Assembly: GCA_963693055.1 (NCBI GenBank)
Contig: OY843751.1
Coordinates: forward strand, 5,376,001-5,440,000
Reading direction: 5' to 3'
DNA from: a bacterium
GTDB taxonomy: Bacteria; Zhuqueibacterota; Zhuqueibacteria; Residuimicrobiales; Krinioviventaceae
DNA: 64,000 nucleotides
In this document: positions 1 through 64,000 of the stretch, piece after piece
Position numbering within the stretch: position 1 is the stretch's first letter
How the letters are laid out: every line of letters begins with the position of its first letter
The notes under the pieces: generated by a model
Databases searched by the model: none
What the model saw: only the letters and a program-made list of their open reading frames with translations
What the model was told of the DNA's origin: nothing
Made by a program: the position numbers and the translations under genes

Positions 1-7
1 TTTGTCA

Positions 8-1117
8 TTATAAACCATATTTATCGTATTCATCATTAATATAATTTGTTTTTCTTTTTCCTAAATAATCACCAATAATATTAATCACAAACTTAACACC
101 ATCTGAATAAATTTCACCCACATAATTCTTTACAAGTGAAATCCAAACATCTATTTTATTATCCATTTCACTTAATGCTTCAAAATTCCAATAATATCTC
201 AAATCATCAATAGATCTACACTCAATATTATTTATAACTTGGTCAATATTATTGTATAAATTAACAAAAATCCTCGGTATCTCTGGATATGAATTATTTG
301 CAATTACTAAATTTTCTCTCCCCCCAGCAGTAAACCTATCTCTAAGTGAAGAATCAACAATACCATAACGACTCGCTAACCATCCCGCAACTCGTTGGTA
401 TTTTGTTGAATCATTACCAAATATTTCAGGAAATAATGCCATTGCTTCGACCTTCAAACTTTTCTTTTCTTCTTTTTCCAAATTTGAAAAAATTCTTATT
501 GTTGGCTTTAAGACATTATTCGAATCTTCCATCCACCAAGGTTCTTCACCTGGCTTTGTATTTTTCCTATAATAATCAACAAAAGGTTTTACAGGATTAG
601 CGAGTGCTCTCAAGTCATCATATTCGATTTCGAGCTTTGTAAATATTGTATTATTTCTTTCTATATCCATATCAATTAAATATCTTGGAGAATGGGTAAC
701 AGCTATATCATAAAGACATTCATGATATGGTTTATACTTAAAACCTATTGGATCAGATAATTTTGCGAAATAAATAAAGATGTTGGAAACGTTCTCAACA
801 CGTGTCGTTTCAAGGACACTATTCCCTGTGCTTTTCCAATGATTTTGTTTCGTTGTTTTAACTTCCACCCCATAAAGTTCTTTAACCACAATATCAGGAA
901 ATTTATGACCAGATATTAATTGAATTGTATTTTCGAAAACAGTTTTTTTGGCAGCCTGACATAAAAAATCATACACATCACTTTCAAATTGAGATGCCGT
1001 ACGATTTAAAAAATAGTAAGAATTTGATTTGCATTCTTTTTCAATTGAGTTATGAGCTTTCTTAAGGATATCTTCAAATTCGTGCAACCTGGACTTCTTG
1101 TTTTCCGATACAATCAT
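8..1117 (-). CDS. Type II restriction endonuclease (PD-(D/E)xK fold), probable cognate of the adjacent C5 methyltransferase
   Basis: Motif FPDIVV...GVEVKT; directly downstream of and overlapping the C5 MTase by 44 nt; AT-rich; ATG at 1117 preceded by GGGGAG (ORF track starts at TTG 1129). Confidence 0.8.
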   Translation of the reverse strand: MIVSENKKSRLHEFEDILKKAHNSIEKECKSNSYYFLNRTASQFESDVYDFLCQAAKKTVFENTIQLISGHKFPDIVVKELYGVEVKTTKQNHWKSTGNSVLETTRVENVSNIFIYFAKLSDPIGFKYKPYHECLYDIAVTHSPRYLIDMDIERNNTIFTKLEIEYDDLRALANPVKPFVDYYRKNTKPGEEPWWMEDSNNVLKPTIRIFSNLEKEEKKSLKVEAMALFPEIFGNDSTKYQRVAGWLASRYGIVDSSLRDRFTAGGRENLVIANNSYPEIPRIFVNLYNNIDQVINNIECRSIDDLRYYWNFEALSEMDNKIDVWISLVKNYVGEIYSDGVKFVINIIGDYLGKRKTNYINDEYDKYGL

Positions 1118-2348
1118 GTTTCTCCCCAAATAATATTTCCCAGTTTTTTTGAATATTCCATGCTAAATGAAAAGCTAACAACGGAGGAACTGCATTACCA
1201 ATTAATTTATATGCGTTTGATGTTGAAAGTGAAAATTCTTTACCTAAATCATTGCTATCTCTAATAAATTTGAAATTGTCTGGAAAAGTTTGGATCCGGG
1301 CACATTCCCGAATTGTTAATCGTCTTTCCTTTAAACCTTCATCTAATTCATCAATATAGTTACCACCGTGCTCTTTTGCTAATCTTCTAAATTCTATATT
1401 GCCGTGATGCTCGGCTCTAATAGTAGGTCCAATTGACTTAACATTTATTTCCTTATTGCCTTGACAATGCGGTCCATACCATCTTGCTTTGGATAATGAC
1501 TTTTGTTCTAAATCTAAACTATTCTCGGGTTCTTCTAAATCTTCAAAAACATCACTCAAGGTTACATACTCGTTTAAATCGGGTTCTAGCATATTATAAT
1601 CATTTTTATTACGATGGGTCTTTTGAGGGTATAAATCAAATTTATCAAGATAATTCAAAAATTCAATATTTACACATTTCTTACTTATGCCAATAAATAT
1701 TACCCTTTCTCGAGATTGTGGAACTCCATATTCTGCCGCATTCAACACTTTTGCGTCATACACATAGTACCCATCATTAATATTACTAAAATCCTTCTGA
1801 ATAATTTCTTTAACACTCGGTAACGAAACTAAACCTTTAACATTTTCCGCAATAAACATTTTAGGTTTAATAATTTCAATTGCCTTCCTCATCCATATAT
1901 AAAGCTGTCCTCTATTCTCAATAGTAGGCTTGTCGTTATTTATTAAAGTGCCTAAATGAGATTTATGTGAATTAAATCCATTCCTTTTACCAGCCACACT
2001 AAAATCTTGGCAAGGAAAGCCACCTGTAACAATATCAGCATTTGGAAATTTAAAATCCCCATTTTCAGCTCTTTTAATTAAATCTACTATTGAATCTCTG
2101 AAAAAGATACTTTCCTTCTGAAAAAATGGTTCCCATGCCGCTTTTGCTTCTCTCAATATATCATTCGCAAATACAACATTAAAATGAGTTCTAGGTAATC
2201 TAACAAAATTCCCCTTTTCGATACCTGTGCGCCATTCTGGTTGAATTTTATAATTTACACTTTTCTTATGCACATAGAATCCACCCTCAAATCCAAGGTC
2301 CATACCTCCACAACCTGAAAACAGGCTTACTATATTAATTCTTTTCAT
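1074..2348 (-). CDS. DNA (cytosine-5)-methyltransferase, M.BepI-like (predicted CGCG)
   Basis: C5-MTase motifs FSGCGG, GGFPCQDFS, ENV, QSRERV, RRLTIRECARIQTFP, GNAVPP; insertion after motif I and TRD segment PTIRAEHHGNIEFRRL match my recollection of M.BepI. Confidence 0.95.
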   Translation of the reverse strand: MKRINIVSLFSGCGGMDLGFEGGFYVHKKSVNYKIQPEWRTGIEKGNFVRLPRTHFNVVFANDILREAKAAWEPFFQKESIFFRDSIVDLIKRAENGDFKFPNADIVTGGFPCQDFSVAGKRNGFNSHKSHLGTLINNDKPTIENRGQLYIWMRKAIEIIKPKMFIAENVKGLVSLPSVKEIIQKDFSNINDGYYVYDAKVLNAAEYGVPQSRERVIFIGISKKCVNIEFLNYLDKFDLYPQKTHRNKNDYNMLEPDLNEYVTLSDVFEDLEEPENSLDLEQKSLSKARWYGPHCQGNKEINVKSIGPTIRAEHHGNIEFRRLAKEHGGNYIDELDEGLKERRLTIRECARIQTFPDNFKFIRDSNDLGKEFSLSTSNAYKLIGNAVPPLLAFHLAWNIQKNWEILFGEKHDCIGKQEVQVARI

Positions 2349-2371
2349 AAGAGAAAGGCTCCAATAAAAAA

Positions 2372-2408
2372 TTAGTAATTAATTTTGGGAACTTTTAATA
2401 ATTACTAA
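2372..2408. promoter_or_regulatory. Perfect 10-bp inverted repeat upstream of the MTase (candidate operator)
   Basis: TTAGTAATTA (2372-2381), 17-bp spacer, TAATTACTAA (2399-2408); AT-rich context lowers significance. Confidence 0.35.
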
Positions 2409-2814
2409 CCATTATAACAAGTTTTATAATACAGAATTTCTAAAAATCATTAATCATTCAATATACAAAATTAAAAAAATAAACCACAGTTTTTTTCCAA
2501 ACAAATCCCCCACGCCAACAATTTTCACACTCGACCGATCGTGACGGAGATGATCTCCATCATCATCCTTTCTTCTCGTGCCCCGGGCTCTGCCTGGACA
2601 CAGAGGCTTTACTCAAACGGATTGCAACAACCATCCCGTCAAGACGCATAAATAAAACATTATCCCTAATCCATTAACAAATATTATCGAACAATTTTGC
2701 CTGACAGCAGTTAGACAAGAATAGCGCTTCTTCCGCATCCAACATGCCAAAGCATCTTGCAATTCCTGAGAAATTTGCGTAAATTACCAGATTATCTATA
2801 AACAGGCAGAAATA

Positions 2815-4152
2815 TTGGATTTATTTGAACAACATAACCCAAAGCAAAAGCAGAAAAATGTCTATCGTCCCCTGGCAGACCGTATGCGTCCCGAAACTCT
2901 GGACCAGATCGCCGGTCAGCAGCATTTGCTGGGACCGGACAAGATCCTGCGGCGCGCAATAGAATCAGACAAGCTGGTTTCCATGATATTCTGGGGCCCG
3001 CCGGGTGTGGGCAAGACCACCCTGGCGCGCGTAGTAGCTAACGAGAGCAAGTCCGACTTTAACGCCATCAGCGCGGTTACTGCCGGCGTTGCAGATATCC
3101 GTCTGGTCATTAAAAAAGCGCGCGAGAACCAGAAAATGGGCGCGCGTACCATCCTGTTTATCGATGAAATCCACCGTTTCAACAAATCCCAGCAGGACGC
3201 CCTGCTGCACAGCGTTGAAGACGGTACCATTCTGCTAATCGGTGCGACTACCGAAAACCCCAGTTTTGAAGTGATCTCGGCACTGCTGTCACGAAGCCGG
3301 GTATACAAGCTCGATCCCCTCAGCCATGACGATCTCAACGGCATTCTGGACAATGCCCTGCAAAACGACGAGGTTCTCAAGGCCGCAAACATAACATTGA
3401 ACGACGATGCCAAAAGCATTTTAGTAGACCTGTGCGGCGGAGACGCCCGAAATCTGCTCACCGCATTGGAACTGGCAGTGCAACTTGCCAAATCCAATGA
3501 TGCCGGCGGTAAAACCATAGATCGTGACCTCATTGAAGAGGCCATGCAGAAACGCACCCTGCTGTACGACAAAAAAGGCGAGTATCATTACGATGTCATC
3601 TCTGCGTTCATTAAAAGCGTGCGCGGTTCCGATCCCGATGCTGCCATCTATTGGCTGGCGCGTATGCTGGCTTCGGGAGAAGATCCCAAGTTCATTGCGC
3701 GCAGATTGATCATTTCCGCGTCCGAAGACATAGGCAATGCCGATCCGCATGCACTCATGGTAGCTACATCCGCATTTTCCGCAGTGACCTATATTGGCCT
3801 GCCAGAAGCGCAACTGATACTGGCACAGGCTACTACATATCTGGCATCCGCTCCCAAGAGCAATGCTTCATACCTGGCTATCAACAATGCCCTGGCAGAC
3901 ATCAAATCAGAAAAACCCGGTGATGTACCGCTGCATTTGCGCAACGCACCCACCAAATTGATGAAAGATATGGGCTATAAAAAAGAATATCAATATCCGC
4001 ACGACTTTGGCGGATTTGTAGACCAAAATTATTTCCCGGATGTAAACAAAACACGTACTTATTATCGTCCAACTGAAAACGGTGTAGAAAAACGCATCAA
4101 AGAGCGGTTACTGGCACTGTGGCCCAAACGAAAAAGAGACATAACAACCTGA
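2815..4152 (+). CDS. rarA: Replication-associated recombination protein A (RarA/MgsA AAA+ ATPase)
   Basis: PLADRMRP, Walker A GPPGVGKTT, FIDEIHRFNKSQQD, GATTENP, SAFIKSVRGSDPDAA, ASEDIGNADP, VPLHLRNAPT. Confidence 0.97.
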   Translation: MDLFEQHNPKQKQKNVYRPLADRMRPETLDQIAGQQHLLGPDKILRRAIESDKLVSMIFWGPPGVGKTTLARVVANESKSDFNAISAVTAGVADIRLVIKKARENQKMGARTILFIDEIHRFNKSQQDALLHSVEDGTILLIGATTENPSFEVISALLSRSRVYKLDPLSHDDLNGILDNALQNDEVLKAANITLNDDAKSILVDLCGGDARNLLTALELAVQLAKSNDAGGKTIDRDLIEEAMQKRTLLYDKKGEYHYDVISAFIKSVRGSDPDAAIYWLARMLASGEDPKFIARRLIISASEDIGNADPHALMVATSAFSAVTYIGLPEAQLILAQATTYLASAPKSNASYLAINNALADIKSEKPGDVPLHLRNAPTKLMKDMGYKKEYQYPHDFGGFVDQNYFPDVNKTRTYYRPTENGVEKRIKERLLALWPKRKRDITT

Positions 4153-6908
4153 TGTTTAAAAGACTATATACATATTTAATCATAGCGTGCGGTGCGGTTG
4201 GCCTTTTTGCGCAAAATCCGTTCGAGTCCTCTTCCCCGGTTGGAGACACCTTTCCTAAAATGCCGGACCTGGTCTTGCCAGATACCCTGGCTGCAGAAAT
4301 GCCGGATACAAGCATGCTGGCATTACCGGATTCTGTATCAGCAGACACCATGGCTGTTGACTCGCTCGCGAAAACAAAAAAATCCGATATAGATACCACC
4401 ATCTTTTACGATGCACGTTCTATCTATACCGATGTTGAATCACGCACCACCGAGCTCACAGGTGATGCGGTTATCAAGTATGGCGGTATGACCCTGAAAG
4501 CCGAGAAAATCACCCTCGACTGGAAAAACTATTTAATGACCGCCGAGTCTGTTGCAGATTCTCAGTGGGTCTATACCGACAGCACTCACAGCGATTCGGT
4601 GATGCATGTTGAATATATCGGTAAACCAGAATTAAATGAAGGCGGCTCGCCCTATGTTGGCGACAAGATGGTATTCAACTATAAAACCCAAAAGGGAATT
4701 GTGGTCAGAGGCCGCACCGAACTGGAAGGCGGCAAGTACGTTGGGCAGCAAATCAAGCGAGTAAATGACGACATTTTTCACATCAAAAACTCTTCTTTTA
4801 CTACCTGCGATTTGGATACTAATCCGCACTTTCATTTCGAATCCGCAAAGATGAAAATGGTTATGAAAGACAAGGTTATTGTAAAACCTGTGGTCATGTA
4901 TATGGGGCACATCCCCATGCTGGCATTGCCATTTGCGGTATTTCCCATAAAGTCGGGTCGTCAGTCAGGCATTCTCACACCAACCTATAGTGAAAGCAGC
5001 ACCGAAGGTCGCTCTTTGCGCAACATGGGATACTATTGGGCCCCAAGCGATTATTTTGACGCAAAGTTAAGCATGGATTATTTTGAAAAAGCCGGCTTTT
5101 TGTTCCGGGGAAGTTCAAACTACAATGTGCGCTATTTACTAAACGGCAGCATGAGCGGATCGTACACTCATAAAGAGACCAACGGCAACAAAACCCGACG
5201 CTGGGATATGCGCGTCAGCCACAAGCAGGATATCAGTCCATCTTCCCGGTTCTCAGTATCCGGCTACTTTGTCAGTGACAAAGATTATTACAAAGATTAC
5301 AGTACCAACCTCTCTACCCGTTTAACGCGCGAAATGCGTTCCAACGCAACCTATACCAAAAGCTGGTCGAAACAAAAATTAAGCCTTAGCGTCAACATGT
5401 CTCGTGTGCATGACCTGCAGGATGACGTGGTACAGGAAACATTACCGCAGGTTTCATTCCGCAAGGGACAAACTCAAATATTTAAACCCAAAAAGAAATC
5501 ATCCCGCAGCTCTGGTGGATCAAGCCGCAGAGACTCGCACTGGTATGAATCGCTTTATTTTTCATACAATTCAAACCTGATCAACAAAAATCGCGAATAC
5601 CTTTCATATGCCAATAACGATACCACCAAAGAAATGGATGAAACCCGTCAAATGACACACGATTTTAGTTTTTCACTAACCAGCCCCAAAAAATTCTTTG
5701 GTTTTCTATCAATGAATCAATATTTCAATGTTAGCGAAGACTGGTTTGATCAGGAAAAAACCTATTCATGGGATACCGAAAGCGAATCCATAGATCCGGA
5801 TACCACGCACGGATTTGCAGCCCGCCATACTTTTGATTATCGAGCTTCTGCCAATACCAAATTATATGGTATGTTTGCACCTCCCATTGGTGATCTGCAG
5901 GCAATCCGCCATGTAATGACGCCTTCTCTTTCTTTCACTTATCAACCCGACTTTTCTGATCCGCAATGGGGATATTATGAAGAAATTGAAACCGATGACG
6001 GTGTAGAAAAACGCGACAAGTTTAGCGGCACACCTTCAACAGGCAGAAAAAGTGTAAGCCTTAGTGTTCAGAACTTGTTTCAAATGAAACGAGGCGAAGG
6101 TGAAAAAGAAAAGAAATTTGACCTGTTTACCATGAATTTCAGCACCGGTTACAATTTTGAAGCAGAAAAGAACAAGCTCTCTGACCTCAGCACTTCCTGG
6201 AACGCCAATCCCATGAAAAATTTCAGTCTCAGTGCCAGCACCTCACACAGTTTTTACAAATGGATCAGCGAACCAACCACTAGCAATTCGACCTATGGCT
6301 ACAAGAGCAACAATTATTTATTTAAAGATGGCGGATGGAAAAGCGGTGACTTTATGCGTATGACAAACCTGCGTCTTAATTTCTCCCTGCGCTTACAGGG
6401 TAAAAAAGACAAAGGCGGTAAAGATGATGAAGAAAGACCCTTTGAAAACATATTGGATGAAGAAGAACCAGACCCGCTTTTGGAAGAAGAAAACCTCAGC
6501 GTACTTGAAGAAGATCTGCTAAGGCGCGGCAACCGTTTTGAAAACGAAATGGCAATGAGATCGCTGAGCATCCCCTGGCAGGCATCACTCAACTTTTCGT
6601 TCAGCAATAACAAAAGCAATCCCTTGAATCCAACCAAAAGATATTATATGGGTATTCGGGGTGCGGAAATAAACCTAACCCGCAACTGGAGAATTGGTTA
6701 CACCGCTCAATACGATCTTGAAAAGAAAGAGATAGCGTCGCACAGCTTTACATTTCACAGAGATCTGCACTGCTGGGAAGGCAGAGTAGACTGGGTACCT
6801 TCAGGACCCAGCAAAAGGATATACGTAATTATTAACATCAAAGCCCGCGTTCTCCAGGACCTTAAAATTGAAAAACGCGGTGGGGCTTCGAGTATGTTAG
6901 GATATTAA
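4152..6908 (+). CDS. lptD: LPS-assembly outer-membrane protein LptD (FCB type)
   Basis: Signal peptide after ATG 4152 (TGATG overlap with rarA stop); FTTCD..PHFHF, SGILTPTY, GYYWAPSDYFD, RHVMTPSLSF, RDLHCWE. Confidence 0.88.
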   Translation: MFKRLYTYLIIACGAVGLFAQNPFESSSPVGDTFPKMPDLVLPDTLAAEMPDTSMLALPDSVSADTMAVDSLAKTKKSDIDTTIFYDARSIYTDVESRTTELTGDAVIKYGGMTLKAEKITLDWKNYLMTAESVADSQWVYTDSTHSDSVMHVEYIGKPELNEGGSPYVGDKMVFNYKTQKGIVVRGRTELEGGKYVGQQIKRVNDDIFHIKNSSFTTCDLDTNPHFHFESAKMKMVMKDKVIVKPVVMYMGHIPMLALPFAVFPIKSGRQSGILTPTYSESSTEGRSLRNMGYYWAPSDYFDAKLSMDYFEKAGFLFRGSSNYNVRYLLNGSMSGSYTHKETNGNKTRRWDMRVSHKQDISPSSRFSVSGYFVSDKDYYKDYSTNLSTRLTREMRSNATYTKSWSKQKLSLSVNMSRVHDLQDDVVQETLPQVSFRKGQTQIFKPKKKSSRSSGGSSRRDSHWYESLYFSYNSNLINKNREYLSYANNDTTKEMDETRQMTHDFSFSLTSPKKFFGFLSMNQYFNVSEDWFDQEKTYSWDTESESIDPDTTHGFAARHTFDYRASANTKLYGMFAPPIGDLQAIRHVMTPSLSFTYQPDFSDPQWGYYEEIETDDGVEKRDKFSGTPSTGRKSVSLSVQNLFQMKRGEGEKEKKFDLFTMNFSTGYNFEAEKNKLSDLSTSWNANPMKNFSLSASTSHSFYKWISEPTTSNSTYGYKSNNYLFKDGGWKSGDFMRMTNLRLNFSLRLQGKKDKGGKDDEERPFENILDEEEPDPLLEEENLSVLEEDLLRRGNRFENEMAMRSLSIPWQASLNFSFSNNKSNPLNPTKRYYMGIRGAEINLTRNWRIGYTAQYDLEKKEIASHSFTFHRDLHCWEGRVDWVPSGPSKRIYVIINIKARVLQDLKIEKRGGASSMLGY

Positions 6909-6916
6909 CAGCGAGG

Positions 6917-7366
6917 TTATTGCACAAACTCGGTATCATCCGCTTGTTGTATCGTATGAATCGCATCCTTTTCAAGATATTGGATCCACTGTGCGGAAAG
7001 CTGTACCGGGTTAAATCCATTTTTGTGATCACTATTGGGCATGGATTGCAATTCGCCCAATATCAAAACGGAACTGCCTTTTTTCAAATACTTGTTACAC
7101 TGTAATGCCTGTTTTGACCACACAACCACACTAACCAAACAGCTTTCCCGTTCCATTCCTTCTAGCTCATTACCACTGCTTTCCGGTTTGGTTGCAATGA
7201 TAAAATTGGTTACGGGTACTCCTCGCTTTGTCCAGCGTACCGGTGGATCATGGATCAATTTTCCCGCGATTACAACACGGTTCATCACCGGCATTTTGAA
7301 ATCTTTTTCTTCCCCAACTTCTTTTTCTTCTTCACTAACCAGCAATACGTCTTCTTTTTCCAACAT
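6917..7366 (-). CDS. ssb: Single-stranded DNA-binding protein paralog (OB fold)
   Basis: MNRVVIAGKLIHDPPVRWT..G.PVTNFIIAT, VVVWSKQA, LKKGSSVLILGELQS; short, lacks the DDDIPF tail. Confidence 0.8.
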   Translation of the reverse strand: MLEKEDVLLVSEEEKEVGEEKDFKMPVMNRVVIAGKLIHDPPVRWTKRGVPVTNFIIATKPESSGNELEGMERESCLVSVVVWSKQALQCNKYLKKGSSVLILGELQSMPNSDHKNGFNPVQLSAQWIQYLEKDAIHTIQQADDTEFVQ

Positions 7367-8119
7367 TCATCCCTCTTGTCTTTTCTTTTCAAGAAATAAC
7401 GACAAACTCCCAACAGCCGAAGGGCTAGTATCAGGATGGTCCCGGTGTTCTTTTAATGCTTCGGGACCTTTAACAGTCAGGATGTGTGTATATTCATGCC
7501 GATCTTGAGCATGCTGTACACAATCCATCACCTGTTTTGTGGAAACATTCAATTGACAGAAAAATACAAGCTCTGGCTTCCGGTTAGGCAGACTTTCTAC
7601 CAACCCCAGAGGTTCTATTCGCAAAAGTTGCTTTTCTATTCCCAATTCCTCGTTCAGCTCGGTCAGCATTGCGTCATCAATTGAGGGTGGCATACTTTTA
7701 TCAGCGGCAATCTCTATATGACCGCCAAAGACATCCACAAATCCGGGATATTCTCCTAAATACCGGCTGCGCTTCATCAAAAGTATGTCATTGTCCTGTG
7801 TTTCTACAACCGCACTGATTCCCAGTGCATACGACAAACTGTTCTCTCCCCAGTTTTGCAGGACAGTTTCCAAATGATGATTACAATACACCTGGGTGCA
7901 ATAATCGGTCACACCCAACTCCAATTCGAGTGTATCTGACTTTATCGTCCAGGCGCTTAACCTTGCCAGCTTTCCATTATACATTCCCGGTTTAACAAAT
8001 TCCTGCCAAAATTTTTGAGCATTGGCATAAAGTTCCGGAGGAAACGAAAAATTTGTTTCTTTCTTATTAACTATCACATGATTTACAGGAAAAGCAAGAG
8101 TACGAAACAAGGCTTGCAT
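7367..8119 (-). CDS. NUDIX hydrolase (NUDT22-like architecture)
   Basis: Variant Nudix box GGHIE...MLTELNEELGI; YNGKLARL, LGISAVVET, KPELVF. Confidence 0.75.
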   Translation of the reverse strand: MQALFRTLAFPVNHVIVNKKETNFSFPPELYANAQKFWQEFVKPGMYNGKLARLSAWTIKSDTLELELGVTDYCTQVYCNHHLETVLQNWGENSLSYALGISAVVETQDNDILLMKRSRYLGEYPGFVDVFGGHIEIAADKSMPPSIDDAMLTELNEELGIEKQLLRIEPLGLVESLPNRKPELVFFCQLNVSTKQVMDCVQHAQDRHEYTHILTVKGPEALKEHRDHPDTSPSAVGSLSLFLEKKRQEG

Positions 8120-8120
8120 T

Positions 8121-8624
8121 TCAAAGAACCGAATGTTCCAAACGCAATAATGCGTCCTTTATAGTAACTCCGCCAGCATATCCGCCAAGCTTGCCATCCG
8201 ATTGAATAACCCGGTGACAGGGCACAATGATGGGCAGCGGATTGGCGCCATTTGCCGTGCCAACAGCACGGGAGGCACCCGGCTTGCCAAGTTCTTTGGC
8301 AATTTCACCATAGGTCCGCGTTACACCATAGGGGATACGTTTTACGGAATTCCATACCTGATTTTGAAACGGTGTGCCAGTATCGGGATCAGTGGGTCCA
8401 TCAAATTCTACTTTTGCACCGTTTAAATATGCTGCAAGTTTTTCTATCAAGAGGGAAAATTGATTCTGAATAGGTTCAAGAGTGTATCGAGTGCTCAATC
8501 GACCCAACACATCGTCAATGTGTTTGCCATTGAGAAAAGAAATAGATCGGGGGCCTTTGTCAGAAAAAAGCAAAAATAAATCAGACAATTGCCAGGGAAT
8601 TGTGGTGTAATATAAAGTACTCAT
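8121..8624 (-). CDS. ogt: Methylated-DNA-[protein]-cysteine S-methyltransferase
   Basis: GTPFQNQVW, IPYGVTRTYGEIA, RAVGTANGANP, active site PCHRV. Confidence 0.96.
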   Translation of the reverse strand: MSTLYYTTIPWQLSDLFLLFSDKGPRSISFLNGKHIDDVLGRLSTRYTLEPIQNQFSLLIEKLAAYLNGAKVEFDGPTDPDTGTPFQNQVWNSVKRIPYGVTRTYGEIAKELGKPGASRAVGTANGANPLPIIVPCHRVIQSDGKLGGYAGGVTIKDALLRLEHSVL

Positions 8625-8627
8625 TCA

Positions 8628-9404
8628 TTATTCAACAAATATATTATATGCCTTACCCAGGTCTTTGGCTGCAGGGGTAACAATCATTCCTTTTTGGAGT
8701 CTGATCTTGAGTCCCTTAAGCTTAGCCTGCCGCACATCACTTTCGGTTATCAATTTCTTGTCAGGTGCTTTTTCATCCTCATAATAACCCATGCTGCTCT
8801 GAACGATAAACACATTATCGCCATTTTTCAAACCTACTGCATTTCCTTCATCCATATCTATGTGCAGTTGGGTAAGAAAATTATCAGCTACCCGTACAAG
8901 TACATTGCCCATAATGCAGAATCGGGATTCTGCCTTGTCTCCGCGTTCCTGTGCTGGTGCTACAAATACGACATCACCCTGTTTCACTCCCATTTCTTTG
9001 GCATCATCAGCATTAATATGAATATGACGTCGCGAAATCATGACATTCTCGGTAACTTTCATAGATCCGGCAGGACCTTTTAAAGTTACATATTGACCAT
9101 CAGGTAAATTGGTAAATTTGCCGATAGGAGGTGTAATTCCGAGGTGATATGCATCACTGCCCGAGACTTCAATTTGCAGAGTTTTTCGCAAGGGTCCCAA
9201 TACCCGTAAATGTTGAAACTTGCCTTTAGGACCAATACATTCTACGATCTGTTCTGAGGCGAACTCGCCTTTTTGATATAATTCTTTATATACTGAAAGT
9301 TCACTTCCTGGACCAAACAGAATATCCATCGCTTCGCGGGTCAAGTGCATATGTCGGTTGGATACTCCTACGGGGATGAGTTTTGGCAAACCAGACTTCT
9401 CCAA
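8628..9404 (-). CDS. pduL: PduL/EutD-type phosphotransacylase with a C-terminal BMC-associated small domain
   Basis: GVSNRHMHL, RVLGP.R...QIEVS..DA..LGI, RRHIH, HIDMDEGNA; tail LITESDV...IVTPAAKDL; TTG start. Confidence 0.88.
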   Translation of the reverse strand: MEKSGLPKLIPVGVSNRHMHLTREAMDILFGPGSELSVYKELYQKGEFASEQIVECIGPKGKFQHLRVLGPLRKTLQIEVSGSDAYHLGITPPIGKFTNLPDGQYVTLKGPAGSMKVTENVMISRRHIHINADDAKEMGVKQGDVVFVAPAQERGDKAESRFCIMGNVLVRVADNFLTQLHIDMDEGNAVGLKNGDNVFIVQSSMGYYEDEKAPDKKLITESDVRQAKLKGLKIRLQKGMIVTPAAKDLGKAYNIFVE

Positions 9405-9590
9405 ATATCATATTAAATTGTTACTTTATAATATATTATGTAATATACATACAAAATATTACTTCTTGCCCTAATAATCAAGTAGAATATTCAATTTTTA
9501 AATAAAATTTCCGGTTTCAATAAAAAGAAATTGCATTAATCCCATTGAATCCCCATATTTAACAAAAATACAACCTGTTATGGAGGAAAA

Positions 9591-10391
9591 ATGAGCGCCA
9601 CCTCAATTCTATTTGACGCACATGTACACATTTATCCTGAATATGATATCGATGGAGCTATCAACGCCAGTTTGAACCACATGAACCGCATTATTGGCAA
9701 AAACAAATTAGCCTCCAACACGGTTAAAATGTGGCTACTAACCGAAGGAACCATCTATAACGGTTTCAACCAGCTATTGGCATTGAATTCTGAACAATAT
9801 ATTGCGGAGAAAACAGGGCTGGCCTCTTTAGTCATTCGCGACAGGCAGTCACAAAACAATCTGCTCTATGTTCTGGCAGGTCGACAGATTGTAAGCAGCG
9901 ACAAGCTGGAAATTTGTGCACTGGCAACAAACTTCAACATGGCAGATCGTGAGCTAAACACGCAGGACACCATAAATAAAGTACGGGAAAATGGTGCTAT
10001 CGCGGCCCTTAACTGGGCACCGGGAAAATGGTTTACCAAAAGAGGGAAAATTGTTTCAAATATTATCGAAACAAACGATCCCAATAATTTATTAATCAGT
10101 GAGACAACCATGCGCCCCACTATTTGGCCGACTCCTGTACTTGTCAAGCAGGCGTTTCGTAAAAATTTCAGAATGATTGTAGGTTCTGACCCTCTACCTT
10201 TTAGCGGTGAAGAATCGCTTGTGGGATCTTATATTTCCATGGTCCAGGGAGAATTTGATCCGCAAAATCCAGAGGGATCAATAAAAGCATTACTCATGGA
10301 TCCATCTATTAAAATTAAACGATTGGGAAAAAGAAGCGGGCCCTTTATTTTTGCCAAGAGACAATACAAAATCATGAGTTATAATAAATAA
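9591..10391 (+). CDS. PHP-like/amidohydrolase-fold hypothetical metallohydrolase
   Basis: N-terminal DAHVH and C-terminal GSD motifs; GGAGG RBS. Confidence 0.5.
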   Translation: MSATSILFDAHVHIYPEYDIDGAINASLNHMNRIIGKNKLASNTVKMWLLTEGTIYNGFNQLLALNSEQYIAEKTGLASLVIRDRQSQNNLLYVLAGRQIVSSDKLEICALATNFNMADRELNTQDTINKVRENGAIAALNWAPGKWFTKRGKIVSNIIETNDPNNLLISETTMRPTIWPTPVLVKQAFRKNFRMIVGSDPLPFSGEESLVGSYISMVQGEFDPQNPEGSIKALLMDPSIKIKRLGKRSGPFIFAKRQYKIMSYNK

Positions 10392-10400
10392 CGATCTTGC

Positions 10401-12047
10401 ATGTCTTTATTTAATATCAAAAATATATTGTTAATAGGGTTATTATCCGTCCTGGCAGCCGCTGGTCAGCAAGACTTTGAGTTTCAAATCAATATTGATG
10501 CATTGCGCAATCACGCAGAATATCTAGCCGATGATGAACTGCGCGGAAGGGGTACAGGCACCTATGGAGAAAAGCTGGCAGCAGAATACCTTGCCATGGA
10601 ATTTGAGCGATTAAACCTGTTCCCGCTTGGAGATAACGGAAATTACTTTCAAAACATCCCCATGCACAGCAGTGAGTCGCTTTCCGGATGCCAGGCCCTG
10701 TTATATAACAATACAGACACCTTGAATCTTGAACTGGAAAAAGATTATCTGCTATTCAAGTCCGGAGCTCAAACTCTGGTACCCAAGCCAATCGATCTGG
10801 TTTTTGTGGGTTATGGCATTTTTGCGCCCGAATACGATTATAACGATTATCAATCTGTTGATGTTAGCAACAAGATTGTAGTATACCTGGATGGAGAGCC
10901 GGTATCTACAGACAAATCCTACTTTAACGGAACCGAGCAAACCATCTATGCGTACCCGGAATCCAAAGAGCGCATGGCAATATCGCGAGGTGCACGGGGA
11001 AGTATATTACTGCTTAATCCGCAAAATCCCCGTTTTCGTACCTGGGAGCATTATGTACAAAATTACGCCTTTACCGAGGTCACCCTGGCCTATTCTGTAA
11101 CCGCGCATCTCAGTCTCATTTTGAATCCAAATAGTGCGGCCCACTTGTTTAAAAACGCGCAATACTCGCTGCAAGACATCTATACCATGGACAAAAACAA
11201 TACGCTGAAAAGCTTTGATCTGGCAACATCCCTCTCTTTCAAAGGCCAGTTTAAACAACGGGATTTTATTTCTCCCAATGTCATTGCCATGTTGTCCGGC
11301 AGTGACTCTAAACTCAAGCACGAATATATCATCATAACCGCGCATTACGATCATTTGGGTATAGGCAAACCCATGCTCGCGGATTCCATCTATAACGGAT
11401 TTGGAGACAATGCCCTGGGCTGTGCGGGCGTTCTTGAAATGGCGCGGGTACTATCTGAAAATCGAAAAAAGCTGAAACGTTCTTTCATCTTTCTAATGGT
11501 CACCGGTGAGGAAAAAGGACTACTTGGTTCAACCTATTACATTGATCATCCGGCGGTCCCACTTTACAGAACCATTGCCAACCTGAATGTGGATGGTCTG
11601 GCCATGTTTGATGAATTTAACGATATTGTGGGAGTAGGCCACGAGCTCTCTGATCTGGATGAAACCCTCAAAGAAACGGCAAACCAACTGGGACTTTTAA
11701 CCAGCCCTGTGCCTCAGCAGTTTATGGTATCTGAATCTTTTGCACGTTCCGATCAGATATCTTTTGCCAAAGCCGGTATCCCTTCGATCCTGATTATGGA
11801 TGGCTTGCAATACAAAAGACTGACTCCGGTTCAAGGTCTCCAAATGCATATAAATTGGATTGATCACATATATCATACCCCTTTTGATGATAAAGACCAA
11901 ACCATGAACTATAAAGCGGCTCAGCAACATTGCCGGGTTTTAACACATTTTATTTTTAACACGGCCAATAGAGAATCAGAACCTCAATGGAAACCCGGCA
12001 CACCCTATATCAATGCAAGATTACAAACCATAGCGGAAAAAAGATGA
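10401..12047 (+). CDS. Secreted M28 family peptidase with PA domain
   Basis: Signal peptide; LRGRGTG, FVGYGI...YNDY, AHYDHLG, GDNALG, GEEKGLLGS, RSDQ, YHTPFD. Confidence 0.92.
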   Translation: MSLFNIKNILLIGLLSVLAAAGQQDFEFQINIDALRNHAEYLADDELRGRGTGTYGEKLAAEYLAMEFERLNLFPLGDNGNYFQNIPMHSSESLSGCQALLYNNTDTLNLELEKDYLLFKSGAQTLVPKPIDLVFVGYGIFAPEYDYNDYQSVDVSNKIVVYLDGEPVSTDKSYFNGTEQTIYAYPESKERMAISRGARGSILLLNPQNPRFRTWEHYVQNYAFTEVTLAYSVTAHLSLILNPNSAAHLFKNAQYSLQDIYTMDKNNTLKSFDLATSLSFKGQFKQRDFISPNVIAMLSGSDSKLKHEYIIITAHYDHLGIGKPMLADSIYNGFGDNALGCAGVLEMARVLSENRKKLKRSFIFLMVTGEEKGLLGSTYYIDHPAVPLYRTIANLNVDGLAMFDEFNDIVGVGHELSDLDETLKETANQLGLLTSPVPQQFMVSESFARSDQISFAKAGIPSILIMDGLQYKRLTPVQGLQMHINWIDHIYHTPFDDKDQTMNYKAAQQHCRVLTHFIFNTANRESEPQWKPGTPYINARLQTIAEKR

Positions 12048-12871
12048 GAAAAATTCTGTTTGCGATCACTCTGTTACTCTATACAAGCTGTCATTACACC
12101 AACCAAAATGACAGCAAGATCATTCGGCTCAAAGGCTCAGATACCATGTATGTATTATCTCGTCATTGGGCTGAATCATATATGAAAACGCATCCGCAAA
12201 CATCCGTATATTATGAAGGTGGCGGTACTGGCTCCGGTGCCAGAGCATTGGCAAACGGCAGTGTAGATATTTGTACAGCTTCCAGACCGCTTAGACCTGA
12301 AGAGGCACAGATACTAGTGGACTTTACCGGCTCGCTGGGTGTATCTCATCGGGTTGCCAAAGATGCACTATGTATCTACCTGCATCCCGCCAACCCTGTC
12401 AATTCACTAACGCTTGAACAGGTTGAAAAAATATATCTGGGTGAAATAATAAACTGGGACCAGGTAGGTGGTAACAATGCGGCTATTGAGCTCTATGATC
12501 GTCTGCCCAATTCCGGTACACACCTCTATCTCAGAGAACACGTCCTTGATGGCGAAGCCTTTCATGCAGAGCATATATTATCCGTAGCATCTGCTGCGGA
12601 TATGGTTGCTCAAGTTTCAGAGGACGTTAATGCCATTGGTTATGGAGGTATCATTCAACATCCGGGTATCAAATTCAGCAAGATCAATAATATTGAACCC
12701 ATGCCGGAAAACATACAAAATGACTCTTATCCCATCATCCGGTATCTCTATCTCTATACACCCAACACACCACAAGGGCATGTAAAACGATTTATCGATT
12801 GGGTACTGGGTCCTCAAGGCCAGGCAATAGTGGAACAGACAGGCTTTTTCCCCATCTGGCAAGATTCATAA
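12044..12871 (+). CDS. pstS: Phosphate ABC transporter substrate-binding lipoprotein (PstS family)
   Basis: ATGA overlap at 12044; lipobox YTSC; KGSDTM, GGGTGSG, DICTASR, R.PNSGT, AIGYGG, YPIIRYLYLYT. Confidence 0.9.
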   Translation: MRKILFAITLLLYTSCHYTNQNDSKIIRLKGSDTMYVLSRHWAESYMKTHPQTSVYYEGGGTGSGARALANGSVDICTASRPLRPEEAQILVDFTGSLGVSHRVAKDALCIYLHPANPVNSLTLEQVEKIYLGEIINWDQVGGNNAAIELYDRLPNSGTHLYLREHVLDGEAFHAEHILSVASAADMVAQVSEDVNAIGYGGIIQHPGIKFSKINNIEPMPENIQNDSYPIIRYLYLYTPNTPQGHVKRFIDWVLGPQGQAIVEQTGFFPIWQDS

Positions 12872-13915
12872 AGAAGCGTTTGCACTTTTTTTGGAAAATC
12901 CGCCAAGATAAAAAAGCATAATAAATAATATACTGATACTCACCTGCATATAGAATGTTAAAAAACGCCATCCCAGGGTCATAACTCCCAAAAACTCTTT
13001 GGGGATAAATGCTGCATACATGAAATAAAAAGAAGCCTCTGCTCCCGCCGCCGCTCCCGGAGTGGGAACCAGCGTCATGATTGTAAACGTCATCCATTGA
13101 AATAGAAAAAACAAAACAGGATCAACAGGAACATTCAGAGATACCAGCAACGCGGTAACAACAGAATACCGGCAAGTCCATTGTAAAGCAACAAGTGTCA
13201 TGGATGCAATAAATTGTGTTTTACCGCGCTTACCAATCAGGATATATACAAGTTTAAAATCCTGCCAAACTTTGGAAGATTTTTTTTGAATAACAGTTAA
13301 CAACCGGGACTTTGCAGCCAATTGTTCATTTCTTAATAATACTATCAGCACGATCAATACTACCAGAATGATTGCAATAACAATCAGGTAATTTCTGGCA
13401 AAGCTCAAATGGTGAACTAAATCCCGTATTACCGGTAATTCACAACAAGAAGAAACAATAAAGGCGGTTGGCACCGCAAAGAGAAAAAACAAACCGTCTT
13501 CTACAGTCCCCAATGTCATCAATGAAGCTGCCGCACCTGTAGTCATCCCCTTGCTAATGAGCATACCCGCTTTAACGTATCCTCCGCCAATAGCAGTGGG
13601 ACTAATTGCAGAACCCAGATCCTGACTTAGAATGATCTTGAACAATTCACGAAAAGGGATCTTTTTATCTAAAAATCGTGTCCAGATCATTAATCTCAAT
13701 GTGTTAGTAAACCAGGGAACAAAGGCCAGTGTTATGGCCAACAAAAAATACAAGGGCCTGAACTTGAACAAAACCTCAAAAATACCCCGGTCTGTTGTTA
13801 AAAGGGAAAAAACAATGTTACCGGCCATACCCAAAATGACGACCCCAATACCATATTTGACAAAACGTCTAAAATCCGGTTCGTTTGCATTAATTTTTAT
13901 TGACGGAAATTTCAT
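12866..13915 (-). CDS. Lysylphosphatidylglycerol-synthase TM region / flippase-like membrane protein
   Basis: Multiple TM helices; SPTAIGG, VPTPGAAAGAEASF, WRFLTFY. Confidence 0.85.
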   Translation of the reverse strand: MKFPSIKINANEPDFRRFVKYGIGVVILGMAGNIVFSLLTTDRGIFEVLFKFRPLYFLLAITLAFVPWFTNTLRLMIWTRFLDKKIPFRELFKIILSQDLGSAISPTAIGGGYVKAGMLISKGMTTGAAASLMTLGTVEDGLFFLFAVPTAFIVSSCCELPVIRDLVHHLSFARNYLIVIAIILVVLIVLIVLLRNEQLAAKSRLLTVIQKKSSKVWQDFKLVYILIGKRGKTQFIASMTLVALQWTCRYSVVTALLVSLNVPVDPVLFFLFQWMTFTIMTLVPTPGAAAGAEASFYFMYAAFIPKEFLGVMTLGWRFLTFYMQVSISILFIMLFYLGGFSKKSANASL

Positions 13916-15044
13916 ATAATCTATACATTTTACTGAATGTTTTATACCAGGAGAATTCCTGCTCTACCCATTTTCGCGCGTTTCTACCTTTTTCTCTGAA
14001 TCCATTCGTTGAAAGCTCAAACATTGTATTTGCCATCTCTGTAACTGATCCCGGTTCTACCAACACACCCACTGATGGATTCACACGTTCCTGCAATGCA
14101 CCTGCATTTACACCCAGTACCGGCAGCCCGCTAGCCTGTGCTTCAATAATAGACAGCCCAAAGGTTTCATGCGGTCCGGCGGTTACATATACATCCGCGG
14201 AAGCAAGTATCTCTGCAAGTTCATTTTTATTATGTACATAGGGTATGTAATGAATATCAGGATGTTTGGCCGCGTAATCCATCACCAGAGGTTCAAGAGG
14301 GCCTTGCCCCACTATCATCAAAGCACCATTAAATCGATTAAAACTTTTTTCAAAGGCATTTAAAATCACATCGATTCTTTTTTCAGAATCCAACCGGCCC
14401 GCGTAAATTAATACAATTTTATCTTCCAGGGCAAATCGCTGCCTGATGGTGCCGGTACGACGAGAAGGATGAAAAATATCTGCGTCTACACCCAAAGGGA
14501 TCTTGGCGACTCTTTTGATTCCCATTTTCAATAATTTTCTTTTCAAAAGTTCAGACGCGGTTGCCGTATAATCAAAACAGTTGTATATCTTGTGTGCGTA
14601 CCACTCACTCAAATGTTTTGCGACACTCCCCCAGCCGTTACCGGCAATTTTGGCTACTTCCTGTTCTGAATATGCAGTAGGAAAATCCGTATGATAAAAT
14701 CCAATAATTGAACAGGGGTAATAACGCCTGTACAACATCGCCGGGTACGGCATCAAATATGGACTGCCGATCTCGATAACATCCGGTCGTTCAGCTTTAA
14801 GAATTGAATAAACCTTGTCCAAACGAAATGTATATCGATAAGGTTCACATTTGGGGATGTGAGGCGCTTTTATAGTTATGGTTGTAAATCGAGCTTCCCG
14901 GATAATGCTGTCATTTTCTCCGGGAATAACAAGTAAATGCTCGTCTCTTGTATGGTTTTGAATATATTTGCGTTTTTCATGAATATAGGTTCGAATACCA
15001 CCGCTTTGGGGAGTATAGGCCTGTGTTAAATCACAAATCTTCAT
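13890..15044 (-). CDS. Glycosyltransferase family 4
   Basis: SGGIRTY, FYHTDFP, LGVD..IFHP, YAGRLDSEK, HETFGLSIIEAQASGLPV. Confidence 0.93.
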   Translation of the reverse strand: MKICDLTQAYTPQSGGIRTYIHEKRKYIQNHTRDEHLLVIPGENDSIIREARFTTITIKAPHIPKCEPYRYTFRLDKVYSILKAERPDVIEIGSPYLMPYPAMLYRRYYPCSIIGFYHTDFPTAYSEQEVAKIAGNGWGSVAKHLSEWYAHKIYNCFDYTATASELLKRKLLKMGIKRVAKIPLGVDADIFHPSRRTGTIRQRFALEDKIVLIYAGRLDSEKRIDVILNAFEKSFNRFNGALMIVGQGPLEPLVMDYAAKHPDIHYIPYVHNKNELAEILASADVYVTAGPHETFGLSIIEAQASGLPVLGVNAGALQERVNPSVGVLVEPGSVTEMANTMFELSTNGFREKGRNARKWVEQEFSWYKTFSKMYRLYEISVNKN

Positions 15045-15072
15045 ATACGTTACAAATTCTCCATATCAGGAT

Positions 15073-16941
15073 TTAATAAACCTGTGGGCCGGTAACAGAT
15101 GATTGAATTCCGGATACAGATTTACGGGTGGTTCGGGTAATCTTTTCTGGTTTAACATTTAAAGATATTAACAAATCATACCCTGCCTGTCCACTAACCT
15201 GAATCTCTTGCATTTGATTATAAAACAATCGAATACAATACTGAACAATCTTGTACTTGTTCCGGTCTTTAATGCTGTCCAGCCATTTCATCACCTGACG
15301 GTGTGGAAATCTGGCAGCAACCGGAATATTTAACAACCTTCCAATCAACATTCCGGTTATTGCCATACTTTTAAATGATGAAATATAGATCATTTCATAA
15401 TCTTTGTTTACCAAATCATACAAAACTTTAAGAAACGGTGGCAATTTGATACAGATATTTTTTTCAGGATCTAAGGTTATACTGGTTATCATTTTATAAA
15501 TGATTACGTTATTATCTTTGCAGAACCGATCAGAAATTCCAAGGTACATGGGTTGACGTGATATGGTTTCCTGACCCAACAGACGTAATGGAAGACGATG
15601 ATTACGTGAATGGAGTAAAGCGTTTTCGGTAAATACAGCAATCCTGCCTCTGTAAAACCTGCCGTTTTGGGTAAACGTATTTGCAGCCTGGCGCATGAGA
15701 TGACGGTCCTGATATTCTGTTCGTGCTGCAATAGCATAGGGAAGGATTACGGGCAGCAAAGACAGCAACGGTTTGATAAGCGACAACTTTTCCAGTACGC
15801 CGGCATTGTTCCGGGGAGATGCGATTTTCTTGACAACACCGGCAATACTGGTATGCGTTATCCTGCACATGCTTTTGAAAAACTGTTTATTTTGCACAGC
15901 GTCAAAATGCGCATTTCCTGTTAAAAATCTTTGAAATCTTTTATTATAAATAGCTTCATATTGAAAGGCTTGTTTAGGACCCTCAACTATTTCCGGAACA
16001 AACAATGGCTCTAGTCCGGGGAATTTGGCCAGGCTGAACAGAAATCCGGTTGTTAGATCTGCAATTCTATGCTTTTGGGCTTTTTCAAACATATTGTCAA
16101 GTACAGCATGTGTTACTTTAGAATTGAGATGGGGAATAGAAATATTTTGATGTTTGGCATGTTTATAGGAAACAGCCATAACCTGGTGCGCAACCGACAG
16201 CATACTACCGCCATATCCATGGGCCCTGCATTTACCGGTTCGAATATTATCAAGCAGTTCATATTTATTTTCAGAAAACTGGCATACGGTGTGGGGACAA
16301 GTAATTAAAATACCACCATGATCATCGGAACCTGCAACCATGCTTTTGGTCCAGGGCTCAAGTCCTATGGGATCAATACCGTGCTTTATAGCAAGTCGAT
16401 CAATATCCTCATGGGTTAATCCCTTTAATATCTTTTTCAAGAGTTTATCGGGAACCAGTTGCTTGCCGCCATTCTTGGTTTCAAAAACCTGAAACAAAAG
16501 CAGCATTTTTTCAAAATGCTCCATTGTCAGGGTGCGGCCCATTTTGAAAAACGGGTGCGCAATAAAATGGATAATATTTTGTGAATAAAGATATTGCACC
16601 AGTTCATAAATATTATAACGGAGGTATTGTATTTCCCGATGTATGTTTTCATTAATGTCCAGACAAACCACATGTACCTTGGCATTATCTTCCGGGAAAA
16701 ATGTGGTTACTTCTTCACTCATGAAAAAATCATCATAGTGGGCTATTTCAAGTGCACCATTGATAGTATCATGATCAGTTATGGTTACAAAATCCATCCC
16801 CCGGGATTTTGCAATTTGATATACTTGTTGGGGAGCTGTATAAGATTCGTTTGCTCCCAGCGTCTTTAAAAGCCAGTCACCTGCGTTTTTAGAGAAACAG
16901 GTGTGTACATGTAAATCTATAGATGAATATTCTTGATTCAT
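15073..16941 (-). CDS. PHP-domain phosphoesterase fused to a truncated GT4-like C-terminal region
   Basis: DLHVHT, TITDHD, SEEVT, AHP, GSDDH in the N-terminal half; RIAVFTEN and GT4 N-domain-like C-terminus without an ExFG..E motif; ATG 16941 preferred to TTG 16998. Confidence 0.75.
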   Translation of the reverse strand: MNQEYSSIDLHVHTCFSKNAGDWLLKTLGANESYTAPQQVYQIAKSRGMDFVTITDHDTINGALEIAHYDDFFMSEEVTTFFPEDNAKVHVVCLDINENIHREIQYLRYNIYELVQYLYSQNIIHFIAHPFFKMGRTLTMEHFEKMLLLFQVFETKNGGKQLVPDKLLKKILKGLTHEDIDRLAIKHGIDPIGLEPWTKSMVAGSDDHGGILITCPHTVCQFSENKYELLDNIRTGKCRAHGYGGSMLSVAHQVMAVSYKHAKHQNISIPHLNSKVTHAVLDNMFEKAQKHRIADLTTGFLFSLAKFPGLEPLFVPEIVEGPKQAFQYEAIYNKRFQRFLTGNAHFDAVQNKQFFKSMCRITHTSIAGVVKKIASPRNNAGVLEKLSLIKPLLSLLPVILPYAIAARTEYQDRHLMRQAANTFTQNGRFYRGRIAVFTENALLHSRNHRLPLRLLGQETISRQPMYLGISDRFCKDNNVIIYKMITSITLDPEKNICIKLPPFLKVLYDLVNKDYEMIYISSFKSMAITGMLIGRLLNIPVAARFPHRQVMKWLDSIKDRNKYKIVQYCIRLFYNQMQEIQVSGQAGYDLLISLNVKPEKITRTTRKSVSGIQSSVTGPQVY

Positions 16942-16948
16942 AAAACGA

Positions 16949-18103
16949 CTAACTGGCTTTGCTGTAAATAAAGGGTTTCTTAATCTGCTGTCCTTCAATC
17001 ACAGATTTATAGCTATCTATCAGTCTCGAATTGATAGCAGACCAACTGTATTTTTTAGCGGTCTCTCTTCCCTGCCTGCCCAATGTTTTGAGCAATGTAG
17101 AATCAGCAAGAAATTTTTCTATATGCACGGCAAAATCAACAGGATCATTTGGCTTTGCGAGGAATCCGTCATACCCGTGGTTTATCACATCACCTACGCC
17201 ACCCTTGGCAACACCCACCGCCGGTATACCTGAAGCAAAAGACTCTAAAATTACATTTCCAAAAGTTTCTGTAGTAGAAGGAAAAACAAACAGATCGGCA
17301 GAAGCATACCATTCGTAAAGCGGTTTACCTTTTAAATAACCGGTATAGTGCGCGTCCGGCATTTTTTCTTCCAATTCCTGGCGCATGGGACCGTCACCAA
17401 CAATTACGATCTGATAATCATATCTTTCTTTGAGCATATTATGAGCAACAACCAGATCATCCAGGTCTTTATGATTGATCAATCGGCCAACAAACAATAA
17501 AATCGGCTTATCATCCGCACCTATTGACTGACGCAGTTGGGTACTGCGAAGACGTGGAGAAAATTTATCCAACTCAATTCCACGCTGCCAGAGTTCAGCA
17601 TTGGGAATGCCATGTTTTTCCAGTTCTGCAATTGCTGAAGGAGTAGGCGTATAATTTTTAAGGCATTTGCTGTGGAACCACTTTAAAAAAGCCCAGCCAT
17701 AACTTTCCAGTCCACCAATACCAAAATAGGGAAAATAATGCACCCAATGAGTATGGTAACTGGATACTACAGGGATATTGTTTCGTTTCGCGTAATGCAG
17801 CGCCCACAAACCCATCAAACTGGGTGCTGCAATATGGACCAGATCGGGATTTAGAAAATCCAGATCATATTCAAGATTATCGAAATAGGGCACACCAATT
17901 TTGTACTCTTTGTATAATGCAAGGGGCACAGAACTGACTTTTCTTACACGATCAGCCCAATCATAACCGGATTCCGGTTTAACCGGTGAAAAAAACTTGA
18001 AATTAACGTCCTGTTCAAGTAAAGAATCCGCCAGAAAAGACATGGTCTTTTGCACGCCGTCTGTATTTGGCGGCAAACTCTCTGTAAAAATTGCAAGATT
18101 CAT
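16949..18103 (-). CDS. Glycosyltransferase family 4 (glycolipid-synthase/MgtA-like)
   Basis: IFTESLPPNTDGV, SSYHTH, WQRGIE..FSP, FVGRL, FPSTTETFGNVILESFASGIP. Confidence 0.93.
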   Translation of the reverse strand: MNLAIFTESLPPNTDGVQKTMSFLADSLLEQDVNFKFFSPVKPESGYDWADRVRKVSSVPLALYKEYKIGVPYFDNLEYDLDFLNPDLVHIAAPSLMGLWALHYAKRNNIPVVSSYHTHWVHYFPYFGIGGLESYGWAFLKWFHSKCLKNYTPTPSAIAELEKHGIPNAELWQRGIELDKFSPRLRSTQLRQSIGADDKPILLFVGRLINHKDLDDLVVAHNMLKERYDYQIVIVGDGPMRQELEEKMPDAHYTGYLKGKPLYEWYASADLFVFPSTTETFGNVILESFASGIPAVGVAKGGVGDVINHGYDGFLAKPNDPVDFAVHIEKFLADSTLLKTLGRQGRETAKKYSWSAINSRLIDSYKSVIEGQQIKKPFIYSKAS

Positions 18104-18112
18104 AACATCACC

Positions 18113-18646
18113 CTAAATTATTAATAGTCCAAATTGCGCACAAAATACGCCTAAAATCAAGCCTGCAAGAACATCAGAAGGGAAATGCAGGCCATTATAG
18201 ATCCGTGAAAATCCAATAACAGAAGCAATCAGAAATACCGGAATAGTAAATACCGGATAAAAATGACTAATTAAAACAGCCATTAAAAACGCGGCGGCCG
18301 TATGGCCAGAGGGAAAACTAAATTTATCGGGAGGTTTTACAAGAAATTTGATTTGTAAAAGCTTGTCGAAAGGTCTTTTACGCTTGAATTTATTTTTCAA
18401 CATCACCTGTATTGTTACTTCAAGGATAAATGACAAAACACCAGCCAGTAAAAACCGGGGCGCAATAGATAGATCTAAAACAAACAGAAACAATGCAATT
18501 ACCGCATAAATATAGCCATCTCCAATGCGTGAGCTCCAATACATAATGGTGTCCATTATTTTTCTACCGGAAAGCCTGAATATCCGGATAGAGACGGCAC
18601 TGTCCCAGGCTGCAACATTATTCATTATAATTCTGACCATCAGCAT
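18113..18646 (-). CDS. PAP2 family membrane phosphatase
   Basis: K..FKRKRP, SFPSGH, SRIYNGLHFPSDV. Confidence 0.93.
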   Translation of the reverse strand: MLMVRIIMNNVAAWDSAVSIRIFRLSGRKIMDTIMYWSSRIGDGYIYAVIALFLFVLDLSIAPRFLLAGVLSFILEVTIQVMLKNKFKRKRPFDKLLQIKFLVKPPDKFSFPSGHTAAAFLMAVLISHFYPVFTIPVFLIASVIGFSRIYNGLHFPSDVLAGLILGVFCAQFGLLII

Positions 18647-18704
18647 TACCTGATATTATACATTCGTTTTACATTAAATTGTACAAATGTAAAATTATTC
18701 AGAC

Positions 18705-18731
18705 ATAAAGGATATGTTAAGAAATGGTAAA
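18705..18731 (-). promoter_or_regulatory. Putative Pho box upstream of the PAP2-GT operon
   Basis: Minus strand TTTACCATTTC-TTAACATATCC-TTTAT (11-bp period); 23/27 identical to 24904-24930. Confidence 0.75.
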
Positions 18732-18745
18732 ATATGGGCGGGTAG

Positions 18746-18806
18746 AAAAAAATAAACCCTGCTGTTATTGAGGTGGTTTTGGCAGAAACCAGTAGACAGC
18801 AGGGTT
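18746..18806 (-). terminator. Intrinsic terminator after the beta-helix protein gene
   Basis: AACCCTGCTGT (18755-18765) / ACAGCAGGGTT (18796-18806) stem with an inner hairpin, followed by a T-run on the minus strand. Confidence 0.65.
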
Positions 18807-18883
18807 CTGGGTGTAGCTTGGATCAATATAATATACATCGGGTCTGCAACCAGGTTACAGACCTTATTTCACATAACATTTAT

Positions 18884-21847
18884 TTATTTTACAAGAATCA
18901 TCTTTTTAACCTGCACATTGTTGCTACCAGCTTCCATACGGTAAAAGTAAACACCGCTGGTAAGGTGAGAAGCATCCCAGGTGATTGTATAGTTACCGGC
19001 AGTTTTTACACCGTTAACCAAAGTTGCAACCTGTTGACCCAGTTGGTTGAATACAGTAATATTAACATTTGCAGTCTGTTTTACCGTATATTCAATATTT
19101 GTACTGGGGTTGAACGGATTGGGATAATTCTGTGACAGTGTGTAATCAACCGGACGAGCAACCTGGTATGATTCATGGATTGAAGTTTCAATGATTTCAG
19201 CCAAACCATCATAAGCAACACCACCGGCTTCGGGACGAGGATCAAGACCATTGTCCTGCATACGGCTGATACTTGTCAAAGGTGAGCTTGATAAAAATTC
19301 ATTTGCATTTGCAGCATCACTCAACATTGCAGCAACTTCATCGCTGCCGCTTAATTCAGCCCAGCCTGAACCACCGGCAAAATCAAACCACAAGTTATTC
19401 TGGAATACAATTTCGCCAGCATCCAAACGATTTTTGCTGTCTTGTTTGGTTTCATCTTCAAGATCTTCAACAGTCATTGCAATACCGGCACAGTCACCAA
19501 TGATAGAGTTTTTATAAGCCCCACCCCAGTTGTCACGCAGGTTAAAAGCTGCATCTGTTTGAGAAGATTCCATTCCGGGACCAATCAAAGTTGCGTTGTA
19601 AATTTCCGGGAACGCAAACGGAGTACCATCTTCTGGTTTATGTCCTCCATCATGTTCGCCAAGGTGGCCTGCTGAAGCAGAATCCTGAATTGCGAACAGA
19701 AACTGCATTTTGGTACGTAAGCCCTGATCGTGATCAAAAGCATCATCACCACAGAAAGCAGAAATCAAATGAGAGTTGTTCACTGTTCCGCCAAACCATT
19801 CATAACCGTCGTCTTTGTTTGCAAACACTTCAATATGGTCGATTGTTGTACCGTCACCAACAGAGCCCAGGGTCAACCCATTGATCTCATCACCAGGGGC
19901 CAACTCGGTACCACCATGACGGATCGAGATATATCTCAAAAGACCAGAGCTGTCATGATCATCATCACCACCAACCAGGGTACGTTCGGATTGTTCGGAA
20001 ATACCTTCAATGTAAAAAGCTTCGCCTTCATTCGTAGTTGCATTACCAATCAGAATCAAACCACCCCATTCACCGCGAGTATTAAAATCCAGATCATAAG
20101 GATCGGTAACATCATCGTTGATAGAAGTAAAGATGATCGGGTTAACACCAGTACCTTCGGCAAATAACTGTGCGCCATTACAGATTACCAGCGCACTGGT
20201 ATTCTCACCAGATTCTGATTTCGCTTTAATAACAGTACCTGCTTCAATATTCAATTCAGCACCAGATTCAACATATACCAGTCCATCCAACACATAAATA
20301 TTATCAGCAGTCCAGAAAACTTTATCTCCTGCGATAATATCGTCATCTACAATAGTAACTTCAGTTGCAGGTACTTTATCGGCAGCAAAGAAACCATATT
20401 CATCTAAAGCAGTCCAACCTTTTGCCCAGTTGGTCTGACCAAAAGCGCCTTTGTAATTCACTTGTTCAAAGAAACCATCATTCGGAATTTCTGCAAGTTC
20501 TTGATAAGCAACTCCACCGGCAGCAGGACGAGGATCAAGGCCATTGTCCTGTAAGCGGCTTATGCTTGTTAATGGAGAAGCATTCAATAATTCATTTGCG
20601 TTACCAGCGTCACCCAGCATTGCTGCTACAGCACTACTACCGCTCAGATCTGCCCAGGTCGTGCCACCTGCCAAATCAAACCACAGGTTGTTCTGGAAAA
20701 CAATTTCGCCGGCATCCAAACGGTTTTTACTATCTTGTTTGGTTTCATCTTCAAGATCTTCAACAGTCATCGCGATTCCCGCACAATCGCCAATGATAGA
20801 ATTTTTATAAACGCCACCCCAATTGTCGCGTAAATTAAATGCAGCATCCGTTTGAGAGGACTCCATTCCCGGTCCAATCAAAGTTGCATTAAATACCTGG
20901 GGATACGCATAAGGAGTCCCATCCTCTGGTTTATGTCCGCCATCATGTTCGCCAAGGTGACCTGCAGATGCGGAGTCTTGAATTGCGAACAGAAACTGCA
21001 TTTTAGTGCGTAAGCCCTGATCGTGATCAAAAGCATCATCACCACAATATGCAGCAATCAAATGAGAACAGTTAACAGTACCACCGAACCACTCAAAACC
21101 ATCATCTTTATTCGCAAAAACTTCAACATACTCGATGGTGGTTCCGCGACCTACTGAACCCAGGGTCAAACCATTGATCTCATCACCAGGGGCCAGTTCA
21201 GTACCACCATGACGAATAGAAACGTAACGCAAAACACCAGAGTTATCATCATCATCATCACCGCCAACCAGGGTGCGTTCAGACTGTTCAGAGATACCTT
21301 CAATATAGAAATTCTCGCCTTCGTTTGTAGTAGCGTTACCAATGATAATCAATCCACCCCATTCTCCACGGGTGTTGAAATCCAGATCATAAGGATCAGT
21401 AACATCATCGTTGATAGAAGTAAAAATGATAGGTTTTACAGCAGTACCTTCAGCAAATATCTGCGCGCCATTACAGATAACCAAAGCACTGGTATTCTCA
21501 CCGGATTCACTTTTAGCTTTAATAATAGTACCAGCTTCAATATTCAATACACCACCGGCTTCAAGATATACAAGACCATCCAATATATAAATATTATCAG
21601 CAGTCCAGTAATAAATTTCACCACCAGCCAGGTCAGCATCAGTAATGGTTACTTGATTTACGGGTTCTTTATCAGCCGCAAAAAAACCATATTCATCCAT
21701 TGCGGTCCAACCTTTCATCCAGTTGGAAGAACCAAAGGCTCCCTTATAGTTTACCTGATCATAAAATTCTACGGTATCGGCAAACAAAACACCGCAAAGA
21801 GCAACAGTAACAATTAGCGTTAAAAGGGCAAACAATTTTGCTCTCAT
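18884..21847 (-). CDS. Secreted protein with two tandem ~431-aa acidic beta-helix-like domains and a T9SS/FlgD-type C-terminal sorting domain
   Basis: Signal peptide; two copies of SG.LRY.SIRHGG...EINGLTLGSVG.GTTI...DDG.EWFGGTVN; C-terminal LSQNYPNPFNPST...GVYFYRM...KKMILVK. Confidence 0.85.
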   Translation of the reverse strand: MRAKLFALLTLIVTVALCGVLFADTVEFYDQVNYKGAFGSSNWMKGWTAMDEYGFFAADKEPVNQVTITDADLAGGEIYYWTADNIYILDGLVYLEAGGVLNIEAGTIIKAKSESGENTSALVICNGAQIFAEGTAVKPIIFTSINDDVTDPYDLDFNTRGEWGGLIIIGNATTNEGENFYIEGISEQSERTLVGGDDDDDNSGVLRYVSIRHGGTELAPGDEINGLTLGSVGRGTTIEYVEVFANKDDGFEWFGGTVNCSHLIAAYCGDDAFDHDQGLRTKMQFLFAIQDSASAGHLGEHDGGHKPEDGTPYAYPQVFNATLIGPGMESSQTDAAFNLRDNWGGVYKNSIIGDCAGIAMTVEDLEDETKQDSKNRLDAGEIVFQNNLWFDLAGGTTWADLSGSSAVAAMLGDAGNANELLNASPLTSISRLQDNGLDPRPAAGGVAYQELAEIPNDGFFEQVNYKGAFGQTNWAKGWTALDEYGFFAADKVPATEVTIVDDDIIAGDKVFWTADNIYVLDGLVYVESGAELNIEAGTVIKAKSESGENTSALVICNGAQLFAEGTGVNPIIFTSINDDVTDPYDLDFNTRGEWGGLILIGNATTNEGEAFYIEGISEQSERTLVGGDDDHDSSGLLRYISIRHGGTELAPGDEINGLTLGSVGDGTTIDHIEVFANKDDGYEWFGGTVNNSHLISAFCGDDAFDHDQGLRTKMQFLFAIQDSASAGHLGEHDGGHKPEDGTPFAFPEIYNATLIGPGMESSQTDAAFNLRDNWGGAYKNSIIGDCAGIAMTVEDLEDETKQDSKNRLDAGEIVFQNNLWFDFAGGSGWAELSGSDEVAAMLSDAANANEFLSSSPLTSISRMQDNGLDPRPEAGGVAYDGLAEIIETSIHESYQVARPVDYTLSQNYPNPFNPSTNIEYTVKQTANVNITVFNQLGQQVATLVNGVKTAGNYTITWDASHLTSGVYFYRMEAGSNNVQVKKMILVK
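19181..21766 (-). repeat. Intragenic tandem duplication, unit 1293 bp (431 codons)
   Basis: FYDQVNYKGAFG starts at 21766 and FFEQVNYKGAFG at 20473; long identical peptide runs with many synonymous differences. Confidence 0.95.
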
Positions 21848-21930
21848 TAGAACAACTCCTTTTTTAATTGTGTAATTTTATTTAGCTTTATATACAATGA
21901 ATTAAAGCCTGTATCATTCATCTCTTGGTA

Positions 21931-24831
21931 TTATAAATTGTATTTAAATCCCATAGAGAAAGTTCTGCCGGTCTGAAACCTCTGATAGATGTATTCAGTA
22001 TCTTTAAACTCGTAGGTTCGTTTTTCATAGGTATCCAAAATATTGTTCACCGCGAGTTTAACCGACATGTGGTTTATCAGTTTCTTTGTTATTGAAAAAT
22101 TCAAAATGGTTGCGGGTTGTTCATAAATATCGGGTGTGGGGTATTCACCAATTGACGATAACCGTTGACCGAAAATATTTAAGTACAAGCTGGCATTTAA
22201 TCCTCTATCATAATTATCATACGCCAGACTCAGATTTAACAAATAAGGTGACTGACCCTGAAAGGGACGCGTATAGTTGACAACCGCGCTGGTATCACTC
22301 TGCTGCTGATATTCGTCTAAAAGGTCTTTATTGGTATATTGTATTTCTGATTCAATCAATGACAAGTTGCCGCTAAAGGTAAAATTGTTCAACGCATGGT
22401 GAAGCACATCCAGTTTCTTGCGCATTTCAAATTCAACACCATAGGTTGTAGCTTCTGCAACATTTCTCCAACTGAACCAACTGTTTCCACCTTTTAACAG
22501 GACCTGAACAATTGGGTCCGTAAAATCTTTATAGAACGCGCTTATGGCATAAATCTCACCCGGGCGGCTGAACCATTCCCAACGAAGATCAAAATTATCT
22601 ATCAGGGTACGTTTTAAATTTGAATATCCTCTAAACTTGTCACCTTCTTTAAAGTCATAAGATGCAAATCCTGATATTTCACGGAAAGAAGGTCTTGCAA
22701 GGGTGCGTCCATAAGCAACCCTGGCATTCATATTTTCACTCAAACTGTAAACAAAATTAACAGATGGCAGCAGATCATGAGTTTCAATAGCGCCACTGTA
22801 TTGCGGATCCGGGTCCAGACTGTTTACAAACATGTCTGTTGACTCGTAACGCGCGCCACCAATAAAACGTAATTTCCGGGTTACCGGCACATCTACCATG
22901 GCATATGTTGCATCAACAACCTGTTCTGCATCATAATTACTGGATTGCTGTGCAGTTTCTTCAAGAATAATACCCATTGTGTTATAAGTTCTTATTTCAC
23001 CATTGGGTAAAGTTCTGGTTTCCTGACCAATCAGACCCAATACATCAGAGGTCAATGTTGAATTCAGGTCATCCTGATTAATTCTAAACCGGTCTTGAAG
23101 ATCGCTATTGGGATCATAAACAAAACGTCTTTCAAGAAAATCACGCTGACGGGTAGAATAACTATAACCAAACTTTAAAGAACCGGTGCGCATAAAGGCA
23201 AAATTCATAGGTACTGTAAAATCTAATTTGTAATCATTCCGGTCTTCTTCAAGATTTCTATAATAACGTTCCTGGGCGGTGTTGGAGCGAATACCAATCA
23301 AACCATTTGCGTTTTGATAAAAATTCAAATAACGGGTATCAGGTTCATCCTGGGTTGTACGAGAGGTTGCTATTTTCCAATCCGCTTTAATGCCCCAAAA
23401 CGCATCAAGCTGATGGCTTCCATCTATATGCACAGATCTCAAACTGCGTTCATTATATTGTTGAGCAGTAGCAATATAAGTGTCATCTTTTGCATAATCA
23501 TACGGGAAAATGCCCGAGAAAATCCTTGAAGTTGCCACGGCGTTCTGATTATACAATCCGGTTACACTGATCAAATCACGGGATGTTGGTTTGTATGACG
23601 TTTTCAAAGTTGCGCCCCAAAGTACATCGTCAGTGGTTTTATGATCATTCAAGTCATACCACATATCCAAACCCGATGCTTTGGAAGGATCAAGAACATC
23701 CAATCCCCAGCGATTATACTCACCATCATCATAATTCTTATAAGAACGGCTATATGTCAAACTACCCAAGTAACCAAATGGCTTGCCGAACAATTCAAAC
23801 TGATTACCCGCAGAGAATGAATAACTTTGGGCCATTGGTAATGTTGCCGTATTTGGCATCATATTGTGATTAAAGGATTTTACAATAACATCCTGAAATT
23901 GGGCCAACTCTGAATTGGTTCTGGGATTCCCTTCAAAAGTCAACAAATCATTACCAACAATACCCGGTAGTGAAAGAGAACCATTATCAAAACCCAACCA
24001 ACGCAAATTCCCGGCATCTGTTACACGTAAAGCATTATCATTAAATGTTGCCTGGGTATTATATGATGTGCTGGCTGAAAAATTCAAGGTAAGCTGTTCG
24101 GGAAAATCTTTGGTTTTAATATCAACAGTACCACCGGAAAAATCACCCGCTTTATCCGGAGTAAAGCTTTTTACCGTAACAATATTATCAATCAAGCCCG
24201 AAGGAATAAGATCAATAGAACCGGAACGTGCATAGGGATCTGAACTGGGAAGCTCGGCTCCATTCAACTGAGTACTGGTATATCTATCTCCTAAACCACG
24301 CACAAATACTTTTTTACCACCTACAACAGAAGCACCGGTAACACCCTTCATGGCTTCGGCTGCGTCTCCTGCTCCGGCCTGGGTAATTGCCTCGGCACTG
24401 ATTGCGTCGCTTACGGATGTTGCCTTTTGACGATCTTTGAGCAGCACTGCTTCAGTATTCTTGACTGCCTTTGCGGTAACAACCACTTCCTGCCCTTCAA
24501 GCACTTCCATACCCATGGCAAAATCAAGCTTTTCAACCTGACCTTCATTAACCTCAACACCTTCAATTCTAAAATTTGAATAACCGATATAAGTTGAAAC
24601 CAAAGAATACGTACCGGCAGGCAATCCTTTGATTCGATAAACCCCTTCAAGGTCTGTCGCAGAACCTCTGCGAGTTCCCTCAATGACAACATTCACACCC
24701 GGTAATGGAGTACCTGTTTCCTTGTCTACCACTTTACCTGTAATGGTTCCATTGCCCTGAGAAAATACCACACTGGTATAGCTCAACATAAAAAGCAGCA
24801 AAGCGGATAAAATTAGACGTTTTCTTAACAT
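21931..24831 (-). CDS. TonB-dependent receptor with N-terminal carboxypeptidase-regulatory-like domain
   Basis: ITGKVVD..TG.PLPGVNV, plug VRGLGDRY, KSFTPD, SGG.VDI; barrel GARYE, LLPSVN, QGQSPY; terminal FKYNL. Confidence 0.93.
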   Translation of the reverse strand: MLRKRLILSALLLFMLSYTSVVFSQGNGTITGKVVDKETGTPLPGVNVVIEGTRRGSATDLEGVYRIKGLPAGTYSLVSTYIGYSNFRIEGVEVNEGQVEKLDFAMGMEVLEGQEVVVTAKAVKNTEAVLLKDRQKATSVSDAISAEAITQAGAGDAAEAMKGVTGASVVGGKKVFVRGLGDRYTSTQLNGAELPSSDPYARSGSIDLIPSGLIDNIVTVKSFTPDKAGDFSGGTVDIKTKDFPEQLTLNFSASTSYNTQATFNDNALRVTDAGNLRWLGFDNGSLSLPGIVGNDLLTFEGNPRTNSELAQFQDVIVKSFNHNMMPNTATLPMAQSYSFSAGNQFELFGKPFGYLGSLTYSRSYKNYDDGEYNRWGLDVLDPSKASGLDMWYDLNDHKTTDDVLWGATLKTSYKPTSRDLISVTGLYNQNAVATSRIFSGIFPYDYAKDDTYIATAQQYNERSLRSVHIDGSHQLDAFWGIKADWKIATSRTTQDEPDTRYLNFYQNANGLIGIRSNTAQERYYRNLEEDRNDYKLDFTVPMNFAFMRTGSLKFGYSYSTRQRDFLERRFVYDPNSDLQDRFRINQDDLNSTLTSDVLGLIGQETRTLPNGEIRTYNTMGIILEETAQQSSNYDAEQVVDATYAMVDVPVTRKLRFIGGARYESTDMFVNSLDPDPQYSGAIETHDLLPSVNFVYSLSENMNARVAYGRTLARPSFREISGFASYDFKEGDKFRGYSNLKRTLIDNFDLRWEWFSRPGEIYAISAFYKDFTDPIVQVLLKGGNSWFSWRNVAEATTYGVEFEMRKKLDVLHHALNNFTFSGNLSLIESEIQYTNKDLLDEYQQQSDTSAVVNYTRPFQGQSPYLLNLSLAYDNYDRGLNASLYLNIFGQRLSSIGEYPTPDIYEQPATILNFSITKKLINHMSVKLAVNNILDTYEKRTYEFKDTEYIYQRFQTGRTFSMGFKYNL

Positions 24832-24903
24832 TTAAATACCTCAATGATTCAAGTTTCTGCCAATTTATTACAGACAAATATACTTTTAGCACGTTAGCAA
24901 GCG

Positions 24904-24930
24904 ATAAAGTCAATGTTAAGAAATTGTAAA
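24904..24930 (-). promoter_or_regulatory. Putative Pho box upstream of the TonB receptor operon
   Basis: Minus strand TTTACAATTTC-TTAACATTGAC-TTTAT; near-identical to 18705-18731. Confidence 0.75.
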
Positions 24931-24954
24931 GTGGGAAAATGCAAGAAAAGAGGC

Positions 24955-24989
24955 AAAAAAAAAGCGTCTGCAAATAAATACAGACGCTT
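24955..24989 (-). terminator. Intrinsic terminator after the phosphate transporter
   Basis: AAGCGTCTG / CAGACGCTT stem with an A-run on the plus strand (T-run on minus). Confidence 0.8.
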
Positions 24990-25012
24990 GACATTTATTT
25001 AAAAAAAGAATA

Positions 25013-27235
25013 CTAACTGGGATCAGGAATTTCAGTATTGGCTATACCGGCAAGCAATTGTGTTGTTTGCGATGTAATTGCTTCAGTATGGTTCAAGATA
25101 TCCAAATATAACAGGCTTTGACGAGTGCGATAATTGCCCTGTCTTACTCGCTTTAAATGGTTGCGGTTCAATTCCTGAATGGTCATTCTAATCTTTTCAC
25201 CACTTTCCAGACATTCATCAACCGTCAAATCATCATCTTTTAAATATTCAGCAGAACGTTTAAAAAATTTAGATACCTGTTTTTTCAGAGTAGCCAATTC
25301 TTCTTTTTGTTCATCCAAAAGACCAATATGCTGATTTTCAACATAAATCAAACAAATCTCTGAAAGTTCTTTCATTTTTTGGCTGCTCTCTGTAATGCCA
25401 CTGAAAATAATGGGATCAACATCAATTACATCAGAGTCAGGCATTTGCATAATGTTTAACACGCGGGTTAACAATTTATTAGATGTTTTGCAAATCTTTT
25501 TCGAATTTGATTTTGCATCTTTTAATTTATTGCGATTTTGTTTAGAAATGCCATTATAAACCAATTCAAGATTGTTCTCAATCTTGTTAAAATATTTATC
25601 TAATTTTTTGGTTAATTTGTTAAATTCCTGCAATGGTGAAGAATCCAACACATCCAGCTCTATATCCTCTGATTCTTCTTTTTCTTTTTTTGTATGATAA
25701 ATTTGTGTACGGAAAAGCACAAATGCTACTAACAAAGTCAACAGAATGGTAGCTGGCCATGGGAAAAAATAGATCAACGTAGCAAACAACATTGCAACTG
25801 TAGATGCAACCAAAGCAGTTAAAAACCATCCACCAATTACTGTCAATACACCCGAAATACGATATACAGCACTATCGCGTCCCCAGGCACGATCAGATAA
25901 CGATGTACCCATCGCTACCATAAAGGTAACATACGTTGTTGAAAGCGGTAATTTTAAAGAAGTACCTAACGAGATCAACATACTTGCAACCATCAGGTTA
26001 ACTGATGCTCGTAATAAATCCCAATTGGCAGTATCTTTAGCTTTTTTATTATTTGTTTTAACACGTTGAAAACGGTTATCAATATAACTTTTTACAGAAC
26101 CGGGAATCGCTCTTACAACAACCTGTCCTTGAGAAATAAACATACGCAAGATCATGCGTGAAAAGCCTGAAGGCTCAAATCTTTCATCGCCTTCATCCTG
26201 ACGTGCAAGTCCCAACTCGGTTTTACTTACCGTTCGTGCCTTTTTGGATATCCACAATGTTGCTACCATCACAGTACCAGCTATCAATAGCATCCAGGTT
26301 TCAGTTTGTACCGGCCCAGACAATGCTTTCATACTGGCAGTTAATGGGTTTGCTTCAGCCATACCATGCTTGTATGTACTATAACCAGCCAGCGGAACAC
26401 CAATAAAATTTACCAAATCATTTGCTGCAAAGGCCATTGCAAGAGCAAAGGTACCCATCAGAATAATAATTTTGAGGATATTAATACGGGTAAACACTAT
26501 GATAAACAAAAAGATAACAGACCATACAACAAAACTGGAACCTAAAATAATCAAGGTATGGGTTTTGATCCAGGTTAGCATTTCTGCACTGATAAAAGAA
26601 GCACCTTTTGCACCTTTAATCAAAATAAAATATGTAATTGCAGATAATGCAACACCACCCCAAAACGCGCCATAACGTTTTAAACGCTTTTCAAAATCAA
26701 AAGTAAAAATCAAACGCGTAATAAATTGAACAATCATACCTACAGTAAATGCTACAACAATGGATAACAAGATACCTGTTATAATCATTAACGCTTTTGC
26801 CGTATTGATATAATTGGCAAGCGCTTCTATACCTTCCCCAGACAGCGTTACTTTAATCAAAGAAATGGCAACAGCAGCACCCAACAACTCGAACACTATA
26901 GATACGGTTGTTGAAGTTGGCAAGCCAAAGGTGTTAAACAGATCCAACAATATAACTTCTGTAATCATTACTGCAATAAAAATATACAGCAATTCGGGCA
27001 TTGTAAAAAATTCGGGATGAAAGATACCTTTTCTGGCAACCTCCATCATTCCACTTGAAAACATTACCCCTATAAGAATACCAAAGCTGGCAATCAATAC
27101 AATAACCCAACGGGGAGCAGCCTTGGAGCCTACCGCAGAATTCATAAAATTCACGGCATCATTACTTACACCTACCATCAAATCGGATAAAGCCAATCCG
27201 AACAATACAATCACAACAAACAAATACAATTCCAT
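25013..27235 (-). CDS. Inorganic phosphate transporter (PiT/PHO4 family) with C-terminal PhoU-like helical domain
   Basis: GVSNDAVNF, GLPTSTT, FAANDLVNFIG, LPLSTTYV; soluble helical ~220-aa C-terminus ending SLLYLDIL. Confidence 0.9.
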   Translation of the reverse strand: MELYLFVVIVLFGLALSDLMVGVSNDAVNFMNSAVGSKAAPRWVIVLIASFGILIGVMFSSGMMEVARKGIFHPEFFTMPELLYIFIAVMITEVILLDLFNTFGLPTSTTVSIVFELLGAAVAISLIKVTLSGEGIEALANYINTAKALMIITGILLSIVVAFTVGMIVQFITRLIFTFDFEKRLKRYGAFWGGVALSAITYFILIKGAKGASFISAEMLTWIKTHTLIILGSSFVVWSVIFLFIIVFTRINILKIIILMGTFALAMAFAANDLVNFIGVPLAGYSTYKHGMAEANPLTASMKALSGPVQTETWMLLIAGTVMVATLWISKKARTVSKTELGLARQDEGDERFEPSGFSRMILRMFISQGQVVVRAIPGSVKSYIDNRFQRVKTNNKKAKDTANWDLLRASVNLMVASMLISLGTSLKLPLSTTYVTFMVAMGTSLSDRAWGRDSAVYRISGVLTVIGGWFLTALVASTVAMLFATLIYFFPWPATILLTLLVAFVLFRTQIYHTKKEKEESEDIELDVLDSSPLQEFNKLTKKLDKYFNKIENNLELVYNGISKQNRNKLKDAKSNSKKICKTSNKLLTRVLNIMQMPDSDVIDVDPIIFSGITESSQKMKELSEICLIYVENQHIGLLDEQKEELATLKKQVSKFFKRSAEYLKDDDLTVDECLESGEKIRMTIQELNRNHLKRVRQGNYRTRQSLLYLDILNHTEAITSQTTQLLAGIANTEIPDPS

Positions 27236-27404
27236 ACATTCTCTCGCTTTTTCAAAACGATAACTTGCTATATTTGAATTGATTTAGAACGTACTAAACC
27301 AAGTTTAAAAAATTTATTAAAATATAACCTTTAATACAATTAAAAAAACCGCAAAACTCTCTCAAAAGCCCTGTTTTAATGAAAATATTCATTTTTTTTC
27401 ATCC

Positions 27405-27448
27405 AATGTTAAGTTAATGTTAAGATAATGTAAAGGAAATTTTAAGAC
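27405..27448. promoter_or_regulatory. Four 11-bp direct repeats (putative Pho box array) between the divergent pit and phoB genes
   Basis: AATGTTAAGTT AATGTTAAGAT AATGTAAAGGA AATTTTAAGAC. Confidence 0.8.
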
Positions 27449-27523
27449 ATTTACACTTGATTTAATGAATTTTAAGATGTAATTTTAATCGTTGTATATA
27501 TTCATAATATAAAGATTGAAAAT

Positions 27524-28210
27524 ATGTCTAAAAAAATATTAATAGTAGATGATGAAAAAGATATCCTTGACTTGTTGGAATTCAATTTACAAAACGAAGG
27601 CTATAATACTGTAACAGCCAGCGATGGTGAACAAGCTCTTTTAACCGCAAAAGCAGAAAATCCGGATTTGATTATTTTAGACATTATGCTACCGGGTAAG
27701 GATGGTTGGGAAGTCTTGAAAGAATTGAGAAAAGATCCCCAAACTCTAGATATTCCTGTTATCTTTTTAACCGCCAAAGATAGTGAAATTGACGAAGTTC
27801 TTGGGCTTGAATTGGGAGCCGACGACTATATTGTAAAACCCATAAGTATTCGAAAATTACTTGCGCGTATCAAAAAAGTATTAAAACGTTCAAAAACCAA
27901 ACAACCGGAAAATGATGATCGTATTATTGTTGATGAACTAGTTATCGACCCGCAAAGTTATAAAGTGACATCAGCAGACCAGGATATTGTTCTAACAAAA
28001 AAAGAATTTGATATACTCTATTATATGGCAAAACGTCCCGGACGGGTTATTACCCGCAAGATCCTTCTCGATGAAATCTGGGATGAAAATGTAGTGGTTA
28101 TTGATCGGACTATTGATGTACATATCCGCAAAATCAGAGAAAAACTGGGCACTGAAAACATGGGCCTGATTGAGACCATCAAAGGCGTTGGCTATCGCTT
28201 CAAAGTCTGA
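27524..28210 (+). CDS. phoB: OmpR/PhoB family response regulator (PhoB/PhoP)
   Basis: ILIVDDE, LDIMLP, FLTAK, GADDYIVKP, RTIDVHIRKIREKLG, IETIKGVGY; phosphate-gene context. Confidence 0.85.
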   Translation: MSKKILIVDDEKDILDLLEFNLQNEGYNTVTASDGEQALLTAKAENPDLIILDIMLPGKDGWEVLKELRKDPQTLDIPVIFLTAKDSEIDEVLGLELGADDYIVKPISIRKLLARIKKVLKRSKTKQPENDDRIIVDELVIDPQSYKVTSADQDIVLTKKEFDILYYMAKRPGRVITRKILLDEIWDENVVVIDRTIDVHIRKIREKLGTENMGLIETIKGVGYRFKV

Positions 28211-28223
28211 ATTTTAATTATAT

Positions 28224-29696
28224 ATGCATATATCCCTTCGTAGAAAATTAATATATCTTACCTTGTCGTTACTATTTTTTGTAACCGTAGCGGCAAGTAT
28301 TATTTCTACAATTGAAATACAAAGATATTATCGCCACAAGATCCTTGAACAAATGAGTACCCAGCTCAAAGAGCTCGAATACCTTTTGGCAAACACTGAT
28401 ATTGGAGTCAAAGGATCCAAAGAGTACTCTAAACTTGATGGATATGCAGAACAAGCCGGAATTCGTATTACTTTTATAGATTCTACCGGCAAAGTAATTT
28501 ATGATTCACAGGTTTCTCAAGACTCGTTAACAAATCTTGAAAACCATTTAAATCGTCCCGAAATCCAAATGGCAGACGCTCATATTGTCGGATACGACAA
28601 ACGTCTTTCTGCAACCATCCACGAATCCATGTTTTATACTTCCCAGGAATATACGCATAAAGAAGGCGAATCAAACTTTCTAAACCGCATCCACTATATT
28701 CGGTTGGCAGTTTTACTCAGAGAAATTGATGATGTATTAAAAGCGCTCAGATGGAAAATAACCGTTGGGGGTGCTATTGCGCTTCTCATTATAGCAATTG
28801 TAAGTTATTATATATCCAGCAGAATGACATACCCCATCCACAGAATGGCCCAGGTCGCCGAATCCATAAAAAAAGGCAACATGGAAGCAAGGTTTGAGCA
28901 CACTTCGAATGATGAGATTGGAGACCTTGCGGGGCTGCTGAATGAAATGATGGATAAGCTTCAGGAAGACCTGATCTACCTCCGCAAGCTGGAACGAATG
29001 CGCAGTCAGTTTCTTGGCAATGTATCGCACGAGTTGCGAACTCCTATTTTTGCGGTCCAGGGCTATTTAGAAACCTTGATGGCTACTAAAAACTTTGATC
29101 CCAAAGTTCAGCGAAAGTTCATCAAAAAGACCTATCGGCAGGCCGTTCGGCTCAATAATCTTTTAACCGATTTAATAGAAATCTCACGCATTGAATCCGG
29201 TGAGATGAAAATGAGCTTTGAATCTTTTGATGTTCGAAAATGGCTTAAAAAAATTGTCAAAGACCTTCAGGAAACGGCCAAAGACAGTAACGTAACCCTG
29301 TCATTCCTGAAAAGCACTCAAGAACCTGTATTTGTGATGGGAGATAAAACCCGCCTTAAACAGGTTGTAACAAATCTGACAGAAAACGCAATTAAATACA
29401 ATCTTGAAAATGGCCAGGTCACTGTGGGTTATACAGTACAGGACGACAAGGTAACAATATTTGTTTCTGATACAGGGCGCGGTATTGCACAGGAACATTT
29501 ATCCAGAATTTTTGAGCGATTTTATCGGGTAGACAAGGAAAGATCTCGTGATGTGGGCGGTACGGGTTTAGGTCTGGCAATTGTTAAGCATATTGTAGAG
29601 GCACACTCGAGTGTTATTCAAGTCACCAGTAAGGAAGAAAAAGGCTCTACCTTTAGTTTTACATTAAATATTGCAGAATCACAAGAAACAGTATAA
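28224..29696 (+). CDS. phoR: Sensor histidine kinase PhoR
   Basis: ENHLNRPEI periplasmic motif, HAMP, NVSHELRTP, NAIKYN, RIFERFYRVDKERSR..GGTGLGLAIVKH. Confidence 0.87.
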   Translation: MHISLRRKLIYLTLSLLFFVTVAASIISTIEIQRYYRHKILEQMSTQLKELEYLLANTDIGVKGSKEYSKLDGYAEQAGIRITFIDSTGKVIYDSQVSQDSLTNLENHLNRPEIQMADAHIVGYDKRLSATIHESMFYTSQEYTHKEGESNFLNRIHYIRLAVLLREIDDVLKALRWKITVGGAIALLIIAIVSYYISSRMTYPIHRMAQVAESIKKGNMEARFEHTSNDEIGDLAGLLNEMMDKLQEDLIYLRKLERMRSQFLGNVSHELRTPIFAVQGYLETLMATKNFDPKVQRKFIKKTYRQAVRLNNLLTDLIEISRIESGEMKMSFESFDVRKWLKKIVKDLQETAKDSNVTLSFLKSTQEPVFVMGDKTRLKQVVTNLTENAIKYNLENGQVTVGYTVQDDKVTIFVSDTGRGIAQEHLSRIFERFYRVDKERSRDVGGTGLGLAIVKHIVEAHSSVIQVTSKEEKGSTFSFTLNIAESQETV

Positions 29697-29697
29697 T

Positions 29698-30780
29698 ATG
29701 AGTAATTCAATCAATGAAAAAATTGCCATTGCAATGAGCGGTGGCGTAGACAGCTCGGTTGCGGCAGTCCTCTTGAGCGAACAAGGCCATTCCGTTTTTG
29801 GTATCACCATGATCCATTATGATTCTCAATGTCATCGCGACAAACAAGCTGTTGAGGATGCACAAAAAGTGTGTCAAACCCTGGGTATAGACCACCATGT
29901 CATTGAAATCAAAAAAGAATTCAGACAAAGTGTGATTGATGATTTTATCAATGAATATATGGCAGGAAGAACACCAAACCCATGCGTGCGTTGTAATCCC
30001 CGGATCAAATGGGGCCATATTTTAGATAAATCATTGAAACTGGGCGCCGATGCCTTTGCCACAGGACATTATTGCCGCATTACCTTTAATCCGGATAGCA
30101 ACAGATTCATTCTTTCCAAAGCAGCCCATCAACACAAAGACCAGTCATATGCGCTGTGGGCATTATCGCAGGAGCAGCTTAAAAACACCCGATTCCCCCT
30201 GAGCGGCTTGACAAAACCAGAGGTCCGCGATCTTGCCGCAAAAGCCGGTCTGGTCATCTCCGAAAAACAGGAAAGTCAGGAAATCTGCTTTATAGAAGAT
30301 GATGATTACAAACGATTCTTAAATGAAGAGCTGGCTGCTCAGGGACGTACCATTTCTGAAGGTAATATATTAGACATGGACAATAACATTCTGGGCAAAC
30401 ACAAAGGTTATCCTTTTTATACTATAGGTCAGCGTAAAGGATTAGGCATTGCCGTTGGACGCCCCATCTATGTGACTGAAATTAACGCTGAAAACAATAC
30501 TATACGTATTGGCGATAAAAAAGACCTGCTGTCTGCAGGTTTAATCGCCACTGATGCGAACTGGATAAGCGTCAAGGCTCCCGAGCCTGGCACCCAGGTG
30601 ATTGCCCATATCCGCTATAACGATCCCGGATTTCCGGCTGTAATCACCAATTGCAATTCTGACAGCTTTGAAATAAAATTTAAGCAGCCCCGCGCTTCTG
30701 TAACACCGGGGCAATCCGTAGTCCTTTACATTAATGACCAACTCTATGGTGGCGGCATAATCAATAAACCTGTAAATTGA
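29698..30780 (+). CDS. mnmA: tRNA-specific 2-thiouridylase
   Basis: AMSGGVDSS, TPNPCVRCN, ATGHY, KDQSY, ESQEICF, TIGQRKGLG, VTPGQ. Confidence 0.97.
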   Translation: MSNSINEKIAIAMSGGVDSSVAAVLLSEQGHSVFGITMIHYDSQCHRDKQAVEDAQKVCQTLGIDHHVIEIKKEFRQSVIDDFINEYMAGRTPNPCVRCNPRIKWGHILDKSLKLGADAFATGHYCRITFNPDSNRFILSKAAHQHKDQSYALWALSQEQLKNTRFPLSGLTKPEVRDLAAKAGLVISEKQESQEICFIEDDDYKRFLNEELAAQGRTISEGNILDMDNNILGKHKGYPFYTIGQRKGLGIAVGRPIYVTEINAENNTIRIGDKKDLLSAGLIATDANWISVKAPEPGTQVIAHIRYNDPGFPAVITNCNSDSFEIKFKQPRASVTPGQSVVLYINDQLYGGGIINKPVN

Positions 30781-30791
30781 GGAGACGATTT

Positions 30792-31991
30792 GTGAAAATT
30801 TTTAAACCTATTTTTATCATTATTACTGTAATGTTTATTTCTTGTTCCTCCTACCAGTCTCAACACGAGATCAAGCTAAATGCCGGCAATATCGATCGGC
30901 CCGAGTCTCCCATGTATACGGATGTTTTGTTGCCAGCGGTTACTCCCAATTTACCGGTTTGCTTGTCTGATGGTAAAAGTAAAATTCCCGGGCAGTTGGA
31001 AAATATTGGTGGTGGCTTTGCCAGAGTTTGGTGGATGCAGCCTGCAATGAAAGCGGGTGAAACCCAAAACTGGACCATCTTTATTGGCCGGTCTTGTGCC
31101 GATACACGGTATCAATGGACTGACGATGAGAACGGTACTACAAAATTAATGTACAAAGATACACCGGTTATGGAATATATCTACAAAGCTTTTGATCCAC
31201 AAAATCCGGATGCAAATCAAAAACCCTATCACCAGGTTTACTCGCCTGATGGCTCTCAATTGATCACCAAAGGGGAAGGCGGACTCTACCCGCATCATCG
31301 AGGTATCTTTTTCGGCTATCGCAATGTCAGTATTGGTGACAGCCTGTACAACCTTTGGGCATCACTCGATGGAGATTACACGGAACACCAGTCATTTATC
31401 AGCTACAGTGTTGGGCCAGTCTTTGGCGGACATTCAGTGAGCATTGACTGGATAACCCGTAACAATGAAACTATTATGACCGAAGTACGCACCGTACGTG
31501 CCTTTAAAACACAAGACGGATCAAACTTGATTGATTTTGAATCTTCTCTTGAATCACTTGATGGATTGGTTAAACTCGGAGGTGACCGTCAGCATGCGGG
31601 TGTTCAGTTCCGCGCCGCACAATATGTTGCTGATCATAAGCAAGATACACGCTACTTACGTCCGCAAGGCTGGGACCAACTCCCGGCAGATCAGGAAATT
31701 AATGATGAAGCCCATGTAGACCTGCCCTGGAATGCCCTACAGTATTCTGTAGATACACAAGCATATACGGTGGTTTACATGTCTGCTCCTTCGAACCCCG
31801 GTCCTGCAGATTTTTCTGAACGCAAATATGGAAGGTTTGGAGAATACATTCCCTTTAACCTGGTACCCCAAGATCCATTAAAGCTCAATTATCGTTTCTG
31901 GATTCTTGACGGATTCAATAAACCACGAGAAACCATTAACAAAATGTACAAAACAATAGGTGAACCCATTACCATAGAAACTTTTGATTGA
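30792..31991 (+). CDS. Lipoprotein with PmoA-family/DUF6807 (putative sugar-binding) domain
   Basis: GTG 30792 after GAGGAG; lipobox FISC; KPYHQVY, PHHRGIFFG, GVQFRA. Confidence 0.65.
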   Translation: MKIFKPIFIIITVMFISCSSYQSQHEIKLNAGNIDRPESPMYTDVLLPAVTPNLPVCLSDGKSKIPGQLENIGGGFARVWWMQPAMKAGETQNWTIFIGRSCADTRYQWTDDENGTTKLMYKDTPVMEYIYKAFDPQNPDANQKPYHQVYSPDGSQLITKGEGGLYPHHRGIFFGYRNVSIGDSLYNLWASLDGDYTEHQSFISYSVGPVFGGHSVSIDWITRNNETIMTEVRTVRAFKTQDGSNLIDFESSLESLDGLVKLGGDRQHAGVQFRAAQYVADHKQDTRYLRPQGWDQLPADQEINDEAHVDLPWNALQYSVDTQAYTVVYMSAPSNPGPADFSERKYGRFGEYIPFNLVPQDPLKLNYRFWILDGFNKPRETINKMYKTIGEPITIETFD

Positions 31992-32045
31992 TTGATGCAT
32001 TAAAAAATAAATAATAGATAGAGCAGTAACGAAAGAGGTCGGGAA

Positions 32046-33089
32046 ATGAATAAAGTTGAAAAGACATTAAAAATCACAATTACTGTTTTTCTTTTATTAC
32101 TTTTCACTACCAGCGCATTTTCTCAAAGGGGCACAAAATATAGAAATCCCATGGGTACCATAACCCATATCGGTGATCCCTTTGTTTTAAAGCAGGGTGA
32201 TTTGTATTACATGTACTGTACTTCTGTGCAAGCCCGTGGATTTAAAGTTTTTGTATCAACAAATTTGATGCAATGGATTGATGCCGGTTTGGCGTATGAC
32301 ATACTATCGCAAAACAATCAATGGGCTGATGAGGCTTTCTGGGCTCCCGAAGTCGTTTTTTATAATAACAAATACTATATGACCTACAGTGCACGCGACA
32401 AAAAAGACGACAAACTGAAACTGTGCCTTGCTGTCAGTCATGACCCGCTGGGCCCCTTTAACGATCTATACACACCTCTAATCCAAAACGAACAGAGCTG
32501 TATTGACGGTCACTTTTACTTTGATGACGATGGCACCCCCTATCTTTACTACGCTTTGGATTGTTCAGACAATATAATCAATGGTAATCATGTCAGTCAG
32601 ATCTGGGCACAAAAAATGTCAAAAGAGGATCTCAAACCCATTGGCAAGCCCACATTGTGTATCTCTCCTTCGCAAGAATGGGAACATCCGGATGCGGAAT
32701 GGCAATGGAACGAAGGCCCCTTTGTATTAAAACATGATGGAGTTTATTACCTCATGTATTCAGCAAATTATTTTGCCAGCTCCGATTACTCCATTGGTTA
32801 TGCTACATCCAGCTCCCCTACTGGTCCCTGGGAAAAATATGATCAAAATCCTGTGCTCAAATCCAATCTTGACATAGGCGCTTCAGGCCCCGGCCATAAC
32901 AGTGTAACCGTCTCCCCCGATGGATCAGAAATGTTTATCATCTATCACACCCATACGGATCCTGCAAACCCATCCGGTAATCGAACACCAAACCTTGACC
33001 GGATGTATTTTGAAAATGGTGTACTGCATATAAACGGACCAACACGTACCTGGCAGAAATTCCCCTCGGGTGCTGTCATGAGTAAATAA
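32046..33089 (+). CDS. Glycoside hydrolase family 43
   Basis: GDPFVL, FWAPEV, CIDGH, NEGP, YSAN, GPGHNS; signal peptide. Confidence 0.93.
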   Translation: MNKVEKTLKITITVFLLLLFTTSAFSQRGTKYRNPMGTITHIGDPFVLKQGDLYYMYCTSVQARGFKVFVSTNLMQWIDAGLAYDILSQNNQWADEAFWAPEVVFYNNKYYMTYSARDKKDDKLKLCLAVSHDPLGPFNDLYTPLIQNEQSCIDGHFYFDDDGTPYLYYALDCSDNIINGNHVSQIWAQKMSKEDLKPIGKPTLCISPSQEWEHPDAEWQWNEGPFVLKHDGVYYLMYSANYFASSDYSIGYATSSSPTGPWEKYDQNPVLKSNLDIGASGPGHNSVTVSPDGSEMFIIYHTHTDPANPSGNRTPNLDRMYFENGVLHINGPTRTWQKFPSGAVMSK

Positions 33090-33095
33090 AACGAT

Positions 33096-33125
33096 AAAAG
33101 CAGGGTAAATATACCCTGCTTTTTT
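33096..33125 (+). terminator. Intrinsic terminator after GH43
   Basis: AAAAGCAGGGTA-aata-TACCCTGCTTTTTT. Confidence 0.85.
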
Positions 33126-33218
33126 AATGTCAAATTTTATGAAATAACAAAACCCATTTCTCTGTTTTCTTTTTATTAAAAAAATGAATATAAAAAGTTA
33201 TAATGAAAAGGAAAAACA

Positions 33219-33419
33219 ATGAATTCAGAAACTGTAATCAAAATCAGAGAAAATCGCTCATACCTGGTAGAAGGTGAGGTCAAGCTTGTTCACCCGGACG
33301 GCAGTGAAGAAATTAGAAAAGGCCCCATCTACCTCTGCAGTTGCAACCGCTCAGCTACCAAACCCTTTTGCGATGGAACACACAAGAAACCACTTACCCC
33401 ACAGGTTGACGAACTATAG
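33219..33419 (+). CDS. CDGSH iron-sulfur domain protein
   Basis: LCSCNRSATKPFCDGTH. Confidence 0.9.
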   Translation: MNSETVIKIRENRSYLVEGEVKLVHPDGSEEIRKGPIYLCSCNRSATKPFCDGTHKKPLTPQVDEL

Positions 33420-34002
33420 TCTTCATTTTAACAGGATCTGCCTTGCGAGGATCACTGAGATAAATTTCATGATGTTTTCCTCTCCGTTCTAATCCCTGTT
33501 GATCAATAAAGTCATGTAATCGTTGAATGGTAGGAGCTTCTTCCGCATATGGCCCAATATGCATGATGTGCGCAGATTTTCCTTCATTATAGTCCTTGAA
33601 ATAAACCTGGTCTAAAGCAATAGGGTCTTTTTTCTTTCGCACCGCCTCCACAGCATCCGTAAATAAATCCGGGGTTACCTTTTCAGGCTGCATGATCATC
33701 AATGTCCATTTCCAAATATCTTTATTCTCGGGACTGAATTCTCTCATATCATCTGTCCACCACAAGCCTTCAAGTGGAGGTACAACATAATCATATTCTA
33801 AATTATTTTTCAGGTGAAATTTAATATAGTAAGACAAACTGTAGAGCGCTTCAATAGCATCCTGAAATATTTTGACTTTATTGGGATCCCCCTCAGCATC
33901 CACCATCAGGTAATTCATTGATGGAACATCTACTATAGTACAAACTTTGGCAGATGGAGCATAGAGCAAATTGAGTTCTTTTTTAAAATCTATCTTTTTC
34001 AT
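33394..34002 (-). CDS. GyrI-like small-molecule-binding domain protein
   Basis: KIDFKKE, YVVPPLEGLWW, WTLMIMQP, HIGPY, HHEIYLSDPR, KTIVRQPV. Confidence 0.88.
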   Translation of the reverse strand: MKKIDFKKELNLLYAPSAKVCTIVDVPSMNYLMVDAEGDPNKVKIFQDAIEALYSLSYYIKFHLKNNLEYDYVVPPLEGLWWTDDMREFSPENKDIWKWTLMIMQPEKVTPDLFTDAVEAVRKKKDPIALDQVYFKDYNEGKSAHIMHIGPYAEEAPTIQRLHDFIDQQGLERRGKHHEIYLSDPRKADPVKMKTIVRQPVG

Positions 34003-34030
34003 TTCACCAATGCCCTTTATTTAATCAACA

Positions 34031-34921
34031 TTAACAGCGAAACATGCACGCTCTGTCACTAAAGCCAATTTCAAAGGTTTCATGCTCTATATGATATCTT
34101 TTTACGATTTCTCGTGCACGTGCCTTGAGTGTTTCAATCTCAGTTCGTGGAATGGTATCCTCAATTCCAAGATGTGCGGATAAAATATGAAACTCGCCAT
34201 CAAGAGACCAAATATGCACATCGCTTACAGACCGAACACCCTCAATACCGGACAGTTCATCAATCAGACCATTTATATCTACATCAGAGGGTATGGCTTG
34301 TAAAAACACACCCACAATCTGTTTAAAATTTTTGAACACATTCCACAAAATAAAAGCAGCTATCCCCATAGACAAAAGCGGATCAAGAAACGTCCAGTCA
34401 AAGAAATAGATTAACAGGCTGCCAACCAATACGGCAATCCATCCCAAAACATCTTCCAGCAGATGCAGTTTTACCATGCGTTCATTAACAGAACTACCTT
34501 TGTGTAATCTTAAAATGGCAATGCCATTAAATAAAATACCCAGAATTGCCAATCCCAACATTCCGAGTGAATGCACAGGCTCAGGATCAAGCAAACGCGG
34601 TATGGCTTCACGAATAATAAAAACAGAACCCGCAAACAATACAAATGAATTTACCAAAGCTGAAATTAGAGAAAACCTGCGGTAACCATATGTATATTGT
34701 TCATCGGCTGATTTTTTGGAAAAATTTTGAAAATACCAGGATAACCCGATTGAAAGAGAATCCCCAAAATCATGTAATGCGTCAGAAAGAATAGCCATAG
34801 AATTGGTCAACAGGCCACCAACCAACTCTAAAAGAGAAAACAAAAAGTTCAAAAAAAACGCGATTTTTAAATTCTTGATATCGTCATTATGTGTATGTGA
34901 GTGATGATGTTGATGATCCAT
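34031..34921 (-). CDS. Cation diffusion facilitator (Zn/Co/Cd efflux, CzcD/ZitB-like)
   Basis: His-rich N-terminus, SDALHD, TYGYRR, LHLLED, DVHIWS. Confidence 0.92.
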   Translation of the reverse strand: MDHQHHHSHTHNDDIKNLKIAFFLNFLFSLLELVGGLLTNSMAILSDALHDFGDSLSIGLSWYFQNFSKKSADEQYTYGYRRFSLISALVNSFVLFAGSVFIIREAIPRLLDPEPVHSLGMLGLAILGILFNGIAILRLHKGSSVNERMVKLHLLEDVLGWIAVLVGSLLIYFFDWTFLDPLLSMGIAAFILWNVFKNFKQIVGVFLQAIPSDVDINGLIDELSGIEGVRSVSDVHIWSLDGEFHILSAHLGIEDTIPRTEIETLKARAREIVKRYHIEHETFEIGFSDRACMFRC

Positions 34922-34925
34922 ATGA

Positions 34926-37067
34926 TTACAATCCCATTAACATGCCTGCATTATAGATTACAAATGAAACAATCCATGCAATTGCCGTCTGAAATACTAT
35001 GGAAAATGTCATCCATTTTGCACCAATTTCCCGCTTAATCGCTACTACACTGGCAATGCATGCAGTATATAACAAGATAAACACCAGGAATGTGTATGCT
35101 GCAAGTGGAGTAATTTCGCTGTTTTTCAATTTTTCAGAAAGGCTGGTTGTTGGCTCATCACTGGGCTCCACCTGGTACAACACACCCAAAGTAGAAACAA
35201 CCACTTCTTTTGCGGCAAAACCGGTAAACAAAGCAACACTCATCTGCCAGTTGAAACCCAGCGGTTTAAAGACCGGCTCCACACCTTGACCAATGCGCCC
35301 GATGAACGAGTATTCCAACTCGGCAGCTCTTTTTTCTTTGATTAACGAGTCCAGTTTTTGTACATCAAGCGGTGTTTGTTGTTTTAATGTCTCAATTTTT
35401 TGATCATATTGGGCGGTCAATTTTTCGCTCTTGGGAAAATAGCCCAATGCCCATAAAATTACAGATGCTATCAGTATAACACCACTCATTTTTTTGAGAT
35501 ACAGTTTACTTTTTTCCCACATATGTATGACTACGGATTTTAAAGTAGGCCAGCGATACGGAGGCAATTCCATTACAAAAGGTATGCTCTCTGTCTTAAC
35601 CATAGTCCGTTGTAATATTCGCGCAACTATGATAGCAAAGACAATACCCAATATATACATGGAAAAGACCACATGCCCGGCCCTTTTCTCAAAAAAAGTA
35701 CCGGCAATAAGAATATACACTGGCAGCTTGGCACTGCAAGACACCATGGGTAAAAGCAGCGTAGTCAAGATCCTGTCTCGGGGAGATTCAAGTGTGCGGG
35801 TAGCCATAATAGCGGGTACGGTACATCCAAACCCCATCAGCATAGGAATAAAGGATTTTCCATGAAGTCCTAAAAAATGCATGGGCTTATCAGTCAAAAA
35901 TGCCGCGCGTGCCATATAGCCGGAATCTTCAAGCAAAGAAATTCCCAGGAACAAAATTACAATATTGGGTAAAAATACAATAACTGAACCCACACCGCCA
36001 ACAATACCTTCAACCACCAGATCCACAACAGGGCCATGAGGCAAAATACTTGTTAATAATAGCTGTAATTGAGAGATCCCGGTCTCGAACCACATCTGGG
36101 GATATTCACCCAAAGTAAAAGTAGCATAAAAGATCAACCACATAAATATTAAAAATAAAGGATACCCCAAAAGCGGATGGGTAAGAAAGTTGTCGATCTG
36201 GGTAGACAACCACATGCGGTTAAAACTCTTTTTCTTTGCTACCTCCCGAACCACTCCGGCAACAAATCCCATTCGTCCTTCCTCAATGGCAAACTCGGGA
36301 TCTGATGATGTGGTAACCTTGATATGTTGAACAGCTTTATCAATTTTATCTTCAAGTGATTTATATTGTTTTAACGTGTCTTGATAAAGGGCCCCAATTT
36401 GTTCATCACGCTCTATAAATTTAACAGCAAGCCAGCGCGAGTTTGCCCCATCCAGATCCAAACCACTTTTTTCTATTTCATCACTGATATCCCGAATCAT
36501 ATCATCAAGCAATGGACCATAAGAGACAGGTGGGTGATGGTGAGTGGCCTGACGGTTTTCATGTAATTCTATCACCGCGTCAAGCAGCTTATTTATTCCT
36601 TTACCGCGGCTGGCAACAGAAGTAACAATCGGGGTTCCCAGCAATACCGATAGTGTGTCCGTATCAATGGCATCACCCGACTTTTCAAGCTCATCCCACA
36701 TATTTAGATCAATGATTACATCCAAACCCATTGCAATCAATTGTGTTGTCAGATACAAACTTCTTTCCAGACATCCACTGTCAATAACATTGATAACAAT
36801 ATCAGGGGATTCATTCAATAAAAAGTCACGGGCAACTTTTTCATCAAGTGATTGAGCGGTAAGGCTGTATGTGCCGGGAAGATCAACAATGTTCAAGTCA
36901 TAACCGTTAAAAACTTTACGGCCTTCTCGTTTTTCTACAGTAACACCTGCAAAGTTGCCTACCTTTTGTCTGGCTCCGGTTAAACCATTAAAGATAGAAG
37001 TCTTGCCGGAATTGGGATTCCCGGCCAAAGCAATTGTAATCGATTTATCTTTCAAGGGGGTCACCAT
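34926..37067 (-). CDS. feoB: Ferrous iron transport protein B
   Basis: GNPNSGKT, GVTVEK, DLPGTYSL, LEDSGYMARAAF, GFGCTVP, ELPPYR, AAKEVVVST. Confidence 0.97.
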   Translation of the reverse strand: MVTPLKDKSITIALAGNPNSGKTSIFNGLTGARQKVGNFAGVTVEKREGRKVFNGYDLNIVDLPGTYSLTAQSLDEKVARDFLLNESPDIVINVIDSGCLERSLYLTTQLIAMGLDVIIDLNMWDELEKSGDAIDTDTLSVLLGTPIVTSVASRGKGINKLLDAVIELHENRQATHHHPPVSYGPLLDDMIRDISDEIEKSGLDLDGANSRWLAVKFIERDEQIGALYQDTLKQYKSLEDKIDKAVQHIKVTTSSDPEFAIEEGRMGFVAGVVREVAKKKSFNRMWLSTQIDNFLTHPLLGYPLFLIFMWLIFYATFTLGEYPQMWFETGISQLQLLLTSILPHGPVVDLVVEGIVGGVGSVIVFLPNIVILFLGISLLEDSGYMARAAFLTDKPMHFLGLHGKSFIPMLMGFGCTVPAIMATRTLESPRDRILTTLLLPMVSCSAKLPVYILIAGTFFEKRAGHVVFSMYILGIVFAIIVARILQRTMVKTESIPFVMELPPYRWPTLKSVVIHMWEKSKLYLKKMSGVILIASVILWALGYFPKSEKLTAQYDQKIETLKQQTPLDVQKLDSLIKEKRAAELEYSFIGRIGQGVEPVFKPLGFNWQMSVALFTGFAAKEVVVSTLGVLYQVEPSDEPTTSLSEKLKNSEITPLAAYTFLVFILLYTACIASVVAIKREIGAKWMTFSIVFQTAIAWIVSFVIYNAGMLMGL

Positions 37068-37290
37068 TAATGAGTTCAACTTTAATCAATGCGGCTTCAC
37101 TTCGTCGAATACTGAGATGCCCTCCCTGCAATGACACTTCAAGAGGATCTTTTAGGGGCGCAGATTTAATCATGGTAACGCTTTGACCTGCTGCAAATCC
37201 CAGCAGCATCAAACGCCTTTTCACATTATCCTTTGCCCTAATTTCTTTAATAATAGCACGTTGTCCAGATATTAACTGTTCTAAATTCAT
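37045..37290 (-). CDS. feoA: Ferrous iron transport protein A
   Basis: RRLMLLG, APLKDP, LSIRRSEA; upstream of feoB. Confidence 0.93.
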   Translation of the reverse strand: MNLEQLISGQRAIIKEIRAKDNVKRRLMLLGFAAGQSVTMIKSAPLKDPLEVSLQGGHLSIRRSEAALIKVELINGDPLER

Positions 37291-37488
37291 AATAATTCAT
37301 TCGTTATTGAAAAAGGGAGTAAATTAACATTTTTTTTGTTAAAAACAAAGTATTTTTTATGTTTGAGCTTTTGTTTTAGTTTATATTTTTTGTAAATTAC
37401 TAAACTATTCATCTCATAAAGATAAAGGCAAGAGAACCCTTGAGCTTTGTGGGCTACTATTACAAACATTTATGAATTGAGAAAACTT

Positions 37489-38007
37489 ATGATTTTATCG
37501 GGGCTTGAAATAAAAAAACATATAAATAAAGAAATCATCATTGATCCTTATTATCCTGAACGGATCAATCCCAACAGCTATAACCTCAGTCTGCATGACG
37601 AGCTCTTGGTTTATGATACGAACGAACTGGACATGAAAAAAATCAACAAGGCAAAACGTATCAATATCCCGGATGAAGGATTTGTTCTGCAACCCAATAT
37701 TCTTTATCTTGGCAGAACCGTTGAATATACGGCCACCGAAAAATTTGTACCCATGCTTGAGGGCAGATCTTCTGTAGGAAGGCTCGGTATGTTTGTGCAC
37801 GTAACTGCTGGCTTTGGAGATGTAGGTTTTAAAGGATACTGGACCCTGGAAATAATCTGTGTTCAGCCCATTAGGATTTATGCCGGAGTTGAAATTTGCC
37901 AAATCTATTATCATACTCTGGAAGGCGATTACCAAACATACACCAGCAATAAATACCAGAATAATAAAGAAGTACAGCCCAGTATGCTTTATAAAGATTT
38001 TGAATAA
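37489..38007 (+). CDS. dcd: dCTP deaminase
   Basis: MILSG, INPNSYNL, EGRSSVGRLG, DVGFKG.WTLEI, ICQIYY, KYQ. Confidence 0.93.
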   Translation: MILSGLEIKKHINKEIIIDPYYPERINPNSYNLSLHDELLVYDTNELDMKKINKAKRINIPDEGFVLQPNILYLGRTVEYTATEKFVPMLEGRSSVGRLGMFVHVTAGFGDVGFKGYWTLEIICVQPIRIYAGVEICQIYYHTLEGDYQTYTSNKYQNNKEVQPSMLYKDFE

Positions 38008-38011
38008 AAGA

Positions 38012-38683
38012 TCAGGAACCGGAATTCAATTCTTCCTGAAAGTGGGCAACTTCGGTTTGAGTATAATGGGATTTTTCAACAAGATCGGGGTTTATAATCT
38101 TTTCAGAAGGGTGAAAATATTGCAAAATGTAGGGTGAATCTTTTAAATATGCTTTAATTGTTTTTGCATCGTCAAATTCTATCAGATCCTTTACCAGCGT
38201 TGTTCTGAACATGTGCTCAACACCTGCCCCTTTGATGATCTCAATAGACTGTTTTACAAGATCTGTGTTTACATCTGTTCCCGCGGCTTCTGAATATTTT
38301 TCAAATGTTGATTTAATATCCATTGCAACAAAATCCAGCAACTTTTTATCTAAAAGCTCTTTAATCACATTGGGGTACGAACCGTTTGTATCCAGCTTAA
38401 CCAGAAAACCCAATGCCTTGACATTTTCTATAAACGAACCCAAATCTGCCTGCATAGCCGGCTCTCCTCCCGTAATCACCACACCATCAAGATGTTTGGT
38501 ACGTTTATTTAGAAACGAAAAAATTTCATCTTCGGGAATGAGAGGACTAAACCGGTCTGGTAAAACCAGTTCAGAATTGTGACAAAAGGGGCATCTAAAA
38601 TTACAACCCCGGGTAAACACAACGGCTGATAATTTACCCGGGTAATCTATTAAAGAAATCCGTTGAAAACCTCCGATTTTCAT
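38012..38683 (-). CDS. nrdG: Anaerobic ribonucleotide reductase activating enzyme (radical SAM)
   Basis: SLIDYPG, GCNFRCPFCHN, GVVITGGEP, KLDTNGS; overlaps the nrdD stop. Confidence 0.95.
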   Translation of the reverse strand: MKIGGFQRISLIDYPGKLSAVVFTRGCNFRCPFCHNSELVLPDRFSPLIPEDEIFSFLNKRTKHLDGVVITGGEPAMQADLGSFIENVKALGFLVKLDTNGSYPNVIKELLDKKLLDFVAMDIKSTFEKYSEAAGTDVNTDLVKQSIEIIKGAGVEHMFRTTLVKDLIEFDDAKTIKAYLKDSPYILQYFHPSEKIINPDLVEKSHYTQTEVAHFQEELNSGS

Positions 38684-40785
38684 ACAGTAAAGGTCTTTCG
38701 CATTTCAAATTCCTCCTGTTTTCCTTTATTCCATTGATTAACAGGACGCAAGTATCCAACTACACGTGAGTAAATTTCAGTCTTGTTAGAACACTTGGGA
38801 CAAAATTCTTTTTCACCTTCCAAATATCCACAAGTAGGACAAACACTGAATGTAGGTGTAATAGAAAAATACGGAAGTTTATAGGTATCGCAAACCCTGC
38901 GAATGAGGGTTTTCAGAGATTGCATATCTTTGATCCGCTCACCAAGGAACAAATGAATTACAGTTCCACCTGTGTACAGAGATTGCATATCATCCTGTAT
39001 GTCTAAAAGATCAAAAAGATCATCCGTATAATTCACAGGCAAGTGTGACGAATTGGTATAAAATGGTGCAGAGCACGCTCCATTTTCAAGATCAATCGCA
39101 CTCAAAATATTTGGATATTTTTCTTTATCTATGGTCGCCAGTCGGTATGTGGTACTTTCGGCAGGAGTTGCTTCGAGGTTATAGTTATTACCTGTTTCTT
39201 CCTGATATTCTACGAGTTTTTCACGCATGAAATTAAGTACTTTAACACCAAAATCCTGTCCCATAGAAGAACCAATATTTTCACCAAACAGGTTTATACA
39301 AGCTTCATTAAGGCCCAAAATACCTATAGTTGCAAAATGGTTTTTCCAAAACTGGTTAAAACGTTTTTTTACATTGCGCAGATAATATTTGGTATAGGGA
39401 TACAAATTATCATCGGTAAAACGTTCAAGAATTTTACGTTTGGTTTCAAGGCTGTCTCGAGCCATATCCATCAAATTGGTTAAACGATCAAAAAATTCTT
39501 CTTCTGAACTGGCAAGGTAACCGATTCTGGGAAGATTAATGGTAACAACACCTACAGAACCTGTTAATGGAGAAGACCCAAACAGACCACCACCGCGTTT
39601 GATCAGTTCACGATTATCAATTCTCAAACGACAGCACATACTGCGCGCATCTTCAGGGTGCATGTCAGAATTTACAAAATTTGCAAAATATGGAATACCA
39701 TACTTGCCTGTAATTTCCCACAACAATTCCAGATTAGGATTGTCCCAGTCAAAATCACTGGTAATATTATAGGTAGGAATGGGGAATGTAAACACACGGC
39801 CTTTGGCATCACCTTCCAGCATGACTTCAAGAAATGCTTTGTTAAACATATCCAGCTCGGTCTTGAATTCACTATAGGTTTTGTCTTGTACTTCACCACC
39901 AATCACAACACCCTGGTCAGCGTAATAAGAAGGGATTGTAAGGTCCAGAGTTACATTGGTAAAAGGAGTTTGAAAGCCAACCCGTGTAGGCACATTGACG
40001 TTAAACAGAAATTCCTGTAATGCCTGTTTAACTTCTCTGTAATTCAGGTTGTCATATTTAATAAAAGGGGCAAGCAGTGTATCAAAATTTGAAAAAGCTT
40101 GAGCACCTGCAGCTTCACCCTGCAAAGTATAGAAAAAGTTTACAATCTGTCCCAATGCGCTGCGGAAATGCCTGGCCGGTTTGGATTCTACCTTACCTGC
40201 CGCCCCTTTAAAGCCATTAATTAAAAGGTCATACAAATCCCAACCCACACAATAAACACTAATCACTCCCAAATCATGAATATGAAAATCACCATTCAGA
40301 TGTGCTTCTTTGATATAGTTGGGGAAAATATTATTTAACCAGTAAACCTTGCTGATTTCTGAAGAGATATAGTTATTGAGCCCTTGCAAAGAAAAACTCA
40401 TATTGCTGTTTTCGTTTACTTTCCAGTCGGCACGGGTTAAATACTGGTTTACCAAATCTACATTAAACTTGGAATTTATTTCACGAATTCTGGCATGTTG
40501 ATCACGATAAATAATATACGCCTTGGCGGATTTTTTATAAGGTGATGCTAATAATACCTCTTCAACAATATCCTGTATCTGCTCAACAGTTACAATAGTA
40601 TCGTCTAAAATTTGTTGGGCCAAAGACAGAACCTTAATCATTAAAAGTTTGGATGTTTCTTCACCAAATTCGCCCGTAGCCAATCCAGCTTTTGTAATAG
40701 CTCCGGTAATTTTCTGCGAGTCGAAATCGGTAACAACGCCGTTCCTTTTAACGACTTTGCGAAAAGTTTTAAACGCAACACTCAT
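38680..40785 (-). CDS. nrdD: Class III ribonucleoside-triphosphate reductase with ATP cone
   Basis: VVKRNG ATP cone, HIHDL, YCVGW, SMCCRL, LEATPAE, CPTC/CPKC, glycyl-radical YSRVVGYLRPV. Confidence 0.97.
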   Translation of the reverse strand: MSVAFKTFRKVVKRNGVVTDFDSQKITGAITKAGLATGEFGEETSKLLMIKVLSLAQQILDDTIVTVEQIQDIVEEVLLASPYKKSAKAYIIYRDQHARIREINSKFNVDLVNQYLTRADWKVNENSNMSFSLQGLNNYISSEISKVYWLNNIFPNYIKEAHLNGDFHIHDLGVISVYCVGWDLYDLLINGFKGAAGKVESKPARHFRSALGQIVNFFYTLQGEAAGAQAFSNFDTLLAPFIKYDNLNYREVKQALQEFLFNVNVPTRVGFQTPFTNVTLDLTIPSYYADQGVVIGGEVQDKTYSEFKTELDMFNKAFLEVMLEGDAKGRVFTFPIPTYNITSDFDWDNPNLELLWEITGKYGIPYFANFVNSDMHPEDARSMCCRLRIDNRELIKRGGGLFGSSPLTGSVGVVTINLPRIGYLASSEEEFFDRLTNLMDMARDSLETKRKILERFTDDNLYPYTKYYLRNVKKRFNQFWKNHFATIGILGLNEACINLFGENIGSSMGQDFGVKVLNFMREKLVEYQEETGNNYNLEATPAESTTYRLATIDKEKYPNILSAIDLENGACSAPFYTNSSHLPVNYTDDLFDLLDIQDDMQSLYTGGTVIHLFLGERIKDMQSLKTLIRRVCDTYKLPYFSITPTFSVCPTCGYLEGEKEFCPKCSNKTEIYSRVVGYLRPVNQWNKGKQEEFEMRKTFTV

Positions 40786-41021
40786 ATAATGTCCTCCTGA
40801 TATTTCCCTCTCCCAGATAAACGAGATTTCACGCTATCCAGATAATTCTCACATGTAATTAATTGAAATCCTCACCACCCACGGTATTTTTTTATCAGCA
40901 GTTAAATCACTTCCGCTCCCAACTAGCAGGGAATCTACCCAAGCTCTGGAATCAAAAATAGAAAAGATCGTTTTGATTATTCGGTTGCAGGGAAATTTGC
41001 TGACGGCCTATAGCCAATATA

Positions 41022-41069
41022 ACACAAAATGTAGTATGTGTTTCTCCTACACAATACAATATATATGAT
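41022..41069. promoter_or_regulatory. Tandem NrdR boxes upstream of nrdD
   Basis: ACACAAAATGTAGTAT (41022-41037) and ATACAATATATATGAT (41054-41069), 32 bp apart, similar to acaCwAtATaTwGtgt. Confidence 0.75.
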
Positions 41070-41314
41070 TTGTTTTTTTGAGTCAAGTTAATTATTTAAA
41101 AAGAGAAAAAAATTGTGCAAAACAAACACACCTGTCGTAATAACTTTTGAATTAAAAAATTATTCAACTATTAGAATCATAAAACTTGCATTTTTGCAAA
41201 TTATATAGTTTATTAAGTTTAACTATTAATTACATTTCTCAGCACCACAAAAAGGTTATCCTGTTTAAAATTAACCATAGCTACAAACATTTCAACTGCA
41301 ATCCGGGAGCATAA

Positions 41315-43540
41315 ATGCCAAATCCAAAAATAATGACGCGTGGCAATATTATCTTATCTTTATCGCTAATATTAACGCTTACATTTTTTTCACTTTCCTG
41401 CTCAACCTCCGACACAAGGCCATCCGGTCTCATGTGCGAGTTGCTCGAGAATCCGCAAACCACCGAAATATATGACACTACTCCGGAATTCAGTTGGATT
41501 TTTAACGCAAAAACTCCCGGCAGCCAGCAATCTGCGTATTGTATTCAGGTAGCAACGGATAACAAGTTCTCTAATGCCGCAGACATCTGGGATTCCGGCA
41601 AAACCGAATCAACCCAATCGTCAAATATTGAATATGCCGGTACTCTCCTCTCTCCGGGTAACACCTATTACTGGCGAGTAAAAGCCTGGGACGATCAGGA
41701 TAATGAATTGAAATATTCAAAAGCTCAAGCTTTTACACTGTCAGACCAGGCCGGAGACCAATATAAAACCACTCGCTATCCATTGCAAACAACGCCTGTT
41801 GCTATTGACAGAATTGTCTACCGTAACGATGGAACGATCTTTCTTGATTTTGGCCTTGATGCTTTCGGAACGCTACAACTCGCATTTAAAAAGGTCAACC
41901 AACCGCAAACACTTGTAATTGCGCTGGGTGAAAAGTTAAAAACTCCTGACAGAATTGATCAAAAACCCGATGGCAATATACGCTATCGTGAAATTCAAGT
42001 TGAAATCAATCCCAAAACATCAATCTATACCTTAACTATCCCCCCGGATAAACGCAACACACGCGAACACGCCATCCTCATGCCGGAATATACCGGTGAA
42101 GTTTTACCGTTTCGCTATGCTGAAATCCGTTCTGCCAAGTCAGAAATTGACACCTCTCAAACCCGAATGCTTACCGTACATTATCCCTTTAATGACAATG
42201 CATCTTTTTTCGAATCTGCCGATCCGGTAATAAATGCAGTTTGGGATTTGTGCAAATACAGTATCAAAGCGACCTCTTTTTGCGGTGTATATGTGGATGG
42301 AGATCGTGAACGCGTCCCTTACGAAGCAGATGCCTATATCAACCAGCTTGGTCATTACTGCGTGGACCGCGAGTACAGTATGGCACGCTACAGTCACGAA
42401 TATCTCATTGAAAATCCTACCTGGCCTACTGAATGGATTCTGCATTCGGTACTTATGGCCTGGGCGGATTACATGTACACCGGGAATACAGAATCAATAC
42501 AGCACTATTATAATGACCTAAAAGCCAAAAGCCTGATGGTACTGGCAAGAAAAGACGGATTGATTAGTACCACTACCGGGCTGGTAACAGATGATGTTTT
42601 AAAATCAATCCACTTTGACGGGAATATGCGAGATATTGTTGATTGGCCTCCCGGGTCCTTTACGGAAGGTGGAACAGGTGAACGTGACAACTTTGAAATG
42701 ACCGATTATAATACGGTTGTAAACGCCTTCCATTACCAAACCCTGGTTATTATGAGCAACATTGCAGCCGCATTGAACAAAACCGATGAAGCAAAACAAT
42801 TTGCAGATCAAGCTAAAAAAGTTAAAACTGCTTTCAATAAAATTTTTATCAACAAAAAACTGGGAATATACAAAGATGGAGAGTCTACCAATCACTCTGC
42901 TCTACATGCCAACATGGTGCCCCTGGCGTTCAATATGGTCCCTGAAGAATATCTACCCACAGTTGTCGAATTTATTAAATCACGAGGCATGGCTTGCAGT
43001 GTTTATGGCTCACAATATTTACTGGAAGCGCTTTATAATGCAGGAGAAGATGATTACGCTCTCTGGCTTATGACCAATGACAGTGACCGCAGTTGGCCTC
43101 ATATGATTAACAACGTAGGTACCACCATAACACTTGAAGCCTGGGACTGGAAATACAAAAACAATCTGGACTGGAACCACGCCTGGGGAGCAGCTCCGGC
43201 AAATATCATCCCCAGATATCTGGTAGGTGTTCAACCGCTTGAACCGGGATTCTCAAAAATCCTAATCAAACCACAGGTTGGTGACCTTGAATTCGGAATG
43301 GCTACGGTACCGACTATTAAAGGACCGGTAAAAATTAAATTTGAACAGATTGTTGATGAATCTTTAACATTAAATCTAGAAATCCCAAACAATACTACAG
43401 CGCAGGTTTGGCTGCCTTCATTTAACAATCAAACAGCCGAGTTTAAAGTGGACGGTAACATCACAACCGGTGAGCTGGCAGGAAAGTTTATCAAGACTGA
43501 AATCACCGGCAATAAAACGCTCAAAATCTCTAAAAAATAA
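41315..43540 (+). CDS. Alpha-L-rhamnosidase-like glycoside hydrolase family 78 (probable lipoprotein)
   Basis: PEFSW, WDSGK, YYWRVKAWD, DFG, FRYAEI, DGDRERVPYEAD, TITLEAW, WNHAWG. Confidence 0.88.
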   Translation: MPNPKIMTRGNIILSLSLILTLTFFSLSCSTSDTRPSGLMCELLENPQTTEIYDTTPEFSWIFNAKTPGSQQSAYCIQVATDNKFSNAADIWDSGKTESTQSSNIEYAGTLLSPGNTYYWRVKAWDDQDNELKYSKAQAFTLSDQAGDQYKTTRYPLQTTPVAIDRIVYRNDGTIFLDFGLDAFGTLQLAFKKVNQPQTLVIALGEKLKTPDRIDQKPDGNIRYREIQVEINPKTSIYTLTIPPDKRNTREHAILMPEYTGEVLPFRYAEIRSAKSEIDTSQTRMLTVHYPFNDNASFFESADPVINAVWDLCKYSIKATSFCGVYVDGDRERVPYEADAYINQLGHYCVDREYSMARYSHEYLIENPTWPTEWILHSVLMAWADYMYTGNTESIQHYYNDLKAKSLMVLARKDGLISTTTGLVTDDVLKSIHFDGNMRDIVDWPPGSFTEGGTGERDNFEMTDYNTVVNAFHYQTLVIMSNIAAALNKTDEAKQFADQAKKVKTAFNKIFINKKLGIYKDGESTNHSALHANMVPLAFNMVPEEYLPTVVEFIKSRGMACSVYGSQYLLEALYNAGEDDYALWLMTNDSDRSWPHMINNVGTTITLEAWDWKYKNNLDWNHAWGAAPANIIPRYLVGVQPLEPGFSKILIKPQVGDLEFGMATVPTIKGPVKIKFEQIVDESLTLNLEIPNNTTAQVWLPSFNNQTAEFKVDGNITTGELAGKFIKTEITGNKTLKISKK

Positions 43541-43671
43541 AATTCAAATTACATGGGGGAATTAATTGGGGCAGTAGATTCTGCAAAAATTTGAATTGGG
43601 GGTACTAATAAATGTTCTCTACTTGCTAGGAGAAATCAATCTATTCGCTATTGTACCAAAATGGGGCTTTA

Positions 43672-45468
43672 ATGAAAAAACTATTTTTCTTGACGATTGG
43701 TTTGTTTGTCTTAAATTGCAGTTCTGGAAAATTTCTGGACAATTCTCTTCTTGAACAGATTTCCAACCAGTCGTCCAACCAAAATGTTATCATCTATTAT
43801 CATCAACAATTTAGTGTTGATAAAAGCGTACATAAAAAAACCCATAGTATCTTTCAAATGGGCAGTAACAGAAATACCAGTCCTGATTTTTTTTACGTGT
43901 ATGACAGCTCGTTCGAAAAACTGACTTCATATAACGCCAGAATCATCCATAACAACAAAACAATCAAAAGCTGCAGTATCAAAGACCTTTCAAGAATGGG
44001 TCTAAGCAATACAAGCAGAATCTCTACAGCGAATGTATATATTGCACCCATAGACAAAGATATAAAACCGGGAGACCTTATTGAAGTCATTACCGAACAC
44101 GAGCTTGTGGCTCCTTTCCTGGGTTTATATTTTTCACTTGATCAAATCCCAATTCAAGCATCAAACATTTCCTGTTCATTTGAAATGCCTGCCAATCAGT
44201 CATTACACTGGCAAGTAGAGAATGATACAAAAACACCCAAAACTGATATTGTCGATGGAGTAAAGACATATTCTTTTCACTGGGATTCTTTTACTCCTCA
44301 AGATGCATATTATATTTTTGAACCACTCAATACCGAACCCACTATTCTTGCACAAATAGGTTCAAACGAATCCAAACTTTCCCCTTCCTGGAAGAATTTT
44401 GGTAATCAATACATTAAACTTGTTAAATCAAAACTTTTTTCTGAGCAATCAAAACCCCTGGCGCTTGAAATCACTAGAGAATGCAAAACAGATAAGGAAA
44501 AAATGGATGCTATTGTTTCGTGGTGCCGGGATAAAGTCAGATATGAACAGAATTATATAGAAAAAGGCGAGATCATTCCTCATGATATAGATACCATCCT
44601 CTACAACAAATACGGAGATTGTAAAGATTATGCATCTTTGATATACAGTCTGGCACAAAGCCTGAACCTGGATGCGAATTTAGCCCTGGTTTACAGAGGC
44701 CGTGAAAATCGTTTTTTCGATTTTCCGGTATCTCAGTTTAATCATATGCTGGTCCATTATAATCATAACGGACAGGATGTCTGGTATGATGGAACAAACA
44801 GGCGAGGTAGAGTTGATATTACCAACATTGATCTCATAAATAAACCGGCATTGATCATCCGGGAAAACAACTCGGAAATTAAAACTATCAATCAAGTTCA
44901 AACAAACCTGCTTGATATTTCCGGTAATGTCACAATCAAAGATAATGATCTAACAGGTCAATTTACTTTCACCCTTTCTGATCAATTTGCTATCCCTTTT
45001 CTATTTAGTGAAAAATACTATAAAACCAGTGACTATTATGAAAGAATCAATACCTGGCTGCACAAAAATATTACAGATAATTTTCGTCTTCACTCTTTGA
45101 ATCCGGTTTATAATGATACCACGATTCAATTCATCTGTGATTTGACAATACAGAATTGTTTTGTCAATATTAATGATTCCTATATCAGTAACCTGTCAAG
45201 AATATTCAATATGCTTTTCCCCGCAGATATTCAGGAAATCGATTCAGACGCGTTATACTATTATCCCTATTACAATCGCATTAATATTGATCTTGAATTT
45301 GAAGGATATCAAAGCAAAGACTCCAAACAAAACAAACTTTTATACGCATTAGATATTGATCCGGGACCGTTTACAGAATCATCAAAAGTTGTATTTATTA
45401 AAACCTTTCAATCCACACAAACCAATTTCACCAGAACAATTCAATTTATTAGAGGGAAAGTACGATGA
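43672..45468 (+). CDS. DUF3857 + transglutaminase-like domain lipoprotein
   Basis: Lipobox VLNC; PGDLIE, VRYEQ, YGDCKD, FNHML, YDGT (Cys-His-Asp triad). Confidence 0.8.
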   Translation: MKKLFFLTIGLFVLNCSSGKFLDNSLLEQISNQSSNQNVIIYYHQQFSVDKSVHKKTHSIFQMGSNRNTSPDFFYVYDSSFEKLTSYNARIIHNNKTIKSCSIKDLSRMGLSNTSRISTANVYIAPIDKDIKPGDLIEVITEHELVAPFLGLYFSLDQIPIQASNISCSFEMPANQSLHWQVENDTKTPKTDIVDGVKTYSFHWDSFTPQDAYYIFEPLNTEPTILAQIGSNESKLSPSWKNFGNQYIKLVKSKLFSEQSKPLALEITRECKTDKEKMDAIVSWCRDKVRYEQNYIEKGEIIPHDIDTILYNKYGDCKDYASLIYSLAQSLNLDANLALVYRGRENRFFDFPVSQFNHMLVHYNHNGQDVWYDGTNRRGRVDITNIDLINKPALIIRENNSEIKTINQVQTNLLDISGNVTIKDNDLTGQFTFTLSDQFAIPFLFSEKYYKTSDYYERINTWLHKNITDNFRLHSLNPVYNDTTIQFICDLTIQNCFVNINDSYISNLSRIFNMLFPADIQEIDSDALYYYPYYNRINIDLEFEGYQSKDSKQNKLLYALDIDPGPFTESSKVVFIKTFQSTQTNFTRTIQFIRGKVR

Positions 45469-47456
45469 AATTCAAAATCACATTCCTATCAATGCTTGTT
45501 TTAGCTACAATCACATTATCTGCAGAGTTTGCCAGAAATCTGCCGGAAGAAAAGCTGCAAAAAGTGCTCACACCCGAGAACTTTAAAAATATGGATGCAG
45601 TAATTATTCTGAAAGAACAGAGCTACACCGTACATGATGCAGAATACTATTACAGGGGCGTTGAACTCAAAGGAACCAGCACAACAAAAAATAATATAAT
45701 GCTGGTAAAACTGTTCAATGAAAAAGCAGTAGAACGCTATGGCACTTTTGAATTTAAATATCATGAATCTTTTGGTGATGAAATACCCAATTACTTTAAC
45801 ATAAATGTACGGGTATTAAAAGAAAATGGTGATGTCTGGACCATGCCTGACGATTATGTAAAACCCACAGTTTCCCGGGAAAACAGCATGGGCATTCCCC
45901 TTGCCAGAAAAGTACTGCTAAAGATCCCTGACCTGGGTGTGGGTGATATCCTGCAGCTTGAATACAGATTTCAAGACAGATTTTCAAAATATACCTCTGC
46001 TATCTTTACATATCAGGAGCGGGACTTTATACTCTATTCCAATCTCTATTTAACCTTGCCCTTTACATCTACAGCAAACTTTTATAGCTTTCCACAAGAT
46101 CAAATCGGCCAACCCGAGATTGTAGATCAAAAGCAGGCAGCCGGTGCCGGAAAAACCTACTTTTGGTCATTACAAAATTTACGGGGAATCAATGACGAAC
46201 CCCTCTCTCTCCCCTTTGAAAGTCAATCTTTGATCACCGCTTTTGTTATTGATAAATGGTCTCCTTCTGACTATCCATTTGCCAACTGGGAGAGACGTGG
46301 TGAAGAATTTTACAAAGACTATATTCAAAAAGATAATGTGAGTAACGGCAATTTGAAAAAGCTGGGTTTTGACAATTCAATTCAGGATTCTGACAAAACC
46401 TATGCATTAACAGACAGCTTGTATAAAGCACTGCGTCAAACTATTGTTCTGGAAGACTATAATTCTATTTATCCGCTGAGTGACGAGATCAATAGCATTT
46501 TCGACAAGGGTAAAGCAGACGCATCAGACATGGCTTATGCTATGTATAAAATTCTGGATAAATGGGACATCCCCTCCAGCATCGTCTGGCTGCGAGACAA
46601 ACGCGAAGGAAAGTTTGAAAAATCAGTACCCACAATACGATGGTTTGACAGATTGGCTGTATTGACAAACATTGGCGGTCAGGAAAAGTTGTATGATTTT
46701 GATTCCAGCATCCCCTTTGATTATACATTGCCCTGGTTTGACAAATCTGTTGAATTTGTTGTTATCGACAAACAAGGCGGCACTTTTCACCAACTCAAAG
46801 ATAACATTGTTTCCAGTAACAACATTACAAGCGAAACCCACAATATTAACTGGGATGAAAACATGAATTCCCAGGACCAAACCTCTTTGATCTTGAAAGG
46901 CTATGCCGCTGAGCAATTCAGAACGCGCTATTATGATATTGAGAGATCTGATATAGAATCCCGTTTAAACAACACTTTTCAAAAATATTGCTATTCAAAC
47001 ATTGAATCACTACACCTCGACAATTTTCTTGAAAACCAACGAATCAATATCGAGCTTTCAGGACAATCCAAATCCCTGGGACAAAAGATAGATTCTTTGC
47101 TTACAGTCAAATTACATAATCATTGCTTGAACAGCTATATTGAAAATTTTACAGCCCCTATTCGATTCAATCATATTGATTTCAAAACTCCCTTTCAATT
47201 CATGTTGAAATGGAATATAACAATCCCGGAAAATTATAAACTTGTTACTGCGCTTGAAAACAAACAGATACAGGGCCCCGGTAAAATGTATTCAAGCTTT
47301 AACTTTACCCAAAACGAAAACACCCTGGTTATTACAATGAATGTAAAGATTGAAGAAACACTGGTCCATAATAAATATTATGGAGAAATTCACAAATTCC
47401 TGCAGGAATCATTAAAGGCAGCTTCGATAGATTTGGTTGTTAAGCAAGCTAGCTAG
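45465..47456 (+). CDS. DUF3857 domain protein with degenerate transglutaminase domain
   Basis: DAVIIL, PDLGVGDILQLEY, EPLS.P, WLRDK; no Cys/His at the triad positions; ATGA overlap with the upstream gene. Confidence 0.7.
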   Translation: MKFKITFLSMLVLATITLSAEFARNLPEEKLQKVLTPENFKNMDAVIILKEQSYTVHDAEYYYRGVELKGTSTTKNNIMLVKLFNEKAVERYGTFEFKYHESFGDEIPNYFNINVRVLKENGDVWTMPDDYVKPTVSRENSMGIPLARKVLLKIPDLGVGDILQLEYRFQDRFSKYTSAIFTYQERDFILYSNLYLTLPFTSTANFYSFPQDQIGQPEIVDQKQAAGAGKTYFWSLQNLRGINDEPLSLPFESQSLITAFVIDKWSPSDYPFANWERRGEEFYKDYIQKDNVSNGNLKKLGFDNSIQDSDKTYALTDSLYKALRQTIVLEDYNSIYPLSDEINSIFDKGKADASDMAYAMYKILDKWDIPSSIVWLRDKREGKFEKSVPTIRWFDRLAVLTNIGGQEKLYDFDSSIPFDYTLPWFDKSVEFVVIDKQGGTFHQLKDNIVSSNNITSETHNINWDENMNSQDQTSLILKGYAAEQFRTRYYDIERSDIESRLNNTFQKYCYSNIESLHLDNFLENQRINIELSGQSKSLGQKIDSLLTVKLHNHCLNSYIENFTAPIRFNHIDFKTPFQFMLKWNITIPENYKLVTALENKQIQGPGKMYSSFNFTQNENTLVITMNVKIEETLVHNKYYGEIHKFLQESLKAASIDLVVKQAS

Positions 47457-47458
47457 CA

Positions 47459-50400
47459 TTACTCATCCATATTCACATACTCTATTTTATAAGCAGGCTC
47501 CAAATCCAATCTTGATTTCCGGGGTCTGCTTAATTTTCGCAGATCACTGATCACGTATAATGCAGATGGCAGCATAACCAGGGTAACAAAAGTCCCGAAC
47601 AGTAAGCCAAAAGCAACAGACACCGCCATAGGGACCAGAAACTGACCTTGCTCACTTTTTAAAAGGATCATAGGAGCCAGCCCTGCCGCAGTTGTTATGG
47701 TAGTTAATATTATTGGCCTGAACCGGGTATTCCCGGCTTCCAGCAAAGCTTTCTCAACATCTACTCCAGACTTTAACAATTTATTATACTTGTCCAACAG
47801 TACAACAGAATCATTGATGATAATTCCTGCAAGAGCAATAGCTCCTAAAAAAGAGACAATGGATAAGGGCAATCCCAAAATAAGGTGACCAATTGTAGCG
47901 CCTACCAAGCCCAGAGGTATCAAAGTCATGACCAATATTGTCTGCATATACGACTTTAATAAAAACATCAATATCGTAAACATAACAACAAAGGCTATGG
48001 CAAACGAGTACTTGACCGAGTTTACCATCTTGCCAACTTCTTCTGCCTGCCCGCCGTAACTTCGATTCACCCCCTCTACCTGTGTTAAAATATCCGGAAT
48101 GACCTTTGAGTTCAATTCCTGCAATACTACACCCAGATCATTTTTATCATAATCCAAATCAGCAAACACGGTTACAGAACGCTCTCCATTTTCATGTCGT
48201 ATTCGGTTTATTCCGCGTTCAATATGATAATCCGCTACTTTTTTAAAGGGAACAAATTCACCACCGGGTGTTCTGACTTTTAAATTTTCAATCTGACTAA
48301 TCGCCATTCGATGTGCTTTATCAAAACGGATCCAGATCTTTACCTCATCCCGGCCTCGCTGCAAACGCATCACTTCTTCGCCGTAAAATCCTTGTCTTAA
48401 TTGACGTGTTAAATCCAGCAACGTAAAACCCAGGGCCTTGCCTTCCGGTTTTAATTCAACCACAAACTCGTTGCTACCCAATGGTGTATCATCACGGATG
48501 TCCCGTACTCCATCAATATTTCGCAAAGCATCTTTTAACAGATCTTTAGCCTTGTGCAACTGGTCCATATGCGGACTGGTAAACCGAACATTCACAGGTG
48601 ATCCGCCAAAGCTGTACCCACCGGTTATTATATTTTCAGCCTCGGGCACATCTCCTATATATTCACTCAATGCGTCAGAAAACTCGCCAATTGTATAATC
48701 ACGCTCATCAGCACCCGGTAAAACAAAAAATAATGTTATCCCTTCTCTGCCCATCCACGAGTTGTAATTCCTGATTGGGTATATGTTGCTGTTTGTTTTT
48801 TTCTGCCATTCTTTAGCAAAGGTCTGAACTTTTTTTACCAGGTCATCACGTAGTCTGTCTGCTACCCGGGCAGAAGTTCCTGCGGGCAACACAACTTCCA
48901 AATTGGCATAGGGAGGCTCTAATTCCGGAAAAAATTGCGACCGTATATATCCGCCCTGGTATAAACCAATCATGATCAATATGGTTGTTACAACCAGCGC
49001 AGAGATTGCCCACCGATTTGTTAACGAAAGTTTTAATACTTTACTGTAAAAATTCTGCAAACTTTTTGAGGCACGGTCCAGGCTTTTTTGTACTGGCTTA
49101 AACGATGCAACAGAAGCATGATGATGTAATGCCCGTGAATGAGATAAATGAGCAGGCAAAATAATAACCGCTTCAATAATTGAAAACAGTAAAGATACAA
49201 TAACTACAGTTGCCATCTGCCATACATATTTCCCCATATATCCATAAAAAAAGTAATACGGAACAAAAGCAACAATGGTGGTAAGAATTGAAATCATAAC
49301 CGGTTTAATAACATCCAGAGTGCCGTCAATAGCGGCCTGTATCGGCCTTTTTCCCAGTACTTCCCATTGGGTATATATACTTTCTGAAATGACAATACCA
49401 TCATCAACCAGAATCCCCACCACCATAATCATTCCAAACAAACTGTATTGATTGATAGAAATACCCAAGACCCAAATCGTAAAAAACATACCTAGTAATG
49501 CAATAGGTATACCCAACGCCACCCAGAATGACATTCTCAAATTCATAAAGATTCCCAGCATTACCAGAACCAAAACAAGCCCCAACAGGCCGTTCTGCGT
49601 CATAAGATCAATGCGCTCTTCCAGCTGATCGGTTTCTCTTATAAACGTGTCAAAATACACCAATCCATCATACTTAATCTGATATTCCTTTGCCAACTGT
49701 TCAGCAGTCTCTACTATTTCTACAACATCCTGACTGTTGTTATACATTACATTAAATGCTACTGCCTTTTTACCATTGTTTTCCGAATAGAAGACATTTT
49801 CCGGCCATTGTTCAACAATTTGAGCAATATCTGAAAGCAGCACTTTTTGGCCATCAACCGTTGATACAATTTCAATATCCTCCAAACCTTCTACATAATA
49901 AGACTTGTTGTATGAACGGATTAAAATCTGCTCTCGCTCAGTCACTACCGAACCGGATGAAATATTGATATTTGCATTTTGTATTGCACCAGAGATGTCA
50001 TCTATGGTCAGTTTGTATCGTTCAAGATCAAAGGGTGATACATGTATAACAATTTCGCGTCCCGGCAGACCCCAAATCTGTACATTCGACACCTCATCAG
50101 TTCGCAGTAAATCATCCCTAAACTCGGTTACTATTTTTTTCAATGTGAACAAATCATCTGGACCGTAAATGCTGAACATGATCCCGCGTGTCCATTGCTC
50201 TGCCTGTGAAATCACTGGCTTTTCAGCACCGGTGGGATAAGAGTTGATTGAATTGACAGCATTCTTGACTTTTTGCAATGCTTTATTCATATCGTAATCA
50301 GGGGCCATTTCAATATTGATACTTGCCCCGCCATCTGTCGATGAAGAACGGATTTCAAGAATACCTTCCATACCCCGCAAGCGTTCTTCAATTTTTATAA

Positions 50401-50593
50401 CAATACCTTCTTCTACCTCAATTGCAGATGCACCTGGATAAGGTACGTATATATCTATTTCTTCTATTTCAAACCGGGGATCGATACGTCGCTGAATATT
50501 GAACAAGGCAAAAATACCCGCAAAGCAGATCAGCAGCATAATCCAATTTGTGATTACAGAATGTTTGATAAAATAATGTATCAACGCTTTCAT
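47459..50593 (-). CDS. RND efflux permease (AcrB/AcrD/AcrF family)
   Basis: YPGASAIEVEEG, GILVDDGIV, ALAGIIINDS, RFRPIILTT; 1044 aa. Confidence 0.95.
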   Translation of the reverse strand: MKALIHYFIKHSVITNWIMLLICFAGIFALFNIQRRIDPRFEIEEIDIYVPYPGASAIEVEEGIVIKIEERLRGMEGILEIRSSSTDGGASINIEMAPDYDMNKALQKVKNAVNSINSYPTGAEKPVISQAEQWTRGIMFSIYGPDDLFTLKKIVTEFRDDLLRTDEVSNVQIWGLPGREIVIHVSPFDLERYKLTIDDISGAIQNANINISSGSVVTEREQILIRSYNKSYYVEGLEDIEIVSTVDGQKVLLSDIAQIVEQWPENVFYSENNGKKAVAFNVMYNNSQDVVEIVETAEQLAKEYQIKYDGLVYFDTFIRETDQLEERIDLMTQNGLLGLVLVLVMLGIFMNLRMSFWVALGIPIALLGMFFTIWVLGISINQYSLFGMIMVVGILVDDGIVISESIYTQWEVLGKRPIQAAIDGTLDVIKPVMISILTTIVAFVPYYFFYGYMGKYVWQMATVVIVSLLFSIIEAVIILPAHLSHSRALHHHASVASFKPVQKSLDRASKSLQNFYSKVLKLSLTNRWAISALVVTTILIMIGLYQGGYIRSQFFPELEPPYANLEVVLPAGTSARVADRLRDDLVKKVQTFAKEWQKKTNSNIYPIRNYNSWMGREGITLFFVLPGADERDYTIGEFSDALSEYIGDVPEAENIITGGYSFGGSPVNVRFTSPHMDQLHKAKDLLKDALRNIDGVRDIRDDTPLGSNEFVVELKPEGKALGFTLLDLTRQLRQGFYGEEVMRLQRGRDEVKIWIRFDKAHRMAISQIENLKVRTPGGEFVPFKKVADYHIERGINRIRHENGERSVTVFADLDYDKNDLGVVLQELNSKVIPDILTQVEGVNRSYGGQAEEVGKMVNSVKYSFAIAFVVMFTILMFLLKSYMQTILVMTLIPLGLVGATIGHLILGLPLSIVSFLGAIALAGIIINDSVVLLDKYNKLLKSGVDVEKALLEAGNTRFRPIILTTITTAAGLAPMILLKSEQGQFLVPMAVSVAFGLLFGTFVTLVMLPSALYVISDLRKLSRPRKSRLDLEPAYKIEYVNMDE

Positions 50594-50600
50594 AAATTTG

Positions 50601-51749
50601 CTACCTGTTAATTGTACTGTTACGGAGACGCATGCCTAAAACAGGTTTCTGCAGCAGTGTTGTAACCAGCTTAAAACTGTCGGGCAGGGTATCGCTAATA
50701 ATTGCTACATCCTCCTGCTGAAACAAAATATCAACCTTGTATTGCGCTAAAACACTATCCTTCATCACATAAACAGTACTATCACGATTTATTAAATCTC
50801 TTGGAACAGACGCAGCATGACGAAATGTGCGTCCGGTAAATTCAACATTGACATAATTTCCAGGCAAAAAGGGAACGAGTAACTCTTTGTTCTGAAATGA
50901 AACGTAAACACTCAGGGTCTGTGCTTTCTCATTTAAATGGCTTGCTTTACGGGTGATCCTGCCGGGAATCCATAACTGCGGATTTTCCTGCGTAAATATC
51001 TTTACTCGGGAATTTTTCAGATCCAGCATCTCTACCTCCTGTACCAAAAGTGGTACAGAGACTTCCAGATTTACCGCATCCTGTAAACCAAACAAATATT
51101 GTCCCTGAGAAACAACACTATTTTCCATAACTCCATTAGAAATAATAAAGGCGTCAAAGGATGATCTGATCTTACATTTTGAAAGCAAAATTTCCTGGTT
51201 CTTGACCGCATAATATGTATTAAAAATATAGTTACTGCTAACCTTAAGCTTCTCCCGGGCATCCGTAATTTCAGGAAGATTGGGTGTAGTCTGATGAACA
51301 TTCAAAGTTTGAAAATAATTGTACCATTTTGCATAGATGTCTTTATCTTCAAGTTTTAAATCCGGAAGGATAGATGCTACAGCGCTTATAAACGCTGCAC
51401 GCATTACATAAAGTTCATTCTCCTGCTGCCGGGTGTCAACACTCAAGAGCAATTGGCCTTTTTTAACATGGGTACCGTTTTTAAGATTATTTTCAGCAAA
51501 TAGAACCTGCCCATTAACCTCTGAAAGTACGTTTAGCTCCCGGGCTGACTTTATTAAACCGTTGCCGTTTATTTTTATTGTATGGTTCTGGTATATAAGC
51601 TCGGTAGTTTCAACAAGACGTACAGTGGGTTTTGCGGATCTTTTTTGGCTGTGCATTTCATTGGAACCCAATATACCCATTGATACAATTCCCACAACCA
51701 GAATAATGACAACCGTTCCAATTCTGTATAAATATTTTTTACGCATCAT
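50601..51749 (-). CDS. RND periplasmic adaptor (membrane fusion protein)
   Basis: N-terminal TM, SEVNGQV, VKKGQLL, FLPGNYV.VEF; upstream of the RND permease. Confidence 0.88.
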   Translation of the reverse strand: MMRKKYLYRIGTVVIILVVGIVSMGILGSNEMHSQKRSAKPTVRLVETTELIYQNHTIKINGNGLIKSARELNVLSEVNGQVLFAENNLKNGTHVKKGQLLLSVDTRQQENELYVMRAAFISAVASILPDLKLEDKDIYAKWYNYFQTLNVHQTTPNLPEITDAREKLKVSSNYIFNTYYAVKNQEILLSKCKIRSSFDAFIISNGVMENSVVSQGQYLFGLQDAVNLEVSVPLLVQEVEMLDLKNSRVKIFTQENPQLWIPGRITRKASHLNEKAQTLSVYVSFQNKELLVPFLPGNYVNVEFTGRTFRHAASVPRDLINRDSTVYVMKDSVLAQYKVDILFQQEDVAIISDTLPDSFKLVTTLLQKPVLGMRLRNSTINR

Positions 51750-51906
51750 AACATATCCTGAAAATTTGATTATAGGTACAAATCAATCCATATATACAAG
51801 ATAATTAAATATACGTAAAAATCGTCCGTTGTTACCGGTTTAGACGTCCAATCCGCAAAATTAGGACATATCGAAATGTATTAAGGGAGTTAATTGCAGG
51901 ATAAAT

Positions 51907-51940
51907 AAAAAAAAGGCCCTTCCTGATGAAGGAAGGGCTT
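51907..51940 (-). terminator. Intrinsic terminator after glnN
   Basis: AGGCCCTTCCT-gatga-AGGAAGGGCTT with a preceding A-run. Confidence 0.85.
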
Positions 51941-51946
51941 GAGAAA

Positions 51947-54142
51947 TTACATAATAAATAACATTTCAGAATATTTAGGCAGTGGCCATACATTATCCGG
52001 AACGACTTTTTCCAGAGCATCAATGGGCACACGTACATCATTCAATAAATCAACAATATTATCAGCAACAAACTTTGCCTTCTTTTCCAGATCTTCAATT
52101 TCTTCTGCTTTTTCAAGAGCAGATTTTATGTCCTGGCATCCGGTTTCAATTTTATCAATATCACTGATAATTGTTTTCAACAACTCAACTTCAGTTTTTG
52201 CCGAACCCTTTGGCAGCAAGGTGTCCAGTTCTTTAATACCTTTAACAGCATCAATCAACTGCGCTTTATAACTCAATGCAGCCGGAAGGATCATTGTATA
52301 AGCAATGTTTAAAAAGGTTTCTGATTCAATTTCCAAAGCGGTAACATATTGTTCAAGTTTTGTGTTGTAACGTCCTTCAATTTCTCGTTTAGAGTAAATC
52401 TTTTGACGTTCCAACAATTCCATATTTTCTTTCTTAACAAAAGCATCCAAAGCATAAGCGGTACGTTTAATATTTGGTAAACCGCGTTTTTCTGCTTCTT
52501 TGGCCCATTCTTCACTATAGTTGTTACCTTCAAAACGAATGGGTTCAGTTTCAATAACATATTTCTGAAGGACCTTTAATACAGCATCTTTTAACTCGGA
52601 ACCATCAGAAACAAGTTTAGAAATTTCATCATAAATCAAATCAATTGAATCTGCAACAGCGGCACTAAGAACTGTGTTTGCCAATGAAACAGAAGCACTT
52701 GAACCAATAGCGCGGAATTCAAATTTCTGTCCGGTAAACGCAAATGGTGAAGTACGGTTACGGTCTGTATTGTCACGAATAACAGAAGGTAATTTTGAAA
52801 GGCCAAGATCGATGATGTAATCATCTGCTGCTTTGGCACTCTTGCCTTCTTTAATAGCATCCAAAATTTCACTCAAGCGTTCACCCAGGAATACAGAGAT
52901 AATTGCGGGTGGAGCTTCATTAGCACCCAAACGATGATCGTTTCCGGCAGAAGCAATAGTCATTCTTAACAGATCGCCGTGGGTATAAACAGCGCGTAAA
53001 GTTGATACCAGGAATACCAGGAACTGCAGGTTCTGTTCAGGAGTATCACCAGGATCAAGCAGGTTGTTACCATTAGAATCGGCCATTGACCAGTTGTTAT
53101 GCTTTCCACTTCCATTGATACCGGCAAATGGTTTTTCATGCAGCAACATTGCCAAGCCATGACGATTAGCAACTTTTTTCAATACTTCCATAATCATCTG
53201 GTTTCGGTCAGAACCCACATTTGCTTCAGCAAAAATTGGTGCAAGTTCGTATTGATGAGGCGCAACTTCGTTATGACGAGTTTTTGCAGGTACGCCCAGT
53301 TTATAGAGCTGAGTTTCAGCATCTTGCATAAAAGCGAGAACGCGTTCTTTGATAGAGCCAAAATAATGATCATCCAACTGTTGGCCTTTAGGTGGTTGTG
53401 CACCAACCAGGGTACGTCCGGTCAACTGCAGGTCGGGTCTCAGGTTATAAAAAGATTTATCAATTAAAAAATATTCCTGTTCAGTACCAATTGTGGTTAC
53501 TACACGCGTTGCATCACTGCCAAACAATTTCAAAACTTTTAAGGCTGAATTTGAAATTGATTCCATTGAACGAAGCAGCGGGGTCTTTTTATCAAGAGCT
53601 TCACCGGTATAACTGATAAATACTGATGGAATACAGAGAATGCCTCCTCTGGGCCCTTCAGCGATAAATGCCGGACTGGATGGATCCCACATGGTATAAC
53701 CACGGGCTTCAAAAGTAGTTCTTGAACCACCACTGGGGAATGAAGACGCATCGGGTTCACCCTGTACCAACTGATTACCGCGAAAACGCTCTACAACTTT
53801 ATCATCATCCAGTTCCAAAAAGGCATCATGCTTTTCAGCGGTCAAACCGGTTTGCGGCTGGAACCAGTGTGTAAAATGGCTTACACCTTTTTCAATTGCC
53901 CATTCCTTCATGGCATGAGCAACAGTGTTTGCGATACTCAGATCAAGCTTTTCACCTGTTTTAATAGTATTGCGCAATTTTTTGTATACATCTTTGGGTA
54001 AACGTTCGCGCATTACCTCTTCATTAAAAGTGTTTTCGTTAAACACTTTAGCATTATCTTTTTCTCTGGGTTCGTAAGCTACTGATTTCCTTGAAGCAAT
54101 TTCCAACAAAGCTTGATATCTTGATGTTGCACTGTCAGACAT
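51947..54142 (-). CDS. glnN: Glutamine synthetase type III
   Basis: 731 aa; THWFQP, AEKHDAF, GEPDASSFPSGG, TFEARGYT, HNEVAP, HEKPFAGINGSGKH, HRLGANEAPP, DRNRTSPFAFTG. Confidence 0.97.
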   Translation of the reverse strand: MSDSATSRYQALLEIASRKSVAYEPREKDNAKVFNENTFNEEVMRERLPKDVYKKLRNTIKTGEKLDLSIANTVAHAMKEWAIEKGVSHFTHWFQPQTGLTAEKHDAFLELDDDKVVERFRGNQLVQGEPDASSFPSGGSRTTFEARGYTMWDPSSPAFIAEGPRGGILCIPSVFISYTGEALDKKTPLLRSMESISNSALKVLKLFGSDATRVVTTIGTEQEYFLIDKSFYNLRPDLQLTGRTLVGAQPPKGQQLDDHYFGSIKERVLAFMQDAETQLYKLGVPAKTRHNEVAPHQYELAPIFAEANVGSDRNQMIMEVLKKVANRHGLAMLLHEKPFAGINGSGKHNNWSMADSNGNNLLDPGDTPEQNLQFLVFLVSTLRAVYTHGDLLRMTIASAGNDHRLGANEAPPAIISVFLGERLSEILDAIKEGKSAKAADDYIIDLGLSKLPSVIRDNTDRNRTSPFAFTGQKFEFRAIGSSASVSLANTVLSAAVADSIDLIYDEISKLVSDGSELKDAVLKVLQKYVIETEPIRFEGNNYSEEWAKEAEKRGLPNIKRTAYALDAFVKKENMELLERQKIYSKREIEGRYNTKLEQYVTALEIESETFLNIAYTMILPAALSYKAQLIDAVKGIKELDTLLPKGSAKTEVELLKTIISDIDKIETGCQDIKSALEKAEEIEDLEKKAKFVADNIVDLLNDVRVPIDALEKVVPDNVWPLPKYSEMLFIM

Positions 54143-54477
54143 AATAACTCCTATTAGTAAAATGACGGGGATTTAATTAATTATCTATATTACAATATTT
54201 TTTCAGACATGCTGCATTTTTTATCTTTCTAAAATACAACATCAAGGGGCCCATTTTCGAGACCCCTTGATTAGGAGAATAAGGAATAGTTGAAGAAAAG
54301 TAAAACATGCATTATGTATTTAAAATATATTGTCAAACCAAAGAACATATGACGGGGTTTTTTGAAAAAGAGTGCCTGTCCTGTATTGACCAAGTGTGAC
54401 CCCGTCAAGTCCACATTTAAGTAATATCCAATATTCAGGGCAGGCACAAAACTTGTCAAGTGCCAGGATTCATGTTC

Positions 54478-55176
54478 TTAAAAACCGTAAGAGAATCCCA
54501 TCCACAGAATATTTTCCATATCATCATCCAGGCCAAAAGAATAGGTCCAGCTTACTGATATATCATCGGATACGGATTTTCCGGCAGTAATTGCCAATGT
54601 GCTTACAGCATCTTCTTTGGGAGTAGCCAGCCATTTGCTTGAATAGGTACCGTAACCAAATACAGCACTCAAGTCAGCACCCATCAGGGAGGTTTCACCT
54701 GAAACTTGTACCCAGTAATCGGATTCATTCAGATTATTGTCAGTACTACTCTGGCTGGGTACAAAGTAAGCAGATACGCCAATGGGACCATAACCTACAC
54801 TTCCATAGACTTCATACTCATAATCAGCATCGTCGTTAAAAGTGTCAAAGAAATCATAGGTATATACTGCTACACCTATGGCTGTTGATACAGAACCGGT
54901 TGGTAATGCAACTTCAATAAAAGGATCAGATTCAACTTCAATGTCATCACCAAAATCGACACTTGAGCACCATAATCCAAAAGAAACTGCGCCATAACCA
55001 AAACCGGCGGTACCTTGCATTGCCGGACCATTGTATTGTTTTACACCACGCCATACATACGTGCTAACCATAGTTGCGTCACCTGAAAACTCTACCGCTG
55101 CGGATACCAGGCTTACTGACATGAGTAATAAAAGTACAATACCAATGATCGATGTTTTTGTAACGTTCTGTTTCAT
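54478..55176 (-). CDS. TorF/Gcw_chp-family outer-membrane beta-barrel protein (putative porin)
   Basis: Signal peptide; STYVWRG, PAMQG, GLWCS, terminal FSYGF; family commonly linked to glnK-amtB. Confidence 0.8.
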   Translation of the reverse strand: MKQNVTKTSIIGIVLLLLMSVSLVSAAVEFSGDATMVSTYVWRGVKQYNGPAMQGTAGFGYGAVSFGLWCSSVDFGDDIEVESDPFIEVALPTGSVSTAIGVAVYTYDFFDTFNDDADYEYEVYGSVGYGPIGVSAYFVPSQSSTDNNLNESDYWVQVSGETSLMGADLSAVFGYGTYSSKWLATPKEDAVSTLAITAGKSVSDDISVSWTYSFGLDDDMENILWMGFSYGF

Positions 55177-55246
55177 GACTCCTCCTTTTCAAGGCTATTC
55201 GTTGTGTTTAATTCAACTATTTTCGCCGGCCTTTACCCCTCCTTTG

Positions 55247-55261
55247 GCAAAGGCTGTGCCA
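55247..55261 (-). promoter_or_regulatory. Sigma54 (-24/-12) promoter of the porin gene
   Basis: Minus strand TGGCAC-AGCCT-TTGC. Confidence 0.85.
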
Positions 55262-55357
55262 TAAAAATGGATTACATGCTCATCTCAAAAAAAACAAATC
55301 TTTTTGCAAATAATTATTTATATTACACTTATAGCAAGGCCGGCTAAATAAAATTTT

Positions 55358-55430
55358 CTACCAATTTTCCCAACACAGACAGTTTTCTAACAATATTGTA
55401 TGATTCCAATAAAAAACAACAAAAATGAAC
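55358..55430. promoter_or_regulatory. Phased palindromic activator sites (CTACAWWWWTGTAG-like)
   Basis: Half site CTAC at 55358, TAACAATATTGTAT at 55388, CAACAAAAATGAAC at 55417. Confidence 0.6.
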
Positions 55431-55575
55431 GAATTGGGGATTTTCTCGGATGCAGAAATATTCAAGATTCGTGTGGATTTTCTGGCATTTATCTATATAA
55501 AACTAAAATAAACGTACATTATTCCCACTTTTGCTCTGAAATACATGCAGAAATAATGCATTAAAAGCGCAAACT

Positions 55576-55650
55576 CTACAAATTTCATTTCAAAACTTCA
55601 GACACCTACAAAAACGTAGCTCCCCCCTATGTTGCCCTACAAAAATGTTC
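55576..55650. promoter_or_regulatory. Second phased array of the same palindrome
   Basis: CTACAAATTTCATT 55576, CTACAAAAACGTAG 55606, CTACAAAAATGTTC 55637. Confidence 0.65.
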
Positions 55651-58073
55651 TAAAACTGCATACGCAGACCAATTGTAGGAATAAACCGCATGGAAACAAC
55701 ATCCCGGTCGATGTGCGGATTCGTCCACTCACCATCTACATGTTCATGGTCCGTAAACGGTTTTCCATAATACAACACATTTTTCCTACCGTAAGCGTTA
55801 TAGAGCGAAATGTAAGGCGCAAAGGAGCGGTTTTTCACTGTCAGCACTTTGGCAAAACTTATATCCAGGCGATGGTACCAGGGATATCGGATACTACCCG
55901 GCGGCACATCCATCTCGTATGGGCGTTCCCAACCCTGGCTTACACCAGTCGGTCTTGTTAAACCGTGAACATCCCAAACCGGCCTGAGACCATAGATCAC
56001 ACCGGGATTATAAGGCTGGCCGCTGTGCATTTCCCAGAACAATGACAGCATATAACCGCGTTTAAAAGTTTTGCACAAACTCGCCTGTACCCGGTGCTGC
56101 TGTTCAGTATGAGAAGGATAAGTCACTCCCTTATATTCGCGCCTACTGCGGCCCCACGTGTAACTGGCCCAGCCCGACCATCCGCCGAGTTTGGCGCTGA
56201 CCATACTTTCCATGCCCCAAGCCCTGCCCTTTGCTTGCCCAAAGGTGAGGGTTTCTCCGTAAACGGATTTTAACAGCCCGCTCATCTGCTTGTTATACGC
56301 GGAAAGCGAAATATCCATCCCCTTGTACTTTGTGCTCAATTCGGCAACCACCTGGTCCGATATTTCCACCGAATTGCCGGCATCCACAGGAAAATACAAA
56401 TCAAGGAACTGCACCAGACCGTCTTCCAGCGTGGTCGAGATGCCCTGCGCGTAACGCCCGCCGGACAGGGTAAAACGTGTCTTTTCTGAAAACCGGTATG
56501 ACGCACTCAACCGCGGCTGCAATACAACACCGCCGTTTAAGCCCCACCGGTCCGCGCGCAGACCGGTCCGCAGTCTCAATACATCCGATGCCTGCCACTC
56601 GCTTTCCGCATAGGCAAACTGTTGAAAAAAGGACTTGTTCCAGTTGAACCTGCCTTCGGGCGCGTAATCGAAAAACAGGTTAAACCGCTCCTGTAATTCG
56701 TAATGATAGGCGGACCAGTGATATTTTGTGGCAAAGCGGGAAAGACCAATTCCTCCCCTCATTAACAAGCGGTCTGACATGTGCCAGTCCATATCCGACT
56801 TGACCGTTACATCATAAAACCGGTTGTCAACGTCGTTTTCAAGTTCTGCTCTTTTGCGCGCTACCAGCCGTAAAAACTCTTCCTTGCTTTCATTGAACTT
56901 GGGGTCCAGGTCGTCCGGCAATTTCGGGTAAATAGAATTGCTGAAACTGTTTTGATATACACTCACCCAGGCCTGCGTATTCAGGTGAATATCCCTGTTA
57001 AATTTACGTTCCCATGCCAGGGAAGCGATCCAGTTGCTCCAGGTCAGATCCATATCAGAGCCGTGAGACACTTTTTTCTCAGCATCGTCAATGGAGGATT
57101 TCAGTGTCTGGCCCACATCTCCGCGGTCTTTCATGCCGTCGGCATTGCCGAACAGCAAAAAGCGCACAACCTGGTCGTCCGTGGGAAAATATTCCAGCTT
57201 GAACATACCATCCATATACGCGGACGGCATACCCACATTGATCATTGAGCCTAACAATACCAGCGAGCCCAGCCGCCCTGAAGCCAGCCACGCCCATTTT
57301 TCCCCGAATGTTCCACCAGTGGTCAGGTCTCCGCCGGTCAGGTTGAGATTGGCGCGGGTCTTGAAATCCTTGCCCGGCGTTTTAGACTGCACGGACAATA
57401 CCGAGCTGGTGCGATTGCCATACGCGGAAGAAAATCCGCCCAGGGAAAAGAATACATTATCGATCATGTCCATATTGAAACTGGTGGCAAGCCCCATAAA
57501 GTGATAGGGATAATAGATGGGTGCGCCATCAAGAAGCACCAGGTTCTGGTCGGTATTGCCGCCGCGCACACTCAATTGCGGCGAGGCCTCGTTGGAAAAA
57601 GAGACCCCCGGCGTGCGCTGCAGCAGGCGAAACAGGTCAGGAAACACCATTGCCGGCTGATATTGCAGCTCTTCCGCATCAATGACCCGCGCGGAGGGGT
57701 CCATACGCACCAGGCGCCGCTCAACACCAAGGCGATCGCGGGTTATACCTACTTCAGGCATTTCAATAACCACCGGCTCTAAACGGATTTCGATATTACG
57801 CAAATCCGTTACTTGTGCCAAATCAACACATTCGCTTTTATACCCCATAAACGAGACGCAGAGTGTATCCACAACTTTGACAGTCAGACTAAACTTGCCT
57901 GTGCTGTTTGTGACTGTGCCACCCTGCGAATGCTGTAAAGATATATTTGCACCTGAAAGCACTTTTCCGGATTCGTGATCATAAACTTTTCCTGACACAA
58001 CAGCACTATATACATTACCGGAAAACCCAATAAAGGAAATAAGCAATATCAAACTGCCAAGCACTCTATTCAT
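55650..58073 (-). CDS. TonB-dependent receptor (carboxypeptidase-regulatory domain + plug + barrel)
   Basis: VSGKVYD, PGV, SVRGG..DQNLVLLDG, GGFSSAYGNRTSSVL, GLRAD, QPRLS, terminal RMQF; ATGA overlap at 58073. Confidence 0.9.
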   Translation of the reverse strand: MNRVLGSLILLISFIGFSGNVYSAVVSGKVYDHESGKVLSGANISLQHSQGGTVTNSTGKFSLTVKVVDTLCVSFMGYKSECVDLAQVTDLRNIEIRLEPVVIEMPEVGITRDRLGVERRLVRMDPSARVIDAEELQYQPAMVFPDLFRLLQRTPGVSFSNEASPQLSVRGGNTDQNLVLLDGAPIYYPYHFMGLATSFNMDMIDNVFFSLGGFSSAYGNRTSSVLSVQSKTPGKDFKTRANLNLTGGDLTTGGTFGEKWAWLASGRLGSLVLLGSMINVGMPSAYMDGMFKLEYFPTDDQVVRFLLFGNADGMKDRGDVGQTLKSSIDDAEKKVSHGSDMDLTWSNWIASLAWERKFNRDIHLNTQAWVSVYQNSFSNSIYPKLPDDLDPKFNESKEEFLRLVARKRAELENDVDNRFYDVTVKSDMDWHMSDRLLMRGGIGLSRFATKYHWSAYHYELQERFNLFFDYAPEGRFNWNKSFFQQFAYAESEWQASDVLRLRTGLRADRWGLNGGVVLQPRLSASYRFSEKTRFTLSGGRYAQGISTTLEDGLVQFLDLYFPVDAGNSVEISDQVVAELSTKYKGMDISLSAYNKQMSGLLKSVYGETLTFGQAKGRAWGMESMVSAKLGGWSGWASYTWGRSRREYKGVTYPSHTEQQHRVQASLCKTFKRGYMLSLFWEMHSGQPYNPGVIYGLRPVWDVHGLTRPTGVSQGWERPYEMDVPPGSIRYPWYHRLDISFAKVLTVKNRSFAPYISLYNAYGRKNVLYYGKPFTDHEHVDGEWTNPHIDRDVVSMRFIPTIGLRMQF

Positions 58074-58912
58074 TGCGGCAACCCCCAATCCGCGTCAATA
58101 GCTAAAAAAATTCGTACCGAATCCATAGCAACGGCATTAAATACACCCATGCCGCCCTGAAAGTGCATTTTTTCATATTTAACATCAAAATACCCGGTAT
58201 CACGATGCTCTTCTTCAGGCAAAAAATCTTGATACAGTTCATTTGGGCGGAATGTCTGAGGTCTGAAAACAAAGGAAGAATCTCTGGCCACTACAAACAA
58301 GATTGCGGATTCGACATGATGACCATACAGCGTCTCACCATATCTATAACCCAATGACGGCAAATAAACACTTTGCCTAAATGAATCTACCTTATAAGAC
58401 CAAAATTTATCTGATTCAATATATGTAAACATACAGGTATAATAATAACAATTTCGGCTTTCACTCCAGGCTATCCTGGTACTTTTTAAAGGATCATGGG
58501 CCCTCGACAGAAAATGGTCCAAAGTATCCCCATCAAAAATATGAATATTAAACGCCCCGGGCACACGGGTTTGGGCAGTCAAAACATTGCCGCTGCTGAA
58601 TTGCACCTCCAGTTCATAATTTGTGTCAGGCAGCACTTTTATCCGTTCATTTAAATCCCGGTACTTTCCATCACCTACAGATTCAAACACAACATCTTGA
58701 TCGTTATACCGAATCACTACCCGCGCATCGTCATAATACTCGGGATAATCTTCCGGGAACGTTTTGCCGACGATCACCTGCTGGTACGGATACGTTGGAG
58801 ACAAGGTGCAATACGCAAAATAATCCCCACGCCTCTCGGGATCGAGCACAACCGGATCGAGTGAGCAGGAAAATCCGGATAACAGCAATAAAAGAAACAG
58901 CCCCTTTTTCAA
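58070..58912 (-). CDS. DUF4249-like lipoprotein, partner of the TonB receptor
   Basis: TTG 58912 after AAAGGGG; lipobox GFSC; GKY, YELEV, AQTRVP, GGMGVF. Confidence 0.65.
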   Translation of the reverse strand: MKKGLFLLLLLSGFSCSLDPVVLDPERRGDYFAYCTLSPTYPYQQVIVGKTFPEDYPEYYDDARVVIRYNDQDVVFESVGDGKYRDLNERIKVLPDTNYELEVQFSSGNVLTAQTRVPGAFNIHIFDGDTLDHFLSRAHDPLKSTRIAWSESRNCYYYTCMFTYIESDKFWSYKVDSFRQSVYLPSLGYRYGETLYGHHVESAILFVVARDSSFVFRPQTFRPNELYQDFLPEEEHRDTGYFDVKYEKMHFQGGMGVFNAVAMDSVRIFLAIDADWGLPQ

Positions 58913-59258
58913 AAATACCCCTTTATTGAATTTAATTTTTTGGAATATTAACTCTAACGCTGGACAGGATGAACGGGTTCCCAAGAGAATGAATTTTTAC
59001 GCATCCAAGAAAACCACTTTTAGCTCAAATGCCATCCGAATATTCTATCAGATGGCGCACCAGACGGTACACGAAAAAACATTCATTCCAAAAGACCCAC
59101 TAGGGACGATAAACAGAGATAAACGTAAAAATTCTAATATTCGCACACCGTCAGGTGTGTAATATTGTTGTAACTTGATCCCCTATAAAAAACCGACATC
59201 TCTAGTTCACACAATTACTTTGAAAAAATCAACTGCTTTTAAAATTGCGAACAGATCA

Positions 59259-59407
59259 AATCAAGGTAATCCGCTAATCCATTTTATCAGGGTTAAATCA
59301 GGGCAATCCTTTAATCCTTCTAATCAAGGTAGTTCTTTTAATCAAGGTCTAATCAAGGTTATCCTTTAATCAAGGTCTAATCTTTTTAATCTGGGTTAAA
59401 TCAAGGT
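59259..59407. repeat. Degenerate AATC-based tandem tract with six exact AATCAAGGT copies
   Basis: AATCAAGGT at 59259, 59322, 59340, 59351, 59368, 59399, plus variants ATCAGGGT, AATCAGGGC, AATCTGGGT, AATCCTTT. Confidence 0.85.
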
Positions 59408-59415
59408 ATAAACAC

Positions 59416-59447
59416 AAAAACCCCCGCCCTGACCGGCGGGGGTTTTT
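59416..59447 (-). terminator. Intrinsic (bidirectional-type) terminator after amtB
   Basis: AAAAACCCCCGCC-ctgacc-GGCGGGGGTTTTT. Confidence 0.9.
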
Positions 59448-59493
59448 ATTTGGATCAGATAGAACGGAGGTTTTGCAATCTGCGAGTATATTT

Positions 59494-60852
59494 TTATTGG
59501 GTAGTAAAAATCTGAAATCCACTATAAGCTTCCATACCGTGCTCGCCAATATCCAGACCGCGGAGCTCTTCTTCTTCACTAACTCGAATTCCAACAGTCT
59601 TTTTAATGGTCCAGAACAAAATCAAGCCCAGTCCAAAAGCCCAAACAAATCCTACAAGAACACCAAGCGCCTGAATTCCTAAAAGTTTGAAACCGCCACC
59701 GTAAAACAGGCCGCCATCTGCGTTGAATAATCCAATTGCCAGGGTACCAAAAGCACCGTTAACACCGTGAACACTGACAGCACCAACAGGATCGTCAACT
59801 TTGAGAACTTTATCAATAAACAGAACACTGACAACAACCAGAACACCTGCAATTGCACCAATGATAACGGATGCAATTGGAGTCACCGTAGCACACGGAG
59901 CAGTAATTGCAACCAATCCTGCCAGGGCACCATTCAATGCCATTGAGGCATCCGGTTTCTTGTCAATGATCCATGAAGTAAACATTGCCAGCACAGCACC
60001 TGCTGCAGCTGAAAGGTTTGTAGTAACAGCAATACGACCAATGTCTCCATCACCAAATGTGGTACTACCAGGGTTAAAACCAAACCAACCAAACCAGAGA
60101 ATAAATACACCCAAAGCAGCCAAAGTGATGTTATGACCAGGAATAGCTTTTGCTGAACCATCCGGGCCGTATTTTCCTATTCTGGGTCCAAGAACTATGG
60201 CGCCAGCAAGGGCCAACCATCCACCAATAGAGTGAACTACTGTAGAGCCTGCAAAATCCTGGAAACCAAGGTTTTCTAACCAGCCGCTTCCATCCAGCAA
60301 CGAGCCCCAGGCCCATGAACCAAAAATCGGGTAAATAATTGCACAAATAAAAACACTATAAATCAAATAACTGGTAAATTTTGTCCGTTCCGCCATGGCG
60401 CCAGAAACAATGGTAGCAGCCGTACCGGCGAATACGGTCTGAAAGATCAGAAATGTCCAATTCCAGTCCTTACTCATGGGATCAGTTCCCAGCAGGAGAA
60501 AATTGGTTGTTCCAAAAAAACCATTGGTAACACCAAACATCAAGCCAAAACCAACCAGAAAAAAGGCCAGCGTACCGATTGAAAAATCCATCAAATTTTT
60601 CATCATAATATTAATGGCATTTTTGGCTCGTGTAAATCCGGCTTCAACCATGGCGAACCCGGCCTGCATAAAGAATACCATAAAGGCCGCGACGGCAGTC
60701 CAAACGATATTCAGGTTGTTTTGCATACTTTCTTCAAGTGCGGCAACCGCATCCGCTGTCTCACCAGATGCAGCAGCATCTTGTGAAAAAGCCGGCACAG
60801 TCAACATAGCCATCACAAGTAACACATAAAATAGAAGCAACTTTTTTCTCAT
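59494..60852 (-). CDS. amtB: Ammonium transporter
   Basis: FMQAGFAMVEAG, SGAMAER, DFAGSTVVH, LWFGWFGFN, NGALAGLVAIT, DDPVGAVSVHG, GLD.GEHG..AY. Confidence 0.97.
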   Translation of the reverse strand: MRKKLLLFYVLLVMAMLTVPAFSQDAAASGETADAVAALEESMQNNLNIVWTAVAAFMVFFMQAGFAMVEAGFTRAKNAINIMMKNLMDFSIGTLAFFLVGFGLMFGVTNGFFGTTNFLLLGTDPMSKDWNWTFLIFQTVFAGTAATIVSGAMAERTKFTSYLIYSVFICAIIYPIFGSWAWGSLLDGSGWLENLGFQDFAGSTVVHSIGGWLALAGAIVLGPRIGKYGPDGSAKAIPGHNITLAALGVFILWFGWFGFNPGSTTFGDGDIGRIAVTTNLSAAAGAVLAMFTSWIIDKKPDASMALNGALAGLVAITAPCATVTPIASVIIGAIAGVLVVVSVLFIDKVLKVDDPVGAVSVHGVNGAFGTLAIGLFNADGGLFYGGGFKLLGIQALGVLVGFVWAFGLGLILFWTIKKTVGIRVSEEEELRGLDIGEHGMEAYSGFQIFTTQ

Positions 60853-60888
60853 TATACATCTCCCTTTACAATCAGTTCATAATTTCTA

Positions 60889-61230
60889 CTAACCAATGGC
60901 ATCGTGTCCGGTTTCACCGGTGCGGATACGAATACAATCATCAAGCGACATCACAAAGATCTTTCCATCGCCAATGTTTCCAGTTTTAGCTCCCGCAATA
61001 ATACCTTCCACTGTCGACTCTACATATTCTTCATTGACAGCAATTTCAAGACGGATTTTTTTCAGTAAATTCACCTCTATGTCAGCACCGCGATAAGTTT
61101 CGTGGTAGCCTTTTTGTTGTCCGCAGCCAAGAGCATTGGTCACAGACAATTTGAAAATTTTGCGTTCATACAACGCTTGCTTTACCGCATTCAATTTTGC
61201 GGGTTGAATATAAGCAACAACTAACTTCAT
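60889..61230 (-). CDS. glnK: P-II nitrogen regulatory protein
   Basis: [27 protein letters not shown]; upstream of amtB; ATG 61230 after GGAGG. Confidence 0.95.
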
Positions 61231-61273
61231 GAGCTCCTCCAATGTTAAGTTTTATAAACTCAATTTGCCATAT

Positions 61274-61288
61274 TCAACATTTGTGCCA
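61274..61288 (-). promoter_or_regulatory. Sigma54 promoter of glnK-amtB (variant -12)
   Basis: Minus strand TGGCAC-AAATG-TTGA. Confidence 0.65.
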
Positions 61289-61366
61289 CATTTCACACAG
61301 TGCGCTAAATTCAATAATTACAAAATTTTAATGCCGAAACCCAAAAGCTAAACAACAACAAAATCA

Positions 61367-61410
61367 CAACATTTTCGTAGCAAAAATTTTTCTATCATAC
61401 AAAATTGTAT
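61367..61410. promoter_or_regulatory. Pair of palindromic activator sites upstream of the glnK promoter
   Basis: CAACATTTTCGTAG 61367 and ATACAAAATTGTAT 61397, 30 bp apart. Confidence 0.7.
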
Positions 61411-61624
61411 GCATTTTTCAATAACGAGCTACAATAAACCATATTTTGCACGTTTAATCACCACTCTCCTTTTTCATTTCGACTGAATTTTCTAACGCTC
61501 TTTATTGTTTCTATATTAGCATCGCGTCTTGCGACCAATGGGCCGCTTTTCTGCAAATTAATAGTATTTCACCATTATTTTATTTGCTTTTTCAGGTGGA
61601 ATTTGTATATTATATCAAAATTAG

Positions 61625-61668
61625 CAACAAAAATGTAGCATATAAAAATTTAGCCTACTAAATTGTAA
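61625..61668. promoter_or_regulatory. Pair of the same sites just upstream of the activator gene (possible autoregulation)
   Basis: CAACAAAAATGTAG 61625 and CTACTAAATTGTAA 61655, 30 bp apart; downstream of a TTGCTT...TATATT sigma70-like promoter (61584-61611). Confidence 0.7.
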
Positions 61669-61694
61669 TAAATAAGCCGGAGCATAGTTGAGAA

Positions 61695-63263
61695 ATGGCA
61701 GAATCGGCCCGTTCTAAAAAAAACAGCACATCATCAGATTCTTTTAGCAAAAAATTATCGATTCTGATTGAAATAAACAGAGCGCTGGGACGAACCCTGG
61801 ATCTTCAACAGGGACTCAAAGCAGCATTGCAAATCCTTGAAGATAAGTATAATATAAAATCCGGAGCAGTTTTCCTGACAGACGATAATGATTCAACCCT
61901 CGATATGGCTACGTCTATCGGTTATCGTGCCGAACTGGCTAAAACCAAATTCAAGCTGGGCGAGGGACTTACAGGCCGCGTTGCAGAAACCGGCAAACCC
62001 ATCATTGTGCCTCAGGTAAGCAAAGAACCCCTGTTCCTGAATCGTATGAGCTCATGGAATCCGGAAAAAGACCGCGAGCAGTCTTTTGTGGGTGTGCCCA
62101 TTGAACTGGATTACCGCACATTGGGCGTTCTGATCGTAAACCTGCCTTACACACCCCGCAGGGATTATGACCAAACGGCTAAATTCCTTATCCTTGTTGC
62201 ATCAGCTCTTGTACAGCCCATTCGCTTACGTCGGGTTATTGAACAGGAGCGTCAACGCCTGATCGATGAAAATGTAATGCTGAAACAAAAACTGCAGGAA
62301 GAGCACAGCTTTCAAAATATTATTGGCACCAGTCACGAAATGCGTGACGTTTACGAAAAAGTAACTCAAGTAGCCAGGGCAAACACAACTGTATTGATCC
62401 GCGGTGAATCAGGTACCGGCAAAGAACTTATTGCACAAGCTATACATTACAACTCGCTCCGCAATGAAAAACCATTCATACGCGTCAATTGCGCGGCTAT
62501 TCCTGAGAATCTGATTGAATCCGAATTTTTCGGATACGAAAAAGGTGCATTTACCGGAGCGGTTGCCCGTAAAAAAGGCCGTTTTGAGCTGGCTGATGGC
62601 GGTACCATCTTTTTGGATGAAATTGGAGATCTAACCCCCATGACACAGGTCAAATTGCTGCGTGTACTCCAAGAGCAAGAATTTGAGCGTGTTGGCGGAA
62701 CTGAAACCATTCGTGTGGATGTACGGGTTATAACGGCTACCAATGCAGATCTGGAAAAGCTCATGCACGAAAATATTTTTCGCGAAGATCTCTATTATCG
62801 ACTCAATGTCTTTTCTATATTATTGCCTCCATTGAGAGAAAGACACGAAGATATTCTACTTTTGGCAGACCACTTTATGCTCAAATACGGCAGACAACAA
62901 AGCAAATCCATCAAACGCATCTCAACACCTGCAATTGACATGCTGATGCGTTACCACTGGCCGGGAAACGTCCGTGAGCTGGAAAACGTTGTTGAACGCG
63001 CGGTCCTGGTTTGCGACGATCAGGTTATTCACAGCTATCATCTGCCACCTACATTACAAACCGCGGAAAGCAGCGGCACCGTTGCCCGCTTGTCTTTGGA
63101 TGAATCCATTTCCAATTATGAAAAAGAGATCATTCAGGATACATTAAAAACCACACGTGGAAACCGGGCCAAAGCAGCGCGCCTGCTAAAGACAACCGAG
63201 CGGATTATGGGTTATAAAATTTCAAAATATGAAATTGATGTTACAAGATATAAAAATTTATAA
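61695..63263 (+). CDS. NifA-like sigma54-dependent activator (GAF - AAA+ - Fis HTH)
   Basis: GAF ([26 protein letters not shown]), [43 protein letters not shown]. Confidence 0.93.
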
Positions 63264-63347
63264 TTTTTTTTGAAACTTTTTGAAATTTCCGGCATCTTAT
63301 TATTAAATAATAACAATAACGATTACTAATAAAAGAGGGAATTTAAA

Positions 63348-63998
63348 ATGGAACAAGAAACTGTACAAACACCCAGTCTGCCAAGAATCAATGAACCCGC
63401 ACCAGATTTTACCGCAAAAACCACCCATGGAGATATCAAACTTTCTTCTTTGAAAGGCAAATGGGTTGTGCTCTTTTCACATCCGGCAGATTTTACTCCC
63501 GTATGTACAACAGAGTTTATGGCTTTTGCAAAAAAGAATGATGATTTTAAAAAGCTCAACACCCAGGTTATAGGCCTTAGTATTGACAGCTTGTACTCAC
63601 ATATCGCGTGGGTTAAAAGCATTAAAGCTAATTTTGATGTAGATATTCCGTTCCCCATCATTGAAGACCTGAAAATGGATGTTGCCACCAAATACGGTAT
63701 GATCCATCCGGGAGCAGCAGATACTTCAGCCGTACGCGCAGTTTTTGTAATTGACGACAAGGGTATTATGCGCGCAATGGTTTACTATCCATTATCAAAC
63801 GGACGCAGTATTGATGAAATTTATCGTCTTGTTCAGGCATTGCAAACATCAGATAAAAACGGTGTAGCGACACCTGAAAACTGGAAACCCGGTGAAAAAG
63901 TGATTGTTCCTCCACCATTGACCCAGGAAGCTGCCGACAAACGCAAAGATGAAGGTTACGATTATACAGACTGGTATTTCAGCAAAAAGCAGTTATAA
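63348..63998 (+). CDS. Peroxiredoxin (Prx6/1-Cys type)
   Basis: FSHPADFTPVCTTE, GLSIDS, RAVFVID, YYP..NGR, ATPENW. Confidence 0.95.
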   Translation: MEQETVQTPSLPRINEPAPDFTAKTTHGDIKLSSLKGKWVVLFSHPADFTPVCTTEFMAFAKKNDDFKKLNTQVIGLSIDSLYSHIAWVKSIKANFDVDIPFPIIEDLKMDVATKYGMIHPGAADTSAVRAVFVIDDKGIMRAMVYYPLSNGRSIDEIYRLVQALQTSDKNGVATPENWKPGEKVIVPPPLTQEAADKRKDEGYDYTDWYFSKKQL

Positions 63999-64000
63999 GC

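Follow-up and report, generated by a model that had tools for sequence, protein, structure and literature searches.

The gene plcP serves as the marker for bacterial phosphorus-saving lipid remodelling, and the closest described systems are the PlcP-Agt renovation pathways of S. meliloti, Phaeobacter, SAR11 and P. aeruginosa (PA3219/PA3218/PA0842; PMC4796936, PMC8528852). Diacylglycerol (DAG) must come either from dephosphorylation of phosphatidic acid or from a phospholipase C (PMC4796936), and Agt1 and Agt2 convert DAG to MGDG and GADG (PMC8528852). In D. (Oleidesulfovibrio) alaskensis G20, Dde_3613 ('Agt') is genetically required for all phosphate-starvation glycolipids, both MGDG and GADG (PMC5193443); the main text of that paper makes no mention of PHP, PlcP or phospholipase. 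Other described components are also pertinent. Bacterial PAP2 proteins produce DAG in vivo (PMC8225852), and LpxE is a periplasm-facing phosphatase that acts on lipid A, C55-PP or PGP (PMC6581854 and PMC8225852, which cover LpxE, YodM, PgpB and actinobacterial PAP2s). GpgS of P. aeruginosa transfers GlcNAc onto phosphatidylglycerol (PG), and gpgS alone yields GlcNAc-PG in E. coli (PMC12713373), and HexSDF of C. difficile modifies a glycolipid with an amino sugar (PMC10128005).

The window analyzed here, a 64,000-nucleotide stretch of a Zhuqueibacterota genome, contains at 12866..18731 a minus-strand operon of five open reading frames in the order PAP2, GT4-A, PHP, GT4-B and an MprF-type flippase. 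It has in common with PlcP-Agt renovation (PMC4796936, PMC8528852) a Pho-type box, an Agt-clade GT4, an ornithine-lipid synthase as a frequent neighbor and a predicted MGDG/GADG product. It differs in having PAP2 and PHP, and no PlcP, as the presumed suppliers of DAG, and in carrying a second GT4 together with a flippase. We consider it somewhat probable that the operon is a new form of Agt lipid remodelling that does without PlcP, inferring the substrates and products of all of its enzymes from sequence. The operon points to two concrete candidate PlcP substitutes, PAP2 and PHP; if these are confirmed, surveys based on plcP underestimate how common remodelling is in lineages from anoxic and sediment settings, and those lineages are candidate producers of the phosphorus-free glycolipids present in the environment.

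Operon organization and the Pho-type operator

The five genes are closely spaced. PAP2 (18646-18113; 177 aa; PF01569, 82.6 bits) is separated by 9 nt from GT4-A (18103-16949; 384 aa), which, like GT4-B (15044-13890; also 384 aa), scores above the cut-offs of PF00534 and PF13439. The PHP gene (16941-15073) has two potential starts: ATG 16941, which lies 7 nt past the GT4-A stop and gives a product of 622 aa, the length of the homologue P0001, and TTG 16998, which gives 641 aa and a 50-nt overlap with GT4-A. PHP and GT4-B are 28 nt apart, and GT4-B overlaps by 26 nt the gene for the flippase-like membrane protein (13915-12866; 349 aa; PF03706 above cut-off).

A Pho-type operator of four hexamers (18693..18731, minus strand) is located 85 nt upstream of the PAP2 start. 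The array starts at 18731 and has an 11-bp period (TTTACC, TTAACA, TTTATG and ATAATT), an arrangement that we take to resemble the PhoP boxes of Bacillus and the SphR boxes of cyanobacteria; no Bacteroidota Pho-box consensus was found in the literature searched. With a matrix built from five other genomes, the box ranks 5 of 5047, and the first two ranks are held by minus-strand operators at a TonB receptor gene (24892..24930; rank 1) and between the PiT-PhoU gene and the divergent PhoB/PhoR-like genes (27407..27445; rank 2). Because the training arrays for that matrix were chosen with a TTAACA seed that was partly observed in this window, a second test took its matrix solely from the TonB and PiT-PhoU promoter arrays of this genome, and here the PAP2-operon box ranks 3 of 5047. 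Among relatives, 18 of 22 PAP2 upstream regions score above the 95th percentile of 170 other genes. The box in the PAP2 promoter therefore exceeds chance, and the conserved repeat is likely to be the phosphate-starvation switch of the operon. The tight packing of five genes behind a Pho-like box, as put forward in the preliminary description, is confirmed by the ORF coordinates and the box ranking, and the proposed Pho-type control is supported by the ranks in both tests and by the boxes upstream of PAP2 in relatives. A scan for sigma-70 promoters and terminators upstream of the operon gave nothing beyond chance level.

What had been described as a phosphate island is real in part: it takes in the boxed TonB receptor gene, the PiT-PhoU gene and the PhoB/PhoR-like genes. 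The TonB receptor gene (21931-24831) is followed by a gene for a secreted C-terminal-sorting-domain protein (18884-21847), and the PiT-PhoU transporter gene (25013-27235; PF01384) is divergent from the PhoB/PhoR-like genes (27524-29696). The island does not extend to the convergent PstS-like gene and the genes upstream of it, whose box scores of 2.2-3.2 correspond to no box, and no PstB above the TIGR00972 cut-off is present in the genome. The best family for the regulator (27524-28210) is PhoB (TIGR02154), at 245 bits under a cut-off of 296, and it scores 240 bits against NF053854, under a cut-off of 270; the PiT-PhoU context supports its identity as PhoB. We infer that this PhoB-like protein regulates the operon, with phosphate starvation likely switching on all five genes.

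GT4-A, PAP2 and the source of diacylglycerol

GT4-A retains intact DGV, YHT and ETFG motifs and is 32% identical to P. aeruginosa Agt2 and 38% identical to a Bacillus glycosyltransferase that adjoins a PAP2. Its clade also contains Agt1, Agt2 and the Dde_3613 GT domain, with clade support of 98 and 90 in quick trees scored by SH-aLRT only; the first tree has 59 rows, and the second has 25 of those rows plus the Dde_3613 GT domain. GT4-A thus belongs to the Agt clade, which supports the preliminary description, and is predicted to be a UDP-Glc/GlcA:DAG transferase that would place glucose or glucuronic acid onto DAG to form a phosphorus-free glyceroglycolipid. An origin of GT4-A by fission, as the split-off half of a PHP-GT4 fusion, was rejected since GT4-A lies outside the fused-GT clade; tandem duplication giving GT4-A and GT4-B was likewise rejected, and one joint clade of the two is rejected at p-AU 2e-8.

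All three catalytic motifs of the tripartite PAP2/LPT signature are intact in PAP2 (KX6RP, PSGH and SRX5HX3D). Its closest solved structure is LpxE (6EBU, E 3e-19), and its best NCBIfam match is to undecaprenyl-diphosphatase, at 74 bits under a cut-off of 250. The protein has 13 lysines and arginines on the active-site side of the membrane and one on the far side; the medians in 17 host-phylum orthologues are 10 and 2, and the counts in a paralogue 4 and 5. By the positive-inside bias, this charge count suggests that the active site faces the cytoplasm, an orientation that fits a phosphatidate phosphatase, and we predict that PAP2 is one, converting phosphatidic acid to DAG with release of phosphate. 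LpxE and the paralogue have a basic short loop, and the bias here is the opposite. The operon protein thus shares the three motifs and an LpxE-like size with LpxE, YodM, PgpB and the actinobacterial PAP2s (PMC6581854, PMC8225852), but its charge distribution suggests a membrane orientation opposite to that of LpxE, and it is consistently paired with an Agt-clade GT4. PAP2 and GT4-A occur together in 22 of 29 host-phylum loci and are the core of the operon. No paper on a PAP2-Agt pair was found in the literature searched, which does not include most subscription papers.

The preliminary description was also correct that there is no PlcP-type gene. The sole match to a PlcP query in this genome is an LpxH-like gene with 25-27% identity, and none of 133 host-phylum genomes has a PlcP at E<=1e-25, although the same query detects PlcP elsewhere at E 1e-48 to 1e-89.

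The PHP protein and its fused relatives

The PHP protein consists of a PHP phosphoesterase domain, a helical linker and a decayed N-terminal half of a GT4. It has no Pfam match at 0.001 (PF02811 appears only at E 0.047), and a PDB sequence search gave no match; its fold matches RNase AM, TM0559 and PsfC, together with half of MshA/BshA (half a GT-B). By homology it is a truncated relative of Dde_3613, the PHP-GT4 fusion of D. alaskensis, to which it is 28% identical over 623 aa (E 4e-77). The metal motifs are retained (DxHxH, TDH, E, H, AHP, ExxNG and SDDH; family profile score 383 bits), as are the linker and PHP domain common to both proteins, but the complete GT4 domain of the Dde_3613 family, with its NGV, YHT and DTFG motifs and donor-binding lobe, is absent, and a separate Agt that does not share its origin would serve as the glycosyltransferase. 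Of the 'PHP/GT' assignment, then, the PHP part stands on fold and metal motifs, and the GT part does not, there being no working GT half. A second PHP-like ORF in the window (9591-10391) is unrelated to the profile of the operon's PHP (probability 0.25%).

PHP domains fused to an Agt-type glycosyltransferase form proteins of about 800 aa in many phyla. Seventeen truncated host-phylum forms keep the metal motifs and have lost the GT motifs, and the metal motifs are also kept after GT loss in other lineages. In the other direction, PHP is missing from five operons that retain PAP2, GT4-A, GT4-B and the flippase, so PHP is not obligatory. Their genomes have neither a PHP match nor PlcP, and another DAG source is therefore needed there. 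This amounts to a natural dissection: in some proteins the PHP domain has outlasted its glycosyltransferase, and related operons have PAP2 but no PHP. One locus (L037) combines PHP, Agt and a DgkA-like neighbor, the last recognized by eye.

The surroundings of these genes support the proposed link to phosphorus-free lipids, as does the requirement for Dde_3613 in MGDG and GADG formation. OlsF, PhoA, PstS, PhoH or PhoB lies within about 6 kb at 16 of 35 PHP loci of a Geobacteraceae-centred phylum sample (OlsF at nine, PhoA at seven), and PHP locus L170 and the plcP-agt1 loci have c15, PIN-PhoH and OlsF as common neighbors. Among the 29 host-phylum loci, OlsF adjoins the operon in five (NF052615, 696 bits, cut-off 620), and there is none in this genome. 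High scores with the box matrix occur at just 7 of the 35 PHP genes, and the Dde_3613-identical gene does not have one. The genome encoding that protein, which is 100% identical to Dde_3613, has no PlcP, and in a sample of its family the fusion is present in 81 of 161 genomes and PlcP in none. PlcP and PHP-GT4 co-occur in 6 of 50 genomes in a check covering 50 of 74 non-phylum loci; in a test on 251 genomes (36 with PHP, 5 with PlcP) the overlap is zero against about 0.7 expected, numbers that give a test of exclusivity no power. For the PHP domain of this family, too, the literature searched gave no paper, with the same limit on subscription papers.

We propose that the PHP protein may be an optional second supplier of DAG or phosphate, inherited from a one-chain PHP-Agt fusion of the Dde_3613 family, and that its GT half would have decayed after a separate PAP2-Agt pair, related to the Bacillus pair, came to adjoin it. 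Alternatively, the PHP domain could be the one that truly corresponds to PlcP, freeing DAG from PG or PE as a phospholipase C or phosphodiesterase, while PAP2, at the periplasmic face, would only salvage phosphate from lipid A, C55-PP or PGP. The fusions, the survival of the metal motifs after GT loss, the gene content of L037 and the similarity of PAP2 to LpxE would all suit such a role; it is made unlikely by the five operons that must obtain DAG without PHP or PlcP and by a PAP2 charge bias opposite to that of LpxE and the paralogue. A very unlikely alternative is that the enzymes act on acceptors other than DAG (an undecaprenyl carrier, LPS, or a soluble glycoside in a route with a phosphatase step), or that a different regulator of the OmpR family uses the repeat. 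The GT4 and PAP2 families are indeed promiscuous, the structural neighbors of PHP act on nucleotides, RNA and small phosphoesters, and the regulator falls under the PhoB cut-offs; nonetheless, GT4-A is placed specifically among DAG glycosyltransferases, the genetic evidence on Dde_3613 and the OlsF and PhoA neighbors point to glycolipids, and the top-ranked boxes are located at PiT-PhoU.

The GT4-B and flippase module

The last two genes resemble gpgSDF of P. aeruginosa (PMC12713373) and hexSDF of C. difficile (PMC10128005) in combining a glycosyltransferase with a membrane protein corresponding only to the flippase part of MprF. The best NCBIfam match of GT4-B is GpgS (NF053787), at 283 bits under a cut-off of 480, and it falls in a clade with GpgS-type proteins (99% SH-aLRT) that includes one passing NF053787 (598 bits). 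The flippase passes PF03706 (92 bits) and TIGR00374 (73 bits), confirming the MprF-like membrane protein described earlier, but scores 66 bits against GpgF (NF053789, cut-off 320); it is flippase-like, of the MprF/GpgF/HexF type, and has no aminoacyl-transferase domain. In contrast to both known systems, the module is without a deacetylase (GpgD/HexD) and is placed under a Pho-type box, and HexS is annotated as an MGDG-synthase type, unlike GT4-B. GpgD is absent from all 29 host-phylum loci, and the DUF2334 matches of this genome are located elsewhere, in other protein types. A literature search on PA4311 and phosphate surfaced only the gpg paper.

The idea that the two GT4s add a first and a second sugar is not upheld as it stood. 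Since GT4-B groups with GpgS, whose tested member glycosylates PG, the second sugar is unproven and the GT4-B product may still carry phosphorus; its acceptor may be PG or a glycolipid. We suggest that GT4-B and the flippase are an attached GpgS/GpgF-like module, in which GT4-B would put a further sugar (hexose or HexNAc) onto an anionic lipid (GADG or PG) that the flippase would then flip. A more ambitious combination is rather doubtful: that PHP, as a new class of lipid phosphoesterase, stands in for PlcP both in sulfate reducers and across many uncultured phyla, that PAP2 is a phosphatidate phosphatase that faces the cytoplasm and serves glycolipid synthesis alone, and that GT4-B adds to the Agt product, giving a phosphorus-free diglycosyl-diacylglycerol not described before, which the flippase exports. 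If true, the operon would hold two independent PlcP substitutes and a new lipid.

It is quite possible, if still short of an even chance, that the module instead glycosylates PG to give a phosphorus-containing, charge-masking lipid, co-regulated with the glycolipid core but chemically separate from it; this can be true alongside PlcP-independent Agt remodelling and contradicts the second sugar alone. The clade membership of GT4-B and the activity of gpgS alone in E. coli are consistent with it, and the module is separable, missing from L117, L118 and L132 and present in L121 without PAP2 and GT4-A. Against it, GT4-B is far under the GpgS cut-off and GpgD is missing, and spending PG during phosphorus starvation is a poor fit. 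Moreover, HexSDF acts on a glycolipid, GpgS/GpgD-like genes adjoin Agt-clade GT4s in Ralstonia (L001), L177 and L067, and a GpgD-like gene lies upstream of PHP-GT4 in many Verrucomicrobia loci (a cluster of 19 loci).

The operon and its Pho-type box

The five genes of the operon, encoding PAP2, GT4-A, PHP, GT4-B and an MprF-type flippase, run from 18646 to 12866 on the minus strand with gaps of 9, 7, 28 and -26 nt, in a genome that is a single 6.5-Mb contig and 100% complete. Homologues, where the sources name them, belong to candidate division KSB1. Genes in the same orientation lie upstream, encoding a secreted protein that bears a C-terminal sorting domain, a TonB receptor, and a PiT transporter whose PhoU tail is weak. 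Beyond PiT, a divergent pair of the OmpR family matches PhoB and PnpS/PhoR best, both under cut-off. A PstS-like gene, without a box, converges on the end of the operon; it belongs to an operon (9591-12871), likewise lacking a box, with genes for a 266-aa HxH protein, unclassified and lacking any Pfam match, and an M28 peptidase. A family search of the whole genome found no PstB over the cut-off, and Pi uptake may rely on PiT-PhoU.

Hexamers resembling TTAACA, with an 11-bp period, lie upstream of the PAP2, TonB and PiT genes, and also of PAP2 in five other genomes. The preliminary description had placed a Pho-like box before the operon, and two matrices bear this out. The first, from the five other genomes and trained with a seed partly known beforehand from the window, ranks TonB first, PiT second and the operon fifth among 5047 genes; the second, built from the TonB and PiT arrays alone, ranks the operon third, top among genes outside its training. 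Among relatives, the latter scores 18 of the 22 regions preceding a PAP2 gene above the 95th percentile set by 170 other genes, and one of the four under this threshold belongs to a second, non-leading PAP2. From the context, we infer that the regulator of the box is PhoB.

The genome's strongest box belongs to the TonB receptor and secreted 987-aa two-repeat protein with its sorting domain (18884-24831), a pair that recurs next to PHP in locus L123 and related loci. A further boxed TonB-type gene (G000:C1:579588-582611; rank 3 with the five-genome matrix) heads a cluster, adjoining an MFS transporter and a HAD-like hydrolase (by eye), that is possibly concerned with organic-phosphate uptake.

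PAP2 orientation and the two glycosyltransferases

The catalytic motifs of PAP2 are intact, and its nearest structure is that of Aquifex LpxE, an enzyme that works at the periplasmic face to remove phosphate from lipid A, C55-PP and PGP (PMC6581854). This likeness favors the main rival explanation, that PAP2 is a periplasm-facing phosphatase of the same substrates, but the charge bias of PAP2 would place its active site toward the cytoplasm. Counting non-catalytic K+R with the topology mapped from LpxE, the subfamily medians are 10 on the active-site side (79 residues) and 2 on the far side (~31), and the Bacillus and Ralstonia PAP2s adjoining Agt-clade GTs give 9:0 and 11:2. One PAP2 paralogue in the genome gives 4:5, with a basic short loop as in LpxE; the three others, which are poorly aligned, give 4:2, 10:3 and 6:2. 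Given the positive-inside rule, the K+R excess suggests an active site turned toward the cytoplasm, the side on which PA and UDP-sugars occur. PAP2 enzymes produce DAG in actinobacteria (PMC8225852), and PA dephosphorylation is the recognised alternative to PlcP (PMC4796936). One PAP2 gene of D. alaskensis G20 shows comparable fitness defects across all phosphate levels.

Placement of the GT4s rests on two quick trees. GT4-A groups with Agt1, Agt2, a Rhizobium Agt-type protein, a Bacillus GT and the GT domains of PHP-GT4 fusions, the clade holding GT4-A, Agt1/Agt2 and the fusion domains having support of 98 in the first tree and 90 in the second. Its sister is the Bacillus GT (support 95, second tree), which itself follows a PAP2; this Bacillus mycoides pair (L004:3458-5143) has a box-like array scoring 11.4. 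Starting from DAG, Agt1 and Agt2 form MGDG and GADG (PMC8528852). GT4-B groups with GpgS-type proteins (support 99), including one that scores above the GpgS cut-off; GT4-B itself scores 283 against that cut-off of 480, and the flippase 66 against 320 for GpgF. A single clade of GT4-A and GT4-B was rejected (p-AU 2e-8). In P. aeruginosa, the GlcNAc-PG produced by GpgS is deacetylated by GpgD, and GpgF is a putative flippase (PMC12713373); GpgD is found in none of the 29 loci fetched from the window's phylum. Because GT4-B groups with GpgS-type proteins, and GpgS makes GlcNAc-PG, addition of a second sugar by GT4-B, as initially proposed, is now one of two live readings.

Genes for GpgD-like deacetylases lie ahead of PHP-GT4 in Verrucomicrobia (L083:9198-10007), flank it together with a GT4-B-like gene (L177:5166-9334) and, in Ralstonia, face an Agt and PAP2 pair with a GpgS-like gene (L001:4001-7730). 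These contexts suggest amino-sugar glycolipids built upon the Agt product.

The PHP gene and its neighborhoods

Among the scored candidates, 905 are relatives of PHP, falling into size classes of ~580-650 aa (KSB1 where labelled) and ~800 aa with a whole GT4, and a profile search gives 726 clusters at 1e-30. In a structure model (pLDDT 83) the front resembles RNase AM, TM0559 and PsfC, and the rear half of MshA/BshA. Besides the window's, 19 copies from the phylum were examined, 17 truncated and two full-length; DxHxH, TDH and SDDH are retained throughout these 19, and YHT and DTFG are missing from all 17 truncated copies. Similar truncations occur in other lineages (L037, L048, L171, L172 and L174), and this recurrence of motif-keeping truncations with a separate adjoining GT argues that the PHP domain is under its own selection.

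The window's gene belongs to the Dde_3613 family, in truncated form. Genome G452 encodes a protein identical to the PHP-GT4 fusion P0243, and since the ORF upstream there is GT2-like by motif, as Dde_3612 is annotated, P0243 is very probably Dde_3613. The fusion is present in 81 of 161 genomes in the family sample of G452, and PlcP in none of them. The main text of the Dde_3613 paper mentions neither PHP, PlcP nor phospholipase. A stand-alone PHP of 219 aa and of the operon's motif type (hhalign 98%) lies at G000:C1:5273804-5275065 (L189:1805-3066), behind a strong box copy flagged by both matrices (ranks 6 and 5 of 5047), and overlaps a candidate CDP-alcohol phosphatidyltransferase gene (by motif). 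The genome thus has a second PHP of Pho type with a link to lipid metabolism.

Within the window's phylum, PHP occurs in 20 of 133 genomes and GT4-A in 27. Among the 29 loci (19 via PHP, 10 via GT4-A only; several end at contig edges), 22 have PAP2 with GT4-A, 11 the complete set and five the four genes minus PHP; OlsF adjoins the operon in five. In the phylum of a Geobacteraceae genome, sampled evenly, PHP occurs in 36 of 251 genomes; of the 35 such loci fetched, 16 have at least one of OlsF (9), PhoA (7), PhoH (3), PhoB (2) and PstS (1) nearby. A radical SAM protein of 430 aa that has no NCBIfam name (type L038:12391-13692), possibly a lipid-modifying partner, is encoded in 12 of 80 PHP-GT4 loci, mostly right after the fusion, and in six of 35 loci of a second sample. 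A Methyltransf_24 gene (type L146:6923-8370), often accompanied by a phosphatidylserine-decarboxylase-like gene, adjoins PHP-GT4 in about 10 Desulfobacterota-type loci.

Relation to PlcP and proposed mechanism

With P. aeruginosa PlcP (L086, adjoining agt1) as query, the sole match in the genome is an LpxH-like gene (25-27% identity), and none of the 133 phylum genomes, most of them incomplete MAGs, has PlcP at 1e-25; true PlcP elsewhere scores 1e-48 to 1e-89. The earlier statement that a PlcP-type gene is lacking thus holds for the genome and this sample. Because PlcP is absent the operon stands outside the PlcP-Agt system, although it is predicted to work alike, and it is a relative rather than a member of gpgSDF. 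The mechanism that we consider most likely, with moderate confidence, and in which we infer all catalytic steps, would begin with activation by P starvation. PAP2 would divert PA to DAG, GT4-A would form MGDG and/or GADG, PHP, if present, would yield extra DAG or Pi, with phospholipids or PA as the source, and GT4-B with the flippase would decorate and then flip an anionic lipid.

Aimed literature searches found no description of a role for the PHP domain or of a PAP2-Agt pair, and the portions consulted of PMC10128005, PMC3547664, PMC11181052, PMC12722247, PMC9239053 and PMC13700237 do not touch the PHP/PAP2 question. The five-gene assembly, its GpgS/GpgF-like module without GpgD and its optional PHP are new, as are the finding that GT4-A has an origin of its own and the hint on PAP2 topology.

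Two findings count against strict replacement of PlcP by PHP: PlcP is also present in six of 50 PHP-GT4 genomes, and the box matrix marks just seven of 35 PHP genes in the Geobacteraceae-centered sample; the exclusivity test itself is without statistical power. In that sample, plcP-agt1 loci share neighbors with PHP locus L170. Elsewhere, a cassette of a different small PHP, an HpnI-like GT and a DedA-like gene (L021:4506-7364) mirrors one of PlcP, ceramide-glucosyltransferase and VTT genes (L087:2471-4974), a hint of PHP occupying PlcP's place.

What the first reader, a model, noticed from the sequence alone, without database searches (positions are those of the whole stretch)
51947..63263. 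NifA-like activator apparently running ammonium assimilation without nitrogenase, through a phased palindrome
Seen: a GAF-AAA+-HTH activator divergent from glnK-amtB; sigma54 promoters before glnK and before the TorF/Gcw_chp porin; glnN downstream; no nif or ntrBC genes in the window. A 14-bp palindrome of consensus CTACAWWWWTGTAG recurs at least eight times (55388, 55417, 55606, 55637, 61367, 61397, 61625, 61655, plus half sites), always in groups 29-32 bp apart. Two groups lie 80-170 bp upstream of the sigma54 promoters, and one lies just upstream of the activator gene. It is not the NifA TGT-N10-ACA site or the NtrC TGCAC site. Inference: an NtrC-independent nitrogen regulon controlled by P-II or 2-oxoglutarate through the GAF domain, with autorepression.
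Basis: partly seen in the sequence, partly recalled or inferred. Interest (0 to 1): 0.7.

Follow-up and report, generated by a model that had tools for sequence, protein, structure and literature searches.

The report
NifA-like activator's ammonium-assimilation regulon
Paired DNA palindromes sit in front of this uncultured bacterium's ammonium-uptake genes and of the NifA-like regulator gene beside them, and are likely that regulator's docking sites; the element is real and conserved, but the same motif and a similar gene set were already predicted in sulfate-reducing bacteria, so it extends a known kind.

Summary
Eight ACA-W4-TGT palindromes form four pairs 29-31 bp apart. In relatives, 33 of 35 activator-upstream regions carry the site (87 sites versus 4.9 shuffled; 26 pairs at 29-30 bp versus 0.02). 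A genome-wide scan for pair plus sigma-54 promoter returns four promoters: glnK-amtB, the porin, a second glnK-amtB, and a second NifA-like gene.

"Without nitrogenase" needs correcting. This genome has nifH, nifD and nifK behind that second activator, but nifB, nifE and nifN were not found. The activator is in 38 of 41 genomes of the order; nifD is in 2.

No NtrC or GlnD passes its cut-off in 41 genomes. P-II is probably not the required signal: 9 genomes keep the activator although no P-II was found, so direct metabolite sensing by GAF is more likely (untested).

Novelty is limited. Kazakov 2015 predicted this motif for Desulfovibrio DVU1949 (ammonium transporter, glutamine synthetase III, autoregulation) and DVUA0143 (nif), and AnfA binds TAC-N6-GTA. 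This scan noted the same circuit in about ten other genomes. Binding is not shown experimentally.

The parts
61695..63263 (+). One-component sigma-54 activator, GAF-AAA+-HTH (NifA-like), 522 aa, GAFTGA motif intact
61625..61668 (.). Palindrome pair (61625-61638, 61655-61668; 30 bp) ending 26 bp before the activator start; likely autoregulatory operator, possibly also distal enhancer of glnK
61367..61410 (.). Palindrome pair (61367-61380, 61397-61410; 30 bp), predicted enhancer of the glnK-amtB promoter
61273..61288 (-). Sigma-54 -24/-12 site TGGCACAAATGTTGAA (GA at -12) of glnK-amtB
60889..61230 (-). glnK, P-II protein; Ile at position 51 instead of the uridylylated Tyr; Gln39 and Lys58 kept
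59494..60852 (-). amtB ammonium transporter
59414..59447 (.). GC-rich hairpin flanked by A/T runs just after amtB; likely terminator
55606..55650 (.). Distal palindrome pair (55606-55619, 55637-55650; 31 bp) upstream of the porin promoter
55388..55430 (.). Proximal palindrome pair (55388-55401, 55417-55430; 29 bp), predicted enhancer of the porin promoter
55246..55261 (-). Sigma-54 -24/-12 site TGGCACAGCCTTTGCC of torF(-glnN)
54478..55176 (-). TorF/Gcw_chp-family putative porin
   Evidence: borderline score; synteny with amtB
54373..54446 (-). Conserved RNA hairpin between torF and glnN, role unknown
51947..54142 (-). glnN, glutamine synthetase type III, the only glutamine synthetase found in the genome; co-transcription with torF is inferred
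55650..58984 (-). TonB receptor plus DUF4249 gene; genus-specific insertion, not part of the conserved module

Best explanation
The GAF-AAA+-HTH protein is likely the one-component master activator of nitrogen assimilation in this lineage, predicted to bind the paired ACA-W4-TGT palindromes and to switch on sigma-54 promoters of the ammonium transporter, porin and glutamine synthetase genes. Shown in sequence: pairs 29-31 bp apart, 65-126 bp upstream of -24/-12 sites at four promoters of this genome (glnK-amtB, torF, a second glnK-amtB, a second NifA-like gene), and the same layout across the order. Inferred: two dimers on the same face of the helix nucleate the AAA+ ring, which loops to sigma-54 polymerase when nitrogen is short. 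Inferred: the GAF domain reads a small metabolite directly (2-oxoglutarate or glutamine; about 55% against P-II or another protein), with no need for NtrB, GlnD or P-II. Inferred: the pair just before its own start codon represses its own gene. Inferred: in this genus it also heads a two-step cascade, turning on the second NifA-like gene, whose product would read a different repeat at the nifH promoter.
For: Footprint: 87 sites in 33 of 35 orthologue-upstream regions against 4.9 in shuffles; 26 of 27 site-to-site distances under 80 bp are 29 or 30. De novo: ACA-N4-TGT in 35 of 35. Synteny: 26 of 36 relatives' loci have glnK, torF, glnN or glnA directly upstream of the activator; 6 do not, 4 end at a contig edge. 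Targets elsewhere: pairs before 14 of 20 further amt loci (13 of 19 without the one that proved activator-linked) against 2 of 20 loci of another gene, both in this genus. A strict two-site pattern hits 24 of 41 genomes, the reversed control 0; the hits I examined lie before amt/glnK, torF, glutamine synthetase genes, the activator, or two genus-specific candidates. Genome-wide pair plus promoter scan gives exactly 4 promoters, all nitrogen-related; control spacings give 0, 0, 3, 0. Activator in 38 of 41 genomes, nifD over cut-off in 2 of 41, NtrC over cut-off in 0 of 41, GlnD in 0 of 41, rpoN present. P-II not found in 12 of 41, 9 of which keep the activator; five of these have it divergent from glnN with site pairs. 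The GAF pocket motif is kept in 7 of those 9. GAF is closest to Aquifex Nlh1 (E 5.8e-19) and also matches NifA and PtsP-type GAF domains; A. vinelandii NifA GAF binds 2-oxoglutarate (PMC12998190 passages). A pair lies at a fixed place before the activator start, also in four loci with no divergent nitrogen gene (L007, L008, L010, L016).
Against: No binding, expression or ligand data exist here. The genome has about 26 sigma-54 activators, so assignment of the site to this one rests on synteny and co-occurrence. The NtrC cut-off is strict (only 1 of 3 ringing controls passes), so a receiver-type nitrogen activator is not excluded. GAF identity is lower in P-II-less genomes (0.58, n=9, against 0.74, n=24) while AAA+ is equal, and the pocket motif has decayed in two of them; this could mean P-II contacts GAF where present, though P-II-bearing members of the same genera are just as diverged. 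The P-II-less genomes are 78-95% complete drafts and are related to each other. The nifA-paralogue pair is weak (19.4 bits, rank 15) and is known from two close genomes only. Many targets have a second, distal pair even when far from the activator, so the pair at 61625 may serve glnK rather than repress. No matching sigma-70 promoter for the activator passed the scan. gltBD has one site and no sigma-54 match.
Confidence: 0.8

Rival explanations
1. Same regulon, but the signal reaches the activator through P-II (GlnK-ATP-2-oxoglutarate binding the GAF domain), as the first reader proposed and as in NifL-less proteobacterial NifA (recalled).
For: glnK is the gene directly divergent from the activator in 15 of 36 relatives' loci; GlnK keeps Gln39 and Lys58; GAF is less conserved where P-II was not found.
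Against: 9 of 38 activator-bearing genomes show no P-II and no Amt, i.e. P-II tracks the transporter, not the activator; site pairs persist before glnN or glnA there; no GlnD and no Tyr51.
Confidence: 0.25
2. The palindromes are read by another regulator (one of the other sigma-54 activators or the nif-linked paralogue), and the neighbouring activator is only a co-regulated gene.
For: About 26 activators in the genome; Desulfovibrio DVUA0143, a nif activator with a different recognition helix, is predicted to use the same core, so helix sequence does not fix the assignment.
Against: The nif-linked paralogue was found in 2 of 41 genomes while the sites are order-wide; the motif follows this protein family into Calditrichota, Marinimicrobia, Desulfobacterota and Chlorobiota; none of the three genomes lacking the orthologue has a strict two-site match (weak, 14 orthologue-bearing genomes also have none).
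Confidence: 0.08
3. The sites are AT-rich chance matches or structural DNA, not operators.
For: The degenerate consensus is not enriched over the whole window (39 against 39.5).
Against:: strong enrichment, fixed spacing and position, zero reversed-pattern hits.
Confidence: 0.01

Closest known systems
DVU1949 regulon of Desulfovibrio vulgaris and other Desulfovibrionales (Kazakov et al. 2015, PMC4641369; computational)
   Same: Single-component sigma-54 activator; predicted targets include an ammonium transporter operon (DVU1231-33) and glutamine synthetase III (DVU1258); proposed autoregulation; listed sites share the ACA-W4-TGT core, e.g. ATTACAAAATTGTAAT.
   Different: Other phylum; gene lies with iorAB, not divergent from glnK-amtB; D. 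vulgaris also has a response regulator (DVU3220) at amt; the rows I saw do not show a fixed 29-30 bp pairing; orthology and its sensor domain were not tested here.
DVUA0143, predicted nif activator of Desulfovibrionales (same paper)
   Same: 14-bp sites of the same consensus; CTACAAAAATGTAG is listed upstream of nifH; GAF-type N-terminus likened to AnfA/VnfA; about 41% identical plasmid protein.
   Different: Targets are nif operons; recognition helix TPRQMGYR against TERIMGYK; groups with canonical NifA in my quick tree.
AnfA of Rhodobacter capsulatus; VnfA of Azotobacter vinelandii (PMC7294313)
   Same: GAF-AAA+-HTH; two palindromic sites, consensus TAC-N6-GTA (VnfA GTAC-N6-GTAC), both needed for full activation, shown by reporter and gel shift. 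TACA-W4-TGTA fits TAC-N6-GTA.
   Different: Controls alternative nitrogenase genes; AnfA/VnfA carry GAF cysteine motifs, whereas this protein has only Cys266 and Cys440.
Aquifex aeolicus Nlh1 (PDB 4g3k, 4g3w)
   Same: Best GAF match in PDB; a review says it is speculated to control nitrogen assimilation instead of fixation, through an unknown GAF ligand (PMC9866876 passage).
   Different: Its binding site and targets could not be checked; the primary papers were not held.
Canonical NifA (TIGR01817)
   Same: Domain order; orthologues straddle the cut-off (525.2 here; 537.4 in a genome without nifD).
   Different: Site is ACA-N4-TGT, not TGT-N10-ACA; recognition helix differs; no link to nif in 36 of 38 genomes.
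NtrB/NtrC of enterobacteria and GnfL/GnfM of Geobacter (PMC2995071 passages)
   Same: Role: activates glnK-amtB, glutamine synthetase and a nif-specific second tier from paired upstream sites at sigma-54 promoters.
   Different: Those are phosphorylated receiver-domain regulators; this one has GAF, and no GlnD was found.
Leptospira EbpA (review passages, PMC12655853)
   Same: GAF-type activator shown genetically to drive amtB through sigma-54.
   Different: Two GAF domains, FhlA-like; site not seen by me.

Membership tests
sigma-54 enhancer-binding protein | AAA+ domain with GAFTGA, C-terminal HTH, rpoN in the genome | tested here: met
Canonical NifA | TIGR01817 above cut-off | tested here: inconclusive
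   525.2 against 528.85; orthologues 510-560
Canonical NifA | TGT-N10-ACA upstream sites | tested here: not met
   10 of 35 against 73 of 300 background
Canonical NifA | Co-occurs with and is linked to nif genes | tested here: not met
   38 of 41 genomes have it, 2 of 41 have nifD; nifH is served by a paralogue
NtrC | Receiver domain and cognate NtrB; TGCAC-type site (recalled) | tested here: not met
   GAF, no receiver; TIGR01818 346.9 against 558.6; top de novo motif is ACA-N4-TGT
DVU1949-type nitrogen regulon | ACA-W4-TGT motif | tested here: met
   against published site rows
DVU1949-type nitrogen regulon | Targets: ammonium transporter, glutamine synthetase, own gene | tested here: met
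   computational on both sides
DVU1949-type nitrogen regulon | Orthology to the DVU1949 protein | not tested
   No D. vulgaris chromosome could be fetched; labels in the paper's DNA-binding-domain table look rotated. Homologues at 44-55% occur in 21 of 41 genomes of the phylum of G051.
AnfA/VnfA | TAC-N6-GTA paired sites | tested here: met
AnfA/VnfA | Cysteine motif in GAF; alternative nitrogenase targets | tested here: not met
   No Cys in GAF; the only NifD-like protein is Mo-type
P-II-controlled NifA | P-II binds the N-terminal domain | not testable with these tools
Diazotroph (nifHDKENB set) | nifH, D, K, E, N, B all present | tested here: not met
   H, D, K present; only two nitrogenase-component matches in the genome; nifB not found in G000 or G001 while two other genomes ring

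The most novel reading that the evidence does not exclude
This is a widespread, experimentally untouched master nitrogen regulator that replaces the whole GlnD-P-II-NtrB-NtrC relay with one GAF protein reading a metabolite directly at helically phased site pairs. It is the general-purpose stock from which nif-specific activators were recruited several times (Chlorobiota use the same site at nifH), and in this genus it has captured an acquired, cofactor-less nifHDK cluster by placing its sites before that cluster's own activator.
Probability: 0.3. Interest if true: 0.6.

Novelty: new member of a known kind. Interest (0 to 1): 0.33.

Why it matters
It gives a testable operator, promoter set and regulator for nitrogen control in an uncultured lineage without the textbook relay. 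It warns that a 'nifA' label is not a sign of nitrogen fixation: an orthologue from a genome with no nifD passes the NifA cut-off. The P-II-less genomes point to direct metabolite sensing, which a single ligand-binding experiment could settle. The motif and regulon type were already predicted in print, so the surprise for a specialist is modest.

Tried and rejected
TGT-N10-ACA as the site: rejected. 'No nitrogenase in the genome': rejected for nifHDK, but cofactor genes were not found. The 257-aa ORF with H+-pyrophosphatase as a conserved target: pair only in this genus, 2 of 20 loci, and it fails the pair-plus-promoter scan. TonB receptor at C1:190288 as a target: two pairs but only a weak promoter; 30-39% local identity to a TonB receptor divergent from the activator in a relative; left open. 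Glutamine synthetase itself as the partner: disfavoured, since type I and type III alternate next to the activator. Rfam on 51500-64000: nothing at gathering score. ANTAR search: no match, but no control rang, so uninformative. Structure model (pLDDT 90.2) and fold search only confirmed an ordinary sigma-54 activator. Complex prediction of GlnK with GAF: not available, no verdict. Sequencing runs: no RNA holder listed. First tree did not finish; the tree used is a FastTree of 56 rows chosen from 108 distinct proteins plus 9 added rows, with long-branch warnings and no clade test. Papers not held: Hu 2017, Zhang 2018, Batchelor 2013, Studholme 2000. Literature searches returned no description of this regulator in KSB1 or Calditrichota and no follow-up on DVU1949 (one paper); most subscription papers and RegPrecise are outside the library.


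Full report
Observation. The genes are as described: a 522-aa GAF-AAA+-HTH protein at 61695-63263, divergent from glnK and amtB, then (after a TonB receptor and a DUF4249 gene) a TorF-family porin and glutamine synthetase III. The eight palindromes are at the stated positions in four pairs spaced 29, 31, 30 and 30 bp. Closest named hits are titled candidate division KSB1 and Calditrichota; the genome is one 6.5-Mb contig, 100% complete.

The site is real. Orthologues at 67% identity or more occur in 38 of 41 genomes of the order, two of them split across contigs. In 35 upstream regions from other genera, a matrix from the eight window sites finds 87 sites in 33 regions (shuffles: mean 4.9, maximum 10), and 26 of 27 distances under 80 bp are 29 or 30 (shuffles 0.02). 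Without any matrix, ACA-N4-TGT is the top spaced palindrome (35 of 35 against 60 of 300 background windows); TGT-N10-ACA is not enriched (10 of 35 against 73 of 300). A matrix built from relatives only puts 8 of 15 window sites into the two intergenic regions, 0.1 expected. Over all loci scanned (many fetched twice, so not independent), 175 pairs had spacings 30 (118), 29 (50), 28 (6) and 31 (1), and 81 had a sigma-54-like site nearby, nearly all 60-190 bp away; -12 read GC 62, GA 18, GT 11 times.

The regulon. In 26 of 36 relatives' loci the gene upstream of the activator is glnK (15), torF (4), glnN (6) or glnA (1); 6 have something else and 4 end at a contig edge. Pairs also precede 14 of 20 other amt loci against 2 of 20 loci of a comparison gene. 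A strict two-site pattern hits 24 of 41 genomes and its reversed control none; hits away from known loci lie before glutamine synthetase I or III genes, apart from a TonB receptor gene in this genus. In this genome, pair plus promoter gives four promoters: glnK-amtB, torF, a second glnK-amtB at C1:5757636, and a second NifA-like gene at C1:313201; control spacings give 0, 0, 3 and 0. glnN has no pair of its own here; its reading from the torF promoter is inferred, and relatives often place pair and promoter directly before glnN.

Nitrogenase. The genome has nifH, two nifI genes, nifD, nifK and a ferredoxin directly behind the second activator (49% identical). nifB, nifE and nifN were not found here or (nifB, and no third nifD-like match) in the sister genome, so the cluster lacks the usual cofactor genes and may not work. 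The nifH promoter has a sigma-54 site, no TGT-N10-ACA, and an inverted TGACAATTATTTCCG repeat kept in the sister genome; the paralogue's recognition helix (TPRMVRYK) differs from the activator's (TERIMGYK). I infer a two-step cascade. Across the order nifD passes its cut-off in 2 of 41 genomes; 0 of 5 Calditrichota and Marinimicrobia genomes and 2 of 5 more distant genomes had nitrogenase components.

Signal. NtrC and GlnD pass their cut-offs in 0 of 41 genomes (the NtrC cut-off is strict). GlnK has Ile at position 51, where three deltaproteobacterial GlnKs in the same alignment have Tyr. P-II and Amt are missing together from the same 12 genomes; 9 of these keep the activator (78-95% complete), five with it divergent from glnN and with site pairs. 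The conserved GAF stretch GEGxxGR...SKEPxFLNR is kept in 7 of the 9, although overall GAF identity is lower (0.58 against 0.74) and lineage effects explain part of that. The GAF domain is closest to Aquifex Nlh1, then NifA, Nlh2 and PtsP-type GAF domains.

Autoregulation. A pair lies just before the activator start codon in most orthologues, including four loci with no divergent nitrogen gene, and it is the best-aligned block of the intergenic region. Against this, many targets carry a second, distal pair even far from the activator, and no sigma-70 promoter passed the scan there. Autorepression is likely, not shown.

Reach. The site follows the protein family into Calditrichota, Marinimicrobia, Desulfobacterota, Omnitrophota and Syntrophus, mostly beside amt, glnK or glutamine synthetase, and in Chlorobiota it lies before nifH with 28-bp spacing; Gemmatimonadota homologues mostly showed none nearby. 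In a FastTree of 56 rows the activator sits in a well-supported group of 19 apart from canonical NifA (long branches, no clade test).

What is known. Leads from earlier notes of this scan were checked. Kazakov et al. 2015 (PMC4641369; passages, section 6, supplementary file 2 whole, rows of files 3-5) predict for the single-component activator DVU1949 a nitrogen regulon with an ammonium transporter operon and glutamine synthetase III, autoregulation, and sites with the same core; for DVUA0143 they list CTACAAAAATGTAG before nifH. I saw 39 of 117 DVU1949 places and all 25 DVUA0143 places. R. capsulatus AnfA binds two TAC-N6-GTA sites (PMC7294313, abstract and passages). Nlh1 is speculated to serve assimilation (PMC9866876 passage); Leptospira EbpA drives amtB (PMC12655853 passages). 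Also read as passages: PMC2995071, PMC2607301, PMC12998190, PMC12316311. Orthology to DVU1949 was not tested.

Verdict. A real, well-supported regulon, a new member of a kind predicted in print and seen repeatedly by this scan. What this window adds is the KSB1-wide footprint, the fixed 29-30 bp pairing, evidence that P-II is dispensable, and a probable cascade onto an incomplete nif cluster. Interest 0.33.

Noticed in passing
G000:C1:313201-320052 (L001:5202-12053): nifA-like, nifH, nifI1, nifI2, nifD, nifK, ferredoxin with intact frames, but nifB, nifE and nifN not found in a complete single-contig genome; same pattern in the sister genome. A structural nitrogenase cluster without cofactor genes.
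   Followed up: partly
L001:6782-6828 and 6904-6918 (nifH promoter): Inverted repeat TGACAATTATTTCCG plus a third half-site, kept in the sister genome; candidate site of the nif-linked activator, unlike TGT-N10-ACA.
   Followed up: partly
window 54373-54446 (-): Hairpin between torF and glnN conserved in 4 genomes of 2 genera with 2 of 16 pairs changed on both sides and an invariant TGACGGG loop; no Rfam match; a complementary CCCCGTCA lies near the glnN ribosome site in this genus.
   Followed up: partly
window 55650-58984: TonB receptor and DUF4249 gene inserted between amtB and torF only in this genus; the receptor's stop codon touches palindrome 55637.
   Followed up: partly
window 59250-59410: Irregular tandem copies of AATCAAGGT between the amtB terminator and the DUF4249 gene.
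   Followed up: no
G000:C1:3799012 and C1:189723/189877: Strong site pairs before an unannotated 257-aa ORF with an H+-pyrophosphatase gene, and before a TonB receptor; both seen only in this genus, with weak promoter matches.
   Followed up: partly
L094, L095, L100, L106, L115 (Chlorobiota): Same palindrome in pairs 28 bp apart about 153 bp before the nifH sigma-54 site; single sites before some amt operons.
   Followed up: partly
PMC4641369 supplementary file 2: The DNA-binding domain labelled DVU1949 equals the C-terminus of the plasmid protein WP_011176720 (L129), so the first labels look rotated.
   Followed up: no
L033, L034, L051, L063, L064, L068, L070: Orthologues whose GAF pocket motif has decayed while the AAA+ domain is conserved; may have lost or changed the ligand.
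   Followed up: no
window 61273-61288 and relatives: Sigma-54 promoters of this regulon often read GA or GT instead of GC at -12 (29 of 91).
   Followed up: no
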